Assembly: GCA_964611355.1 (NCBI GenBank)
Contig: CAZSYD010000002.1
Span: 10,409 to 74,408 of the forward strand
Source: an uncultured Ignavibacteriales bacterium
GTDB taxonomy: Bacteria > Zixibacteria > MSB-5A5 > GN15 > JAAZOE01
Length of the DNA: 64,000 nt
Direction of reading: 5' to 3'
Below are positions 1 through 64,000 of the stretch, piece by piece. A program made the position numbers and the translations under genes. Every line of letters starts with the position of its first letter. Positions within the stretch are counted from its first letter, which is position 1. The notes under the pieces were generated by a model. The model saw only the letters and a program-made list of their open reading frames with translations. It did no database searches and was not told where the DNA came from.

Positions 1-2
1 TC

Positions 3-797
3 AGCCTGCAGACAGTCATAGTTGCAGGTACGGGTGAGGTTCATGGCGACGTTATGGCCAGGAATATTCGCCGGGAGGGCGGCGGTCGGATACTGGGTCG
101 GCGGCAGGAGATTCCCGTCCCGGAAATCGGGCGCATTAAAATCCCGCGATATATCAGCATAACGCCCGGTCTCGTCTCGCTGCTTATAACCGGCTTTGTG
201 GTATTTCTTTGCGTTATCATAATTGCCATTATCCCGGATAATATGAAACGCATTGTCGGCAAGGTCCGGAATGAAATCATAAAGTCATTTTTCTGGGGTC
301 TCCTGGTCTGGTTCTCGATTTTGCCGGTGTTTGTTCTCCTGCTGATTACCATTATCGGAATACCGGTAGCGCTTTTGGCATACCCTTTGATTATCGTTGC
401 TGCGCTGGTGCTGGCTTATGCAGCCGTAGCGGTTGGTCTCGGTGAAAGCTTATGCCCTCTTTTCGGTTGGCAGGATAGGTCAATCTATATCAAAGGCATT
501 TGCGGAGTTATTGCTCTTGAGGCTTGCCGCAATCTCTGGATATTCTGTAGCTTTATCGGCGCCGATCTTCTTGGTGATTTCCTCCTTCCTATATTTATAG
601 TCGTCTATGGCCTGGCCATGACCATTGGCATCGGTGCGGTGGTCTCAACAAGGTTCGGAATAAGGCCGAAAAAGCCAAAAGAACCGGGCGTTGAACCGGC
701 TCAGCAGCTACCGCCTGCTCCGCTAGTGAGTCCTCCTCCTCCGCCTACTCCGCCCCCGCCGCCCTCGCCGCCGGATTCAAAAAATGCAACCGAATAG
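3..797 (+). CDS. 5'-truncated membrane protein with bactofilin-like (polymer-forming cytoskeletal) beta-helix repeats, several TM helices and a Pro-rich C-tail
   Basis: Frame is open from position 3 (SLQTVIVAGTGEVHGDVMARNIRREGGGRILG, bactofilin-like repeat), so the true start is upstream of the window; about 5 hydrophobic segments follow; ends PPPPPTPPPPPSPP. Confidence 0.7.
   Translation, partial: SLQTVIVAGTGEVHGDVMARNIRREGGGRILGRRQEIPVPEIGRIKIPRYISITPGLVSLLITGFVVFLCVIIIAIIPDNMKRIVGKVRNEIIKSFFWGLLVWFSILPVFVLLLITIIGIPVALLAYPLIIVAALVLAYAAVAVGLGESLCPLFGWQDRSIYIKGICGVIALEACRNLWIFCSFIGADLLGDFLLPIFIVVYGLAMTIGIGAVVSTRFGIRPKKPKEPGVEPAQQLPPAPLVSPPPPPTPPPPPSPPDSKNATE
732..773 (+). repeat. Low-complexity CCN codon run encoding poly-proline
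   Basis: cct cct cct ccg cct act ccg ccc ccg ccg ccc tcg ccg ccg read directly. Confidence 0.9.
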
Positions 798-845
798 CCG
801 CCGGTTCCGTCAAATAAGATAAACCTTCAAATCGACAGGTGGAAC

Positions 846-1709
846 ATGGGACGGATTTCTATAAGCGTCGTCGCTGTCCTTCTGACTCTTTTTCTATGTA
901 CCTTTGCTTTTGCGCGGGATATGCAAAGGCTCGAAGAAAACATCCCCGATGACAGCGAAGTGAAAAAGATATATCTGGAGGCCAATATCGATCTGGCCCG
1001 GTTGCAGGTATATTCGCATGAGGGCGGCGGTATTCTATCGGGAGATGTCAGGTACGACGCCGATAAATTTGACGTTGACATTGAATACGAAAAATCAGGC
1101 GGCAGCGCCGATATTCAGCTTTTCTCCGAACAAAGGCGAAGAAGGCTGAATCTGGACACTGATGAAAATGATTGGAAAGTATCGCTTTCGCGTGATTACA
1201 TCTGGGATATTGATCTGGATATCGGTTTTACCGAGTGCACGATTGATCTTTCCGGACTTCCCCTGGAGCGTCTCGGGATTGATGTCGGGGCTTCGGAGTG
1301 TGAAATTGAGTTTAATCGGCCGAATCGCGAATCGTTAAAGAAACTTGATATTGATGCCGGAGCCGGAGAAGTCCGCATTCATGGGCTGGGATATGCCAAC
1401 TTCGAGGAATTCAAATTCGACGGCGGCGCGGGGGATTTCGTTTTTAACTTTGAAGGTCAGAAGAGCGGGTTCCGCAGGGCCAGGATCGATATCGGCGTCG
1501 GAGAAGTACGGCTTGAGATTCCGAAAAATCTGCCCGTGAGAATTGAAACCGGCGACAGCTGGTTAAGTTCAATAAATATCCGCGGAGAACGTTTGATTGA
1601 GGTTGATGACGACGTCTATGAAACCAAAGATTTCGGAGACGCCGAATATGGTCTGGAGATCGATCTTGACGTCGGTATAGGCGAGGCGGATATCACCTGG
1701 GTTAGGTGA
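846..1709 (+). CDS. Exported toast-rack / DUF2154 (LiaF-like) beta-solenoid protein
   Basis: N-terminal signal peptide (AFA-R); repeated xIDxGAGE/DxGVGE motifs typical of DUF2154/toast-rack proteins. Confidence 0.65.
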   Translation: MGRISISVVAVLLTLFLCTFAFARDMQRLEENIPDDSEVKKIYLEANIDLARLQVYSHEGGGILSGDVRYDADKFDVDIEYEKSGGSADIQLFSEQRRRRLNLDTDENDWKVSLSRDYIWDIDLDIGFTECTIDLSGLPLERLGIDVGASECEIEFNRPNRESLKKLDIDAGAGEVRIHGLGYANFEEFKFDGGAGDFVFNFEGQKSGFRRARIDIGVGEVRLEIPKNLPVRIETGDSWLSSINIRGERLIEVDDDVYETKDFGDAEYGLEIDLDVGIGEADITWVR

Positions 1710-1926
1710 GAATTTACCTTAATCGATATACAGATCGCAAACGCGGCGGACAGGAAAGATAGAGATTACTGCAGGCGGCGAGAAAAGGCTTGACTTTTGG
1801 CTGCCAATTTGGAAAATTGTCGTTTTGGGAAGAGCGGTGGTATTATGGAAACTTTATTTCCGATGGGGATTTTAGAACACGATTCTGATAAAGAGACGAA
1901 TAATTTCCAAGATATGGGGAGAACGA

Positions 1927-2262
1927 ATGAAGCTTAATCATCGCGAAGAAAACGACGTCGTGGTTATTGAACCCAAAGGGAAAATTATGGGTGGTCCGGA
2001 ATCGACCGAACTGCATGACCTGTTGCACGATATGATTGACAGGAGTAAGTTGAAAGTGGTCATTGATCTCAGCAAGGTTGACTGGATGAATTCCACCGGG
2101 CTGGGGCTTCTGATCTCCGGCCTGACGACTTTGCGGAAGGCCGGCGGCGAACTGAGACTGGCCAAGGTGACCGAAAAGATTCAGTCGCTTCTGACAATAA
2201 CCAAGCTGGTTACGGTTTTCAAAGTGTACGATTCGGTTGAAGAAGCGATTAACTCTTTTTAG
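1927..2262 (+). CDS. rsbV: STAS-domain anti-sigma factor antagonist (RsbV/SpoIIAA family)
   Basis: VIDLSKVDWMNSTGLGLL with the phosphoacceptor Ser; 111 aa; GGGGAG RBS. Confidence 0.93.
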   Translation: MKLNHREENDVVVIEPKGKIMGGPESTELHDLLHDMIDRSKLKVVIDLSKVDWMNSTGLGLLISGLTTLRKAGGELRLAKVTEKIQSLLTITKLVTVFKVYDSVEEAINSF

Positions 2263-2286
2263 GTTATGATACTCAGATAAGCTTAC

Positions 2287-2317
2287 GGCAGGTTGCGTTG
2301 CGGCCTGCCTTTTTTTT
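2287..2317 (+). terminator. Intrinsic terminator between rsbV and rsbW
   Basis: GGCAGGTTGC-GTT-GCGGCCTGCC stem (10 bp including two G-U) followed by 8 T. Confidence 0.75.
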
Positions 2318-2327
2318 GAGCGACGTT

Positions 2328-2750
2328 ATGAGCAATCCAACTTACCTGCCTGATGGCATTATCATTTCCTCATCCACTATTTATCTGGCTGATGTCAACC
2401 GTTACGTGGAGGAGAAGCTTTCTCAGGCGGGCATTGACGAATCTATTATAATCGACCTGGCCATATCCGTTTCCGAACTGGTCAACAATGCCATCGTTCA
2501 TGGTAACGGGGCCGATGCGTCAAAAGAGGTGGAGATTCGTTTTTCCATCACCGATACGGAGATAAAATTTTCCGTTCAGGATCAGGGCAAAGGATTCGAC
2601 TTGAACGAATTGCCGGATCCGATTGACGACGACAATCTGTTATGCGAGGTCGGGCGGGGATTGTTTATCGTCAGGAATTTTGTCGATGATGTGAACGTTT
2701 TACGCCTTCCCTCGGGCGGCACCCGGGTGGAGATCGTGAAAAACCTGTAG
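2328..2750 (+). CDS. rsbW: Anti-sigma factor / Ser kinase, HATPase_c_2 (RsbW family)
   Basis: SELVNNAIVHGN (N box), DQGKGFD (G1), GRGLFIV (G2); ATG 2328 preferred over TTG 2298, which lies inside the terminator. Confidence 0.9.
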   Translation: MSNPTYLPDGIIISSSTIYLADVNRYVEEKLSQAGIDESIIIDLAISVSELVNNAIVHGNGADASKEVEIRFSITDTEIKFSVQDQGKGFDLNELPDPIDDDNLLCEVGRGLFIVRNFVDDVNVLRLPSGGTRVEIVKNL

Positions 2751-2770
2751 TCCATAGCGGCCAATCCAAA

Positions 2771-5017
2771 ATGGATACGCAAAGCCTCATATTTACGATT
2801 ATTTATTTTGCCCTCGGAGCCGGGCTGATTTTCCTGTCGGTGCTGATCATCCGTGATTCGGTGCGGGTCAGGCTCAATCGTGTAACGGCGGCGATGTTGT
2901 TTCTGGCCGGGCTGGGGCCGGTTTTTACCGCTCTGGGTTCGGTGGTTTCCCCTTATCAAGCGGCGGCGCCGCTGAAGGAATCATATCTTTATAATTTATT
3001 CTACGTCTGGGAACTGTTTTTCCCCGTTCTTCTCTATTTTTCGTGGGTTTTCCCCAGGGATCGTCTGATCGGGAAGAAGATCAGGTGGCGGCTGCTTATT
3101 TTCGTACCCCATATTTTTCATATAATTCTTGTAGTCTTTTTCTATGACACCGAGCGTATCCTGGAATTTCTGACCGTCCAGCCCGGGGAAAGCGGGTTGA
3201 TTAACACTATCCTGGAACCGGTCACCTCGCTTTTGAAATGGCTGATGATCCCGCTCGGGCTTGTGTTGTCGTCGCATAAAAAGTTTTTCTCCCTGATAAA
3301 CCTGGCTTATGTCGCCCTGGCGCTTACTTATCTGTACAGGGGTATGAAGGCGGTCGAAATTCCCCGGCTGAAAAAACAGGTCAGGATACTGATTCTGGGC
3401 ATACATATATCGCTGGGGCTTTATATTTTTACCTTTATCCTGCCCGATCTGATCGGCCTTAGACTTTCCGAAACCCTTACTTCGCTTCTGACGGTTGCGG
3501 CCCTGGCGATAGGAGGCGGTTCGGTTGCCTGGGCGATTATCGGGTACCAGTTCCTCGATATCCGTCTTATTGTCCGCCAGTCCTTGGTTTATACCATCTC
3601 GTCCGCCCTGCTGGTCGGGGCTTACCTTATTGTTATTACCCGGTTGTCCGGCGTACTGGAGTCATTTCTCGGGGAACAGATGCCGCTTTTGAATATCGCC
3701 TTTATTATTATAGCTCTTATTCTCTTTCAGCCGATCAACAACTACGTTGACAATTTCATAAAGGGCATGTTTATCCGCGACCGGTCCGATTACCGCAACA
3801 TAATGGAAAGACTTTCGTCGCGAATTGTAAATATCCTTGATCGAACCAATCTGTTCCGCCTTGTGGAGGAAACGTTAAAAGGAAGCATGCTGGTTGGAGG
3901 AGTGAGTTTCGGCATTTATGATGACGCTCGACAGGCGTATCTGTATTTCCCCACGAGCGATGCCGATCCGGTCAGGCTCAGCAATACCGACCCGATGCTG
4001 GGAGCGATTGGACAGCTAAGCGTGCCAACCTTTTATGATCGGATTGAAGCCTGGCGCCGCGGTTCCACGCTGGCTACGATTCTGGGGGTCAACAACATTC
4101 ACGTAATCGTGCCCCTGCGGGCCAGGGAGCATTTGCTTGGGTTTATTGCCCTTACAAACAAGATATCCGGTTTCAAATTCAGCTTCGAAGATATGACTCT
4201 TCTTTCAACACTGGGAAATCAAATGGTGGTGGCGTTGACCAATGTAAGACTCTACCTGGAATCGCTCGAAAAAGAGCTCCTTGAAGAAGAGATGAAACTG
4301 GCCCGCCGGATTCAACTGGATTTGCTTCCCAAAAGGCCTCCCCGTGGAAAGGGGTTTTCGGTTGTCGCCCATAGCCAGCCGTCACGCACGGTAGGGGGCG
4401 ATTTTTATGATTTCGTTCCGACCAACAAGGCCGACGGGATAGCTATGGTTATCGCCGACGTCTCCGGCAAGGGGATGCCGGCGGCGCTCCTGGCGGCGCA
4501 GATCCAGGCGGTCCTGCGCACCGAAATATGCAACTGCAGGCTGGTATCCGAAACCATAACAAGTGTCAACAATATCATTGCCGGCTTGTCGTCGTCCTCC
4601 GGCAAGTACGCCACGCTTTTCTACGGCGAGTTCAATCCTGATACCAGCGAGTTTGAGTTCTCCAATGCCGGGCATAATTATCCCGTTCTGGTGCGCTCCG
4701 ACGGCAGTCACGAATTCCTCGAAACCGGCGGGCTGATAATCGGCGCTTTTGAGGGAAATCTTTACGAGTCGCATAAAGTAAAACTCGGCCCCGATGATCT
4801 GGTGTTTTGTTATACCGACGGCCTTTCGGAAGTGTGCGACGAGAAAGAAAATGAATTTGGCGAAGATCGAATCCTTGAGTATCTTAAGCAGAATCGTCAC
4901 CTTGCCCCGGATGAAATTAAAGACGGGATTTTGCGGCAGGTAAACAAGTTCTCTGCGTCCAGAACTCAGGAGGACGATACTACGCTGGTTATTCTAAAAA
5001 TTAACGGTCAGGCATGA
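2771..5017 (+). CDS. Membrane-bound PP2C/SpoIIE phosphatase (RsbU-like): multi-TM sensor, GAF-like domain, PP2C
   Basis: About 9-10 TM helices, central GAF-like region, PP2C motifs GGDFYD, IADVSGKG, NAGH, YTDGL, DDTT. Confidence 0.9.
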   Translation: MDTQSLIFTIIYFALGAGLIFLSVLIIRDSVRVRLNRVTAAMLFLAGLGPVFTALGSVVSPYQAAAPLKESYLYNLFYVWELFFPVLLYFSWVFPRDRLIGKKIRWRLLIFVPHIFHIILVVFFYDTERILEFLTVQPGESGLINTILEPVTSLLKWLMIPLGLVLSSHKKFFSLINLAYVALALTYLYRGMKAVEIPRLKKQVRILILGIHISLGLYIFTFILPDLIGLRLSETLTSLLTVAALAIGGGSVAWAIIGYQFLDIRLIVRQSLVYTISSALLVGAYLIVITRLSGVLESFLGEQMPLLNIAFIIIALILFQPINNYVDNFIKGMFIRDRSDYRNIMERLSSRIVNILDRTNLFRLVEETLKGSMLVGGVSFGIYDDARQAYLYFPTSDADPVRLSNTDPMLGAIGQLSVPTFYDRIEAWRRGSTLATILGVNNIHVIVPLRAREHLLGFIALTNKISGFKFSFEDMTLLSTLGNQMVVALTNVRLYLESLEKELLEEEMKLARRIQLDLLPKRPPRGKGFSVVAHSQPSRTVGGDFYDFVPTNKADGIAMVIADVSGKGMPAALLAAQIQAVLRTEICNCRLVSETITSVNNIIAGLSSSSGKYATLFYGEFNPDTSEFEFSNAGHNYPVLVRSDGSHEFLETGGLIIGAFEGNLYESHKVKLGPDDLVFCYTDGLSEVCDEKENEFGEDRILEYLKQNRHLAPDEIKDGILRQVNKFSASRTQEDDTTLVILKINGQA

Positions 5018-5018
5018 T

Positions 5019-5585
5019 ATGAAAGATGAAGATCTTATTTACTTAATCAGCGGAAAAAAGGTTACCGGAATTGATGATTATAAGGGATACCGGTTCTGCC
5101 CCCGGTGTGGGGCGGAGTTGGTGATATCGGAAGTCGAAGATAAAACCCGACCGCATTGCCCGTCGTGCGGCTTTATATATTATCAGAATCCGACTCCCGC
5201 CGCCGGCGCGATGATCGTCAAGGACGATAAAATTCTGCTGGTTAAGCGTTCGATTGATCCGGGTAAAGGCGACTGGTGTATTCCGGCGGGGTTTTGCGAA
5301 TGGACCGAGCATCCCCAGCAGACCGCCGTGCGCGAAATAAGGGAAGAGACGGGACTCGACATCAGGATAGACGGTATGTTTGACATCTTTATGGGGATGG
5401 ATGATCCCCGGACGCATGCCGTTTTGATTTTATACCTTGCCCGGATTCTCGGTGGGGAGTTGACTCCCGGTGACGACGCCGCTGACGCCCGCTACTTTGA
5501 TTTCGATGAGATTCCATCCGATATCGCCTTTCAGGCGCATCGTGACGCCCTGGCTCTTTACCGAAAGCGGTACCTCAACCGGTAA
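5019..5585 (+). CDS. Zn-ribbon NUDIX hydrolase (ADP-ribose pyrophosphatase-like)
   Basis: CPRC...CPSC zinc ribbon and Nudix box GFCEWTEHPQQTAVREIREETGL. Confidence 0.9.
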   Translation: MKDEDLIYLISGKKVTGIDDYKGYRFCPRCGAELVISEVEDKTRPHCPSCGFIYYQNPTPAAGAMIVKDDKILLVKRSIDPGKGDWCIPAGFCEWTEHPQQTAVREIREETGLDIRIDGMFDIFMGMDDPRTHAVLILYLARILGGELTPGDDAADARYFDFDEIPSDIAFQAHRDALALYRKRYLNR

Positions 5586-5590
5586 GCGCT

Positions 5591-7060
5591 ATGCTGCTTC
5601 GAACCAGGATATTTCGCCAGCTTGTTGCCCTTGCCCTTATTCCTTCATGTATAATCGCACTGGCGGCGTGTTTCCTCCTATTTCGGGCGGTCGATCAAAC
5701 GAGCCGATGGGTGTCGGCTTCGTCTCCGGACAGGACCATAAATTCCCTGCGGATTGTTGAAACGCGGCTGCAGGAAACGGCGCAGGAAATCCTTGCGGCG
5801 ATTGACCCGGATGATTTGAATAGTACCGATTCGATTTTTGATTGGTTTATTGTTATAAGAAATGGCGAAATTATCATTTCAGAGGTTTATGTTGACCTGC
5901 CGCCCGGAATGGATTCCATCATAAGCCATAGCCTGAAAAAAGCCGGTCCGATACGAGAAATCACCGGCCAAAATATCGCTATCGGGTCATCGGTATTCAA
6001 AAACGGTCGCCTGATCGCGGGCGGGTTTGTTTTAGATCGTGAATATTTGAGTGGTTTTGAAGCGGCTTCGGCCAGCCTGAGTGAGAACCGGGGTTACGGA
6101 AATATTCTTCCGGCCTTTTTGCTTTTTATTGTTGTCGCCGGTGCGTCTGTCTTAATAGTCGTAATTATCGTTGCGTACTTTCTTTCGCGTCGTCTTTCGG
6201 CGTCGATTACCACCCCACTGGAAAAACTGGCGGGATTTTCGAATACCGTTGCCGAAGGAAAGAGACCCGATAGAATCGCCGTAACCGGCACCGATGAGGT
6301 TATCGCGCTGGCGGAAACCTTGAACCGTATGACGGACGATTTAGAACAAAGCCGTCGGCGTTTGATGGCGGCCGAACGGGTGGCGGCCTGGCAGGAGTTC
6401 GCCCGGCGGATGGCTCATGAACTGAAAAACCCGTTGACGCCGATTTCAGTTTCGCTTTACCGCATCAAAAAGAAGCTCGAAGATCGCGGCGATTACGATA
6501 AGTACGCAGAACCGATAGAGGCGATTACCGCTGAAGTGTCGCATCTTGAAAGGCTGGCAGGTGATTATGCGTCGCTGGCCAAACTGCCTGAGCCGAAATT
6601 CGCGGCGTTCGAATTCAACGGTTTGGTCCGCGAGGTTGTCGAGCTTTTTGCCGCCCAGCTTGAAGAATATCGCCTGGAAAATAAAATAGAAGGCGGCGCG
6701 GTTGAGATTAAAGGCGATCCGGATCGTTTGCGCGAGGTGATGGTTAATTTGCTCAAAAATGCCGTTGAGTTTGCTCCCGGCGGCGGCCGGATTGCAATTA
6801 CCGCCGGTCACGAGGAAAACCGGGTATTTTTCTCGGTAGCAAACGACAATAAGGATACCGGCGTGAGCGAGGATAATCTCCGGGCGGCGAAGATGCCGTA
6901 TTTTACCACCCGCGAAGGCGGAGGCGGTCTGGGTTTGGCGATTTCCGAGAAGATTATTATTGATCACGGTGGCAGTCTGACTTTACGTTTGAGAGATGGG
7001 ATGACGGAAGCAAGATTTGAAATTCCTGACGGACAATCGGCACGGGAAATCAGCCAATGA
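5591..7060 (+). CDS. HAMP sensor histidine kinase (NtrY-like)
   Basis: Two TMs, HAMP, H box AWQEFARRMAHELKNPLTPI (NtrY-like), N box NLLKNA, G2 GLGLAI. Confidence 0.88.
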   Translation: MLLRTRIFRQLVALALIPSCIIALAACFLLFRAVDQTSRWVSASSPDRTINSLRIVETRLQETAQEILAAIDPDDLNSTDSIFDWFIVIRNGEIIISEVYVDLPPGMDSIISHSLKKAGPIREITGQNIAIGSSVFKNGRLIAGGFVLDREYLSGFEAASASLSENRGYGNILPAFLLFIVVAGASVLIVVIIVAYFLSRRLSASITTPLEKLAGFSNTVAEGKRPDRIAVTGTDEVIALAETLNRMTDDLEQSRRRLMAAERVAAWQEFARRMAHELKNPLTPISVSLYRIKKKLEDRGDYDKYAEPIEAITAEVSHLERLAGDYASLAKLPEPKFAAFEFNGLVREVVELFAAQLEEYRLENKIEGGAVEIKGDPDRLREVMVNLLKNAVEFAPGGGRIAITAGHEENRVFFSVANDNKDTGVSEDNLRAAKMPYFTTREGGGGLGLAISEKIIIDHGGSLTLRLRDGMTEARFEIPDGQSAREISQ

Positions 7061-8391
7061 TACTTATAATCGACGATGAAAAATATATCCGTTCCTCGCT
7101 ATCGGGTCTTCTTGATGATGAAGGATATAAAACGGCCGCCGTGGAATCAGCCGAAAAGGGTGAAAAGCTTCTGCAATCGCAGGATGTCGAATTGATTCTA
7201 CTTGATATTCAGATGCCGGGCAAGGACGGTCTCACCTTTCTCGAAGATAATAAATCACGCTTGCAGGGTATTCCCGTAATCATAATATCCGGCCGGGGGG
7301 ATATCCCCACGGCGGTATCGGCCATTAAGCTTGGCGCTTACGATTATATCGAAAAGCCGTTAAATCCGGAACGCGTATTGTTGACGATAACGCAGGCTCT
7401 TCGATTGTCGCGATCGCTTGAAGCCGAAAAAAAACTGGTCGGCCATATTCTCGACCGTTATCGGATAATCGGTCGATCGCAGGCGGTCACCCGGTTGGAG
7501 CAAATGATTACCAAAGCGGCGGCGACCGATGCGACTGTCCTGATCACCGGCGAAAACGGTACCGGCAAGGAGCTGGTAGCCTGTCATATCCATTATCGGT
7601 CGAATCGCAGGGCTGAACCGATGGTGGTTGTCAATTGTCCCGCCATTGCCGAACAGTTGTTCGAATCGGAACTGTTCGGTTATGTCAAAGGCGCCTTTAC
7701 CGGCGCCGGTACGGATCGGACCGGCCGATTCGAAAAAGCTCACGGCGGAACGCTGTTTCTCGACGAGATTGGCGAATTGCCGCTCTCTCTGCAGCCGAAA
7801 CTCCTGAGGGTTCTGGAAACCGGCCAATTCGAGAAGGTTGGGTCGGATGAAACCATCTCCGTCGATTGCCGCCTGATTGCCGCCACCAATCGGAATCTGA
7901 AAGAGATGATCGAAAAATCCAAATTCCGAGAGGATTTGTTTTATCGCCTTAACGTGGTGACCATAAACGTTCCTCCGCTTGGTTCCCGCCCTGATGACAT
8001 TCCTTTGCTGGTCGATCATTTTTTGGGGCGGATGAACGTTGAAAACGAGTATGCTTTCTCATCGGAGGCAATCGGCGCGATGGCTTCTTATGATTGGCCG
8101 GGGAATATCCGCCAGTTGAAAAACTTCATCCAGCAGATCGTTTTTAACTGCGAACCTGGAACGGTTGGAGTCGATGATGTTTCGCGAGTTTATTATAATC
8201 AGCACGGTATTGAATCATATCCGGCAGGCCGGAGCGAAAGCGGGCTGGCCGCTGCCGTGCGCCAGTTTGAAACCGGCTATCTTTCGAGATTATATCAAAA
8301 ACATAATGGCAATATATCGGCCATGGCGCGGGAGTTGAATATGGACCGCGGTAATCTCTCGAAAAAGCTGAGGCAACTCAAGATCGTGTAG
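7057..8391 (+). CDS. Sigma54-dependent response regulator (NtrX/NtrC-like)
   Basis: REC (LLDIQMP), Walker A GENGTGKE, GAFTGA loop, FLDEIG, C-terminal HTH; overlaps the kinase stop (ATGA). Confidence 0.92.
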   Translation: MILIIDDEKYIRSSLSGLLDDEGYKTAAVESAEKGEKLLQSQDVELILLDIQMPGKDGLTFLEDNKSRLQGIPVIIISGRGDIPTAVSAIKLGAYDYIEKPLNPERVLLTITQALRLSRSLEAEKKLVGHILDRYRIIGRSQAVTRLEQMITKAAATDATVLITGENGTGKELVACHIHYRSNRRAEPMVVVNCPAIAEQLFESELFGYVKGAFTGAGTDRTGRFEKAHGGTLFLDEIGELPLSLQPKLLRVLETGQFEKVGSDETISVDCRLIAATNRNLKEMIEKSKFREDLFYRLNVVTINVPPLGSRPDDIPLLVDHFLGRMNVENEYAFSSEAIGAMASYDWPGNIRQLKNFIQQIVFNCEPGTVGVDDVSRVYYNQHGIESYPAGRSESGLAAAVRQFETGYLSRLYQKHNGNISAMARELNMDRGNLSKKLRQLKIV

Positions 8392-8486
8392 ATTTTACCT
8401 GCCCCTTCGGTCGCATGGTGTGTAATAATAACTCGTTTCCGTAACCGATATTTTTATAACGTCAAAAAATTCAGACAGTTATAATT

Positions 8487-8503
8487 TCGGCACGACGTTT
8501 GAT
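8487..8503 (+). promoter_or_regulatory. Possible sigma54 -24/-12 promoter (variant)
   Basis: TCGGCACGACGTTTGAT versus consensus YTGGCACGRNNNTTGCW; correct GG-N10 spacing but GA instead of GC at -12. Confidence 0.35.
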
Positions 8504-8532
8504 TGTCTTCCGGGCAAAAAGAGGAGGAGAAG

Positions 8533-10290
8533 ATGAAACCGGCCAGGCAAATATTTCCAATACTGGTTGCCTTGTTCATGTTTACAACCGTCAGTGGTGC
8601 GGAAGGTCAATATAAAAAGTATGAACCGGATAAAAAAGAAGACAGGATACTGGCGAAGCTTGAACTGGGCGAACGGCAGTGGACGATTACGTTTTATGAT
8701 GAAGTCGGCAAAGGTCATGAATCTACTTATTTGATTTCGCAGGTAAATCGCAGCGAAGGGGCCATAACGCTGGGCGACGAAGTTACAATGAATGACGATG
8801 GCATCAAAGGGCCCGGTTTTTCCATTGATTTCAAGGATATAGATGAAATAAGAATAGACGCTGACCCCGACCGGTATGATGCGGCGTTTTATTTCATGGC
8901 GGCGGATTCGGAGCGAAAAAGACCCCGCTTCCGCCAAAAACGAGACCTTATCTTTTTCTTGAATTCAATTACCGTGGAAGAAGATGAATTCGTTCGCGGT
9001 TCGGTAGTAAGCCTTTTCGGCGACATAGACGTGTACGGCGAAGTCAATCGTGATGTGGTAACCGTCTTTGGCGATATACATGCCGGTAAAGAAGCGGTGA
9101 TCCGCGGCGACGTGGTATCGGTCAACGGCTCGGTGAAGCTTGCCTCGGGATCGTCGGTTTACGGTGCGGTCAGGTCATCCAAAGGGGAATATTCAACTCG
9201 CCGGCACCGTGCCCGCCGGTGGAAAAAGCTGGAAAACGAAATCTGCATAGCCGGTGATCTTTATTATAATCGTGTGGACGGACTCGCCCTTCTGGCAGGT
9301 TTCAAATACGACGACCCCGATTCGATTCTCCCTTCGTTCGAGACCCTTGGCGGTTACGCCTTCTCATCCGATCGCTGGCGATATAAACTGGTTTTGGCGC
9401 AGACGGTACTTCGCGGGCCGATGCCGGTTCAGATAGGGGGAAAAGTCTATCGCCTTTTGAAATCAGATGATGATCGGATCATTGGTGATTGGGAAAACAC
9501 GATTTTTGCCCTCCTCGTTAACGAGGACTGGAAGGATTTCTACGAGGCCGAAGGGGGCTACGGATTTGTCCGCCTCGGCTTTTTGCGCTGGAATCGGCTG
9601 GAGGTCGGATACCTGTCGGAAACGCAGAACTGGCTTGATGCACATCCCCAATTATGGTCACTGTTCGGCGCCAAGCAATTCAGGGGAAATTTCTCTTCGG
9701 TTCCTTATGATACTCTGGCGGTCATGAGATCTGATTTTGATGACAAGCTCATCGCCAGCCTCAATGCCAAATTTACTTTTGATTCGCGCGACGACGAAAA
9801 ACATCCGCGCCGGGGATGGTACGGTTATGCCGCCTACGAATATTCGCCGGACAAGTGGAAAGGCGATTTTGACTTCGAACGTTTTGAAGTGATTCTGAAA
9901 CGGTACCAGCCGATTCAACGATATCTATCGATACGGTTGATGGCTGCCTATGGCCGGGCTAAAGGTAACAATGTTCCTCTTAACCGGCAGTTTTTCCTTG
10001 GAGGGCTGGGCACGCTTCACGGTTATCGACACAAAGAATTTCGGGGCAACGAATACATGCTGGTCAGCGGTGAGTACGGTTTCCGCATTCCGCGATCGGA
10101 TATCAGCCCTTTTTTGCGATATGACGGAGGCAAGATCGCGCCCAATCGCCTGTCCGGTGAAAACAGTTGGTGCGGTGCCATTAGTATCGGTATCTGCTTT
10201 GAAGAAAACCTGAAGCTGTTTATTTCCCGGCGTCTTGATCGCGAAGATGAAGATCCGATCTTCTACGCTCGTTTTTCGGCACCAATTTAG
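8533..10290 (+). CDS. Omp85/BamA-TamA-family outer membrane barrel with N-terminal bactofilin-like beta-helix, no POTRA evident
   Basis: GAGGAGG RBS before ATG 8533; signal peptide; GSVV/GDID/GEV/GDV repeats; C-terminal FFLGGLGTLHGY surface-antigen motif. Confidence 0.72.
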   Translation: MKPARQIFPILVALFMFTTVSGAEGQYKKYEPDKKEDRILAKLELGERQWTITFYDEVGKGHESTYLISQVNRSEGAITLGDEVTMNDDGIKGPGFSIDFKDIDEIRIDADPDRYDAAFYFMAADSERKRPRFRQKRDLIFFLNSITVEEDEFVRGSVVSLFGDIDVYGEVNRDVVTVFGDIHAGKEAVIRGDVVSVNGSVKLASGSSVYGAVRSSKGEYSTRRHRARRWKKLENEICIAGDLYYNRVDGLALLAGFKYDDPDSILPSFETLGGYAFSSDRWRYKLVLAQTVLRGPMPVQIGGKVYRLLKSDDDRIIGDWENTIFALLVNEDWKDFYEAEGGYGFVRLGFLRWNRLEVGYLSETQNWLDAHPQLWSLFGAKQFRGNFSSVPYDTLAVMRSDFDDKLIASLNAKFTFDSRDDEKHPRRGWYGYAAYEYSPDKWKGDFDFERFEVILKRYQPIQRYLSIRLMAAYGRAKGNNVPLNRQFFLGGLGTLHGYRHKEFRGNEYMLVSGEYGFRIPRSDISPFLRYDGGKIAPNRLSGENSWCGAISIGICFEENLKLFISRRLDREDEDPIFYARFSAPI

Positions 10291-10294
10291 CGAG

Positions 10295-10981
10295 ATGAAA
10301 ACGGGGGACAGGTTGCGAATCGGCGGGGTTAGACAGCTGTTGATCGGGCTGCTTGGTTTGAGTATTTTCTCCCCGGCGACGCCCGTTATAGCCAAACAGG
10401 TTGAGTTTGACTACGATATTTTTGTAGTTGAGGATACTCTTGTTTTCTGGCTCGATATAACTCCGGCATTAACCCAAAGGAAAATGGAAGATCTTCTTTC
10501 CGGCCTTGATATCCATATCGGGATAGATATAAGGCTGGAAAGGCCCCGCCGGTTTCTTCCGGCAAGGACGCTTGTCAAAAAGCGGGCCGCTCTTTTGATA
10601 TCTCACCCGCTAACCGAAGATGTCTACTATTTGAAAACAGCCAATCCTGATGTTATTAAACATAAATTCGAGAGCCAGCTTCAACTGTCCGATTTCCTGG
10701 CCGATTCCCTGGTTTTCAAAATAGCCCCTGTTTCGGATATTGGGGGTGACGGCCGTCCTCGCCTGCGGCTTAACATTACCTGTAAATCGTTTACATTCAA
10801 GACTATGCTCGGTCGACCGGGAGGGCGGGACAAAGATTTACTGCCGGCAGACAGCAGCAATACCGAATTTTTTGAGGATATTTTTTCTGTTTTTTTCAGA
10901 CTAATCGGCTTCGGGGAGGAATCTTATCGAGTAATTTCTCCGCTTTTCGATCCCGCCGATCTGCCCCGCGATAAACGGTAA
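10295..10981 (+). CDS. Exported protein, DUF4390-like
   Basis: Hydrophobic N-terminal signal; KMEDLLSGLDIHIGIDIRLER...PLTEDVY resembles DUF4390, which often accompanies ntrY/ntrX; ATG 10295 avoids overlap with the upstream gene. Confidence 0.45.
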   Translation: MKTGDRLRIGGVRQLLIGLLGLSIFSPATPVIAKQVEFDYDIFVVEDTLVFWLDITPALTQRKMEDLLSGLDIHIGIDIRLERPRRFLPARTLVKKRAALLISHPLTEDVYYLKTANPDVIKHKFESQLQLSDFLADSLVFKIAPVSDIGGDGRPRLRLNITCKSFTFKTMLGRPGGRDKDLLPADSSNTEFFEDIFSVFFRLIGFGEESYRVISPLFDPADLPRDKR

Positions 10982-11051
10982 AGCCTAATTGTTTTCCACC
11001 TAACTGCCGATAATTAAGATAGTTATAAATACCTGCCGGGGTGAAGTACAT

Positions 11052-12824
11052 ATGGCCAAGCCGACAGATCGGGAAATAGAAAAGGAAAAAGGGTTTATCT
11101 CAGAAAGCCCGGATTTCGATGACAATCAGTCAACCGACCGCGTCGAAGTTGGCAATGTTCTGGCCGAAATGGAAAAGACGCTCAACGATATCGTGAGCGA
11201 AAACCCTCGCATTTCCACTCAATCAGACAGCAGCTTGGTTCGACTCGATGATCTTAAGGCGATTCTGGAGATATCGCTGGCCATCAATTCCACTCCGGCG
11301 CTTGAAGAAATCCTGCAGGTAGTGATGCTGAAGGCCGTGGAACTGCTGTCGGCCGAGCGCGGTTTTATTATGCTCCTCGATAAAGAGGGTAATCTCCAGT
11401 TTAAATCGGCCCATAAAATCCGCCGCGAAGAAACCACCCAAGAGTATTTCAAAATTTCCTATTCCATTGCCAACCGGGTGGCCCAAACAGGCAAGTCGGT
11501 TTACACCTCCGATGCGCAGGAAGATAAGCGTTACGCAAGGCAGCAATCGGTTGTGGAGTTGAACCTGCGTTCGATCATGTGCGTGCCGCTAAAGATCAAA
11601 AAACGCGTAATCGGTGTTATTTATCTGGATAATTCATCGCAGGCCAAGCTGTTTCTGAAGTCCGACCTGTATCTTTTTGAGCATTTCGCCCAGCAGGCGG
11701 CCATGGCCATCCATAAGGCTCAATTATACAACAATCTCAACCGCCTGAAGAAGTACAACGAGGACATTATCGCTCAGTCACCGGTCGGCATCATTGTTAT
11801 TGACCCCGAATATAATCTGATAACCATCAATGAGGGCGGCCTGGCCATCTTCCAAGTAAATAGGTCGGATATTGATCTGAGGGAGGATTCGGAAAAGAGA
11901 AGCCGCTTTTTCGATTTGATTCCTCACGATGATGGGGCGGCGTGGCAAAAAATGATTGAGGTAGTCCTGACCGGAATCGAGAATTACCAGGAAGATCGTT
12001 ATTTCCACCATACCGGCTTTGAAGAAAAAGTCCTTTCAATAAAGATATCCTCGATAGACAGCCTGCCGGGGAATAAAACCGGGGCCATTCTGGTTATCGA
12101 GGACATAACCGAGAAGGTTGTTCTGGAAAAGTACGTGATCCTCTCGGAGAAAATGGTCGCCAAGGGCGAGATGGCCGCCTCAATCGGGCACGAGTTGAAT
12201 AATTATCTGACTATCATATCGACCAATGCCGAATTGATACAGTTAAATCTTGAGCGCAATAAAATGGACAAAGTCATCCAGAACAGCCGCCAGGTGATCG
12301 ACAATGTCGCCAGGGTAAAAAGATTTACCGACGGGTTGATGGACTACTCCAAGCTGGAAACTGAAATGGTCAGCTATGATGTTCGGCGTCTTGTGGAAAA
12401 CCTGGTGTTTTCAATCAAGTCACAGCCCAAGTTCAAAGAGGTGCGGATAAAGACGTCATATTCGGCTGATCTGCCCGAGATAAGCATCGACGTGGGTCAG
12501 ATACAGCAGGTTCTTCTAAACCTGCTTAATAATGCCGTTGATGCCATGGAGGATGCCGTTAAACCGGAGATAAAAATCTCCTGCCGGTTCGATAAAAAAA
12601 GAGACATGATGGTGCTCCGCGTAGCCGACAAAGGTCACGGCATGTCGGAGGAGGTGCAGAACAAGCTGTTTCAAGCTCATTTTACCACCAAACCGCATGG
12701 GCACGGGCTGGGACTGGTCAATTCGCATAAGATTATTGTAAGCCACGGTGGCGAGATTCAAGTCGAGTCAACAGAGGGTAAAGGGACTGCGTTCAGCATC
12801 TTCCTGCCCCGTAACCGGAAATAG
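11052..12824 (+). CDS. Cytoplasmic GAF-PAS histidine kinase
   Basis: GAF (LEISLAINST...SIMCVPL...GVIYLDN), PAS, H box IGHELNN, NLLNNA, DKGHG, GHGLGL; no TM. Confidence 0.9.
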   Translation: MAKPTDREIEKEKGFISESPDFDDNQSTDRVEVGNVLAEMEKTLNDIVSENPRISTQSDSSLVRLDDLKAILEISLAINSTPALEEILQVVMLKAVELLSAERGFIMLLDKEGNLQFKSAHKIRREETTQEYFKISYSIANRVAQTGKSVYTSDAQEDKRYARQQSVVELNLRSIMCVPLKIKKRVIGVIYLDNSSQAKLFLKSDLYLFEHFAQQAAMAIHKAQLYNNLNRLKKYNEDIIAQSPVGIIVIDPEYNLITINEGGLAIFQVNRSDIDLREDSEKRSRFFDLIPHDDGAAWQKMIEVVLTGIENYQEDRYFHHTGFEEKVLSIKISSIDSLPGNKTGAILVIEDITEKVVLEKYVILSEKMVAKGEMAASIGHELNNYLTIISTNAELIQLNLERNKMDKVIQNSRQVIDNVARVKRFTDGLMDYSKLETEMVSYDVRRLVENLVFSIKSQPKFKEVRIKTSYSADLPEISIDVGQIQQVLLNLLNNAVDAMEDAVKPEIKISCRFDKKRDMMVLRVADKGHGMSEEVQNKLFQAHFTTKPHGHGLGLVNSHKIIVSHGGEIQVESTEGKGTAFSIFLPRNRK

Positions 12825-12834
12825 ATTTGGCTAA

Positions 12835-15800
12835 GTGATGGGTACGGCGAGCGACGTTTTTCCAAAAGGGTACACCATCATAAAAAAAATCGGCGAGGGC
12901 GGCACGTCTGAAGTTTTTCTCGCCGGAGCAGACGGTCATTCACGGCCGGTGGCCGTTAAACTTTTTTCCGATTTTTCCGCCTTTGATCTGGTTGAACGCG
13001 AACTGGAGATTGCCGGCCGTATAAAGTTTCCCGGTATTGTTCGGGTTCATCGATCCGGCCGGACGACAGACGGCAGGTATTTCGTCCAGACTGAATATTG
13101 TCCCGGGCCGACATTGGATAATCTGGCCGGCAGGATATCAGAGGATAAACTTCTGTCGATTCTTTCTGCGGTTTCAGCTTCCTTAAATGTCCTGCACCAG
13201 GCCGGGTACACTCATAATGATATCAAGCCGGCCAATATATTTTCTCCGACGGGATTTGATAATGATGATTTCCCCGTAAATCGGCTCTATTATTTAAAGC
13301 TTGGCGATTTTTCTCTTGCCCGGCGCTGCGACCGTGATGACACGGCTTCGGTCACCGGCACCGTCGGATATATGTCCCCGGAGATGATTCTTAAGAAAAA
13401 GATTGCGCCCGCTTCGGATCTTTTTTCACTTGGCGTCACGGGCTATTACCTTGCTTGCGGGAAGCCGCCTTTTGCCGCCGATACCGACGATCCGTTGGAA
13501 ATCAACGCCCGGATTACCGAAGGAGAACGTCCTTGTTTGTGCGGACCGACAGCTTCATTCTCGGAAGATACGACGAAATTGATTAAATCACTTTTGGAGA
13601 TCGATCCAGACAGTCGGCCGTCTTCCGCATTTGAACTGCTGGAATTACTTGCCAAAGCAGGCTCACCCTATCCCTTCAGAAAAGCAATCAGGCCTCGGCA
13701 TCTTTTGTGGGGATGGCGAAAAATTGATTCGACAACCTTAACCGATCTTTTTGGTAATAGCAGTTTTTCGCCGGGTCATCTGGATTTTATTCAAAGAGTG
13801 ACTTCGTATGACCCTGCGCACGTGCGCATTCTGCTGGAATGCAATTTCGAGGCCGGAAATTTCGCTCGTCTGGATGGCTGCTGGGGATGGAAAAACGAGT
13901 CGGCCGATTCGATAGAATGGTCGCGCAGGCAAATGCGATTCAGTCTTCGCCATTTACGCGGAAGGCCGGTTTCTCTAAAACATCTGGCTCTGGCCCTGGC
14001 GATAGTCGGCAGCGGGGCTGAGGTTGAAAGGGTCGCCGATGTGCTTTCGGCTGATAAGAAACGTCTTCTCGATCAATGGTATTCAATTCCCGAAGGAAGA
14101 CAGGCGGCTCTTCTGTATTCGCTTGACTCTGTAATGGCTGCGTCCACGAGAAAAATACTCTCCCGCCGATTAATTCGGATATATGAAAAATCTGAAAGCC
14201 GCAGGGATTTGGTCGGGAAGCTTATGTTCAACGTGGGAAGATATGCTGACGCCGTTCAATACCTGACCGCGGCGGCCGAGGATTATATTGCCGGTAACCG
14301 GCACGATGATTCATTTCCTCTTTTGGATATTGCGTTAGACGCGGCCGGGAAACTTGATGATCCGGCTTTACGGGCTGATGTCCTTATACTGAAAGCTCGA
14401 TTGCTTAAGGACCTGGGCCGGTTGCAACCGGCTGAATATTACTATAATGAAGTTATAGGCCTGGCGCGGCAGAACGACTTGAAAGAAGTTTCGGCCAGAG
14501 CCCATAAAGATATCGGCGATATTTACAAGGCAAAATCCGATTACAACGCCGGAATTGAAGCTCTCAACCACGCCCTTGAATTATACCGTGACTTGAACGA
14601 CCAGTTGGAATTGTCGCATACGCTTAATAATCTCGGCAATATACACTGGGTGGCAGGCCAACTGGACCAGGCTCTTAGACATTACCATGAAGCGCTTAAT
14701 ATCCAGACCGAATTGAAATCAGACAGGGATATCGCTTCCAGTTTAAACAATATCGGTTCGATATGTATTATGCAGGGCCGATACAACGAAGGCGTCTCGT
14801 TTCTTGACCGGTCGCTGGTAATTAAGGAGGAACTGGGCGACAAAAGGGAACTGGCCCGCACCTGGAATAACCTGGGCGTGGCACAATTTTTGGCCGGTCA
14901 TATTGATCAGGCCATAAATGCCTATATCAGGTCTCTTGAGTATAATCGCGAAATTGAAGATCGGCATGAACAACTTCTAAATATCGAGAACCTGGCCGAG
15001 GTAATGATTCAGGCCGGACGCCTGAAGAAGGCGCTGGAGTATCTTAAAGAAGGCACGAAATTGGCTGAAGAGGAGGATGCCGATTTCCATAAGAGCGATC
15101 TAAGGCGGCTTACCGGTCAGCTCCTGAGGCGGATGGGATACTATGATGATGCTGAAGCGAAATTGAACCGGGCATTTGAGATCGCCAAGAAGACGGACAA
15201 TAAGGGACTCCGGCTGGTCTGCACCCAAAATATTGCGCGACTGTACTTCGCCATTGGCGAAACCTCAACGGCGAAGGAGTATATATTAATGGCCGTAAGG
15301 CTGGCCGAAAGCCTGGGTGATAAAAACGCCTTGTTTCACCTGTCCCTCATGCAATTCGAGATTTCCGGTGACGTAAAACTCCGTGAGAAGGCTGAAGAAT
15401 TCGCGAAGGATTTAAGTTCCAACCGAGAAACGGCTCTATTGAATCTTACCTTACTCGAGCAAAATAATAAACGGAACACGAACAAAGATTCTGATAAATA
15501 CCTGACAGGTGCGGGAAGGTTTTTCAATGATGGAATCGAAGATATCGACCGGGCGCGGTTTGGCCTGGCGGTTGGTAAATATCATTTCCTCATAAAAGAG
15601 GAGGAAAAGGCGGTTAGGCAACTTGAGAAATCGCTGAAACTGGCCGTCAATTCGGGTTTACTTCTGGAGCAGTGGCAAATATCGTCTCTTCTTTCCGAGA
15701 TAACTTTTGCGGGCGGCGATTTCGAAACCTCATTTGACTATGCTCAGCAAACCCTGGATGTTTTGAAAAAAATCTCGGCGAAAGTGAAAGATTCGCAAAG

Positions 15801-15909
15801 GCTGGGCAGGTTTTATAATGATGAAAGGATTATCGAACTTCTGGGCCGGGTCAAATCGCTCCAGTCGGTTCTGGGACATAAAAGAGGGGCTGCCGCAGAC
15901 AGCCCCTGA
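12835..15909 (+). CDS. Hanks-type Ser/Thr kinase fused to a long TPR array
   Basis: GEGGTSEV, VAVK, HNDIKPAN, DFS (for DFG), GTVGYMSPE; repeated LNNLG/LNNIG/WNNLG TPRs from about aa 500 onward. Confidence 0.88.
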   Translation: MMGTASDVFPKGYTIIKKIGEGGTSEVFLAGADGHSRPVAVKLFSDFSAFDLVERELEIAGRIKFPGIVRVHRSGRTTDGRYFVQTEYCPGPTLDNLAGRISEDKLLSILSAVSASLNVLHQAGYTHNDIKPANIFSPTGFDNDDFPVNRLYYLKLGDFSLARRCDRDDTASVTGTVGYMSPEMILKKKIAPASDLFSLGVTGYYLACGKPPFAADTDDPLEINARITEGERPCLCGPTASFSEDTTKLIKSLLEIDPDSRPSSAFELLELLAKAGSPYPFRKAIRPRHLLWGWRKIDSTTLTDLFGNSSFSPGHLDFIQRVTSYDPAHVRILLECNFEAGNFARLDGCWGWKNESADSIEWSRRQMRFSLRHLRGRPVSLKHLALALAIVGSGAEVERVADVLSADKKRLLDQWYSIPEGRQAALLYSLDSVMAASTRKILSRRLIRIYEKSESRRDLVGKLMFNVGRYADAVQYLTAAAEDYIAGNRHDDSFPLLDIALDAAGKLDDPALRADVLILKARLLKDLGRLQPAEYYYNEVIGLARQNDLKEVSARAHKDIGDIYKAKSDYNAGIEALNHALELYRDLNDQLELSHTLNNLGNIHWVAGQLDQALRHYHEALNIQTELKSDRDIASSLNNIGSICIMQGRYNEGVSFLDRSLVIKEELGDKRELARTWNNLGVAQFLAGHIDQAINAYIRSLEYNREIEDRHEQLLNIENLAEVMIQAGRLKKALEYLKEGTKLAEEEDADFHKSDLRRLTGQLLRRMGYYDDAEAKLNRAFEIAKKTDNKGLRLVCTQNIARLYFAIGETSTAKEYILMAVRLAESLGDKNALFHLSLMQFEISGDVKLREKAEEFAKDLSSNRETALLNLTLLEQNNKRNTNKDSDKYLTGAGRFFNDGIEDIDRARFGLAVGKYHFLIKEEEKAVRQLEKSLKLAVNSGLLLEQWQISSLLSEITFAGGDFETSFDYAQQTLDVLKKISAKVKDSQRLGRFYNDERIIELLGRVKSLQSVLGHKRGAAADSP
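15880..15907 (-). terminator. Intrinsic terminator for the minus-strand small-peptide transcript
   Basis: Minus strand AGGGGCTGTC-TGC-GGCAGCCCCT then CTTTT; overlaps the last codons of the kinase-TPR gene. Confidence 0.7.
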
Positions 15910-15954
15910 TTCGACCAACTGGATTACGATCGGGGTGTTACCCCTGTCCGTAGA

Positions 15955-16032
15955 TTATTGACCACCCAGACTGATATTAGCCGGGGCAACCTTCTCTTCC
16001 AGTTCTTCGATGAGCAGATCATAATCCCTCAT
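15955..16032 (-). CDS. Unannotated 25-aa peptide MRDYDLLIEELEEKVAPANISLGGQ; candidate RiPP-like precursor (leader ...EELEEKVAP, putative core ANISLGGQ)
   Basis: Translated by hand; AAGGAGG RBS (16046-16040) 7 nt before ATG; upstream sigma70 promoter; downstream terminator; adjacent RRE-M50 peptidase gene; below the ORF-track length cutoff. Confidence 0.8.
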   Translation of the reverse strand: MRDYDLLIEELEEKVAPANISLGGQ

Positions 16033-16062
16033 TCGAGTGCCTCCTTAGTTAGGGTCGAATAC

Positions 16063-16088
16063 TCCCGGTCATATGATGATGGCCGGGA
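16063..16088 (-). promoter_or_regulatory. 5'-UTR stem-loop of the small-peptide transcript
   Basis: TCCCGGTCAT-ATGATG-ATGGCCGGGA inverted repeat (10 bp, one imperfect pair). Confidence 0.55.
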
Positions 16089-16182
16089 ATTTCTATGTAT
16101 AAAGCTTTTACTTCGCCCGTTACTTGCCGGATCAGAGTGCCGGTTTTTAAGCAGTTGAATAAATTACTACTACTCAACCTGA

Positions 16183-16210
16183 ACTATAATCAAAAATCCT
16201 GATATGTCAA
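16183..16210 (-). promoter_or_regulatory. Sigma70-type promoter driving the small peptide
   Basis: Minus strand TTGACA-N16-TATAGT, about 150 nt upstream of the ATG. Confidence 0.7.
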
Positions 16211-16267
16211 GCGATTTCGGTATTTTATTGCGTTATTCAAATGCGATGATTAATAGAAGCCCAGGTT

Positions 16268-18592
16268 TTACCACCAGGACCAGAATTCCACTCGGATGTA
16301 AGATTTTATTCGTTCGGTCAGGATTGTAAAAAGCGATGCCCGGCCGCACGATATCTTGGCATAGCCGCTCATGCCGTCTTTGAGCTGCCTTTCTTTGTTG
16401 TCGATGGTGGCGTAAACTTCGAATCGGGCGCGGGAGTCGCCATAGTACTTCTCGTCGGCGGAATACGAAATATGGGTGACGCGGCCTCGGAAAAGATCAT
16501 TCGGATAAGTGCGGACTTTCAGTTTGATATCAGCTTCCGTTTCGATTAATTCGAGGTAATTGTCCGTAACCGGTATGGCCGTTTCCACCCGGGACATGTC
16601 GGCCACTTTAAATAAGAGGTTATTGCGATTAAGGGCAACCAGAATGCCGTCAATGGGGGATGTGATTGCCTGTGCCGCCTCCTGCGTCACCAAATAGTTG
16701 ATATTGGCTTTTTGCGCGGTGATTCTGGATTGGAGGATGGAAATTTCCTCGCGTTTGGGAGGCGACTTCAAAAGCCGGAGCCGCGCTTTGGCTTCCTTTA
16801 ATTTCGAACGGGCCAGATTCAGGCTCCACTGTGACTGTTCCAATTCCTGCTCGGAGATCAGCTTTTTCTCGAATAATGAGAGATTACGCTCTATCTCGCG
16901 TTGCAGTTGCTCGACATTAATAGCCGCGGCATTTACTTCTGACTGAGCTTTATCGGTTTCCTCCGGTTTGGGCGGCGACTGGGCCAGCGCCAGTTCGCCT
17001 TTGAGTCTTTCCAACTCCGACCGGGCCGCCGAAAGCGACGATGACACCTGGTTGGAAGCGATGGCCGTCAGCGTATCTCCCTTGCGAATAACGTCCCCTT
17101 CCCTGACCAGCGGCGTCAGCCGTAATACGGCAAGGTCTCCGGTGAAAAGCTGGATATGTTCGGTGTTGAACCGACGTTTATGGCCGCCTTCACGAAGGTT
17201 GAGTTCAAGAAGTCCCTGCTGCGACAGCAGGGTGATGGTGTATTCCGAGATCGGCCGAACAACGACGGCGCCGCCCGCCTGGCGGGGAAAAGGAATAATA
17301 AACAGCAGCAGAATCAGTGCGATAACAACGATTCCGCCGACAATCAGGTTGCGCGGTCTGGATATGAGCGCCTTCATCACTTCACGACTAATAAAAAACT
17401 TGATCGTTCGAGCAATCGGGTTCTTGAAAATAACGGTCAGAACCAGCAAAAACAAGATAAATCCCGCGCCGCCCAGATTGTCAACCAGGAAGCGGTAAAC
17501 AATGGCGGCGATATAAACAATCAACAGGATGCTGTATATACCGGCCAGGATGGTGTAGGAAATGAAAATGCGCCTTTCGCGGCGAGTGACACCGGGTTGT
17601 TGTGACGGCACGCCAATCAGTCTTTTTATCCTGTGTTTTATGAAACCGAAAGAGCGGCTGCGCAGGTTGGGGATATTCAGCATTTCGGAGAGGAGGTAGT
17701 ACCCGTCAAGCTTTATCAGTGGATTGACGTTGAAAAGCAGCATGATAAAACATACGTTGGCGATCAGCCAGAACACCTGGTTAATGGTAGTGCCGACAAC
17801 GGTCACACGCCACCCGAAAACGGCGGCGGCAAAGATTACCATCTGGAAAAACAAGCCGGCCCAGATAACGGCAAGCCGGGATGATTTACGCCTGAACAGC
17901 CAGGAGTCGGATAAGTTGGAATAAAAACAGAGCTGGAAATAAAGAAGCAGAAACCCCATTTCGTACACCTGGCCTCCGAAATACTTGCAGGTGAGAGCAT
18001 GGGCGAATTCATGAATAAAAATTATAAAGGCCAGAGATGCGATGATAACGATAATTGAGCCGACGTTAAACAACTCGCCGGGCGAAAAGCGGAAACCGTC
18101 GAAGTTTGCCGAATAGGTCAAAAAGCCGGCCAGGACAAAGATCATCATCAAGGTTACCGCCCAGGGCTGAAAGAGAAAACGGCTCGGCGGCAGCATTACA
18201 TTTAGCAAACGGTCGGGGTTGAATGCTTTGAGCTTGACAAACAGAATTCTTGAGAAGAGTGATTTTTTATGGCGACCTTTATACCGGCCCGATGAAATCT
18301 CGTATTCGGCTTTCGAGCCTTCGAAAAAGTAAAGCGAATTGACTTTGGCGGCGAATTTCTCGACCGCTTCGATCGAGATGTTTAGACTGAAATTTTCTCT
18401 AACATTTTTAGTGATGGCATTAAAATCGTTTTGGCCGTTGAACTGCCGGATAAGAAAATATTCCACCTCGCGGACTCTGAAATATCGTCGGGTGATGGGG
18501 TCTTTCAGGACGAAATATTTTTCCCCGTCGATGTCCTGCTCGGAAACGACCAGGTCTTCTCTGAGTTTTAGCGGCTTATCCCCGAAGGCCAT
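16268..18592 (-). CDS. PqqD/RRE-like domain, M50 (site-2) intramembrane zinc peptidase and HlyD-type membrane fusion protein in one polypeptide
   Basis: N-terminal LKLREDLVV...YFVLKDPITRRYFRV...EYFLIRQFNG (RRE-like); HEFAH and NVNPLIKLDG M50 motifs; biotinyl-lipoyl-like halves flanking a coiled-coil hairpin; ATG 18592 preferred over TTG 18694. Confidence 0.82.
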   Translation of the reverse strand: MAFGDKPLKLREDLVVSEQDIDGEKYFVLKDPITRRYFRVREVEYFLIRQFNGQNDFNAITKNVRENFSLNISIEAVEKFAAKVNSLYFFEGSKAEYEISSGRYKGRHKKSLFSRILFVKLKAFNPDRLLNVMLPPSRFLFQPWAVTLMMIFVLAGFLTYSANFDGFRFSPGELFNVGSIIVIIASLAFIIFIHEFAHALTCKYFGGQVYEMGFLLLYFQLCFYSNLSDSWLFRRKSSRLAVIWAGLFFQMVIFAAAVFGWRVTVVGTTINQVFWLIANVCFIMLLFNVNPLIKLDGYYLLSEMLNIPNLRSRSFGFIKHRIKRLIGVPSQQPGVTRRERRIFISYTILAGIYSILLIVYIAAIVYRFLVDNLGGAGFILFLLVLTVIFKNPIARTIKFFISREVMKALISRPRNLIVGGIVVIALILLLFIIPFPRQAGGAVVVRPISEYTITLLSQQGLLELNLREGGHKRRFNTEHIQLFTGDLAVLRLTPLVREGDVIRKGDTLTAIASNQVSSSLSAARSELERLKGELALAQSPPKPEETDKAQSEVNAAAINVEQLQREIERNLSLFEKKLISEQELEQSQWSLNLARSKLKEAKARLRLLKSPPKREEISILQSRITAQKANINYLVTQEAAQAITSPIDGILVALNRNNLLFKVADMSRVETAIPVTDNYLELIETEADIKLKVRTYPNDLFRGRVTHISYSADEKYYGDSRARFEVYATIDNKERQLKDGMSGYAKISCGRASLFTILTERIKSYIRVEFWSWW

Positions 18593-18729
18593 GCCGTAAT
18601 GTAAAATAATCGTCACAACGAGCAAACAGGAATTATCAGGTTCTTTTGCGACAGCCTCTGCTGCTTTTTGCTTGAATTGGAAAAGCGAAAACAATTTATT
18701 TTATTGTTTGGAGACTATGGCTTTTTCTG

Positions 18730-19752
18730 ATGATAGACAAGCTGATAAAAAATCCGCGTTACCTTGATTGCCCCGGAGTTTCCATTGATTTTGGCGAGGA
18801 AAAGTGGGGGGTATTGTTATTTAATATGGGAGGGCCGGAAAAGGCCGGGGATGCCGGTTTATTTTTATACAATCTCTTTTCCGACCCCAACCTGATCAAG
18901 TTGCCGTTTTTGAACGCGCTGCAAAAGCCGCTGGCTAAACTCATGGCCGTCCGTAAAGCCCCGAAGGTAGTCAGGCAATACCGGGCGATCGGCGGTAGCT
19001 CGCCGTTGTTAAAATGGACGCGGCTGGCGGCGTCCGGCATTAAAAGGGAACTGTCCAAACAGTATCCTCATGTGGAAGCGTTTGTCGGGATGCGGTATTT
19101 CGAACCGTATATTTTGGACGAACTGGATGCCGCCGTTGACGAAGGGTGCCGGCATGTAATTCTAATGTCCATGTATCCGCAGTACTGCCGGGCCACCACC
19201 GGAACGGCGTTGGTTAAGGCGGCCGAGTGGCTTGAGGACACCGATGCGGATATTTCGTTGTCGCTTATTGGCCAGTGGCATAACCGCCCTGAATATATTA
19301 ATCTTCTGCGCGGAAGAATTGAATCCGCCCTGGAAAAAGTTGACCGGACAAGGGCTAAAATCGTTTTTTCCGCGTATTCCATACCTCAAAAGCTGGTTGA
19401 TACCGGCGATCCATACTTTCGGCAGGTAAAGGAAACGGTTACACTGGCCGGTGAAGGGTACGACTGTATTTTGACTTTTCGGCGGCGGAACGGGCCGGTC
19501 AGATGGATCGGGCCTGATACTGATGCCACCGTAAGGCGTCTGGCGCGCGAAGGCGTAACCGATGTGGTGGTAGTGCCGATCAGTTTTGTTTTCGATCATG
19601 TCGAAATATTATATGGAATAGATATCCGGTTGCGTGAAGCCGCTCTGAAGGCCGGAATAAAAAGGTTTATCAGGACCGAATCGCTGAATGACGATCCTCG
19701 TTTTATCGAGTTTCTGGCCGACTTGATTGAAGAAAAAATAGCCGCGCGATAG
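18730..19752 (+). CDS. hemH: Ferrochelatase homologue with substituted active-site residues
   Basis: GVLLFNMGGP, YRAIGGSSPL, GMRYFEPY, YPQY, WIGP and DHVE motifs; but FSAYSIP replaces FSAHSLP. Confidence 0.8.
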   Translation: MIDKLIKNPRYLDCPGVSIDFGEEKWGVLLFNMGGPEKAGDAGLFLYNLFSDPNLIKLPFLNALQKPLAKLMAVRKAPKVVRQYRAIGGSSPLLKWTRLAASGIKRELSKQYPHVEAFVGMRYFEPYILDELDAAVDEGCRHVILMSMYPQYCRATTGTALVKAAEWLEDTDADISLSLIGQWHNRPEYINLLRGRIESALEKVDRTRAKIVFSAYSIPQKLVDTGDPYFRQVKETVTLAGEGYDCILTFRRRNGPVRWIGPDTDATVRRLAREGVTDVVVVPISFVFDHVEILYGIDIRLREAALKAGIKRFIRTESLNDDPRFIEFLADLIEEKIAAR

Positions 19753-19990
19753 TCGGATAAGGCTGAAAAGATTCGCCGTTATCATCGACGGCATTTCCGG
19801 ATTACTTTCGCTTTAGTCAATAAAAGATCGGATACAGTCAAAGCTGCCGTGCAGGCCTTATTTAGCAAAGCCGACAGACTCTGTGGAAACATCCCCGGAA
19901 TTATTCCTAAGCCTTGATAGAACAGAAACATCGGCCTTTGCGTTTTGAGTATTGATACTATATATTTTCTCTACGACGGAGGATTATCAA

Positions 19991-22423
19991 ATGTCTGATC
20001 TGAAAAGCAAGCTGGCCATAAGTCCGGATAAATTGCAGTACCATTTTGACGAAAATCATCTGCGCGGATTATCCTTTGATATGATCGAACCCTGCTCCGA
20101 AATAATCGGTCAGGATCGGGCCATGGCGGCGGTGGAACAAGGCTTGGATATAAAATCAAAAGGATACAACATTTTTGTTACCGGTCATCCAGGCACCGGC
20201 CGGACGACGGCTGTCAGGCTGCTTCTTGAATCCATTCGGGAAAAAGAAACACCGGCTTTGAAGGATATCTGCTTTGTTAATAATTTCAAAATGCCGGAAT
20301 GTCCCAGCGTGCTCTATCTGTCGGCAGGGGACGGCAGGAAGTTCAAAAAGGCGATATCTTATTTGATTGATTCGCTGGTGACCGTTATTCCCAAGATATT
20401 TTCCGGAGAGAATTACAGGGAAAAACGAAGCCGGATAATGGGCGAGTTCGAGTCCCGGCAAAAGAATCTGTTTAAGGAGTTCGAAAAGAAAATCAAGGAA
20501 AAGGGATTTGAGCTGGTGCAGTTGCAGATCGGTCCGGCGGTTCGTCCCGATTTGCAGCCGGTCATTAATGGCGCGGCGGTATCATTTCCGGAATTGGGAA
20601 AGGCCGTAAAAGAGAAAAAATTTAAGGCGGAAGATCTGGAACGTCTGAAAAGCGAATACGAGCTTTTGCAGAAGGAATTGCAGGGAATGTCGGAACAGAG
20701 CAAAAAGATTTCCGGTGATCTTGAGGAGGAATTGGGCAGGCTCAATACTTCCCTGGTGGTGCCGCTTATCAATGATAAAATTGATACCTTGAAGAAGGTT
20801 TACGACGATACGAAAATTCAGAGTTATCTGGACGAGTTAAATGAAATTTTGATAGACATGCTGGAGATTTTTCAGCCCGGCGGCGACCAGCCATCCGATC
20901 AGTCCGAGCCGCGCAAAATACGCGACTTCTTCAAACAGTTTACGGTCAACCTGCTTGTTGATAATTCCGAGCAGGAAACCCGCCCGATAGTGGTGGAAGA
21001 TTTTCCCGCATACAAGAACCTGTTCGGTTCCGTCGAGAGGGTGTTCGATCCGGCTACCGGCTGGCATTCGAATTTTACCCGTATCCGCGGCGGTTCCATA
21101 TTGAAGGCCAATGGCGGATATCTCGTTTTGCACGCGCTCGATCTGTTTCAGGATCCTCATGTCTGGCCGACGCTGAAGCGCGTCCTTCGAACCGGTCATT
21201 TAGCCATTTCCAATATCGATGCTTTTAATTTTGGCGGCAGCGGTCTCAGGCCGGAAACCATCGATCTTGACGTCAAGGTGATCCTGATTGGCGAAAGCCG
21301 GATGTATGACGTTCTCTATCATGCCGACGAAGATTTTAAAAAGATATTTAAAATCAAGGCGGAGTTTGACAATGTAATGGAAAATGACGCCACCGGCGTC
21401 GCCCGATACACGGAATTTATCAAGAAGGTGGTCAGCGACGAAAAAGCCCTTCCGTTTGATAAATCCGGCCTGGGGGCAGTAATGGCTCAGGGAGTCAGGC
21501 TGGCGGGACGTAGGGACCGATTGTCAACCCGTTTTACGCAGATTGCCGATCTGATCCGGGAATCGGCCTGGCTGGCGAAGAAAAACGGCAGGAAGAAAAT
21601 TGACCGGGGAACGGTGAAGCAGGCGATCCGGATGCAGAGGGAACGGGTAAATCTCGCTGAAATAAAAGTACAGGAAATGTACGAACGCGACATTTTCCTG
21701 ATTGATGTTACCGGCTGGAAAGTGGGACAGATCAACGGTCTGTCGGTTTATGATCTTGGCGATTATTCCTTTGGTCGGCCGACCCGGATTACCGCTTCGC
21801 TTTCGCCCGGCGCGGACGGTGTGATAAACATTGAGCGGGAAGCGGCCATGTCGGGTCGGATACACGACAAGGGAGTGCTGATTCTTTCCGGGTTTATGCG
21901 CCATCGTTTCGGTCGAAAACGTCCGCTGGTTTTTACGGCGTCGTTGTGCTTTGAACAGTCGTATGGCGGTGTGGACGGTGATTCGGCATCGTCAACGGAA
22001 GTATTTGCCCTGTTGTCGGCCCTCTCCGGTCGGCCGATCAACCAGGCCTTGGCGATGACAGGATCGGTAAATCAGAAAGGCGAGATTCAGCCGATTGGCG
22101 GCGTCAATGAAAAGATTGAGGGATTCTTTGACGTTTGTATGATCGACGGTCTTACCGGCGATCAGGGAGTTATTATCCCGGTGCAGAACGTGCCCGACCT
22201 GATGCTCAAGGATGAAGTTGTAAAGGCCGTTGAAGCGGATGAGTTTCATATCTACGCTATAGATCACGTGGATGAAGGTATTGAGTTGCTCACCGGTATA
22301 CCGGCCGGAGATATGGACGATGAGGGAAATTTCCCCGAAGGCAGCATCAATTTCATGGCTGCCGGGAGACTGGATGAGTTGGCTGAAACCTGGCGGCGGT
22401 ATTTAAGCATAAACAGGCGGTAA
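19991..22423 (+). CDS. LonC/YcbZ-type Lon-like protease (AAA_32 plus S16 protease domain)
   Basis: IIGQDRA, GHPGTGRTT, central coiled-coil insertion, catalytic GGVDGDSAS and GGVNEK; GGAGG RBS before ATG 19991. Confidence 0.9.
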   Translation: MSDLKSKLAISPDKLQYHFDENHLRGLSFDMIEPCSEIIGQDRAMAAVEQGLDIKSKGYNIFVTGHPGTGRTTAVRLLLESIREKETPALKDICFVNNFKMPECPSVLYLSAGDGRKFKKAISYLIDSLVTVIPKIFSGENYREKRSRIMGEFESRQKNLFKEFEKKIKEKGFELVQLQIGPAVRPDLQPVINGAAVSFPELGKAVKEKKFKAEDLERLKSEYELLQKELQGMSEQSKKISGDLEEELGRLNTSLVVPLINDKIDTLKKVYDDTKIQSYLDELNEILIDMLEIFQPGGDQPSDQSEPRKIRDFFKQFTVNLLVDNSEQETRPIVVEDFPAYKNLFGSVERVFDPATGWHSNFTRIRGGSILKANGGYLVLHALDLFQDPHVWPTLKRVLRTGHLAISNIDAFNFGGSGLRPETIDLDVKVILIGESRMYDVLYHADEDFKKIFKIKAEFDNVMENDATGVARYTEFIKKVVSDEKALPFDKSGLGAVMAQGVRLAGRRDRLSTRFTQIADLIRESAWLAKKNGRKKIDRGTVKQAIRMQRERVNLAEIKVQEMYERDIFLIDVTGWKVGQINGLSVYDLGDYSFGRPTRITASLSPGADGVINIEREAAMSGRIHDKGVLILSGFMRHRFGRKRPLVFTASLCFEQSYGGVDGDSASSTEVFALLSALSGRPINQALAMTGSVNQKGEIQPIGGVNEKIEGFFDVCMIDGLTGDQGVIIPVQNVPDLMLKDEVVKAVEADEFHIYAIDHVDEGIELLTGIPAGDMDDEGNFPEGSINFMAAGRLDELAETWRRYLSINRR

Positions 22424-22590
22424 CGGGTAATTATGACGTTGATATGGAAAGGCCCATCATCAACCCTCAGGAACAGGTTTAAATTCGATTTGCATCGATT
22501 ATATTCGATCTTTTGGTGAACTCAGCGCCGCATCAATATATTTTATATAATGCACCAATAAAAATATATTGCATAATACGTTTTTTTATG

Positions 22591-22618
22591 TTGACAATGT
22601 TGAAGAAAAGATTAATTT
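22591..22618 (+). promoter_or_regulatory. Probable sigma70 promoter of the basic protein gene
   Basis: Perfect TTGACA at 22591 with TAATTT 16 nt downstream, in a very AT-rich tract. Confidence 0.45.
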
Positions 22619-22654
22619 CTTAAAAAGAAATGAATGTGTGTACCATTAACCGAG

Positions 22655-22683
22655 AATCGTCGCACGATAATAAAGCGACGATT
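22655..22683 (+). promoter_or_regulatory. 5'-UTR hairpin
   Basis: AATCGTCGC-N11-GCGACGATT perfect 9-bp inverted repeat just upstream of the RBS. Confidence 0.55.
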
Positions 22684-22706
22684 GAGATAGTATGGAGGAT
22701 AGTTCT

Positions 22707-23012
22707 GTGAGAAGAACCGTGAAGAGAAAAGCTGCTCCAAGGAAAGCAGCGCGCAAGACCGTCAGGAAGGTCAGACGCACCCGTAAGGGTGCCAAGCTAT
22801 GGACTGCGGCGGAAGTGAAGATGCTCCGGAAAATGTACAAGGGCACTTCGGCACCCGATATCGCCAAGCAACTGAAACGCACCGTTAGTTCGGTGCGATC
22901 CAAAGCGGTTGCTCTTTCTCTGAAGAAAGCGGCCGTGAAAAGGAAAGCGGCTCCTAAGAGGAAAACAGCAGCCAAAAAGAAAATAGTCAGGAGAAAAGTG
23001 CGTCGCAGGTAA
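22707..23012 (+). CDS. Small very basic protein: Myb/SANT-like helical core flanked by histone-H1-like K/R/A tails
   Basis: KLWTAAEVKMLRKMY...IAKQLKRTVSSVRSKA core; KAAP/AARK repeats; GGAGG 8 nt before GTG 22707 (ATG 22692 is the alternative start). Confidence 0.8.
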   Translation: MRRTVKRKAAPRKAARKTVRKVRRTRKGAKLWTAAEVKMLRKMYKGTSAPDIAKQLKRTVSSVRSKAVALSLKKAAVKRKAAPKRKTAAKKKIVRRKVRRR

Positions 23013-23044
23013 ATCTGCTGATCGAACACAGACATTGAAACCTG

Positions 23045-23072
23045 AAAAAGCCCGCCGTGCAGCGGGCTTTTT
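23045..23072. terminator. Bidirectional intrinsic terminator
   Basis: AAAAAGCCCGC-CGTGCA-GCGGGCTTTTT between convergent genes. Confidence 0.9.
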
Positions 23073-23121
23073 GGGGTTATTGATGTTAATTTCTGACGGA
23101 GAGTTTTCGGTTTGGTCGATG

Positions 23122-26100
23122 TTAGAAGTCGGCTCCCAGCGAGAAAGAGTGCTTGGCGTGCGGCTCGACTGAATTGAAATCTGTGCGCCAGGCCAGATCA
23201 TACCGCAAAATCAAGAATCCCAGGTTGGCGCGGGCTCCAAAACCGAAACCCGATTTGATGTCCACCAGCCGGGGGCCTCCTTTGGAAGTCGCTCCCTTGA
23301 AAGCGTCGTCGTCGCTCCAGGCCGCACCCATATCAAGGAAGAGGGTGCCGGTGATGCGGCTCAGGCCAAGACGGAGGGGATAACGCATCAGGAAATAATC
23401 GATAAAAGGAAAACGGACCTCCATATTGGTTACTGCGTATCGAGTGCCGACCAGTTCATAGTAATCATATCCTCGCAGGGGCGTTATAACGGCGGAGAAG
23501 TATAGATTTTCAACTTCGTAAACGTCGGCGGCCACCGAAACGCTTCCGATTTTGTTGGTGCTGCCTCCCAGGAAGTAATTCTTCGGATTTGATCCTCGGC
23601 TTATTCCGCCCGAAAGCCTGAAGGCGAAACCAAATGGCCGGGCAAACGGGAAATACTGCCGGTAATCAAGCTCGCCTGCATAATAATCCACCGATTGGGA
23701 TCCAAAGATGGGAGTAGCGCCTTCTATACTTAATTTGTATCGGCGGCCGTTGACCGGTCCGGTAATGCCCCAGAGGACGGTGTCATTAATCCAGCTAAGC
23801 GCGCCGGTTGTTACCCTCACATTCCGGCCCTCGAGGAACGGGTCGTCGTAGTATTTGCGGTCGATGAAAGTGGTGGTGGTGTTGAGTTCAATGCGGCTGT
23901 ATTTCGAACGAGGCCAGGCCAAGCCGGCCATAATGCCGTAAAAGCGATCCGAGAAAAGATCGTTTTTGGAATCAATGTAATAGTTTTTGGTGTGAAACAG
24001 GCCGACGCCGAGATCAACCTTTAGTTTATTGTAGAGATAGAAAAACTGCAGGTTTGATTGATCAATGGTGTTGATGAGGTCGGTGACGACGTATATCTGG
24101 TGGTCTCCGACGTAATCGGAAAAAACGAATAATGTCTGGCCGCGGAAACCAAAGAAAGAATCATACTGCAGCCCGCCTGAAATATAGTCGGGCGTAAATC
24201 TGGTTTTGTATGGTTTTACTTTATATTCACCGTTGGAGAGCTTGTTATCGAGTGAATCGGTCAGCAGACTGTCGATCGGCATTTCTTCTGCGGCCGAGTA
24301 AGGCGCTTCGCCCTCGGCGGTAAGCTCGCCTGTGGGCGCAAAGATAGATTCCTCGAGGGGAGCGTTGTAAACGTACCGGTCCTCGTCTTCTTCATCCGGT
24401 TTTTCCGTTTCCTTTTCAGGTTCCTTTTCCTCAGATGCTTCTTCAGAGACGGCTGATGAATCCCCCGCTAAATCCTTTTCGGCCTCGGGTTCAATTGTCT
24501 CATCGGTTTTCTCATCCTCTGCTTTATCACCCTCACCAGCGTCAAGGCCGTTCCAATCGCTATGAACCCCGGCCGGCGATACGGGAAAGTCAGGATCGTA
24601 CATGGGCGGTGTCTCCAATGTTGCGCCGTTATCGGTTGCCGTTAGAAGTCGGGTGTCATCACTTTGGCGGGCCCAGTCCGCTTCATTATCATATTTGCCC
24701 ATCACGAAGTCGGTAGGCGGCAGAACGCCGTTTTTGCCTTTGACTTCGATATCCTTGATAACGAAGATATCATAGCCGCCCTTGAAGAACGTGGAATAGG
24801 CGATATTACAGCCGTCCGACGACCAGGTTGGAGACTTGGCGTTGGATAAAGCGTTCGTTATAGCCATGACTCGAGCCGAGTCAACGTAGTAGATGTAGAT
24901 ATTATCGGTACCGTTGCGGTTGGAGACGAAGGCGATGCGTTCTCCGTCCGGGGAAACGGCAGGTTCCGTGTTTTGACCGGCTCCTGCAAGCAGCGGTGTG
25001 ATCTTCCCTGATTCGAGGTCCATAATCTGGAGATTGTAGCGGCCGTAGTCGAGCATGGTGGTATCGATCGGCTGATGATTATCGGGATGCGGGCGATCCG
25101 AGGAAAAGATTATGCGCCGGTTGTCGGGAAACCAGGCCACGTCAATATCATCGTACCGGTCGCCGGTTAGTTGTATGAGTGAGTCAGTCTCGAAATCGAT
25201 CATAAACAGGTCGCGGGCCGGGCCGGAAAGAGCGGTAAAGACAACGTCCTTGCCGTCCGGCGACCAGGCGGGCGAGATTATTGATTTCAGACCGAATTTT
25301 TTACGCAGATAGATTTTCCTGTTTTTCAATTTCAGAAAATTGAGCGCATCTTCACCTTTCGATTTGGAAACAAACACCAGATTTTCGCCGTTGGGCGAAA
25401 ACGATATGCCCGAAGTGTACCAACGCAGTGATTCGAGGTCGGCCGAACGTTCTCCCTTAACCAGCCGCGTAATCTTTTTCCCGTCGATGGCTGATATCAG
25501 ATGGATTTCGGAATAACCGCTTACGTCGGTAAATATGGCCAGCATCTGGCCCTTTGGGGAAAAGACCGGCTTTTCATTAAAATTCGATCCGTCTTTTGTA
25601 TGATCGGTTAACTGACTGGCGAAGTCTTTTGGTTCTTCACGCATAGAAATATCGGGCCAGTACCGTTTTCTCATCTCCTTGGCGAATTTCTCATAAAGGT
25701 CTTCGCTGTTCATCCCGATTGATGATTTCAGCGCTTTGTCAATCGTCAGCAGAGCTTTACCCTTTTTGAAGATTTCGCCGATTTTATTAACGCCGTAGTT
25801 GTCGGTTATATACTTAACCAGAGCAAATCCTTCGGTATAGGCAAGCATCCCCATATATTCCGGCGGTCGCAGATATCCGTTGATGGCGGCGTCGCGAACC
25901 ACCATGTCAGCCTGCTGTGTCCAGCCGCCATTGGAGGAATACTCGGCGTAACCTTCGGCCAGCCACAGGGGCTGACGAAAAAGACGGTTTGGGGTAAGGA
26001 CAGCCTTAAAGAATTCGCCATAGATAAGATCATAGATAACTGCGTGGGTCAGCTCATGGTGCAGAAGATGCCGGAAATCCTCGTACGATCCCATAAAATG

Positions 26101-26466
26101 AACGACTATTCGTTTTTTGAACGCTTCGGTGAAGCCTTGAGTTCCTTCGCTTGGCTCCTCATTGATGATATTTGTCTGCTGGAAATCGTTGTGCGAATTG
26201 TAAATGAAAACCGGAATGCGGCTTTTGGAAAAATATTTTAGCTGATCGGTAATGATTTCATAAGCATGCTCCAATTTCCGGGCGGCGAACCCGGCCAGCT
26301 CGTATTCCCCATCGTAGAAATAAATATCGAAATGTTCCGTTTGAATATATTCCCAGTCGAAACCCCGGTACTGGACTTTGTTCTTTCCGAAATATGTTTC
26401 CTGCGCCCCTGTCGGAGAAAAGCCATAAAGTAATATCAGGCCCAGGAGGAGGGCTGTCTTTTTCAT
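23122..26466 (-). CDS. Exported zinc-peptidase (MA-like) domain, PD40/TolB-like beta-propeller, acidic linker and Omp85 barrel
   Basis: Signal peptide; HHELTH...WLAEGYAEY; repeated PxFSPxG/PAWSPDG; E/D-rich linker; YFLGG...PLRGY; C-terminal F. Confidence 0.82.
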   Translation of the reverse strand: MKKTALLLGLILLYGFSPTGAQETYFGKNKVQYRGFDWEYIQTEHFDIYFYDGEYELAGFAARKLEHAYEIITDQLKYFSKSRIPVFIYNSHNDFQQTNIINEEPSEGTQGFTEAFKKRIVVHFMGSYEDFRHLLHHELTHAVIYDLIYGEFFKAVLTPNRLFRQPLWLAEGYAEYSSNGGWTQQADMVVRDAAINGYLRPPEYMGMLAYTEGFALVKYITDNYGVNKIGEIFKKGKALLTIDKALKSSIGMNSEDLYEKFAKEMRKRYWPDISMREEPKDFASQLTDHTKDGSNFNEKPVFSPKGQMLAIFTDVSGYSEIHLISAIDGKKITRLVKGERSADLESLRWYTSGISFSPNGENLVFVSKSKGEDALNFLKLKNRKIYLRKKFGLKSIISPAWSPDGKDVVFTALSGPARDLFMIDFETDSLIQLTGDRYDDIDVAWFPDNRRIIFSSDRPHPDNHQPIDTTMLDYGRYNLQIMDLESGKITPLLAGAGQNTEPAVSPDGERIAFVSNRNGTDNIYIYYVDSARVMAITNALSNAKSPTWSSDGCNIAYSTFFKGGYDIFVIKDIEVKGKNGVLPPTDFVMGKYDNEADWARQSDDTRLLTATDNGATLETPPMYDPDFPVSPAGVHSDWNGLDAGEGDKAEDEKTDETIEPEAEKDLAGDSSAVSEEASEEKEPEKETEKPDEEDEDRYVYNAPLEESIFAPTGELTAEGEAPYSAAEEMPIDSLLTDSLDNKLSNGEYKVKPYKTRFTPDYISGGLQYDSFFGFRGQTLFVFSDYVGDHQIYVVTDLINTIDQSNLQFFYLYNKLKVDLGVGLFHTKNYYIDSKNDLFSDRFYGIMAGLAWPRSKYSRIELNTTTTFIDRKYYDDPFLEGRNVRVTTGALSWINDTVLWGITGPVNGRRYKLSIEGATPIFGSQSVDYYAGELDYRQYFPFARPFGFAFRLSGGISRGSNPKNYFLGGSTNKIGSVSVAADVYEVENLYFSAVITPLRGYDYYELVGTRYAVTNMEVRFPFIDYFLMRYPLRLGLSRITGTLFLDMGAAWSDDDAFKGATSKGGPRLVDIKSGFGFGARANLGFLILRYDLAWRTDFNSVEPHAKHSFSLGADF

Positions 26467-26485
26467 ATCATCAATCCTTTCGGAA

Positions 26486-27745
26486 TTATGCGGCTGTCCT
26501 TATTATATCGGCTCCCAGGGCGCGTAACTTTTCCTCCAGGCGATAATACCCGCGGTCAATATGGTAAACCCGCAAAACCTCGGTTTTGCCTGACGCCGCC
26601 AGTCCGGCGATGACCAGACCGGCTCCGGCGCGGATATCCGAAGCCATGACCACGGCGCCGTTTAACCGTTTGACGCCGTTAATGGTTGCTTCTCCCGCGG
26701 TTACGGAAATATCGGCGCCCAGGCGGCGTAACTCCATCACGTGCGAGAAACGGTCTTCGAAGATCGTTTCCCTGATTCTGCTGATGCCGTCTCCCACGGT
26801 CAGGACGGCCATCAGGCACGCCTGAAGGTCGGTGGGAAAACCGGGGAAGGGATAAGTGACCGCATCGACCGGTTTGATTTTTTTGGGCCCGCGAAGCCTG
26901 ATTCCGGCGGCCGATGTTTTGATCGTTGCTCCGGCTTCCGCCATTTTATTTAACACCATTTCGAGATGCGAGGTTTCCGCGCCGACGATTTCCACGTCGC
27001 CGCCGGCCATGGCCGCTGCCAAGATTGTTCCTGTTTCAAGACGATCACCTATTACCGTATATTCAATCGCCCTGAGCTTGTCAACGCCCTCAATCGTCAT
27101 TACCGGATTGCCGGCGCCGGAGATTTTTGCTCCAGCCTTGATTAGGAAATTGGCCAGATCGACCACCTCGGGATCGCAGGCCGCGTTGATGATCTTTGTG
27201 GTGCCTTTGGCCAAAACGGCGCCGTACATCAGGTTCTCGGTGCCGGTATGGCTGGGCCGGTCAAAATAAACGTTGTTGCCTTTAAGTTTCTTGCAACGGG
27301 CGGTGATATATCCTTTCCTTTCGGAAACTTCCGCGCCCAGAGCTTCAAACCCCTTGATATGATAATTGACCGGCCGCGGTCCCAGTGAACAGCCACCCGG
27401 AAGCGATATTACCGCCTCGCCCAAGCGGTGCAGAATCGGGCCAAGGACCAGAAACGAAGCCCGCATCCGACTCATCAGTTCGTACGGCGCGGTGTTTTCG
27501 GTTAGAGTGGCGGCGTTTACTGCCATAGTCCTTGCATTACGGTCAAGTTCCACTCTGGCCCCAAGATGTTCAATCATGGCATTGATGGTATCAATATCGC
27601 GCAGGGGAGGGATGTTATGCAAAATCGTTTCGCCTCTGGGAATCATCAGTGATGCGGCGATAATGGGCAAAGCGGCGTTTTTGGCTCCTTCTACCGTGAT
27701 TTTCCCGGAGAGAGGTTTTCTCCCGCGAATTACAAACTTGTCCAT
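26486..27745 (-). CDS. murA: UDP-N-acetylglucosamine 1-carboxyvinyltransferase
   Basis: GAKNAALP, MRASFLVLGP, LPGGCSLGPRP (catalytic Cys), PFPGFPTDLQ, FEDRF, DIRAGA, HIDRGY. Confidence 0.97.
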   Translation of the reverse strand: MDKFVIRGRKPLSGKITVEGAKNAALPIIAASLMIPRGETILHNIPPLRDIDTINAMIEHLGARVELDRNARTMAVNAATLTENTAPYELMSRMRASFLVLGPILHRLGEAVISLPGGCSLGPRPVNYHIKGFEALGAEVSERKGYITARCKKLKGNNVYFDRPSHTGTENLMYGAVLAKGTTKIINAACDPEVVDLANFLIKAGAKISGAGNPVMTIEGVDKLRAIEYTVIGDRLETGTILAAAMAGGDVEIVGAETSHLEMVLNKMAEAGATIKTSAAGIRLRGPKKIKPVDAVTYPFPGFPTDLQACLMAVLTVGDGISRIRETIFEDRFSHVMELRRLGADISVTAGEATINGVKRLNGAVVMASDIRAGAGLVIAGLAASGKTEVLRVYHIDRGYYRLEEKLRALGADIIRTAA

Positions 27746-27793
27746 GTTACTCCCGTAGTCTTATACAGACGGGACGCCTGTTGGTTGAAGGTT

Positions 27794-28339
27794 TCAATTT
27801 TTCCGGCGCAGGGGAATTATATGCTCCTTCAGACTTTCCCTGACGCGCAGTAAAAATTCAATTACTTCCGGTTTTTGATAATCGGGATAAGTCCATTTCA
27901 GGGCCGTAAAGGTTTTATTTTCAAAAAGCAAGGAAACTTCGCCGAAGATGCCGTTTCCAAGGTAAATCCGATGCGCGAAATCCTTTGTCGAGGCCAGGAT
28001 CAGATTGGCCAGTCCTACCAGCCCGGGATCTATATTGATCGTCCGTCCGCCGGAGTTATTGAGAAATCTTTTCTCGAGCTTAATAGTCGTTAATTTGATA
28101 TTCTTTAACCTGTCCGGCGGAACCGGATCGCCAAAGGAAACGAAACCTCGTTTGAGACCCTCTCCCATTTCGTTTTTGTAATATTCCGTATGAGAAAAGT
28201 CAAACATCTCCGATTCGAATTGAACTTTTCCGAACTTTTTCTCCATCAGTCCGAGGACCGCGGTATAGGCGTCGAGGCGGCTGAAAATAAATCCCGATAT
28301 TAACATCGATTGTTCAATAGAAATCAGCTTATCCATCAT
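27794..28339 (-). CDS. DUF4416 family protein
   Basis: FDFSHTEYYKNEMG, RTINIDPG, LILASTKDFAHRIYLGNGIFGEV, WTYPDY. Confidence 0.85.
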   Translation of the reverse strand: MMDKLISIEQSMLISGFIFSRLDAYTAVLGLMEKKFGKVQFESEMFDFSHTEYYKNEMGEGLKRGFVSFGDPVPPDRLKNIKLTTIKLEKRFLNNSGGRTINIDPGLVGLANLILASTKDFAHRIYLGNGIFGEVSLLFENKTFTALKWTYPDYQKPEVIEFLLRVRESLKEHIIPLRRKN

Positions 28340-29045
28340 TCTTTATTTCCTTTTCCCGGATGGGCCATCGGGCCATCGGGGCAGGGGGGCAGGGGGGGCA
28401 GCTATTCAGGCAGAGCCCGCAAATCTGGTAGCCATAGTTGTTTTCCCGGGAGAAACGGATTACCTGATTACGGCATTTTTCGAGATCAAATTGTTCGGCG
28501 GTGTCGCCAATAGCCTCAGCCGGGCATCTTTCCATGCAGGCCTGACAGCGGCCGCAATCGGCGTCAACCATTTTATGCGGTTCGAGTTCCAAATCGGTCA
28601 AAAGTGTCGTCAGCCTTAAACGACTGCCGAAGCGGACGTTTATAAGCAGGTTGTTTTTGCCCCGCCAGCCGAGACCGGCCTTGTAGGCGATTTCCCGATG
28701 ATTAACATGGCCGATCATCGGGTAACGACTTACAACCATAGAGGCCGGAATGGCCATAGCGCAATAATCGGTTTGCGATATCTTTTGCGCGAGCCGGCAG
28801 GCGATATTATCAAGCTGCGTGTTGGTCATCCTGTAATGGAATTTGTATATTTCATTGGGGCGATCAATAATACTGTCCATGACGACTTTCGGAAGAGCGA
28901 CTCCGATCGATACGGCAAAAGGCAGGTGGCGGGCCGTGTCCCGAATCTCAGGGTGGAAACGTTCGACCAGATCATCGACCCGGCAGAAACCGACAATTGA
29001 TGCCCCCAGTTCACGGGCCGTCTTTTTCAATTCTTTTCCAGTCAT
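28329..29045 (-). CDS. Epoxyqueuosine-reductase/reductive-dehalogenase-like 2x[4Fe-4S] protein
   Basis: HREIAYKAGLGWRGKNNLLI...FGSRLRLTTLLTD; CGRCQACMERCP and CGLCLNSCP; start ATG 29045 or TTG 29057. Confidence 0.8.
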   Translation of the reverse strand: MTGKELKKTARELGASIVGFCRVDDLVERFHPEIRDTARHLPFAVSIGVALPKVVMDSIIDRPNEIYKFHYRMTNTQLDNIACRLAQKISQTDYCAMAIPASMVVSRYPMIGHVNHREIAYKAGLGWRGKNNLLINVRFGSRLRLTTLLTDLELEPHKMVDADCGRCQACMERCPAEAIGDTAEQFDLEKCRNQVIRFSRENNYGYQICGLCLNSCPPCPPAPMARWPIREKEIKNDG

Positions 29046-29264
29046 TACGCTGTACAAATCATATTAGATACGCCTGTCGACAAAGTCAACTAAAAGGGAA
29101 AACGCTCCCGATAAGTCGCGTTTTTCTCATATACATAGTCAAATGTTATAATATCAATTCGGAAAATATTGGACAAACCGGGAAGAAATCCGTCTTTAGG
29201 TTGTAATCCCCTCAGAAGACAATTTAGTCATTTCCTTCAGGCCTTTAAGTTAAGGAGGTGGATT

Positions 29265-31301
29265 ATGATTTTCCGTAATTATCTGCCCCACATTATCCTC
29301 GCCTCAATCCTTATGCTGGTACCGCTGTTTATTGCCGCCGGACCCGTCGGCAGAATAGGCGGGATCATCACCGACGCTCAAACCGGCGACCCATTAACGG
29401 GCGCATCAATTCAAATTCAAGGCGCGACTATGGGGGCCAAAACCGATTCGGAGGGCAAGTTTATTATCCTTTCCGTTCTGCCGGGGAAGTATGATTTGCG
29501 CATAACCTTGCCCGGTTACGAGCCGGTTATAGTCCGAGAAATCGAGGTTACGGCCGGTAATACGACTGAAGTAGATATTCAGTTGAAACCGTCCGTCATT
29601 GAAACCGGCAGGGTAACTGTCGTTAAAGGTACCCGCAATGGAATCGACATTAACATGACCGGTACGGTATTGATTAAAACCCAAAAGGAGGTTAAAGTCG
29701 CCCCGGTAGCCAGTCTTGCCGATTTGCTCTCGCGCGAAACCGGTATCACAAAGGACTCGGAGGGCGAATTACATGTTCGCGGAGGCCGTGCCGGGTCTGT
29801 ATACCTGTCCGATAGAGTTGATTATTCGGGCGGGCATTCTTGCGGCAAAAAACGAAAACCATGTCTAATCCCTCCTCCTTATTATCCATACGGCGGTTTT
29901 TCCAACGTCAATGACGAACCGTTCGACGCCATGTTTTTCAAGAACTACGGTGTCAATCCGTTTGTCGATACCGAGGACGATCATCTTTCCACTTTTGCCG
30001 CCGACGTTGACGACGCTTCCTTTATTTTGGCTCGCTCGTATATGGAAAGGGGTTACCTGCCGCCGGAGGATGCCGTCCGGGTGGAGGAGTTTATTAACCA
30101 TTTTGACTACGAATATGAAGCGCCCCGACGAGTTCCGTTTGAAGTGTATCTTGAGGGCGCTCCGTCCCGGTTCGGCCGGAACTGTCGGATGCTTCGAATC
30201 GGCATTAAAGGGAAAGAAATAGACCCGCAATATCGCGTGCCGGCCAACCTGGTTTTCCTTGTCGATGTGTCCGGTTCGATGGCGCGGGAAAATCGGTTGG
30301 AGCTTGTAAAAGAAGCCCTGAGGTACCTGGTCGATCAGCTTGACCGCCGCGATCGGGTAGGGATTGTGACTTATGATACGCAGGCCCGCGAAGTGATGCC
30401 GCCGACGTCGATTCGTTCCCGGAGAGATATTTATCGCTCCATCGACAGACTTAGACCGAGAGGCTCGACCAATCTTGAACACGGCCTCCAACTTGCCTAT
30501 CGGATGGCGGAGCGATATTTCGAGGAAGGACGCATTAATCGAATAATCCTTTGTTCCGACGGGGTGGCCAACGTCGGCGTTACCGGAGCCGATGAACTTC
30601 TTCGCCGAATCAAGCGATTCGCGGAGAGGGGAATAACCCTTACCGCGGTGGGTGTCGGTATGGGCAATCATAACGATGCTCTGCTGGAACAACTGGGGGA
30701 TAAGGGTAACGGCCATTATGCCTATGTTGATGACATCAAGGAAGCGAAGCGGATTTTTGTCGAAAACCTGACCGGCATGCTTCAGGTGATTGCGCGCGAC
30801 GTTAAAATTCAGGTCGATTTTAATCCCCGTGTGGTTCGCAGTTATCGTCTGCTCGGATACGAAAATCGCGACGTGGCGGATCATAAGTTTCGTGACGACC
30901 GTGAGGATGGCGGCGAAATCGGCGCCGGTCATGAGGTAACCGCTTTATATGAAATTAAATTCCATAAACAACGACCTTCCGGGAGATTAGGCGTTGTTTC
31001 TATCCGGTATAAGGATCCCGACGGGCTAGAAGTGGACGAAATCAGACAACCGATTGACACCCGTATCTTCAAGAGCCGCTTTCAACAAAGTTCTCCCCGG
31101 TTCCGGCTGGCGGCGGCAGCGGCCGAGTTTGCCGAAATTCTCAGGAAATCATACTGGGCCGGTGGATCGTCACTTTGCGACGTCTATGAGGTTGCCCGGC
31201 AGGTTTCCTGCGAACGGCCTTCAACTGAAGTAACCGAACTGATGGAATTGATCAGGAAGGCCGAACGTTTTCAGGATGAATTAGCCGAAAAAGAATGGTA
31301 G
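29265..31301 (+). CDS. Exported CarboxypepD_reg-like and plug-like N-terminus fused to YfbK-type VWA/DUF3520 domains
   Basis: AAGGAGG RBS; GRIGGIITDAQTGDPLTGASI; STFAADVDDAS; MIDAS DVSGS; GSTN; LCSDG; LLGYENR. Confidence 0.85.
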   Translation: MIFRNYLPHIILASILMLVPLFIAAGPVGRIGGIITDAQTGDPLTGASIQIQGATMGAKTDSEGKFIILSVLPGKYDLRITLPGYEPVIVREIEVTAGNTTEVDIQLKPSVIETGRVTVVKGTRNGIDINMTGTVLIKTQKEVKVAPVASLADLLSRETGITKDSEGELHVRGGRAGSVYLSDRVDYSGGHSCGKKRKPCLIPPPYYPYGGFSNVNDEPFDAMFFKNYGVNPFVDTEDDHLSTFAADVDDASFILARSYMERGYLPPEDAVRVEEFINHFDYEYEAPRRVPFEVYLEGAPSRFGRNCRMLRIGIKGKEIDPQYRVPANLVFLVDVSGSMARENRLELVKEALRYLVDQLDRRDRVGIVTYDTQAREVMPPTSIRSRRDIYRSIDRLRPRGSTNLEHGLQLAYRMAERYFEEGRINRIILCSDGVANVGVTGADELLRRIKRFAERGITLTAVGVGMGNHNDALLEQLGDKGNGHYAYVDDIKEAKRIFVENLTGMLQVIARDVKIQVDFNPRVVRSYRLLGYENRDVADHKFRDDREDGGEIGAGHEVTALYEIKFHKQRPSGRLGVVSIRYKDPDGLEVDEIRQPIDTRIFKSRFQQSSPRFRLAAAAAEFAEILRKSYWAGGSSLCDVYEVARQVSCERPSTEVTELMELIRKAERFQDELAEKEW

Positions 31302-31343
31302 GGTTTGCTTTCGATACGATTTCTTTCTCGATTGTTTCACACT

Positions 31344-31375
31344 AAGGGGCGGTTCAGGCCGCCCCCTTATATATT
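31344..31375 (+). terminator. Probable intrinsic terminator
   Basis: GGGGCGG-TTCAGG-CCGCCCC followed by CTTATATATT. Confidence 0.6.
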
Positions 31376-31576
31376 GGTTTTTGACCAAAAATGTCCCGAC
31401 GCCGTTTTATCGTCTTGTATAATTTCGGGAATAATATATATTGATTGTACGGTCTGTCATCGCCCAATTACAAAGCTGTATGGTTGGCCCAAGGGTTGTT
31501 TATGTGCTGGACGCCTTTATATCGTGGTGTGCGGGGTGAAATAAGAATTAGATAAAGCTTTCAAGAATTTTTCAAA

Positions 31577-33964
31577 ATGAATCTTATCCGTCGATCTGTG
31601 CCGTTTATACTATGCGCTTCTGTGCTGTTATCGGTTGAAATTGCCCTCGCCGGTAAAGACGGACGAGATTCTATAGCACTTATACGGGCCGACAGCCGCC
31701 TTGACGTGGCCGATTTCTATGTGGTTGATTTAGACGGCGATGGACTGGATGATTTTATCGAGTTGTTTGCCGATCAGCGCACTTATATGGCCCGGTCTTT
31801 TGTTCGTGAACGGCTTCTCGGCCCGGCTATGTATCAGGCCAATTTCGATTATCCGATAAGCTCGATTACTCCTGTTGACATAGATACTTTACCCGGTACT
31901 GAAGTGGCCGTTGTTCTTCGAGATAATGAAGGAGACAGCCTCTGGGTTTGCATTGTTTCCGGTTCAGACAAAAGAAATGTCCTCTGCAAAACAGAAGCAG
32001 TCCACGGGAAAAATATCAGCGATGGGGAAAGCCACAGGAATCCCCGGTGGGATGGCTCGGTTTGGAAATGCTATTTTGCCGACCTTGAAGGCGACGGAAC
32101 AATGGAAATAATTATTCCTTTTACGGTCGGATTTGGTCTTTATCCACGCGGCATTTATGTTTATCGATACCCTTCCGGAAAACTGTTCTGGAAATTCCGT
32201 CTGGCCGGAAATCCGCTTGCCCTTTCCTTTGCCGATGCCGATGGTGACGGTAATCTGGAAATATTTCTAAGAACGTGGGCATGTCACAATGGCGCCAGGT
32301 ATGAAGACAGGATGGATACGGCCGCATATGCCTTCGCCGTCGATCATCTCGGAAACGAACTTTGGCGAACAAATCTGGGCGACAGATTTGATTTTCCGAC
32401 AAGCAATCTTCATGTTTGTGATTGCGATAACGATGATACTCTGGAGATATATTATACCGTTTTGGTTGCTTCGGAAGGATATGACCGGCAGATTCAGCTT
32501 TTGCAGAAACATCGTGCCGGGGACAACCTGTTTTTGAAACAACGTTCATTTGATGCCGATCATCGCTATCGGGGAATCTATTCGGCTGACTTGGACGGCG
32601 ACGGCAGGGAAGAGTTGATTATCGATGATCGCCCCACGATTTTAGCGTCGGGTGATTTGTCGAGTTTGAAGGAAGCCGGGTTCAAGATGAACGGAATCGG
32701 GCTGATAGAGGATATCGATGGCGACGGGGATAACGGCTTGGAAATAGTCCTACGTAAGAGAGATTCTCTTTATATACTCGATAACGAGCTTAATCTTCTG
32801 GCCGCCTATCAGGCCGAATATGGCGGGCATATTACCGAGGTCAAACATTTCCGCACACCGTTTGGAAAAAATTATCTCGGATTGATTGTCAGCACCCGGG
32901 GCACTGGGATGCCCAACTCGGTTCTGTATCTGATGGAGATAACACGTCCGATCAGGGTATCGCATTTGACCGGCTTGATTTACGCTTATCGGTTGTTCTG
33001 GCCGTCGGTAGTTGTTGCTTTCGTCCTTGGGTTGCCTGTGGGGGCGATATTATATAGAGTTTTCAAATCTTCCAAAAGGCGTCGTATTTCCAAAAAATCG
33101 GCGCCTTACGAAAATCTTATGACATCTCTGGCAACCTTTAATCACGGCCAGATGGCCGGCAAAAACCTGAATAGATTATCTTTTCTATTTGGGAATCTTC
33201 CTGACAATCCCGACAAACTGGAAGAGTTCAAGCCGAATATTGAAGCGGCCATAAAAGCGTATCAATCCTTTACATCTGTTCAACTGAGTGATATTGCAAA
33301 ACACGCCGGAACGTTAAAGCAATTGCGTCCGATTATGAGCCATTTGGTTAAACAGGTGGAAAGTCTTAACCAATTGTTTGAGAGAGTATCGGTAAGGGAA
33401 TTGACGGCTGACAACGGTAACCGTTTCAGGTCTTTGATCCCAGAGGGCGCAGCCGGATTAAAAGATTCAATCAATCAGATTGAACGGGTTGTCCAGTCTC
33501 ATTTCACGGCAGACCCGGTCAGGGTAATTCCGGATGTTCTTTCCGCGGTCGCCGGTCGGTTACAAGCGCAGAAGATCGGTATCGCTTACACATCAATAAC
33601 GCAGGATATCAGAAAACCCGTTTTCTTTTCCAAAGCTGAGCTTGCAGCGGTCATAGAAGAACTAATCAGCAATGCCTGTACTGCCATGGCTGACGCCGAG
33701 ACGAAAAAGTTGTCGATGCGGGTGGATTATTCCGAGGGCGAGGTGGTCGTTGCTTTTTCGGATACCGGTTACGGCATTCGGGTTGATGATCCGGAAAAGT
33801 TGTTCAGCCGCGATTACAGCACCAAAGATGGGGATGGGGGGTACGGCCTGTTCAATGCCCGGCAGAAGGTGGAACGATTTGGCGGACATATTACCATCAG
33901 AAACAATAATGACGGCCCGGGCGCAACGGTAAAACTTATCCTGAAGACGGCAAGCGGTGACTGA
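31577..33964 (+). CDS. Sensor histidine kinase with extracellular FG-GAP/VCBS repeat propeller
   Basis: Signal peptide; DLDGDG/DADGDG/DIDGDG repeats; one TM (WPSVVVAFVLGLPVGAILY); ELISNA, DTGYG, GGYGL; atypical H box TFNHG. Confidence 0.82.
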   Translation: MNLIRRSVPFILCASVLLSVEIALAGKDGRDSIALIRADSRLDVADFYVVDLDGDGLDDFIELFADQRTYMARSFVRERLLGPAMYQANFDYPISSITPVDIDTLPGTEVAVVLRDNEGDSLWVCIVSGSDKRNVLCKTEAVHGKNISDGESHRNPRWDGSVWKCYFADLEGDGTMEIIIPFTVGFGLYPRGIYVYRYPSGKLFWKFRLAGNPLALSFADADGDGNLEIFLRTWACHNGARYEDRMDTAAYAFAVDHLGNELWRTNLGDRFDFPTSNLHVCDCDNDDTLEIYYTVLVASEGYDRQIQLLQKHRAGDNLFLKQRSFDADHRYRGIYSADLDGDGREELIIDDRPTILASGDLSSLKEAGFKMNGIGLIEDIDGDGDNGLEIVLRKRDSLYILDNELNLLAAYQAEYGGHITEVKHFRTPFGKNYLGLIVSTRGTGMPNSVLYLMEITRPIRVSHLTGLIYAYRLFWPSVVVAFVLGLPVGAILYRVFKSSKRRRISKKSAPYENLMTSLATFNHGQMAGKNLNRLSFLFGNLPDNPDKLEEFKPNIEAAIKAYQSFTSVQLSDIAKHAGTLKQLRPIMSHLVKQVESLNQLFERVSVRELTADNGNRFRSLIPEGAAGLKDSINQIERVVQSHFTADPVRVIPDVLSAVAGRLQAQKIGIAYTSITQDIRKPVFFSKAELAAVIEELISNACTAMADAETKKLSMRVDYSEGEVVVAFSDTGYGIRVDDPEKLFSRDYSTKDGDGGYGLFNARQKVERFGGHITIRNNNDGPGATVKLILKTASGD

Positions 33965-35309
33965 GGCGATCCTAAATGTTCTCCTGGTGGATGACGATCC
34001 GGAGTTTGTCGGTGACTTCAAAAGCCTCCTTCCCTCAAATATGCGATGCGAAAGCGTAACCGGCGTGGAACAAGCCCGCGCCTGCCTGAAGGCAAATGAG
34101 GTCGACGTTGTTTTTCTTGATATTGATCTTGGTTCCGGAGGAAACGGGCTTAAGTTTCTGAAACAGTTGAAGTCGAAATTTCCCTACCTGCCGGTTGTTA
34201 TGATTACCGCGGATCGCAAAGTTGATTCCGTGGTAAAGGCGATCCGTTTGGGAGCATCCGATTATGTCGGGAAAAGCCCCGATTTGAATACGTTGAAACT
34301 TTCGGTCGATCGGGCTATTTCTGAAAATCGTCTGCAACAGCGGTGCGATTTGCTGGAATCGGAACTGGACGAAATGATCGGCGACCTGATCGGGGAAAGC
34401 CAGGCCATGTTGAAGATCAAGCGCGAGATGAAACGACTGGCCGAGGTATCCTCGAGCGTTTTAATTACCGGCTATAGCGGGACCGGCAAGGAACTGGTCG
34501 CGCGAGGTATACATCGCCTTTCTCCCCGGCGGAATCAGCCGTTTGTCGCCGTCAACTGCGCTGCTCTGTCCCGGGAGTTGATCGAGAGCGAACTGTTCGG
34601 TCATGAAAAGGGAGCTTTTACCGGAGCGCTGGAGCGTCGCCTGGGAAAATTCGAACTGGTCGGGTCGGGTACGCTGTTTCTTGATGAAATCACCGAGATA
34701 CCCCTCGAAGTACAGGCCAAGTTTTTGCGTGTGCTGCAGGAGTGTGAATTCGAACGGGTAGGCGGCAGCCGGATGATACAATTTGAGGGGCGAATTCTGG
34801 CTTCGTCAAATCGTGATATTGATAAGGCGGTCGCCAATGGAAAGCTGCGTCAGGACCTGCTTTATCGTCTGGATGTTACCCGGATCCATCTGCCGCCGTT
34901 GTCTGAGAGGAAAGACGATATCCCGTTGCTGGTTGACTATTTTGTCCACCTCAAGGCAAAAGAGATGAAAAAGAAAGTCTCTTCCGCCAGCGATGAAGCA
35001 TTGCGTCTTTTGTGCTCCTGCAACTGGCCCGGCAACGTGCGTGAGCTGGCCAACCGTATTGAAAACGCCATGGTTCACGCCGACAATAGGATTCTGGGAA
35101 TGCCCGATTTCAGGCGGCTGATAATGAACGAGGGATTTTCGGACGGATATGAAGAAGCCAAAAAGCGGTGCCTGGCTGAATTTCAACGAAATTATATCTC
35201 CGTTTTATTAAAGAAAAACGGCGGAAATGTTACAAAAACCGCTAAAGAGATGGGCGTCACCCGGCAGGGTTTGGCAAAGATGATGAACGGTTGCGGCTTG
35301 TCGCAATAA
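33957..35309 (+). CDS. Sigma54-dependent response regulator (NtrC family)
   Basis: REC FLDIDL; GYSGTGKE; GAFTGA; FLDEI; HTH GGNVTKTAKEMGV. Confidence 0.92.
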   Translation: MTEAILNVLLVDDDPEFVGDFKSLLPSNMRCESVTGVEQARACLKANEVDVVFLDIDLGSGGNGLKFLKQLKSKFPYLPVVMITADRKVDSVVKAIRLGASDYVGKSPDLNTLKLSVDRAISENRLQQRCDLLESELDEMIGDLIGESQAMLKIKREMKRLAEVSSSVLITGYSGTGKELVARGIHRLSPRRNQPFVAVNCAALSRELIESELFGHEKGAFTGALERRLGKFELVGSGTLFLDEITEIPLEVQAKFLRVLQECEFERVGGSRMIQFEGRILASSNRDIDKAVANGKLRQDLLYRLDVTRIHLPPLSERKDDIPLLVDYFVHLKAKEMKKKVSSASDEALRLLCSCNWPGNVRELANRIENAMVHADNRILGMPDFRRLIMNEGFSDGYEEAKKRCLAEFQRNYISVLLKKNGGNVTKTAKEMGVTRQGLAKMMNGCGLSQ

Positions 35310-35614
35310 AATCGGGCTTGCCGCCTGAACAATACCTTCATAAAAAACCCCGGCCTGAGTTTTTCTATTGATTCCCCGAAAACCGATGTGATAGGGAGAA
35401 CCATAAAATTTATGGCGGCAACCGCAGTTTACATTACAATCGCAACGGTGATATTTACTTAGCTGTCAAGCCGCTGACGGTATCAACTCGAGTTTACGCT
35501 TCCGCTTCAAGAGACAAAAGAAAGGCCGACAACATTCGGCCTTTAGATTTTCGTAACCCTATACAATCTAATCGAATGTGTGTGAATCGTCAACTTTCGC
35601 ACAACACCGAAATA

Positions 35615-35631
35615 ACGGCAGGCGGTTTGCT
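35615..35631 (+). promoter_or_regulatory. Candidate sigma54 promoter upstream of the stand-alone receiver gene
   Basis: ACGGCAGGCGGTTTGCT: GG(35617-18)-N10-GC(35629-30), about 40 nt before the start codon. Confidence 0.5.
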
Positions 35632-35670
35632 TTACATATGCGTGTGATATGAAAGGTTGCAATACGGGGT

Positions 35671-36150
35671 GTGATGGAAAATTGGAGAAAAAAACCAAGG
35701 GTATTGATAATCGACGATGACGATGATTTCGTCTCCGATATGACGATCATGCTTTCGTCGGAGTTTGAAATAACATCCGCAGGCAGCACATTGGAAGCGC
35801 GGGATCGCTGGGTGAAATATCCGCCAAAATGCGTTCTGCTCGATCTGCATCTTCCCCGGCATTTCGGCGATGACCCGCAAACGGAGGGTTTATCGTTTAT
35901 TGATAATATCAATAACGATCCGGCCATGCGATCTGCCGTGGGTGTTCCCGTTATTGCGGTTACTTCCCGGGCCGATTCGGCTCCTGCCGGGAGGGTGCTG
36001 GAATTGGGAATTGCCGCCGTTTATCAGAAACCGCCGGATTTGAAACGATTAAAGACGGCAATCTGGCACTTAATCGCCGGCAGAGAGGAAACCTTTTCCG
36101 GGCCGGCCAATGTATGGCCGCCAGTTGATGATTCAGAGGTAACAGACTGA
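35671..36150 (+). CDS. Single-domain response regulator (CheY-like)
   Basis: VLIIDDD, LLDLHLP (phosphoacceptor D), VIAVTS, YQKPP. Confidence 0.85.
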   Translation: MMENWRKKPRVLIIDDDDDFVSDMTIMLSSEFEITSAGSTLEARDRWVKYPPKCVLLDLHLPRHFGDDPQTEGLSFIDNINNDPAMRSAVGVPVIAVTSRADSAPAGRVLELGIAAVYQKPPDLKRLKTAIWHLIAGREETFSGPANVWPPVDDSEVTD

Positions 36151-36263
36151 ATCTACTGGAAAGCATAATAACAAAGTTAATAAGCCGCTCGGCAGGGTAA
36201 CAGGTATTTGCCGATCCAAGCCTTAGATCCCAAGGGGGGAGGCTAGGGATTAAGAGGGCGAAA

Positions 36264-36305
36264 AGGCCGGTGGAGTACGTGCTCGCTTCACCGGCTTGAT
36301 TTTTT
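36264..36305 (+). terminator. Intrinsic terminator (possibly bidirectional)
   Basis: GCCGGTGGAG-N10-CTTCACCGGC then TTGATTTTTT; AAAA on the other side. Confidence 0.7.
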
Positions 36306-36486
36306 AAATGCAAGACTCACATACTGAATAATTCCAATAAAGACCGTTGGTAAGGTTGCCCGATCGGCAAAAACAAAGTAGATTTAACAAATTGGAAAAG
36401 ATTGGAAACAGAAAGCGGACGATTTTCGTCTATTCACATATTGATATTAATATAGCGCCACTATATAAAGGTATTCAGGAGGAATT

Positions 36487-39400
36487 ATGAAGAGATTTCG
36501 ATGCCTTGCCATTGCCGTTTTACTAATAGCGGGCAGCATCTCTGCGGCTGAGGAAGGCCGGTTGCTGCGATTTCCCAATGTGCATAAGGATAAGATCGCT
36601 TTTGTCTATGCCGGCGATATTTATATCGCTCCCCGAACCGGAGGACAGGCGATGCGTCTAACCAGTCACGAAGGTCTGGAACTTTTTCCCCGTTTTTCGC
36701 CTGATGGAAAGACGATCGCCTTTACCGGTCAGTATGACGGTGATTTCTCGGTGTATGTTATGTCGGTCGAGGGAGGCGAGCCAAAACGGCTGACCTACCA
36801 TCCGGCCATAAAAAGAACTTCTGATAGAATGGGGCCGGAGAATATCGTTATGGGTTGGCATCCCGACGGCAAATCGATACTCTTTCGGTCACGGAAAGAG
36901 CCTCAGGACGTCTGGGACGGCCGCGCCTATCTGGTCAGCCCGGATGGGGGATTACCGGAACCGCTGCCGATGAAAGTGGCCGGGTTAACCAGTTTCTCGC
37001 CTGATGCCAAAAAGGTGGCCTATTGTCCGATCTTTAGAGATTTCCGTACATGGAAGCGGTACAAGGGCGGCATGGCTCAGGATATTTGGATTTTCGATCT
37101 GGAAAGCCATAAAGCCGAAAAAATGACGGACTGGGTGGGGACGGATAATGTTCCGATGTGGTACCGGGATAGAATCTATTTCAATTCCGATCGGACGGGA
37201 ACGCTGAACCTGTTCTGTTATGATACTAATACGGGTCAGACCCGCCAGGTAACCGAATTTACCGAGTACGACGTCCGCTGGCCCAGCCTCGGTCCTGACG
37301 GCATCGCTTTTGAAAACGGCGGCTATGTTTACGTCCTTGATTTGCCTTCCGAAGAGCATCATAAGGTTTCGGTTCAATTGGCCTCCGATCGTCACGCAGT
37401 AAGAACGGAGTTCATCAAGCTGTCGGATCAAATCCACGAATACGAAATTTCTCCCGATGGAAAACGAGCCGTGTTTTCTGCGCGAGGGGAAGTTATCACT
37501 GTTCCGGCAAAGGAAGGAAACACTCGTAATTTGACGAACAGTTCCGGATCTCATGACAAGCTTCCGGCCTGGTCGCCTGACGGCAAATGGATTGCGTATA
37601 TCTCTGATGAAACGGGTGAAGATGAACTGTACCTGGTATCGCAGGACGGTTCGGAGCGGGTCAGACTCACTACTGACGGAAATTGCCGCCGTTTCGGTAT
37701 GAAATGGTCTCCGAACGGGAAGAAACTGGCGTTTTCCGACAAGAACCTGAAGCTTTACTTCATCGATATTGATAAGAAGGAAACGGTTCAAATTGACAAA
37801 TCCGATTATACGGAATTGCACGATTTCTCATGGTCGCCCGACAGCAGATATCTGGCCTATTCGAAAAGACTGGCTAATGGCATACATGCGTTGTTCGTTT
37901 ACTTCTTTGATGACGGCCAAATCCGTCAGATTACTCCCGGTTATGTCAACGATTTCTCGCCGGTCTTTGATCCGGACGGCAAATATCTCTATTTCCTGTC
38001 CGAACGGAATTTCAACCCGATTCTCAGCCGGTATGATTTCGAGTTCGTCAATAACGCCATCACCAACTTGTATCTGGTAATCCTTTCGGCCGACGAAAAA
38101 TCGCCCTTCGCCCCGAAAAGCGACGAGGTAGAAATAGCGGAAACCGGTAAGCCCGGGAAAGGCGAAAAGAAAGGTAAAGAAGGCGATTCGGAAAAGGATA
38201 ATGACGACGACAAAGTGGTTGAGGTCAAAATCGACTTTGATGGTATTTATGATCGTCAGATGGCTTTTGACCTTCCGGCCGGCAATTATGGCGAGCTTTC
38301 CGCGATATCCGGGGCTGTCTTTTATGCTTCCCGGCCGATGTGGGGCCTGCGGGGCACGGTTGGCAAAGACAAAACGACGCTTCATAAATATGATCTTGAA
38401 GAAGAAAAGGATCACGAATTCGCCTCCGATGTCTCAGGGTACGTTCTGGCGGCCAATAGCGAGAAAATGCTGGTTGAGCGGAAATCGAATTATCACATCA
38501 TCCCCGTTTCCGGGGAGTCGGCCAAATTCGAAGACAACCACCTTGATCTTTCCCATATGAAGATGAAACTTGATCACCGCGCGGAATACGTTCAGATATT
38601 TAACGAGGCCTGGCGGTTGCACCGTGATTTCTTCTACGACGAAAACATGCACGGGGTTGACTGGGAAAAGATGCGGGAGCGTTACCGGGTACTGCTGCCG
38701 TATGCGGCCCACCGTTTTGATCTGACTTACGTTATCGGCGAGATGGCAGGCGAACTGTGCTGCTCGCACACATACGTCGGCGGCGGCGAAAGGCCGAAGA
38801 TCCCGTCAAGCGGGGTCGGGCTGCTGGGCGTTGATTTTGATATCGATAACGAGCATAACCGTATCAAAATCGCCCGCATTCTGAAAGGCGAAAACTGGGA
38901 CGAAGACCTGCGTTCGCCGCTTATGGAACCGGACATTGACGTAAAGGAAGGTGATTACCTGCTGGCTATCGACGGCAAAGAGATTACCGCCGACGTCAAT
39001 CCTTATTCTCTGACCGAGAACTGCGTTGACAGGCTGGTTACTTTAACCGTTAACGACAGGCCGACTATGAAGGGAGCCCGCGAAATGACGGTAAAGCCGC
39101 TGGCCGACGAAAGCGGTCTCCGTTATTACAACTGGGTGGAGGACAACCGGGCTTTTGTCGATTCGGTTTCGGGCGGAAAGATCGGGTATATCCATATTCC
39201 GGATATGGGCGGTTACGGTTTGGTGCGTTTTATCGAAATGTTTTATCACCAGATGCACAAGGAAGGGCTGATTGTCGATGTGCGTTACAATGGCGGCGGC
39301 TTTGTTTCGCATATGGTTCTGGACAGATTACGGGAAAACCTCACCGGGGTCAGTATTTCCCGAAACACTGCGCCGCGCCCACTACCCGGCGACGCCGTTA

Positions 39401-39777
39401 GTGCGCATATGATAACCCTGCACAACGAATATTCCTGCTCCGATGGCGACATTTTCCCTTACTATTTCCGCTTTTACGGCCTGGGGCCGTTGATGGGCAA
39501 GCGGACCTGGGGCGGCGTGGTCGGTATAAATAGATTTAATCGGCTGACAGACGGCGGATATATCACCGTGCCGGGATACACGCAATACAGCTTGGAAAGC
39601 AAATGGGTCATGGAAAATCATGGCGTCGATCCGGACATCGAGGTGGATAACCCGCCGGATCGAATGGCGGATGGGTATGACGACCAGTTGATCAGCGCTG
39701 TGGCATACATGATGAAAAAGATTGAAGAAGAGCCGAGGAAGCTTCCTCCTTATCCCGGCCCGCCGGAAAAACGGTAG
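36487..39777 (+). CDS. Tricorn-like S41 protease, exported
   Basis: AGGAGG RBS; signal peptide; PD40 propellers; PDZ; YIHIPDMG, DVRYNGGG, YSCSDGD (catalytic Ser), GKRTWGG, GVDPDIEV. Confidence 0.93.
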   Translation: MKRFRCLAIAVLLIAGSISAAEEGRLLRFPNVHKDKIAFVYAGDIYIAPRTGGQAMRLTSHEGLELFPRFSPDGKTIAFTGQYDGDFSVYVMSVEGGEPKRLTYHPAIKRTSDRMGPENIVMGWHPDGKSILFRSRKEPQDVWDGRAYLVSPDGGLPEPLPMKVAGLTSFSPDAKKVAYCPIFRDFRTWKRYKGGMAQDIWIFDLESHKAEKMTDWVGTDNVPMWYRDRIYFNSDRTGTLNLFCYDTNTGQTRQVTEFTEYDVRWPSLGPDGIAFENGGYVYVLDLPSEEHHKVSVQLASDRHAVRTEFIKLSDQIHEYEISPDGKRAVFSARGEVITVPAKEGNTRNLTNSSGSHDKLPAWSPDGKWIAYISDETGEDELYLVSQDGSERVRLTTDGNCRRFGMKWSPNGKKLAFSDKNLKLYFIDIDKKETVQIDKSDYTELHDFSWSPDSRYLAYSKRLANGIHALFVYFFDDGQIRQITPGYVNDFSPVFDPDGKYLYFLSERNFNPILSRYDFEFVNNAITNLYLVILSADEKSPFAPKSDEVEIAETGKPGKGEKKGKEGDSEKDNDDDKVVEVKIDFDGIYDRQMAFDLPAGNYGELSAISGAVFYASRPMWGLRGTVGKDKTTLHKYDLEEEKDHEFASDVSGYVLAANSEKMLVERKSNYHIIPVSGESAKFEDNHLDLSHMKMKLDHRAEYVQIFNEAWRLHRDFFYDENMHGVDWEKMRERYRVLLPYAAHRFDLTYVIGEMAGELCCSHTYVGGGERPKIPSSGVGLLGVDFDIDNEHNRIKIARILKGENWDEDLRSPLMEPDIDVKEGDYLLAIDGKEITADVNPYSLTENCVDRLVTLTVNDRPTMKGAREMTVKPLADESGLRYYNWVEDNRAFVDSVSGGKIGYIHIPDMGGYGLVRFIEMFYHQMHKEGLIVDVRYNGGGFVSHMVLDRLRENLTGVSISRNTAPRPLPGDAVSAHMITLHNEYSCSDGDIFPYYFRFYGLGPLMGKRTWGGVVGINRFNRLTDGGYITVPGYTQYSLESKWVMENHGVDPDIEVDNPPDRMADGYDDQLISAVAYMMKKIEEEPRKLPPYPGPPEKR

Positions 39778-39856
39778 AGTCGGCAGAATAATAGACTGCC
39801 GGATTGCTTCAGTCGTGACAGCGACTTCGCAATAAGGTTGGTTATTGTATACAGAA

Positions 39857-39890
39857 AAGCCCTGAGGTTTGACCCTTGGGGCTTCTTATT
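39857..39890. terminator. Terminator between the convergent tricorn genes
   Basis: AAGCCCTGAGG-TTTGAC-CCTTGGGGCTT flanked by A-rich and T-rich tracts. Confidence 0.6.
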
Positions 39891-39912
39891 TGTCTGTTGC
39901 CGTATATGGTTG

Positions 39913-42900
39913 CTACTTTAACTCCTTCATCAATTCTTCAACTGCCCTGACCAATTGCGGGTCGCGGCCGTTTATGAAATCGTCGGGAAGATTTTCGACA
40001 AAAATATCCGGATAGCGCGGTTTAATATCGGTATCTTCCATTTCAAGAGTGAACGCTCCCCACGAAGGCCGTCGAATGCGAGTGCCGTCAATCAGCGCAT
40101 AAGACGAAGTCCCGATCACCGCTCCTGCCGTCGGCTCGCCGATGATTTTCCCCAGTTTTAATTTTCGGAATCCTTCGGCAAATATCTCCGAATTTGAAGC
40201 CGAATAATTGTTGATCAGAAGCGCCATCGGTTTCTCCAGCGCCTTGGATCGCATTTTATTCTCCGAAGTAACCGGGGAATCACGGAAATTGCGCAGGAAA
40301 TACGGCGTCCTGACCAGAATTCCCAGAAGATGCACAGCGATGTAACCGCCGCCGTTGTCGCGGACGTCGATTATAAGAGCTTCTTTCGGTTCGGCGATAG
40401 AGATCAGTTCTTCTTTGAAAGCTTCCAGTCTTTTGGTCGACATGGCGGGAATATGAATGTAAGCCATACGCCCGCCGGAGAGCGAATCGACCAGATGGCG
40501 CTTCTTTTCCACCCTGTCCTTATAGACCTCGCCAGTTATCGATGTCACCGGCTTAAGAGTAAACTCCCGGCCTTTCTTGTCCGGTTTATCGCTTATGGCT
40601 AAAATCAGGCGTTTGTCTGCGGTTCCGGCCAATATTTTGAAAATGTTGTCATTTGGCGAAAGCTGTTTGTCGTTGACGGCCGTTATGTATTGTCCCGGTT
40701 TTATTCCGGCCAGATCAGCCGTGGATTTGCCGACGATATCGGCGATCAGGAAACGTCCGTCGCGCTCAAGCGTCCGATAATCGAACATGATGCCTGTCTC
40801 GCCGGTTTGCACGTTTTGATTCGGCTCTTCCGGGCGGGGATAGATATTGAGATGCGAAGCGCGCAGCTCGCCTATCATTTCCTTGATTAAGTTCCTGAAT
40901 TCCGGTTCCGTTCGAACGTGATCGAGGACAGGTTCATATTTGTCGCGAGCGCCCGCCCAGTCGGCCCCGTGAAAAGCGCTGTCGTAGAAATAGGTATTGA
41001 GCATTTGCCACGATTCGTTGAATTTCTGGCGGTTCAGTTTCGGGACATCAATCTCCAGCGATGCGGTAAATGATAAGGCGGTCGTGTTACCGGTCTCAAT
41101 TTCTGTCCGTTTTATTTTACCTTCTTCGAGATAAAGGACTTCCTTTGAATCTTTGGTAATGGTCAGGTATTTCTTATCCACGCCGCTTTTGGTGATTTGC
41201 TTCAGTTCCGGTTCGTCCTTGATATTGACCGACCAAATTTCCGACTTTTCAAGAACGGAAGAAATAAACAGGTATTTGGCGCCATCCGGCGTCAGCGCCG
41301 GATACACGCTTGACGCTGATAATTCATAGGCTTTTCCAAGGCGCTCTTCGATGCGGTCAAAATCAATTTTTGTTATCGGCGGCTTTTCCTTTTCAGCCTT
41401 GTCGTCCTTTTTGGGAGATTGCTCTTTTTCTTCCGGTTCTTCTATAAACAGGCTGTCAAAAGAAGCTTCAAAGAATTCCGGCGGCTTATGAATCAGGTCG
41501 ATTTTCCAGGTATTGTAATTATCGTTGAAGGTTGAGGTGAAATAAACCGTTTTTCCGTCTTCCGAAAAGCGCGGGCGATAGTTCCATTCGGCGAACCTGG
41601 AAAGGTTTTGAGACTTGCCGTCGAGAGATACCGCATAAATATCGGTTTCATAAGTCGGCCCGGCCATGGTGAAAGCGAGCCATCTGGAGTCGGGCGACCA
41701 GTCGTATTCAATTGTCGGTTCGACTCCGAGGTCGAAAAACATGCCGCCGGTCCATTCCACTTCTTTGTTTGCGCCAAGATCAAGTCTGATAATTTTATCC
41801 AGTCCGCGGTAAAACACAAGGTAGTTGCCGTCCGGCGAAACAAGCGGCTTGACTTCGTTTTCGGGCGAATCGGTCAGGCGGGATTCTTCTCTCGCGGTAA
41901 CGTCGACGGAGTATATGTCATAGTTGCCGTTGCGGTCGGAGCTGTAGTATAAGGTTTTTGAATCGCTGCCCCAGACCGGCGTCTGTTCGCGCGCCGAAGT
42001 AAAGGTTACCCGGATGCCTTCTTTCGGCTCTTTGGCCGGGATGACAAAAATCTCACCGTGAATCACGGCCGCAATTTTCTTTTCGTCAGGCGAAAGAGAG
42101 TACCACTCTACCTTACCCTTGAACGTTTTTTTCTCACTCAGATTTTTGCGCTCGTCGGTTTGAATCTGAATATCCACCCGGCGCGGCCGGCCGTCGGCAG
42201 GATCCATAATCCAGATATGAAAACCCTGTTCAAAAACCAGCATAGTTCCCTGCGGATTGGAGTTCAGCCACTGCGCTCCGTCGCCGGTAAAATCGGTTAG
42301 CTGTATGGTTTCCCCGCCGTCAATCGGTATCTTCCAGACCTGGGCCCATTCACCCCGGCAGGAGACAAAATAAATTTCGCGCCTTTCTTCGTTTAGAATC
42401 GGCCAAACGTCGTGACCGGAAAAATCGGTCAGCCGTCGCGAAGTAAACGTCTCCTGCGATCTGTCCTGTAAAAAAATGTCTGTGTTACGCGAGGCCTTAA
42501 GATCGCGACGCCACCAGCGGGACAATCCTGAACCGTTATTGAATAACAGGCAGCGTCCATCGGTTGATATTTTGCCGTTGTATTCCTGTTCATATGGATA
42601 ACCGGTCAACCTGATCGGTGTGCCACCATCAATGGAGACCTTGAAAATATCCCGCCAGCCTTCACGACTGGATGTAAAGAGAATGCTGTCGCTTTGGGGG
42701 AACCACCCGGTTCCGATATCCCGTCCCGAATGAAAAGTGAGCTGTCTGGATGTACCGCCCCCGGACGGTATGACGTAAATATCGTAATTGTTGTATCTGT
42801 AGGATGAGAACAGAATCATACGGCCGTCAGGCGAAAACTGGGGGCGGATGTCTTCGGCTTCATGAACGGTTAAACGCAGGGCTTCGCCGCCCTCCGACGG

Positions 42901-43059
42901 AACCGTCCAGATATCGCCCCGATAAGTAAAGGCGATAGTTTTGCCGTCAGGCGAGAGAGCCGGGTAGCGGGCGTACAGGATATTGTCGGATAAAGCCGCA
43001 TTCGTAATAAATGCCGAAAAAAGAATTATTATTCCGATGAGATAAACGTTTTTTCCCAA
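39913..43059 (-). CDS. Second tricorn-like S41 protease, exported
   Basis: ARYPALSPDG propeller repeats; YIHIPAM, DVRDNGGG, YSASNSE, GEPTAG; likely start TTG 43059 after GGAG, giving a clean signal peptide. Confidence 0.9.
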   Translation of the reverse strand: MGKNVYLIGIIILFSAFITNAALSDNILYARYPALSPDGKTIAFTYRGDIWTVPSEGGEALRLTVHEAEDIRPQFSPDGRMILFSSYRYNNYDIYVIPSGGGTSRQLTFHSGRDIGTGWFPQSDSILFTSSREGWRDIFKVSIDGGTPIRLTGYPYEQEYNGKISTDGRCLLFNNGSGLSRWWRRDLKASRNTDIFLQDRSQETFTSRRLTDFSGHDVWPILNEERREIYFVSCRGEWAQVWKIPIDGGETIQLTDFTGDGAQWLNSNPQGTMLVFEQGFHIWIMDPADGRPRRVDIQIQTDERKNLSEKKTFKGKVEWYSLSPDEKKIAAVIHGEIFVIPAKEPKEGIRVTFTSAREQTPVWGSDSKTLYYSSDRNGNYDIYSVDVTAREESRLTDSPENEVKPLVSPDGNYLVFYRGLDKIIRLDLGANKEVEWTGGMFFDLGVEPTIEYDWSPDSRWLAFTMAGPTYETDIYAVSLDGKSQNLSRFAEWNYRPRFSEDGKTVYFTSTFNDNYNTWKIDLIHKPPEFFEASFDSLFIEEPEEKEQSPKKDDKAEKEKPPITKIDFDRIEERLGKAYELSASSVYPALTPDGAKYLFISSVLEKSEIWSVNIKDEPELKQITKSGVDKKYLTITKDSKEVLYLEEGKIKRTEIETGNTTALSFTASLEIDVPKLNRQKFNESWQMLNTYFYDSAFHGADWAGARDKYEPVLDHVRTEPEFRNLIKEMIGELRASHLNIYPRPEEPNQNVQTGETGIMFDYRTLERDGRFLIADIVGKSTADLAGIKPGQYITAVNDKQLSPNDNIFKILAGTADKRLILAISDKPDKKGREFTLKPVTSITGEVYKDRVEKKRHLVDSLSGGRMAYIHIPAMSTKRLEAFKEELISIAEPKEALIIDVRDNGGGYIAVHLLGILVRTPYFLRNFRDSPVTSENKMRSKALEKPMALLINNYSASNSEIFAEGFRKLKLGKIIGEPTAGAVIGTSSYALIDGTRIRRPSWGAFTLEMEDTDIKPRYPDIFVENLPDDFINGRDPQLVRAVEELMKELK

Positions 43060-43293
43060 GGTATACACTCCGAGGTTAAAGATCGATTCTTGTCGGTATA
43101 TATTATGTCTCAGGAAGTTTCTGTCAACCCCGGTATTAGCCAAAACGCAGTAGAACCGGAGTTTCCGCGAGGTAAATAGCATGTCTTTCGTATTGAGATT
43201 CACGAAAGCAGTCCCTGCAAATTGCCTTCTTGCCGATCAAGAGGGGAATAGTTTGCTGTTGCTCTCCGATTTTGGCTGACGTATATTTTTGAT

Positions 43294-45039
43294 GTGAGCG
43301 AAAAGAATATCGGCAGCTACAGGATTCTGAAAAAAATCGGCTCCGGCGGCATGGCGACCGTTTATCTGGCCGTCCACCGGGATGTTCCCAATCTGAGAGT
43401 GGTGGTGAAACTTCTCAGCGATCCGGGAATGGTGGAAAGGTTCCGGCAGGAAGCGGACAAATTAGCCCTGCTTGACGGCCACACCAATATCTGCCAGATA
43501 AAGCATTTTTTTAATCATGGCGACGATTTCGCCATTGCCATGGAATATATCGACGGCGTTACCCTTGATGATTTAATCAAAAAGCAGGGGAAGCTGTCGA
43601 TAAACGAGTCGATCCGGATAATCATCGAGGTGTTAGACACGCTCCAGTTTGCCCACGAACGCGGCATTTGTCATCGTGATATCAAGCCAAGCAACTTGAT
43701 GATCGACAAGCAGAGCCGGGTTAAGATTATCGACTTCGGGATAGCCAAGGCCGAAGGTGATCCAAACCTGACGGTGGCTGGCAGTTCCTGCGGCACGCCG
43801 ACCTATATGCCCCCGGAACAGTTTAACCCGACGGAGACAACCGATTATACCTTGGCCGATATCTATGCAGTCGGGACAACTCTTTATTACCTGACGACTG
43901 GAGAACTCCCGTTCAAAGGTGATAATGCCTTTGCCCTCAGGGACGCCAAGCTTTTCTCCGATCCGGTAAGGCCGCGCCGACTCAACAAGGAAATTTCCAA
44001 AGAGCTGGAAGATATAATCCTGAAGGCGCTGGAAAAAAACCCGCAGGACAGGTTTACCACTGCCGAGCAAATGCGCGGAGCGCTCGAAAACCTTCGTAGG
44101 GCGGATAAGCCGGTCGCAGCCGGTTCCGTTGATACTGCCGATACCGATGTTCTAAAACCGGCTCGGAAGAAACGTCCCATTTTCAGGCGTATTCCGATAA
44201 TTGCCGCTCTGGTTGTCGCAGGGGTTGCGGTTGTCTATATGGTTTTTCTCAGGGGCGGGCCGGGAAGGCCGACCCCGCCAAAATTATATGCGCCCCAGGC
44301 CGGGGTAACTGTGGAGACCTGGACGCCAAACCTGCGATGGGAAACAAGCGCGGGCGAGGGAGGCGTTTACGAACTGCATTATGCCTCCGACCCGGAATTC
44401 TCAAATCCCAGGACGATTGCCGGTCTTACCATTGGGGAATTCACCTGGACTAATCCGTTGCCGGAAGGGAAGTATTTCTGGCGAGTGAAGGCCATCAATG
44501 CGGACGGTAAAAAAAGCGATTTCTCGGAAATCTACTCTTTTTTGATTAGCATTGCCGAATCGGCAATTCCCCGGGGAGATATGGAATTGACGGTTTCTCC
44601 TTCAGGAGATATTTATATCGACGATGAACTTCGCGGCCGAGATAAAAATAACCTCCGGCTGACTCTTGATACCGGTACATATATTATCCGCGTGGAAAAT
44701 CGAGGAAGCGTGCAGAAGGCGATAGTCGATACGATATATCTGGCGGAAAATGCAAGAATCAGTCGCAATTTCAGATTCAGCTTTCCTTCGCAAAAACCGG
44801 ATAAGCCAGCACAGGTTTTTGGGCGGCTCGGTGTCGGTTCCAGGCCGGTCAACGGTGCCGTGATTTATATTGACGGTCAGCGTCAGGAGCATCGCACCCC
44901 GTATTCATTCAAGCTGAAGTCCGGGCAATACATCGTAGCGGCGACTCTTGAGCTTGGCGGAAACATGCTGACCATGACTGATACCGTTAATGTTTCCGGC
45001 GGCAGCGATGAAAAACTTGTTTTTAATTTCCAAAAGTAG
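43294..45039 (+). CDS. Membrane Ser/Thr kinase with extracytoplasmic FN3-like and PEGA-like domains
   Basis: GSGGMATV, HRDIKPSN, DFG, GTPTYMPPE; TM IPIIAALVVAGVAVVYMVFL; GKYFWRVKA; AVIYIDG...TPY PEGA-like motif. Confidence 0.88.
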   Translation: MSEKNIGSYRILKKIGSGGMATVYLAVHRDVPNLRVVVKLLSDPGMVERFRQEADKLALLDGHTNICQIKHFFNHGDDFAIAMEYIDGVTLDDLIKKQGKLSINESIRIIIEVLDTLQFAHERGICHRDIKPSNLMIDKQSRVKIIDFGIAKAEGDPNLTVAGSSCGTPTYMPPEQFNPTETTDYTLADIYAVGTTLYYLTTGELPFKGDNAFALRDAKLFSDPVRPRRLNKEISKELEDIILKALEKNPQDRFTTAEQMRGALENLRRADKPVAAGSVDTADTDVLKPARKKRPIFRRIPIIAALVVAGVAVVYMVFLRGGPGRPTPPKLYAPQAGVTVETWTPNLRWETSAGEGGVYELHYASDPEFSNPRTIAGLTIGEFTWTNPLPEGKYFWRVKAINADGKKSDFSEIYSFLISIAESAIPRGDMELTVSPSGDIYIDDELRGRDKNNLRLTLDTGTYIIRVENRGSVQKAIVDTIYLAENARISRNFRFSFPSQKPDKPAQVFGRLGVGSRPVNGAVIYIDGQRQEHRTPYSFKLKSGQYIVAATLELGGNMLTMTDTVNVSGGSDEKLVFNFQK

Positions 45040-45108
45040 TTGTATTTTTCATTATATATATGCCCGCTTTGCGGGAAAGATAACATTTTAATCGCGAAAG
45101 GAGTTGCC

Positions 45109-46161
45109 ATGAATACACACAGACTTTTCCAATTTGTAATCGCAGCCGTCGGCGCCGTTTGTCTGATGTCTATCCTGTTTGTCGCCCCGGTCTGCGCTCA
45201 GGGCGAGTCCCCGGTGGCAGAAAAGCTGGGTCAGGCGCTCAAGTTTTACGGCGATCTGGAGTTCGACAAGGGTCTGGAGACGGCCGGACAGCTTCTGAAT
45301 CAGGAAAATCTTAACATTCGTGACAGCATGGCGATTTATTCGGTCATGAGTATGCTGGTTTACGGCAAGGGAGAAGAGTATATAGTTAAATCTTATACAT
45401 ACCTTGAAAAGATGGCTGCGCTCGGTCCGTGCACTATTCAACTTCCATACGATTTCTGGCCGCAACAATTGCGCGACCAGTGGTATAAAATCGTTCAGGC
45501 CAAAGGATCGCTGGTCTGTCCCGAAGAAGGCGATCAGAAAATCAAGACAATCGCCATAATGGAATTCGATAACTATTCGGTCGGCAAATACCAGGAGGAA
45601 CTTGGCTTTATTACCAGGGGCCTGGCCGACTTCTTTGAATCCGATTTTTCCAAACTCAGCTCTCTCAAGGTGGTGGAACGGGACAAGGTGGATTACGTCC
45701 TGAAAGAAATCGAGTTGAGCAAATCAGGTATGGTGGAGAAATCAACCGCCATCCGGGTCGGTAAGCTGCTGGGCGCTCAGATCATGGTATTCGGGAACGT
45801 TACTCAGCTCGACGACCGGCACGCCAAAATGCTGGTCAAAGCCGTCAAAGTGGAAACGTCGGAGATAGTCGCGTCCGTCGAAAAAGAAGGCAAGCCGGAT
45901 TACTTCAAGATGGAAAAAGAACTGGTCAAAGAGCTGGCCGAAAAACTTGACCTTACGCTCGACAAAGAAACCGTCAGCCTCATCGACGAAAGCGGAACCG
46001 AATCGCTTGATGCCGCCACGCTTTATTCCAGGGGCCTCTGCCACATGGATAAGTACGACTACAAGAAAGCCTACGAATTCTTCAAGATGGCCTACGAAAA
46101 GGATGACACTTTCGCCGAAGCGAAAAGGAAAATGGATATTTATCGTCCGCTGGCATCGTAA
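45109..46161 (+). CDS. Exported TPR plus CsgG/FlgO-like domain protein
   Basis: AAGGAG RBS before ATG 45109; signal peptide; IAIMEFDN...LKVVERDKVDYVLKE...VGKLLGAQIMVFG. Confidence 0.72.
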   Translation: MNTHRLFQFVIAAVGAVCLMSILFVAPVCAQGESPVAEKLGQALKFYGDLEFDKGLETAGQLLNQENLNIRDSMAIYSVMSMLVYGKGEEYIVKSYTYLEKMAALGPCTIQLPYDFWPQQLRDQWYKIVQAKGSLVCPEEGDQKIKTIAIMEFDNYSVGKYQEELGFITRGLADFFESDFSKLSSLKVVERDKVDYVLKEIELSKSGMVEKSTAIRVGKLLGAQIMVFGNVTQLDDRHAKMLVKAVKVETSEIVASVEKEGKPDYFKMEKELVKELAEKLDLTLDKETVSLIDESGTESLDAATLYSRGLCHMDKYDYKKAYEFFKMAYEKDDTFAEAKRKMDIYRPLAS

Positions 46162-46197
46162 TGACCGGCGTACGATTTGGTTATGTAAGAGGAAGTA

Positions 46198-47511
46198 ATG
46201 CTTAGAAAATTAATCCTGATCGTTGCGGTTTTGACTGCAGGTTGCTCACAAAGCCTCTATATGCAGGGCAGGAAGCTTTCCGATGAGGGCAGGTACGACA
46301 GGGCGATAGAAGTCTTTTATGATGCAATCAAGGCCAATCCCCAAAGCGGCGGCGCCTGGCGGGAACTGGGCGTGGCCTTTTATAAAAAGGGCGATCTGGA
46401 AAAGGCCGAAGAAGCACTCAAGCAGGCCGCAGGCATTAAGCCCGACGCGCGGACCAACCTTTATATCGGGCTGACTTACGAAAAGCAGAATGAGTATCGA
46501 CCGGCAATAGACGCCTACCGAGCCGCCCTGAGTCTTAAACCGCGCGGGAAAACCAACAATCTGATTCGAGCCCACCTGGATGGGTTGATCTCGAAAAAGA
46601 TCAAGCAGGAGGTCGATCTGGCCCTGAGCAATGAAGGGGAAATAGACGTTGATGCTATTCCCGAAAACACGGTGGCCGTGGTCGATTTTGATGATACCCA
46701 TCTGTCGCCGGAGCTGGCGCCGATAAGCAGGGGGCTTGCGGAATTTACATCCTATGATCTATCGAAGGTAAATTCGCTGCGTGTTATCGAAAGGCTGAAA
46801 ATAAGCGAAATACTGAGCGAACTTCAATTAAGCTCTTCGCAGTTTGCCGATCGGTCGGTTGCTCCACGTGTGGGGAGGCTTTTGGGCAGCAGGAAAATCA
46901 TCACCGGTACGGTTCTGGGTATCGGCGGCGATGCCATCCGGCTCGACGGTGCGGTGGTGAACACCAAAGACAGTTCGGCGGAACTGACCGACCCTGTCGA
47001 AGGCGCTTTGCAGGGAATATTCAAGGTACAGAAGGATTTTGTATTTGGGGTTATCGACAGCCTGGGTATCACTCTTACCGCGCAGGAACGGAACGCCATT
47101 GAGGAAATCCCGACCGAATCGTACCTGGCTTTTCTGGCTTACTGCCGCGGTCTGGACTACAAGGGCCGGGGAATGCTAAAGGAAGCGCATCGCGAATTCA
47201 ATAATGCCGCCGGGATTGACGGTAATTTTCATGAAGCCAATGTTCAAGCCAAAGAGATTTCGCACATGTCGGGGGCCGAATTTGAACGCAGCGCTTCTCC
47301 CGAACAGTTCGAAACGACGGTTTTGGACGAGTCCGATCAGGAAATGTGGTCGGACGGCCTTGACCGAATACATACAGCCGCATTGAACAGCTCCGGTTTC
47401 ATGTATAATATGGACCTGTACAATTGGCGAAGCAGTCTGACCGACGCGCCGCCGCAATTGGACAGCGACCGGGGAAGGGTCATAATCAGAGGTAATCTTG
47501 ATGTTGATTAA
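46198..47511 (+). CDS. Lipoprotein with TPRs and CsgG/FlgO-like domain
   Basis: Lipobox LTAGC; TPRs; VAVVDFDD...LRVIERLKISEILSE...VGRLLGSRKIITG. Confidence 0.75.
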   Translation: MLRKLILIVAVLTAGCSQSLYMQGRKLSDEGRYDRAIEVFYDAIKANPQSGGAWRELGVAFYKKGDLEKAEEALKQAAGIKPDARTNLYIGLTYEKQNEYRPAIDAYRAALSLKPRGKTNNLIRAHLDGLISKKIKQEVDLALSNEGEIDVDAIPENTVAVVDFDDTHLSPELAPISRGLAEFTSYDLSKVNSLRVIERLKISEILSELQLSSSQFADRSVAPRVGRLLGSRKIITGTVLGIGGDAIRLDGAVVNTKDSSAELTDPVEGALQGIFKVQKDFVFGVIDSLGITLTAQERNAIEEIPTESYLAFLAYCRGLDYKGRGMLKEAHREFNNAAGIDGNFHEANVQAKEISHMSGAEFERSASPEQFETTVLDESDQEMWSDGLDRIHTAALNSSGFMYNMDLYNWRSSLTDAPPQLDSDRGRVIIRGNLDVD

Positions 47512-48619
47512 TGGATTTATCAAAGTCGCAGGGATGGCTGGAGTTGTGGTCGCAGTTTCCTGTGTGGCCGCCTTTGGTCAGATAATCTATGGTCAGCCGC
47601 CGTCGGGCAACGCAGGATTTGTTTACAGCCACTGGAGCATCAGCGACACTATTGAGGTCAATCAAATAATGGTCCCGATCAACGGCTTTATTCCTCTGCA
47701 GGACAACCTTGAACTGCGTTTTTCCGCCGCCAGCGCCTCGAATAAACTGGAATACGGCGGGGAAGACCTAGAGCTTTCAGGATTGGGTGACCTGCGTCTC
47801 CAAATGAATCAGTCTCTGGCCGATGACAGGTTTCTTTTAAGCCTCGGACTTAATTTGCCGACCGGCAAGAAAAAGCTGAGCTTTAATGAAGAATGGGTGG
47901 TGTTGAAGGTGCTCTCTTTGGACTACCTCGACTTTCCCGTGCGGCGTCTCGGCGAAGGTTTTGGTCTTAACATCATGGCCGGCGGAGCGGAAATGCTGGG
48001 GTCGATGCGTGTCGGCGGGGCGCTTATGTACCAATATAACGGTACCTATGAGCCTTATGAAACCGGTGATGAGTATAACCCCGGCAATCAGTTCAGCGTT
48101 ATTTCCGGCGTCGATCAGACGGGCGACGGGTATATGCTTACCGCCAATGCCGTCTATTCGGTTTACACTACCGATAAATTGGAAGACAGGAAAATATTTT
48201 GCCAGAGTCCCATGTTTAGTCTTCTCCTGGGTGGTATTTTCGATAACAAAACTTATCAGATCGGCGCCGATATCGGATTGCTGCTTCGGGGGCGTAATGC
48301 TCGCTATGACAGCACGCAAGCCAAAATAGAACAACTAAAAGCTTACGGAAATGAGTTTTTAATTGCCGGTCGGTTCTCATGGATACCGAATAAAAACTGG
48401 CGTATGACGCCTTCGGTGGAGTTAAGAATCATTGGTGAGAATGAGTATAAGCTTGAAGGCGCCAACGTCTTTGGCCTTGGAGGCGAAATCGTCAGGAATA
48501 TCGGCGAGGGCGTTGATATTGGTGTCGCCCTCAAGTACTTCACCGGCAGCTCCGACGGCGGCGATATCGACCTCAGCGGTTATCAACTGTCGGCCAGTCT
48601 TATGACTGCCTTTAAGTGA
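47498..48619 (+). CDS. Putative outer-membrane beta-barrel protein
   Basis: Signal peptide, alternating amphipathic beta-strands, LNLPTGK motif, terminal ...LMTAFK. Confidence 0.6.
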   Translation: MMLINGFIKVAGMAGVVVAVSCVAAFGQIIYGQPPSGNAGFVYSHWSISDTIEVNQIMVPINGFIPLQDNLELRFSAASASNKLEYGGEDLELSGLGDLRLQMNQSLADDRFLLSLGLNLPTGKKKLSFNEEWVVLKVLSLDYLDFPVRRLGEGFGLNIMAGGAEMLGSMRVGGALMYQYNGTYEPYETGDEYNPGNQFSVISGVDQTGDGYMLTANAVYSVYTTDKLEDRKIFCQSPMFSLLLGGIFDNKTYQIGADIGLLLRGRNARYDSTQAKIEQLKAYGNEFLIAGRFSWIPNKNWRMTPSVELRIIGENEYKLEGANVFGLGGEIVRNIGEGVDIGVALKYFTGSSDGGDIDLSGYQLSASLMTAFK

Positions 48620-48630
48620 GAGTGAATACT

Positions 48631-49506
48631 ATGCGAAATAAAACCCTGAATAAAACGTTAGCAATTGTATTTGGCGTCTTTGTTGCGGTCTGTTTGGCTG
48701 CCGGTTGTTCGGAGAAGATCGTCAGCATACAGGAAAAGGGCGTCGAAGTATCAATGTGCGCCAAATTGTCAACGCCTGCAATGGCGCAGTATATAGACCA
48801 TTTTCAGGTTATGGTCATGGCGCGGGATTTTATCCCGCCGATTATCGAGCCGCTTGAGTTCATTGACGGTTACCTGAGAGGCGAGGTTATTGTTCCCGCC
48901 GGCAGAGAAAGGATTTTTGTTGTCCAGGCTTTTGATAAAGAAGACAATATGCTCTATTCCGGAATAACCGTTGCCGACGTACTACCGGGTAAAACAGTGG
49001 AATTGTCGATCGACCTTTATCCGATCGCGCCCATGCTGTATATCACGCCGCATTATCAAAGAGTTGAAATGGATAGCTCTTTTACCGTCGGCATAATGAT
49101 AAACATGGTTCCAGAGCTCAGCAGCATTTCGTTCTATGTTTCCAGCAATGATGCACCGATCTATATTCAGTCAGTCACGGAGGGAACGGATATCGATACC
49201 GCCAATAGCCGGTTATCGGAGGAGCATGACGATTTATCGGCCTATGTAGATATTAGCTGGTATAATCAGCCGATTGGGAGTCTGACGGACGTGGCAGGCA
49301 ATGCTCATCTGGCAACCATTGATTTCGGATCTTATTATGATTGGGCTTACGATACCGCTACCGCTGTCCTGGATTTGCAAATCCATTCCATGATAAGCAC
49401 TGACGGCGATACTATCTACATTTCCGGCGGTATTATTTCAACCCAATCTGTATTTACAGATAGAGGTGTGATAGAATTGTTCTATGAGCCTGGCGGTGCC
49501 AAGTGA
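48631..49506 (+). CDS. Lipoprotein with Ig/cohesin-like domains
   Basis: Lipobox LAAGC; beta-rich; SSFTVGIMI...LATIDF cohesin-like segment. Confidence 0.55.
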   Translation: MRNKTLNKTLAIVFGVFVAVCLAAGCSEKIVSIQEKGVEVSMCAKLSTPAMAQYIDHFQVMVMARDFIPPIIEPLEFIDGYLRGEVIVPAGRERIFVVQAFDKEDNMLYSGITVADVLPGKTVELSIDLYPIAPMLYITPHYQRVEMDSSFTVGIMINMVPELSSISFYVSSNDAPIYIQSVTEGTDIDTANSRLSEEHDDLSAYVDISWYNQPIGSLTDVAGNAHLATIDFGSYYDWAYDTATAVLDLQIHSMISTDGDTIYISGGIISTQSVFTDRGVIELFYEPGGAK

Positions 49507-49540
49507 AATGCGCTGATAATAAATAGTGTCATTCGCTTCA

Positions 49541-49575
49541 AAAAAAAGGTGACCCGGCCCCAGTCACCTTTTTTT
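49541..49575. terminator. Bidirectional intrinsic terminator at the 3' end of the T6SS locus
   Basis: AAAAAAAGGTGAC-CCGGCCCCA-GTCACCTTTTTTT. Confidence 0.92.
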
Positions 49576-49597
49576 AAATGCTTTATAAGATAGTCCC

Positions 49598-50128
49598 TTA
49601 TTCGCCTTCAAGAATAAGCGTCTCGGCCACCGTTGCGGTATAGATTTCGTTTGTTGCGATTTCCCCCTGGCCGCCTTTTATAAACAACCCGAAGATGAAA
49701 AGATAAGAAAGAGTCTTTTTGCTTTTGCCTTTGTTTTCCACGTCGCCGGTGAGCTTTATCTTTGATTCGTCAGGGGGCTGGTAACTGCCCTTTGTTTCCA
49801 ACTCAACGAATTCAACCTTGATATATCCCGGCTTGCCCGCCTTTTTGGCCTTTTCGGCTTCCGCAACTCGGGCGGTTCCCTGCGCTCCTTCTTCGACAAT
49901 CGTTTTGCTGCCGATCATGATCGGTTCGGCCAGCGTGATAAGCAGCGGAATATCTTTGGCCAGTTCGCCGGAAGATATTTTCATCCCGGGGGCGAATTTG
50001 ACTTTGACTTTTGTCCCTCGAGGAAGCTGAATGGTTGCGGCCTGGAGGGAAACGGCGCATACAAGAGATATCAAAACGAAGTATATTGCAATCCGAGTAA
50101 GATATTTTTCCGATATTTTAAGACTCAT
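49598..50128 (-). CDS. Exported VirB10/TrbI-like beta-domain protein, last gene of the T6SS operon
   Basis: Signal peptide (SLQA-A); LPRGTKVKV...ISSGE...ITLAEPIMIGSKTIVEEGAQGTARV...KKAGKPGYIKVEFVEL pattern; hydrophobic segment LSYLFIFGLFI; GGAG RBS. Confidence 0.5.
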   Translation of the reverse strand: MSLKISEKYLTRIAIYFVLISLVCAVSLQAATIQLPRGTKVKVKFAPGMKISSGELAKDIPLLITLAEPIMIGSKTIVEEGAQGTARVAEAEKAKKAGKPGYIKVEFVELETKGSYQPPDESKIKLTGDVENKGKSKKTLSYLFIFGLFIKGGQGEIATNEIYTATVAETLILEGE

Positions 50129-50163
50129 GGTTTGCTCCTTGTCTTTTTTATAAATCTCTGTCC

Positions 50164-52368
50164 CTATTCTTTCAACTTCGGAAGCTGATCCACAAGCGGA
50201 GGGATAAACCTGATGTTGACCTTTTTGCCGATATTATCGAATGATACGGTTCCATCCATATCAAAAAGAGAATACTTGCCCCGCAGAATTGTCTTGTCGC
50301 TCGATTCCCGGCCCCAAGTTTCCGCCTGCATGAGGGTATCAATGGCAATATGGATAATATCGCTGACTTTCCACTTAAGTTTATATTCGAAGCCGGCCAG
50401 TATCTGCGACTCTTCCTGCCAGCCGGGGTCTTTTCCTTTTTCGGCTACTTCAATGTGAAGATGGCCGTCGCTGGGGATACTTTCCACCTTGTAATTGAAC
50501 GTTTTCTTCTTGTCCCACTTTTTGGCCTGCGAAAGGTACTTGTCGATCATCTGAATGCTTTTCTTGTCGACGCCCGGATCGAGGCTTTTTCTGATTTTTT
50601 TCAGTTCCGCGACGGCATCGCCCAGACGGTAAGACGGGGAATCATTGCCGTTTATTTGATCGATCAGGTCGTCAAGCTCCACGGCGGCCTTTTTGGCCAC
50701 TTCCTTTTTAACCTTTTTGATTTTCCTTTCCGAGAGAGCGTCCCCCAGAAGAATTTCTTCCCTGGACAATGTCTGGCTGTAAAGGCTCTTGTCGGTGCGA
50801 ACCTGTTCCTGAATGGTTTTCCAGATGGTCGTATCGGAAGGGCTGGCGACCGCCCTGGTAAACATATCCCAGTAGGCCAGGGCGCGCCCGCTGCGCGTGA
50901 ATAAAATCGAGGTTTCGTCCCCCTTATGGTAATTATCAAGTGTGGCCACAAGCCTTTCGTGTTCGCTGGTGAGGATCACGGTGCTGTCACTCGGATTCAA
51001 CCTGGGCCAGAGAGTAATGTCTTTGACGATTGTCGCAAACCGGGCGATATGTTCGTTAAGGTATTTGATCGCTTCCCTCTCGTTATATCCCATATACCCT
51101 TCGCGAATTCGCTGGGCGGGTCCCTGAAAAGGCTCAAAAAACCATTTAACCGTGTAGGCGCGCTCATAGTTGCGATAAGCCCTGATAATCCTGCCGCGTT
51201 CCTTGTCGGAGGCGCTGTACATATTGCCGCCGTAAGCGGTAAGTATTTCGTTTTCGATTCTCTGCGGTTTGGGATAGAGGAGCTTGAAGTGGTATAAGTT
51301 GGGAAGTGAAAAAAGCACAATCCAAATCAGGCTGATAAGCGCGGCGTATTTGGCCACGGTTCTGAAGCGCGATATTCTTTTATTGCGACCGATGGCGTTG
51401 AGCAGCCAGTAAAACGGTTCCTTGACGCCGACCGGCTGTATTTTATCCGGCGGGACGTAGAGGGAACGGCCGACGTCGGTTCCTATTTTTTCCGGAGTTA
51501 CGCCGGTGGCGGAAACGAAGAAAATCTGCAGATCGAGCGTCCGGCCAAGAATCACCCGCAGGAAGTCCTTAAGCTTTACCAGAACATTTCTGACCGAGCC
51601 GGCCCAGGCGGAATCGGAAGCGATCAGATTACTTTCCAGAACCTTTTCGAGGAAGAATTCAAAATCTTCGGAGACGAGATATTCGTCTTCCGGTTTGATC
51701 AGGACAACGTCTTTGTCATCGGAAAAGCCGGGCAGAATATCGGCCTTGGTTATCACCAGTCCTATCGGAATCGGCAGGCGGGAATCAAGCGGGGCCAGCC
51801 GTTCGACCATGTTGACAAAAGAGGCCACGTGCGATTGGCTTTCCAGTTCGGCGCCCATGATCTTGGGATCGTAGAAGAAGAGCAGTCCGTCGCAGCCCGA
51901 CATAAAGTCGTCCACCTGGTCGGCCTGCTCGCTCTGTTCCGAGATCGAAACGGTTTTGCCGTTATAGTCATAAGAAACAACGGAGAACTTTCTTCTGCGA
52001 TCAACGATGGCATTGAAAAGAAGAAGTTTTCCGGTTACGGTCGGGTTGGGAAACTTCTTTTCCCCTCGAAGATCGACAACCGTCCCGGCATCAACGGCGG
52101 TTCCCAGTCCCCAAATGGCGCGGTAGTTCGACAGGAATTCGCCGGCGGTGGTATTGTCGATGACCGATATCTGGAGATTTTTGGAAATTTTGCATTCTTC
52201 GTTTAAGACGGTAAAATAAACCGTCTTGCCGGAGTTGGCATCGCCATATATACCGATGCGGATGCCTGACGGCCAGATGGTTTCAGGTGCAGCGCCTTTT
52301 TTCCCTTTTCGTTTGGCGGCTGCCTTGGAGCCTTTTTTGAATATCTTTATCAGCTTGCTTATTTTCAT
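50164..52368 (-). CDS. TRAFAC-like P-loop GTPase domain, single TM and large periplasmic domain (TssM-like topology)
   Basis: G1 GDANSGKT, G3 DYNG, G4 TKAD, G5 VSAT; TM YAALISLIWIVLFSL at about aa 340; about 370-aa C-terminal domain. Confidence 0.7.
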   Translation of the reverse strand: MKISKLIKIFKKGSKAAAKRKGKKGAAPETIWPSGIRIGIYGDANSGKTVYFTVLNEECKISKNLQISVIDNTTAGEFLSNYRAIWGLGTAVDAGTVVDLRGEKKFPNPTVTGKLLLFNAIVDRRRKFSVVSYDYNGKTVSISEQSEQADQVDDFMSGCDGLLFFYDPKIMGAELESQSHVASFVNMVERLAPLDSRLPIPIGLVITKADILPGFSDDKDVVLIKPEDEYLVSEDFEFFLEKVLESNLIASDSAWAGSVRNVLVKLKDFLRVILGRTLDLQIFFVSATGVTPEKIGTDVGRSLYVPPDKIQPVGVKEPFYWLLNAIGRNKRISRFRTVAKYAALISLIWIVLFSLPNLYHFKLLYPKPQRIENEILTAYGGNMYSASDKERGRIIRAYRNYERAYTVKWFFEPFQGPAQRIREGYMGYNEREAIKYLNEHIARFATIVKDITLWPRLNPSDSTVILTSEHERLVATLDNYHKGDETSILFTRSGRALAYWDMFTRAVASPSDTTIWKTIQEQVRTDKSLYSQTLSREEILLGDALSERKIKKVKKEVAKKAAVELDDLIDQINGNDSPSYRLGDAVAELKKIRKSLDPGVDKKSIQMIDKYLSQAKKWDKKKTFNYKVESIPSDGHLHIEVAEKGKDPGWQEESQILAGFEYKLKWKVSDIIHIAIDTLMQAETWGRESSDKTILRGKYSLFDMDGTVSFDNIGKKVNIRFIPPLVDQLPKLKE

Positions 52369-52382
52369 GATAATGCCGTCAT

Positions 52383-53306
52383 TTATCTGCCTGCGCCGCC
52401 TTGGACGGTTGTGGCCTTCTGCCTGAACTCATCCAGCTTATTATTCGAATAATCCGCCCATTTCAAGGGAACATATACGGCCAGAAAGATAAAAATCAAA
52501 ATTATCGCGCCGTAGAATATATAGGCTCCCGCACGCTGGGTCATAACCAGCCGGAAATAGCGGAAACTCTTGAAGGTTCCCTTAATCCGGCTCCATACGT
52601 CAACCAGCGAACTTTTGAGTTTTGCCCAGAAGCTGGTCTTGCGCAGGTAGTTCCACTGAGTCAGGTATTGGCGATGAAGCCTGTTTTTGACGCTAAGTTT
52701 ACGGAAGGCGTCCACACGGAGAAGGTGAAATTCAAGACTGCTCCTGTCGTCGGCAAGGTCTGTGCCAAGAATCATTCTGCGTCGAAGTAGTTCCAGAAAC
52801 TTGTACGGATCGCTTTTGGCGGCGAAATCCTCCGGAGTAATATCGTCCCGGATGCTTCTGCCGAATTTATTGTAATAGCGGGCGATTTCCTGTAATAGAA
52901 AAGCATTGAGCTGAAAGTTGTTGTTTAGGCTTCCTCCCTTGAAAAGCATCGGCAACAGATGAGTTTCAAAAAAGGGAATATCCTGTTTTACCGGCCGTAA
53001 GTCACGGCAATGGAGATAAGCCTTGTTGGATTGCCCGTCGATATCGGCTTCCGATTCAAAAAAGGTAATCAGTATCTGGATAACTACCTGACGGAAGTCC
53101 GACGAGGTTAACGGAGTTTTCTTGATCTTGTCCAGAAAAACCCGATCAACGTTTACAGCTTCATCACGCTGTCGCGACAGGGCTTTAAACATGGTATAAA
53201 GACCGCCATAAGTCTGCAGAAATGCCTCGGTATCAAACTCGGTGTATCTCGTTTCAAAAGTACCGAAATACCTGAAAAGGTCCTCTATATATGATCTTAT
53301 ATCCAT
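52383..53306 (-). CDS. Hypothetical helical protein with C-terminal TM anchor (TssL-like topology)
   Basis: About 255-aa soluble region, TM YIFYGAIILIFIFLAVYVPL and short tail; lies immediately after tssK. Confidence 0.6.
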   Translation of the reverse strand: MDIRSYIEDLFRYFGTFETRYTEFDTEAFLQTYGGLYTMFKALSRQRDEAVNVDRVFLDKIKKTPLTSSDFRQVVIQILITFFESEADIDGQSNKAYLHCRDLRPVKQDIPFFETHLLPMLFKGGSLNNNFQLNAFLLQEIARYYNKFGRSIRDDITPEDFAAKSDPYKFLELLRRRMILGTDLADDRSSLEFHLLRVDAFRKLSVKNRLHRQYLTQWNYLRKTSFWAKLKSSLVDVWSRIKGTFKSFRYFRLVMTQRAGAYIFYGAIILIFIFLAVYVPLKWADYSNNKLDEFRQKATTVQGGAGR

Positions 53307-53329
53307 TTTCTAAGTCAATCCCGGCTGCC

Positions 53330-54778
53330 TTAGATACTATAAATTATCAAATCCATCTTGCCCAGATTGGCGAATTTTTCGGGATCGTGAGCGCCCCGGA
53401 AAATAAGCGTTATCTGGTTTACCGACGAGCATTCCAGCATATCCCTCGGGTGCAGAGCCACCTTGTTTCCGAAGGCCGTGGTGTCGACGTCGATGGGATC
53501 GGTTTCGCCAAGTCCGCGGGCTTCGTTTAATCCCAGACGCACCTGCATGTTCCGCCATTCGGCGTCGTCAAAAAGATTCTTGGACATCAGGGTTACAAGG
53601 TCTGATATCGGTCGCGGCTTGGATATTTTAATCATGAGATAACAGAGTTCACCCACCCGTTCCAACCGGCTGGCGGCATAAGTCAGGTGGCGATAAGTGC
53701 GGCCGGCGTAGGTCATCGTCTCGGTGGCCACGGCCTGCTCGCCGAGTTCTTCCCGTTTGGTGCGGGCCAGGAAAGTCATGATGCCTTGCAACTTTTCGAG
53801 AATGTCATCGATCATGCGGACTTGTCCGCCCAAATCCTGATGGTTGTACTCGGACAGAACGAAGCCGTCAACTTCAGAGAGAAATTGACCTATATCGGCG
53901 CCAAGTTCTTTGGTAAAGAACTTTTCGTTCAAATAGTCTTTCAGGCCGGGATGGAGGTTAAACAGGGATGAGACCACTCTAAATAGTCTCTTGAAGTAGA
54001 TCACCAGCCTGACGGGGTGCCCGGCATTCGATCCGACTACGAATTCATCGAGAGTGGAGGCCAGATGATAAACCAGGAGATGAACAGTTTCCCTGAACGC
54101 CACCTGCAGGCTGGTGCCGGCTCCGGCCAGGCCGCCTGAAACTGAAATCGCCATAAAGGCGCGTGTCGAAAGCGACAGCGTATTTTCCAGCCGATTCCTG
54201 AATTCGAATGCCTTTTCCGAGAGCCTTTCATCCGCATTAATCGACAGGCATGGCGGAAAGTACCCGGGGGAGATGCTTACCTCGCTGCCGCTGATGGTTA
54301 GCTCGGCTATCTGAATATAGCCCCCCTCCGGCATATTCGGCCGCTTGCCGAGATGCACCGAATAGCTGTTCGTAAGATACGGCGTCCGGGGCAGGTCTTC
54401 GCTCGGATCCGGATCGCCCACCTGTTTTTTGGCGGCCGGATCAACGGCAATGAAAACCGGCACAGTTGTCTCGCTGACTTCCATCTCGCCTCGGATGATA
54501 TCACTGCCTGATCCGTTTATCTCGATATAGCTGCCGTCGGGAGTAAGCGCCTGGCACCTGACCACCTCGACCCGCAGACGGCTGCTGGTAACTGACAGGT
54601 TCATACTTAGAGCCGGTTTGCCGGAGAGCGATTTTCTAACCAGCCCATAACGGTCACCGGCCGTAAAGGTATGCCAGCGTGCCAGAGATTCGAAGTACTT
54701 TTCCTGGTCTTGGAGATGCTGCCTGGTGATCAGCATCCCATCCTGCCAGTTTATGGAATATAACTGCAAGTCACTCAT
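53330..54778 (-). CDS. tssK: T6SS baseplate subunit TssK-like
   Basis: N-terminal INWQDGMLITRQHLQDQE motif typical of TssK; YFPPCL; operon context. Confidence 0.75.
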   Translation of the reverse strand: MSDLQLYSINWQDGMLITRQHLQDQEKYFESLARWHTFTAGDRYGLVRKSLSGKPALSMNLSVTSSRLRVEVVRCQALTPDGSYIEINGSGSDIIRGEMEVSETTVPVFIAVDPAAKKQVGDPDPSEDLPRTPYLTNSYSVHLGKRPNMPEGGYIQIAELTISGSEVSISPGYFPPCLSINADERLSEKAFEFRNRLENTLSLSTRAFMAISVSGGLAGAGTSLQVAFRETVHLLVYHLASTLDEFVVGSNAGHPVRLVIYFKRLFRVVSSLFNLHPGLKDYLNEKFFTKELGADIGQFLSEVDGFVLSEYNHQDLGGQVRMIDDILEKLQGIMTFLARTKREELGEQAVATETMTYAGRTYRHLTYAASRLERVGELCYLMIKISKPRPISDLVTLMSKNLFDDAEWRNMQVRLGLNEARGLGETDPIDVDTTAFGNKVALHPRDMLECSSVNQITLIFRGAHDPEKFANLGKMDLIIYSI

Positions 54779-54802
54779 TGTCTTGCCTCAAAAAGTATAA
54801 AG

Positions 54803-54831
54803 AAGTTATATACGTTCATCTTTAATGTCAA
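54803..54831 (-). promoter_or_regulatory. Internal sigma70-type promoter upstream of tssK
   Basis: Minus strand TTGACA-N17-TAACTT in an AT-rich 105-nt gap. Confidence 0.55.
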
Positions 54832-54883
54832 GATCAATAAAATCTTTGTTTTCAGGTTGTTTGCTATCTTTGCTCCATCGTCT

Positions 54884-55786
54884 CTAAACGCGGGTCGAAT
54901 AGCCGAGTCGGGCTCGATCCCCCAGATGCATTGTCCCTGCGTCGGTTTCGAATGTAATCCGGTAGTCCAGGTTACTCGGCATGCAGATATTCAGTACCCA
55001 CTCCACTTTTTTGCGTTTCTTCCCTCCCGGCAGGAATTCGGCGATTTCGCCGGGGGCAATGCCACTTACGATAATGCGGTACGCCGAATCATATTCAATA
55101 AAAGTTTTGCCCAGGACTGTTTCTTTACCAAGCCGGCCGGTTTTCGAACCCAGTCTATATCTTATCTCCTCCGGGATTTCAAAGTCAGACCTGATATTTT
55201 CGATTATCCTGAAGCGATACCCGAACATCCTGCTCATAATCTCAGCCGCTTTATCGGGATTCCCGGCCCACCGGTGAAAGTCAGGCAGGATGGTTGCCCA
55301 GAGAAGCGCCGCCTTGTGGTCGGAGGCGTTTTCGATTCCAAAATCGAACAGGTCGAGGAAACGTGATAACTGTTCCTTATCCGGAACGGAGAAGTTGAAT
55401 TTGAGCGTTTGGCGTCGGGCAAACGCCTCGTATTTGATTTCAGGGTTATCGAAAGGAGCCATTAGTCGGCGGGCTCGATCTTCCCACGCCGACCCCACCG
55501 ATCGGCGGCCTTCAAGCCCGTAGAAGAACTGGTACGGCAGTTTGTCCGTGGCTCCGGAACAGCCGATTTCAAGGACGATGCGGGTGTTTCGTGAAAGCGG
55601 AGTTCCCGGCGGCGGTTCCTGTTTCAGGATTTCGCCTTTGTAGTTTTCGAATTTACCGACAGGCAGCAGATCTACCTGATTGAGATCAACCCCTGTCTTA
55701 ATCAAAAGATTCAATCCGGTGGCGAAGTGGAGTTGATTCCGTCGATTGCAGAGGTCGGGCATCCGTAACTGGCCGTCGGAAATCAT
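54884..55786 (-). CDS. tssG: T6SS baseplate subunit TssG (subtype iii-like)
   Basis: GATDKLPYQFFY resembles the GxYDxLPExLFH motif; LGKETVLG; C-terminal LGYSTRV; overlaps the tssF stop (ATGA). Confidence 0.72.
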   Translation of the reverse strand: MISDGQLRMPDLCNRRNQLHFATGLNLLIKTGVDLNQVDLLPVGKFENYKGEILKQEPPPGTPLSRNTRIVLEIGCSGATDKLPYQFFYGLEGRRSVGSAWEDRARRLMAPFDNPEIKYEAFARRQTLKFNFSVPDKEQLSRFLDLFDFGIENASDHKAALLWATILPDFHRWAGNPDKAAEIMSRMFGYRFRIIENIRSDFEIPEEIRYRLGSKTGRLGKETVLGKTFIEYDSAYRIIVSGIAPGEIAEFLPGGKKRKKVEWVLNICMPSNLDYRITFETDAGTMHLGDRARLGYSTRV

Positions 55787-57447
55787 TGGTTGACAATCTC
55801 CACTTTATAGTGCGTGTTGACCTGGGAGCGGGACTTAAGAAAACTGCCCAGCCTTGCTTGCAAAAGCTTTATCTCATCGTCTGAGTAGAAATCATTATTC
55901 TTTATGGTCGTCCGGACGATAATGCAACGCCTGACGCCCCCGGAAAAACGTTCGACGCCGTTTTTACATTCGGCTTGCTTTATTCGAGGGTCGAAGGTTA
56001 ACGCCCAGCGGGATATCTCGGTGAAACTCAATGCCCGGTCGCGATTGCGGAGCCGTGCGGAAACTTCGGTCATGATCTGTTCGTCGGTTTTGGCCGGAAT
56101 GGCGCCAGCGGTTGGGATGATACTGACGGCTGATGATATCCCGGGATGGCTTTCGTACAATTCATTTATTTTGCCCGCTTCGATTCCATTGCCGTCGGTA
56201 CCTGCGGTAATAGAATAATTGATCGTTAATGAATCGGGCGGCAGTTCCAGATGCGAAGAGAAGTCAAACCAGAGAACCAGCTTGTTGTCTCTTTCCTCGA
56301 ACGAATAATATCGACCGGAAAGGTCCTGAACGGCCAGGTGAGTGGGGATATAATCACGGCCGCTTGAATCAACCACGCTGGTGACCTCCAGAACCCCGTT
56401 GATATCCTCCGGCAGCTCCACGTCTACCAACTGATTACCGCCGGTATGCTTAAAGAGAGTGAGATCGTTTTTATTGACCGCGACGAAGCAGTTGAAATAA
56501 ATCCCAAAGGGTGATTGAAGCCTCGATTTATCGCCGCCGGTAGGAAGATCCAGACGAATCCAGTAGAAGTGGCCGGTGTCCGAGGGAAATTCGATTCCAT
56601 TGGCGGCCAGTTGATCGGCCAGCTTTTCCTCGATCGGTCCCATTTCACAGGTGGATGCAAACTCCCTGGGAATGACCACGAAATTATCATTCAACGGGCG
56701 AAACAGGTCGGCTCCGGATCGCAGGCCGCCCCATTCGAGGACATTTCCGTCAACGGAAAAGATATCATCAAGAGAGGTGGTCAGACCCGGGCAGAAACCG
56801 CTGTCTTCGTAAAAACTCCCATAATGGGAACCGGGATACCACCTTGCCCAGCGCAGTTGCCTTAAGACGTCCGGAATTCCCGTTATGAAAAGCGTTGCGT
56901 CGATAAAATCAGTCGCCGAACCGGTATGATCGACGGCTATATATACCTGATACGAACTGCCGGCAGCGAAGGTTGCCCGTTGTTGTGAAGTCGAGTGAAG
57001 TTCCTCCTCCGGAACCGGTGACAGATCTATAATCTTATCGTCGGTTTTCAGGAAGATATGTTTGACCTGCGCCGCTATGAGTTTTTCCTTTTTAAGGGCG
57101 GAGAAAAAGAAAGTCTGACCGCCTTCGCGGGACTCTTTGTAAAAGAACTTGGTGTGCGGATCGACCTCCACCACCGGATCGACCGGTTCGCAGCGCATAA
57201 CGGTAAAGGCGGGCACCGGCCAGCGCATGCTTTCCGGGCATAACGAGCGAATCAGGGAAGCGGTGACAATTTCCCAGACATTGTCGATGCGCCGGTCAAT
57301 TCTTTCCAACTGATGAGCGTAAAGCTGCATCAGGATTCTGAGGATCGGATCGAGCCGGTCGGGCGAAGCCGGGACTTCCGGATTCCAAGCGCGCAACTCC
57401 CGGTGCATATCGGCAAAGATTTTTTCTCTTGATCGGGATTTTTCCAC
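55783..57447 (-). CDS. tssF: T6SS baseplate subunit TssF (subtype iii-like)
   Basis: LDPILRILMQLYAHQL...LCPESMRWPVPAFTV; NCFVAVN; LRNRDRALS. Confidence 0.8.
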   Translation of the reverse strand: MEKSRSREKIFADMHRELRAWNPEVPASPDRLDPILRILMQLYAHQLERIDRRIDNVWEIVTASLIRSLCPESMRWPVPAFTVMRCEPVDPVVEVDPHTKFFYKESREGGQTFFFSALKKEKLIAAQVKHIFLKTDDKIIDLSPVPEEELHSTSQQRATFAAGSSYQVYIAVDHTGSATDFIDATLFITGIPDVLRQLRWARWYPGSHYGSFYEDSGFCPGLTTSLDDIFSVDGNVLEWGGLRSGADLFRPLNDNFVVIPREFASTCEMGPIEEKLADQLAANGIEFPSDTGHFYWIRLDLPTGGDKSRLQSPFGIYFNCFVAVNKNDLTLFKHTGGNQLVDVELPEDINGVLEVTSVVDSSGRDYIPTHLAVQDLSGRYYSFEERDNKLVLWFDFSSHLELPPDSLTINYSITAGTDGNGIEAGKINELYESHPGISSAVSIIPTAGAIPAKTDEQIMTEVSARLRNRDRALSFTEISRWALTFDPRIKQAECKNGVERFSGGVRRCIIVRTTIKNNDFYSDDEIKLLQARLGSFLKSRSQVNTHYKVEIVNQ

Positions 57448-57478
57448 AATGGTCTATCCTGTCCGGTTCCTCAGATTA

Positions 57479-57859
57479 TCAACCCAGATGATAGGTAGCC
57501 TCAAATAATTCTTCCCTGTCTCCATCGTGGTAATTTCCGGATACCTTGATGGCTATGCCCAGGGCATGGGAGGAGACGCCGTCCAGACTTAGAAAAGATA
57601 CGGATACGTTGTAGATCCTCTTTTCATATTTGTTGATGGCGTTTCTCAGGGTGGATCTGACATCGGCCTTGTTGACCGTGTAAAGGTCAGAAAACTCCTT
57701 TTCCCAGATGGCGCATCCGTACTCGGGCTCAAACGGCATAATGCCCGGGCGGGAACTCAATATCAGACCGACCGAATATGTCAGCGATTCGTGCAGATTG
57801 GCCTTGTCGAGGTAACCATCCTTCAGTACTAACGGTAGCGCCAGATAATCCATAGGCAA
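57479..57859 (-). CDS. tssE: T6SS baseplate wedge TssE (gp25 family)
   Basis: YLALPL...ILSSRPG...FEPEYGCAIWE...AINKYEKRI gp25 signature. Confidence 0.85.
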   Translation of the reverse strand: MPMDYLALPLVLKDGYLDKANLHESLTYSVGLILSSRPGIMPFEPEYGCAIWEKEFSDLYTVNKADVRSTLRNAINKYEKRIYNVSVSFLSLDGVSSHALGIAIKVSGNYHDGDREELFEATYHLG

Positions 57860-57861
57860 GG

Positions 57862-59634
57862 CTAATTCAGTTGAATCGGGTTACCCGATACGGTAACCGT
57901 GGCTCCCTTGATATCGCACTTGGCGGAAGCCTTTGTCTCCAGGTTGGCTCCGGCCTCCGTCTGGAGATTGGTCCCGGATTTTATCTTGAACTCCTGCTGG
58001 CTTTCAAGGCTGATATTATTACCCTTGATGCTGATATCGCCTTCGCTTTCGATGCTGATAGTCGGACCGGCGGCATCCAGAACAATCCGGCTTTTATCGT
58101 CCTTAGTGATGATGCTGATTTGTTCCCCGCCGTCAGTATCGTTGAGAATAATTTTGTTGCCGCTTCGGGTCAAAAACATCTTGACGCTGTTTTTATCGTC
58201 GGCGGTATCGGCGTGCGGGGCGTTTTCCTTGTTGTACAGCGCCCCCAGGGCCACCGGCAGATCGGGACAACCCTGCTCGTATCCCACCAGAACCTCATCG
58301 CCTATTTCAGGGAGGCAAAACCATCCCCGATCCTGCCCGGCGTGGGGCGTCATCATTCGCACCCAGGGGGTTTCGTCCGACTCGTTCCAGGGGAACTGGA
58401 CCTTAATTCTCCCCAGACTTTCGGGGTCGTTGTTGTCGAGAACAACCGCCGTCTGGAGATTAGTCAGTTCTCCCCGGGCGGACCGGCTCTGGGGATAAGC
58501 GATATCCAGCGGGGTGCAGGTGAAGCTGTTATGATATGTTCCCGATTCATCAAAAGTATGCTTGACGGAACCAACCCAATAGACGCCGTTAAACTTGCCC
58601 ATCTTGCTGATTTTAACGCAATGACCGGCGGCAACGGCGGGAACGGTGGAATGACCGGTACAGGTAATCATTCGTCCCAGAGCCCGGCCTTTGTCTCTCT
58701 GAAGAATCTTATCCAGCGACTGGGCGTCGGCGACCGCTTTTGGCGAGGTGGAAAACCCGGATTTGGTAAAGACCTCTTTTGATGCGTCCTGCGATATTTT
58801 CGACAGCTTGGAAAGCGAGGCCTCCGGCGGCAGCGATTCGGTATCCTGGGAGTAAGTCTTTTTCTGTTCGTAGTTGTACGCCTGTGCGGAGAACTCGCTT
58901 GATTCCGTACCCCAGCCTATGGTAAATGAGCCCAGCGTTTCACGCCAGATGAGCTCTTCGACATCCGCTGCGCTTGCCTTTACCACTCGGAATTCTTTGC
59001 CGTCATACAGGGCAAAAAGCCCGCTTCCGCTGGCCAGACGGGCGATGAAATCAAAATCGGTTTCCCGATACTGAACGCAGAATTTCAGGCTGCCAGAGGC
59101 GGAGTCGATGGTTCCCAGCGTGATCGGGTATTGCCTGAGGATAGACCCGATGATATCGGTGGCGCTTTGGTCGTGGTAAAAAGCGTTATGCCTGGCCCCA
59201 TCCATGGCGATGGTGGGACTATGGGCCGTGATGGTGGCGACATTCAAAGCGTCAATACTGTTTTCCAGGTCAACCTTGGTGACCACGCCGATAAACTCCG
59301 ACTGGCGGGAAGCGTCAACCGTTTCGCCCTCCGGCGTTATGGTAAGCGAAAGCGATTTTCCCAGAAACGAGGTATAGGGAACCGACTCGGAAAAATCTCT
59401 TTCGGCGGCCGCCTGACCGATTTCGCGAAGGGTGATTTTTAAGACATGGTGGTCATCAATCGACTGATGGAGTTCAAGTTTCGAGATATCGTACTTGATC
59501 TCCCTGCCTTCGATGACCAGGGCGCAAACAGCGGGTATTCCGATCCGCTGCGACACTTTATCCAGTTTATCCTTCGCCCCTTCGGCTTTGATGGATCGAC
59601 CGCCCTTTGGTTTTTCACTACGCATAAGCTTCAT
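57862..59634 (-). CDS. vgrG: T6SS spike VgrG without C-terminal effector extension
   Basis: VQYRETDFDFIARLA; NNDPESLGRIKVQFPW; PEIGDEVLVGY; TRSGNKI; beta-spike repeats to the end. Confidence 0.92.
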   Translation of the reverse strand: MKLMRSEKPKGGRSIKAEGAKDKLDKVSQRIGIPAVCALVIEGREIKYDISKLELHQSIDDHHVLKITLREIGQAAAERDFSESVPYTSFLGKSLSLTITPEGETVDASRQSEFIGVVTKVDLENSIDALNVATITAHSPTIAMDGARHNAFYHDQSATDIIGSILRQYPITLGTIDSASGSLKFCVQYRETDFDFIARLASGSGLFALYDGKEFRVVKASAADVEELIWRETLGSFTIGWGTESSEFSAQAYNYEQKKTYSQDTESLPPEASLSKLSKISQDASKEVFTKSGFSTSPKAVADAQSLDKILQRDKGRALGRMITCTGHSTVPAVAAGHCVKISKMGKFNGVYWVGSVKHTFDESGTYHNSFTCTPLDIAYPQSRSARGELTNLQTAVVLDNNDPESLGRIKVQFPWNESDETPWVRMMTPHAGQDRGWFCLPEIGDEVLVGYEQGCPDLPVALGALYNKENAPHADTADDKNSVKMFLTRSGNKIILNDTDGGEQISIITKDDKSRIVLDAAGPTISIESEGDISIKGNNISLESQQEFKIKSGTNLQTEAGANLETKASAKCDIKGATVTVSGNPIQLN

Positions 59635-59651
59635 AAAGATGCATTAAACAA

Positions 59652-59680
59652 TCTGCCGGGCAGTTGCCCTGCCCGGCAGA
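59652..59680 (-). terminator. Strong stem-loop between tssD and vgrG (leaky terminator or mRNA stabiliser)
   Basis: TCTGCCGGGCAG-TTGCC-CTGCCCGGCAGA perfect 12-bp stem; only a weak U tract on the minus strand. Confidence 0.65.
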
Positions 59681-59694
59681 AATCAAACGCCTCT

Positions 59695-60099
59695 CTATTC
59701 CTCCCAGCGGTTGTCTATTTCGGCGTCAGCGATCATCAGTCGGTGGCAGGAAATCTCGAAGTATTCACAAACCTGGTCGTCTGCTTTCTCTTTAACGTGC
59801 GGGATGGTCTCCGTATACTTCGTGACAAAACCTTCCTCCCACTTGAGCTCTTTCATAGTGGCGTCGTCCGGGTTTTTAAACATAACCGAGCCGGATTTGA
59901 AGTTGGTTTTGCTGGAATCCATAGCCCAGCGAGCGATATCGACGTTTTCGTCGGATTCTCTCGTGATTTTAATCAAACCGGCGTGAGCCCGATCTGTGGG
60001 ACGACCGGTTTCGTCGTTGGCGGTGTACAACTCATAAGAAACAGCATAAACATTTTTGTAGGCTACGCCATCGACTTCAAGAATTGGTCTCCTGGCCAT
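59695..60099 (-). CDS. tssD: T6SS tube protein TssD/Hcp, Bacteroidota (subtype iii) family
   Basis: DETGRPT...GLIKIT...WAMDS...SGSVMFKN...KELKWEEGFVTKYTE pattern of PF17642-type TssD; AAGGAG RBS. Confidence 0.88.
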   Translation of the reverse strand: MARRPILEVDGVAYKNVYAVSYELYTANDETGRPTDRAHAGLIKITRESDENVDIARWAMDSSKTNFKSGSVMFKNPDDATMKELKWEEGFVTKYTETIPHVKEKADDQVCEYFEISCHRLMIADAEIDNRWEE

Positions 60100-60139
60100 G
60101 ATTGGCTCTCCTTAAGTAAAATGGTTTATATGGACTGAT

Positions 60140-61570
60140 TTACTTATCCTTAACATTAGTCTGATTGTCGTCATTCCAGGCGGTAAACTCGATATTGAAC
60201 GTCCGCGCCGGATATTTCGGATTCAGACTGACCTTGATATCGATTTCCTGCCGCTTGCGCATCTCTTCGTCGGCAAAAATATCGACCTTGTAGTCCTGCA
60301 GGATATTGTCGCCGCCGGAGATCGCTTTCATGAACTTGTCGATATCGCGGCGCATGGCGTCGACGAACTTCTGGTCGATTACCGTAAAGGTCTGCTTGTT
60401 GAGATAATTTCGCAGCGTCTTGTAAACGTAATCGTAAGTGCGGCGAATGGAATAAACGTTGAACGTCTCTTTGCTGAACAGCGTCGCCGCGCCCATCGCC
60501 ACCGCCGTGCCTTCGAAATTTACCAGCGGATTGACGCCTTTTTCGTTGATCTTGCTGGCATCCGGCTGATTGGCCTTAAAGCGAAGATATTTCGCGTCGG
60601 CAATCTTGCCGAACTTGAAACCTGCCATCGGCTGCTGCATGCCGACGGTGATATCGCCCTGATACATTTTGCCCGCTACTGCCGCCGAGGGAGGAATCCA
60701 CATATCTTCATCCTCGTACTGGTTGGCGTTGCGTGCCAGAAGGTAGTTTGAAAACAGCGAAACGTATTGCTTGTGATTATCGATACCGGCCAGGCTGGCA
60801 AAGCTGGGATCATCCAGCATATCCATAACTTCTTCGACCGATTCAAAGTCGGGAAGATCGGTCATGACATGCACCTTGTTGGGCAGGCCCAACAGCCGGG
60901 CGAAACTGTCGATATTCTCGACGCTGCCGAGATAACCCGGAACAACCGCCATCGAGAAACAGTCTTTGATACTCCATTCACGGTACAGATCGGCGATAGC
61001 CTTGGACAGTTGCTCGAACTTCTCTTTGTCGTCGGGATCGGCCAGTTCTTCGGCGCTGGCATTGACGAAATAGGCATTCACTTTTTCGTCCGGCTCCTGC
61101 TGTGCATTGGCAAAGAACTTATCAATGGCCCGGTATGTGGTTTCCATTTCGCGACTGGCCCGGTGAACCTTCTTCATGTTTTTCTCAAGGTTGGCTTCCA
61201 GTTTGGTCGCTTCCTCGGTCAGACCCTTGCGAATTCCATCGACGTTTTCGCTTTTGGCCAGGAATTCAATCCAGGCTTTGAGCCGTTGCGACAGCAGTTT
61301 GCGCTGGGCCGCAAAATCCTTCTTGGTAAGAAACTCCTTGCGCTGGAAGCTTTTTTTCGGGTCGAGCCATTCCACGCCGCGGACAAGGTCGCCGTCGGCA
61401 GATTTGAACGACGGCATCAACGCGGACAGCTTCTTGAAATCGCCGAACGATTCGCCCAGGATGGATGCAAATTCCTCGTCCGATATTTTTTCAACCACCG
61501 CCTCCTCTTTTGCTGAGGCTTCGGCGGCTTCTTCTTTTTGCGGCTGTAATTCCTTTTCCTCTTCGCCCAT
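60140..61570 (-). CDS. tssC: T6SS contractile sheath large subunit TssC (DUF5458 / subtype iii)
   Basis: LETTYR-like METTYRAIDKFF, VVPGYLGS, WIPPSAAVAGKMY, GFKFG; follows tssB. Confidence 0.85.
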   Translation of the reverse strand: MGEEEKELQPQKEEAAEASAKEEAVVEKISDEEFASILGESFGDFKKLSALMPSFKSADGDLVRGVEWLDPKKSFQRKEFLTKKDFAAQRKLLSQRLKAWIEFLAKSENVDGIRKGLTEEATKLEANLEKNMKKVHRASREMETTYRAIDKFFANAQQEPDEKVNAYFVNASAEELADPDDKEKFEQLSKAIADLYREWSIKDCFSMAVVPGYLGSVENIDSFARLLGLPNKVHVMTDLPDFESVEEVMDMLDDPSFASLAGIDNHKQYVSLFSNYLLARNANQYEDEDMWIPPSAAVAGKMYQGDITVGMQQPMAGFKFGKIADAKYLRFKANQPDASKINEKGVNPLVNFEGTAVAMGAATLFSKETFNVYSIRRTYDYVYKTLRNYLNKQTFTVIDQKFVDAMRRDIDKFMKAISGGDNILQDYKVDIFADEEMRKRQEIDIKVSLNPKYPARTFNIEFTAWNDDNQTNVKDK

Positions 61571-61586
61571 TTATATCACCTCTTTT

Positions 61587-62033
61587 CTATTCTTCTTCGC
61601 CGAGAAGATCAATGTAGTACCTGGCAAGCTTCAGCAGGGCTTCCTTCTTCTCTTTATCAGCCAGAGTCTTTTTCAGGGGGTTGTTTTTCTTGAGTTGCTT
61701 CTCCAGATCGTTGAGAATCTCCTTGCCGTAGTATATCTTCTGTAGATGGTCGTTTTTCTCGACCAGTTCCTTGCTGCTGAAATCTTTCATCGCCCTGATT
61801 TCGAATTCGCCATTAACCTGTTCGCCTTCGGTCGATTCCATCTCGACCGAAAACGAGGGTCGAAACTTCTCGAATACCTCCTTCATGTTGGTGCATTTGA
61901 CCGGCGTAACGTCCGCCTCCTCATCGCTGTTCAGCCTTGCGGCATATAGAATCTTGTTGGAGGGGAGCAGTTCCACCGGGATGGAGTCGTCGCGTTTGAT
62001 TTTTTCCGTGGCACCAAGAATAAACTTCGCCAT
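61587..62033 (-). CDS. tssB: T6SS contractile sheath small subunit TssB (subtype iii)
   Basis: LPSNKIL...EVFEKFRPS...EGEQV...MKDFS...QLKKN pattern of Bacteroidota TssB; GGAGG RBS. Confidence 0.85.
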   Translation of the reverse strand: MAKFILGATEKIKRDDSIPVELLPSNKILYAARLNSDEEADVTPVKCTNMKEVFEKFRPSFSVEMESTEGEQVNGEFEIRAMKDFSSKELVEKNDHLQKIYYGKEILNDLEKQLKKNNPLKKTLADKEKKEALLKLARYYIDLLGEEE

Positions 62034-62055
62034 CTATATCCTCCGGTTATTGAGA

Positions 62056-63153
62056 TTAATTACTTGCCTGTTTGGTGAAAACATAAGCGTCGTCTTTTAT
62101 GTCTATCAATAAATTATCGCCAGGAGATACCTCTCCTGTGATAATATCGACCGAAAGTCTATTTATAATATCCCTTTCGATGGTCCGCTGAATTGGCCGG
62201 GCGCCCAGCTCGATCGTGTAACCGTCCCGAGCCAGTTTTTTTCCGGCTTCAGGACTCAGAGTAGCCTTGATGTTTTGGTCTTTAAGCAATACGGACAATT
62301 GCTCGAATTCGAGGCGGGTAATTTTTTCCACCTGCTCTTGGGTGAATGAGTGATATATGATGATATCATTCAGGCGGTTTAGGAATTCGGGGCGGAATTT
62401 GGAAAAGAGAAAACCTCGAACCTCTTCCATGTCAATTTCCCGGCCCTCGCGATCGGCATCCAGAATCTTGTCGGCGGCATAGTTGGAAGTGAGTACCACT
62501 AAGGAGTTGGAAAAATCGACCGTGCGGCCTTGGCCGTCGGTCAAACGCCCGTCGTCAAGAAGTTGCAGCATGATATTGAAAACATCCGGGTGGGCTTTTT
62601 CCACCTCGTCGAAGAGGACGACCGAAAACGGCTTGCGGCGCACGGCTTCGGTGAGGAGGCCGCCTTCCTCGTACCCGACGTATCCCGGCGGAGCGCCGAT
62701 CATTTTGGCCACCGAATGCGATTCCATGTATTCCGACATATCCAGCCGCACCATGGCATTTTTGTCGTCAAAAAGGAATTCCGCCAGAAGCTTGGGCAGG
62801 TAAGTCTTGCCCGTTCCGGTGGGGCCTAAAAACAGGAACGATCCGACTGGCCGGTGGGCCGGTTTCAGCCCCGCACGGGCTTTGCGAATGGCGTTGGCAA
62901 TTGCCTTGATAGCCTTGTCCTGGCCGATGATCTTGGCTGAAAGAAAAGACTCCATGTTGATCAGCCGGTCTTTTTCGGCGGTCAGCATTTTGGCGACCGG
63001 TATGCCGGTACGGCGGGCGACCACGGCGCCTATATCGGCATCGTCGATCTTGTGTTCCAGGGTATCAACGACTGATTTCAGTTCATTGAAGCGATTGATC
63101 TTTTCTTTGAATTCCCGTTTGAGATCATTGAGGTTTATCGTCTTGTCATTCAT
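62056..63153 (-). CDS. tssH: ClpV/TssH C-terminal half (end of middle domain plus AAA D2)
   Basis: RTGIPV, IIGQDKA, GPTGTGKT, RLDMSEY, LFDEVEKAH, RPEFLNRL; own GGAGG RBS; ATGA overlap with the upstream half. Confidence 0.88.
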   Translation of the reverse strand: MNDKTINLNDLKREFKEKINRFNELKSVVDTLEHKIDDADIGAVVARRTGIPVAKMLTAEKDRLINMESFLSAKIIGQDKAIKAIANAIRKARAGLKPAHRPVGSFLFLGPTGTGKTYLPKLLAEFLFDDKNAMVRLDMSEYMESHSVAKMIGAPPGYVGYEEGGLLTEAVRRKPFSVVLFDEVEKAHPDVFNIMLQLLDDGRLTDGQGRTVDFSNSLVVLTSNYAADKILDADREGREIDMEEVRGFLFSKFRPEFLNRLNDIIIYHSFTQEQVEKITRLEFEQLSVLLKDQNIKATLSPEAGKKLARDGYTIELGARPIQRTIERDIINRLSVDIITGEVSPGDNLLIDIKDDAYVFTKQASN

Positions 63154-63998
63154 GCCGTTTTTCCTCCGGTAGCCTCAAGGCGATAACCCCAGTACCCCTG
63201 CAGTATATCCAGATGGCGCGAAAATTCATCATAGGCGGTTTGCAGTTGTTGGAAATCCTGATGCTCTTTTTCAGGGTCTTTTCCCCGGCACGCTTTAACC
63301 AGTTCCTCGACGTGCGAAATCTGTTTTTCCAGTTCGGGAATAAGGCTTTTGGCAAATTCTTCCTTGACGCCGAATTCCGACCCGGCTTCATCGATTATAT
63401 CCAGAGCCACGTCGGGGAGGTTTCTTTCGCTGAGATACCTCTGGGCGAATTTGACAGAGCCGGTCAGGGCTTCCGGCGTATAGGTGATCTTGTGATGCTC
63501 TTCGTATTTGGCGATGACGCCTTTGACAATGCGGACGGCGTTTTCATAGTTGGGTTCTTCGACCTTGATTTTTTCGAACCGCCTTTCCAGCGCCTTGTCT
63601 TTTTCGAGATGCTTGGTGTATTCTTCTTCGGTGGTGGCGCCCATCAGGCGAACCTGGCCCCGCGCCAGCGGCGGCTTCAACAGGTTGGCGGCGTCATTTC
63701 CGCCGGCGGAGCCGACAATCGTGTGAACTTCGTCTACGAACAGGATAATCTTTCCCGCTGATTTGATGACTTCGCTGATGAGGCTTTTAAATCTTTCTTC
63801 GAATTCGCCTTTATATTTGGCCCCGGCCACCATTGCGCCCATATCCACTTCCATAACCTTAACGTCCAGGAGCGCTTTGGGTACCTGGCCGTCCACGACC
63901 GCCTGCGCGAATCCTTCCACAATGGCGGTTTTGCCGACGCCGGGCCCGCCCAGCAAAACCGGGCTGTTTTTCCGACGGCGCAGAAGAATCTGAATCGC
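63150..63998 (-). CDS. tssH: ClpV/TssH N-terminal half (AAA D1), 5'-truncated by the window edge
   Basis: [57 protein letters not shown]; frame open to the window end; stops at TGA 63152-63150. Confidence 0.88.
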
Positions 63999-64000
63999 CT

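Follow-up and report, generated by a model that had tools for sequence, protein, structure and literature searches.

Genes and features of the locus

At one end of the window, by which we mean the whole 64,000-nucleotide stretch of DNA that was analysed, lie two adjoining genes on the minus strand that between them encode the parts of a ClpV/TssH-like ATPase. The first of these, the D1 gene, is present in the window as its 3' part (63150-64000) and encodes NBD1, the D1-small lid and helices 1 and 2 of the middle domain (M-domain). Its reading frame is open from 63998, runs past the end of the window and closes with a TGA at 63150-63152. The complete D1 product of 483 amino acids (protein P0271) was obtained from L001, a 3.9-kb JGI contig that is identical to the window over the shared part. 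Pfam identifies AAA and AAA_lid_9 in the window fragment and Clp_N, AAA and AAA_lid_9 in the full-length protein from L001, the Clp_N domain (PF02861) lying outside the window. A motif scan located the D1 Walker A (GGPGVGKT, 63927-63950), the pore loop (KYKGEFE, 63798-63818), the Walker B (ILFVDEVH, 63723-63746) and the Arg fingers (LARGQVR, 63648-63668), all on the minus strand. M-domain helices 1 and 2 occupy 63180-63356 of that strand and end in a conserved YWG(H/Y)R motif (63180-63194). They are followed by a variable, Gly/Ala/Glu-rich C-terminal tail, LEATGGKTA (63153-63179, minus strand), whose codons form the ribosome-binding site of the second gene.

This second gene, D2, spans 62056-63153 on the minus strand and encodes a protein of 365 amino acids comprising M-domain helix 3, a segment of D1-small, NBD2 and D2-small, in which Pfam recognizes AAA_2 and ClpB_D2-small. 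Helix 3 (INLNDLKREF...DTLEH, 63052-63138, minus strand) forms the N-terminus of D2 and aligns to the motif-2 helices of ClpB, from approximately E. coli Tyr503 onward. After it comes IDDADIGAVVARRTGIPVAKM (62986-63048, minus strand), a strand and helix matching the return of ClpB from the M-domain into D1-small, here encoded by D2. The same motif scan placed the D2 Walker A (GPTGTGKT) at 62803-62826, the pore loop (GYVGY) at 62671-62685, the Walker B (VVLFDEVEKA) at 62593-62622, the Arg finger (GRTVDF) at 62512-62529 and the sensor-2 motif (GARPIQR) at 62185-62205, again on the minus strand. With Walker A and B motifs, pore loops, Arg fingers and sensor-2 all found, both AAA modules are intact, as the initial annotation of this DNA had stated.

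Downstream of D2 and in the same operon are tssB (61587-62033), tssC (60140-61570; PF17541), hcp/tssD (59695-60099; PF17642) and vgrG (57862-59634), a minus-strand block extending from 57862 to 62033, after which come tssE, a tssF-like gene, tssG and a tssK-like gene. With these genes downstream, the D1-D2 pair heads a complete type VI secretion system (T6SS) operon. By its Pfam families (PF17541 for TssC, PF17642 for TssD) the T6SS around D1-D2 is of the Bacteroidota-like type, and the order tssH-tssB-tssC-hcp-vgrG is kept in all orthologous loci, both split and fused.

The family to which the pair belongs is less readily read from profile scores. Against the TssH model TIGR03345, D1 scores 384 bits, D2 311 bits and a fused orthologue 707 bits, all below the cut-off of 884.95, and the fused orthologue scores 870 bits against the ClpB model TIGR03346, below its cut-off of 1232.1. 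Neither half attains the curated NCBIfam cut-off for TssH or for ClpB, and in sequence D1 and D2 resemble the ClpB models more closely than they do the TssH model. Identity as a ClpB disaggregase was considered and rejected, given the score of the fused orthologue below the cut-off and a deletion of approximately 24 amino acids at motif 2. Of the features of a class-I Hsp100/Clp protein, Clp_N, NBD1, NBD2 and an M-domain within D1-small are all present in D1 and D2 taken together; what is missing, both from the window and from all 24 Zixibacteria-type loci, is the placement of both AAA+ modules on one chain. The pair is encoded in a T6SS cluster and adjoins tssB and tssC, as TssH/ClpV does. 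Since the scores fall below both sets of cut-offs, the ClpV role of D1-D2 rests on gene context: the pair is a ClpV by context, and neither TssH nor ClpB by curated HMM.

The junction between D1 and D2

Read on the minus strand and translated in its frames, the 3' end of D1 is ...GCT ACC GGA GGA AAA ACG GCA TGA. The ATG of D2 (63153-63151) begins one base 5' of the D1 stop codon (TGA, 63152-63150), forming a 4-nucleotide ATGA overlap at 63150-63153. A Shine-Dalgarno (SD) element, GGAGG (63167-63163), lies 9 nucleotides 5' of the D2 ATG and is predicted to form a duplex of -9.5 kcal/mol with the anti-SD sequence. Between this element and the ATG is a run of five A residues (63162-63158) that ends 5 nucleotides before the D1 stop. 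Our re-reading of the minus strand thus reproduced the GGAGG and the ATGA overlap that had been noted at this junction. In the D2 frame, three-frame translation revealed a stop 7 codons 5' of the ATG and no start codon in between, which leaves MNDKTINL... as the sole possible N-terminus of D2.

Comparison of 24 split loci indicated that the geometry of the junction varies around a constant theme. The ATGA overlap occurs in 18 of them, including the window's organism; TAATG is found in three, and TAG-cc-ATG, ATG-ag-TAA and an in-frame TAA-atc-ATG (locus L085) in one each, giving stop-minus-start offsets of +1, -2, -5, -6 and +5. The nucleotides flanking the junction and the residues of the D1 tail differ between species, and the run of five A residues is not conserved. 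A GGAG-, GGAGG- or GGGGG-type element is nonetheless located 6-12 nucleotides 5' of the ATG in every one of the 24 loci. All 24 junctions reach an anti-SD duplex of -6.3 kcal/mol or lower, versus 16% of background coding 18-mers, and 58% of the split loci reach -8 kcal/mol or lower, versus 3.5% of the background. The mean duplex energy is -8.7 kcal/mol at split junctions and a weaker -6.0 kcal/mol in the equivalent stretch of fused orthologues. The combination of SD element and stop/start arrangement at the 24 junctions is far beyond chance. Because the frame relation between the two genes varies, restoration of one chain by conserved frameshifting or readthrough is ruled out. The constant proximity of stop and start together with the SD element is, as judged from these sequences, a signature of translational coupling; the coupling proposed in the initial annotation is thereby supported, the overlap and SD element being conserved while the exact geometry changes, as would be expected of coupling but not of an indel or a programmed frameshift.

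Integrity and conservation of the split

The D2 protein and the 4-nucleotide overlap are identical in two JGI and two Logan assemblies, produced by two pipelines. In Logan contigs from four salt-marsh runs the junction region carries no substitutions or indels, a comparison made at the level of contigs and therefore blind to minority variants. A search for RNA runs containing the locus found none. It had been suggested that the split is real rather than a random indel, and the agreement of these assemblies and of the contigs of the four runs bears this out.

Relatives of D1 and D2 were searched for in a collection of 5.8 billion proteins. The best 120 relatives of D2 were all 340-376 amino acids long (77-96% identity) and the best 120 relatives of D1 were all 480-520 amino acids long (67-100% identity); those among the best matches that carried a name were assigned to Zixibacteria, GN15 or the "FCB group". 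The split is kept in more than 100 protein clusters. Among GTDB species representatives, 24 species-level loci of Zixibacteria/GN15 have two genes in the same operon, with D1 of approximately 482-490 amino acids, where its start was resolved, and D2 of 362-367 amino acids. In a search of 50%-identity representatives with D2, the split clade was reduced to one fragmentary representative, and the other matches were ClpB/ClpC proteins of approximately 50% identity and mixed lengths, many of them fragments. The sharing of the split by orthologues in related genomes is thus evident both in the 24 species-level loci and in the half-length of the best 120 relatives of each half. A split confined to this copy, with all close orthologues fused, would have spoken against the two-chain proposal; the closest orthologues are in fact all split, and fused ones occur in Krumholzibacteriota and a few others. 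In the sequences compared, the two-gene state of D1/D2 is conserved across the uncultured phylum Zixibacteria.

In the one pair of species with unsaturated synonymous sites, dN/dS was 0.047 for D1 and 0.045 for D2; in the remaining pairs dN ranged from 0.12 to 0.36 and dS was saturated. A dN/dS of approximately 0.045 in both halves indicates strong purifying selection, by which D1 and D2 are maintained equally.

Position of the break in the fold

In the ClpB structure 1QVR, the linker (M-domain) is inserted within D1-small. Mapping by phmmer against PDB sequences placed residue 28 of D2 at position 523 of E. coli ClpB and residue 35 at position 520 of T. thermophilus ClpB, so that the N-terminus of D2 lies approximately 7 residues before the equivalent of E. 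coli Tyr503, in motif 2 of the M-domain. In a multiple alignment, the split falls 9-10 residues after the conserved YWG(H/Y)R motif, and approximately 24 residues present in ClpB at this site are missing from the T6SS-linked clade. The fold was modelled on a fused orthologue, P0391, as a single chain with AlphaFold2 (mean pLDDT 83). Foldseek against the PDB returned a ClpB/ClpC/Hsp104-like fold. A three-helix M-domain is present and is approximately 24 amino acids shorter than in ClpB. The modelled M-domain helices extend over residues 402-443, 451-477 (with WGHR at its end) and 494-516, followed by a short strand and helix at 524-535 and then the NBD2 module. Between M-helices 2 and 3 is a flexible, 16-residue coil (478-493) that is the local pLDDT minimum, and the Zixibacteria break is predicted to lie in the middle of this coil.

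With the break between M-helices 2 and 3, the D1 chain retains the N-domain and NBD1 together with M-helices 1 and 2 and most of D1-small, and the D2 chain carries M-helix 3, the return segment of D1-small, NBD2 and D2-small. The PDB mapping, the alignment and the P0391 model agree with one another and with the earlier suggestion that the break falls in the coiled-coil middle domain.

Fused orthologues and history of the split

Fused orthologues are encoded by a single open reading frame of 839-854 amino acids in the same tssH-tssB-tssC-hcp-vgrG context. Such loci were found in Krumholzibacteriota (L088, L091-L093), in three metagenome-assembled genomes (MAGs; L086, L087, L089), at L018 and at L017/L090, and approximately 32 fused protein clusters are present in the database (P0391-P0422), with 63-100% identity to L090. 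The fused orthologues (L086-L093, L018 and L090), from Krumholzibacteriota and a few Zixibacteria-like MAGs, have the same operon as the split pairs, 63-78% identity and the YWGHR motif, but their loop at the split position is without the Gly/Ala/Glu-rich, SD-encoding tail of split D1. Across the junction, fused and split forms align collinearly, without indels and with equal numbers of residues.

The next relatives, at approximately 40% identity, are ordinary ClpB proteins of other phyla without T6SS neighbours, which makes the fused state ancestral; likewise, because to our knowledge all other Hsp100s are fused, the fission is derived. In neighbour-joining bootstrap trees, in which the base of the T6SS-linked clade is not resolved, this clade was recovered in 100% of replicates, monophyly of the split forms in 1-21% and a clean bipartition of split versus fused forms in 0-2.5%. 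Fused L090 grouped with the split loci L014 and L137 with a support of 72% for ClpV, 80% for TssB, TssC and Hcp together, and 88% for all four genes. This moderate support (72-88%) suggests that L090 is nested with split L014 and L137. The split/fused state has probably changed at least twice in the lineage, for example through an early fission and a later re-fusion.

A probable two-chain ClpV and its alternatives

Taken together, the data identify D1/D2 as a genuine, maintained fission of a ClpV/TssH-like gene, the two chains of which probably rebuild a D1:D2 double ring without a covalent bond. The most likely course of assembly is that D1 and D2 would join as a non-covalent protomer, and protomers as a ClpV-like double ring. 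Both chains would be translated from one mRNA, with ribosomes that end D1 re-initiating on D2 and yielding the chains in a ratio of roughly 1:1. M-helix 3 of the D2 chain could then pack non-covalently against M-helices 1 and 2 of the D1 chain, while the strand and helix of D2 (residues approximately 36-56) would complete the D1-small domain, giving a protomer equal to the fused protein except for one open loop. Six D1:D2 pairs would form the usual double-ring hexamer, which may bind the contracted TssB/TssC sheath through Clp_N and thread the sheath for recycling.

A different possibility is that D1 and D2 act as independent single-ring ATPases and form no stable D1:D2 protomer, a D1-only ring with its N-domain docking on the sheath and a D2-only ring unfolding it or having another role. 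Hsp100s consisting of NBD2 only do exist and work alone (mitochondrial Skd3/human CLPB is among the PDB matches of D2), so that association of the chains is no logical necessity, and the isolated NBD1-M of T. thermophilus ClpB is an active ATPase (PMC4239642). However, the cut divides both D1-small and the M-domain bundle between the two chains, and it is difficult to see how either could then fold autonomously; at all 24 loci the genes strictly adjoin and show stop-start coupling; and D1 and D2 are under equal selection. The collinear fused forms, with L090 nested among split ones, moreover suggest that split and fused are interchangeable states. We therefore consider independent rings distinctly unlikely.

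Programmed recoding at the junction could produce a fused, full-length ClpV, by a -1 frameshift at GGA-AAA-A in the window, with the GGAGG on its 5' side as stimulator, and by stop readthrough elsewhere. In its favour, an SD-like GGAGG lies directly 5' of the A run in the window, where one extra A would fuse the frames, and the L085 junction is in-frame (TAA-atc-ATG). The A run is missing from most orthologues, however, no single mechanism fits offsets of +1, -2, -5, -6 and +5 at all loci, and every locus has a properly spaced SD element and ATG. A -1 frameshift at GGA-AAA-A was rejected, the run not being conserved and the junction frames differing, and recoding in general appears highly improbable. 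The same homopolymer, ending 5 nucleotides before the stop at a place where one added base fuses the frames, could instead point to a miscall in sequencing or assembly, or to a recent inactivating frameshift that left a pseudogene. To this explanation we attach almost no credence, since four assemblies from two pipelines and four runs agree fully in sequence, the split recurs with differing junction sequences across 24 species and over 100 protein clusters, and both halves have a dN/dS of approximately 0.045. The lack of conservation of the A run and the different junction frames among loci led us to reject a homopolymer error there as well.

An extension of the preferred reading, a maintained fission with a rebuilt double ring, is that the fission is itself a functional design, D1-D2 being the first natural two-chain Hsp100 and the middle-domain hairpin a reversible tether. 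We regard this as a rather doubtful proposal. If it were true, control over ring assembly, inter-ring coupling or the D1:D2 stoichiometry could be independent of synthesis, the lineage could switch back and forth between the fused and the split state at a single loop, as the nested fused form suggests, and the pair would provide a natural system in which to study communication between AAA+ tiers without a covalent link.

Significance and comparison with known systems

Hsp100 unfoldases (ClpA, ClpB, ClpC, ClpV and Hsp104) are textbook examples of single-chain double-ring motors, and research continues into how one tier is coupled to the other and into the role of the middle domain. A split maintained throughout a phylum implies that nature can do without a covalent link between the tiers, at least in a T6SS sheath recycler, and that a break is tolerated in the M-domain loop, at approximately Tyr503 of E. 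coli ClpB. There is also a practical consequence for annotation. Databases currently name the halves "AAA family ATPase", "ClpA" or "ClpB", and with these names and with scores under the TssH cut-offs, T6SS detection pipelines may miss tssH in Zixibacteria or call the gene broken. The loci further show that both Zixibacteria and Krumholzibacteriota possess a T6SS of the Bacteroidota-like type; according to a 2026 review, T6SS-iii is still limited to Bacteroidota (PMC13584744).

A split ClpV/TssH is absent from that review of T6SS components (PMC13584744). In the literature searched, beyond which lie many subscription papers, we found neither a split ClpV/TssH nor any naturally split Hsp100 described, and no match for ClpV together with Zixibacteria or with gene fission. 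As far as that literature extends, a two-gene ClpV is undescribed, and it is mechanistically anticipated by in vitro work. When made as separate chains, the NBD1-M and NBD2 modules of T. thermophilus ClpB are reported to be active together (Beinker et al. 2005, cited in PMC4239642), and the title of that paper, as cited there, states that chaperone activity is kept without covalent linkage.

As in this engineered split ClpB (isolated NBD2: PDB 4LJ4 and 4FCV), the two AAA+ modules of D1-D2 are separate chains. The laboratory cut was placed after the middle domain at approximately residue 520; the natural cut is approximately 30 residues earlier, inside the middle domain and before its last helix. 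Unlike the engineered NBD2, natural D2 keeps M-helix 3 and the return segment of D1-small, which may serve as a built-in tether.

Canonical ClpV/TssH, the ATPase that recycles the T6SS sheath, is one chain of approximately 850-900 amino acids in nearly all bacteria; its N-domain binds the N-terminal helix of TssC, and the contracted sheath is disassembled in an ATP-dependent manner. Like the ClpV of T6SS-i (V. cholerae, P. aeruginosa; TIGR03345), D1-D2 has Clp_N, two AAA+ modules and a short middle domain, adjoins tssB/tssC and presumably recycles the contracted sheath; unlike it, D1 and D2 are two genes encoding two chains. A ClpB-like rather than classical ClpV-like Hsp100 that serves a T6SS has a precedent in Francisella, whose ClpB is the unfoldase of the T6SS-ii sheath (PMC7182274). 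That protein is a single-chain housekeeping disaggregase with a full M-domain, whereas D1-D2 is T6SS-linked, split and shortened in its M-domain by the deletion of approximately 24 amino acids in motif 2. D2 also resembles Skd3/human CLPB in that a module of NBD2 and D2-small forms its own polypeptide. Skd3, however, has ankyrin repeats and no D1 partner, whereas a cognate D1 is always encoded directly upstream of D2, and D2 itself carries pieces of the D1 fold.

ClpV junctions and the fused orthologue

A fused orthologue of 854 aa, in which D1 and D2 form a single ORF (L090/L017, JBDRES010000012.1), clusters with the split forms L014 and L137 with neighbour-joining bootstrap support of 72-88% in trees of ClpV, of TssB+TssC+Hcp and of the concatenated proteins. 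Because this fused form groups with split ones, the sequences suggest that the ClpV state at one shared loop has changed either by secondary re-fusion or by repeated fission. Among the less usual junctions between adjacent D1 and D2 genes, that of L085 from Zixibacteria JTS-AC108 (L085:5440-5460) reads TAA-atc-ATG with D1 and D2 in-frame, and readthrough would therefore yield a fused chain. The junction of L009 is ATGagTAA, an overlap of 8 nt, while that of L006 is TAGccATG, with a 2-nt spacer.

The motif YWG(H/Y)R (window 63180-63194) closes helix 2 of the coiled-coil M-domain and, in the alignment, is kept in all orthologues with a T6SS operon context, split and fused; its Trp is invariant in ClpBs too (W474 in A1).

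The T6SS operon and its surroundings

Two convergent tricorn-protease-like ORFs of identical length (1096 aa), at 36487-39777 on the plus strand and 39913-43203 on the minus strand, both contain PD40 beta-propellers, Tricorn_C1, PDZ and Peptidase_S41 domains and are probably paralogues. The T6SS operon is adjoined at its distal end by a plus-strand block (43294-49506). This block begins with a Ser/Thr protein kinase (43294-45039, plus strand), after which come ORFs resembling CsgG and TPR lipoproteins and one that is weakly cohesin-like; it may be a module that serves the T6SS in regulation or in the envelope.

Several GTDB representative MAGs (L007, L011, L018, L103, L138 and L139) are titled 'uncultured Ignavibacteriales/Ignavibacteriaceae'. 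Their T6SS loci cluster tightly with those of Zixibacteria, and the titles are probably unreliable taxonomic labels.

The operon itself (49598-64000, minus strand) is complete and of a Bacteroidota-like type, encoding TssC (PF17541), TssD (PF17642), VgrG, gp25/TssE, a TssF-like protein, TssG and a TssK-like protein; the three ORFs that close it (52383-53306, 50164-52368 and 49598-50128) gave no Pfam match. A 2026 review (PMC13584744) describes T6SS-iii as restricted to Bacteroidota, whereas the Bacteroidota-like T6SS described here lies in a Zixibacteria genome.
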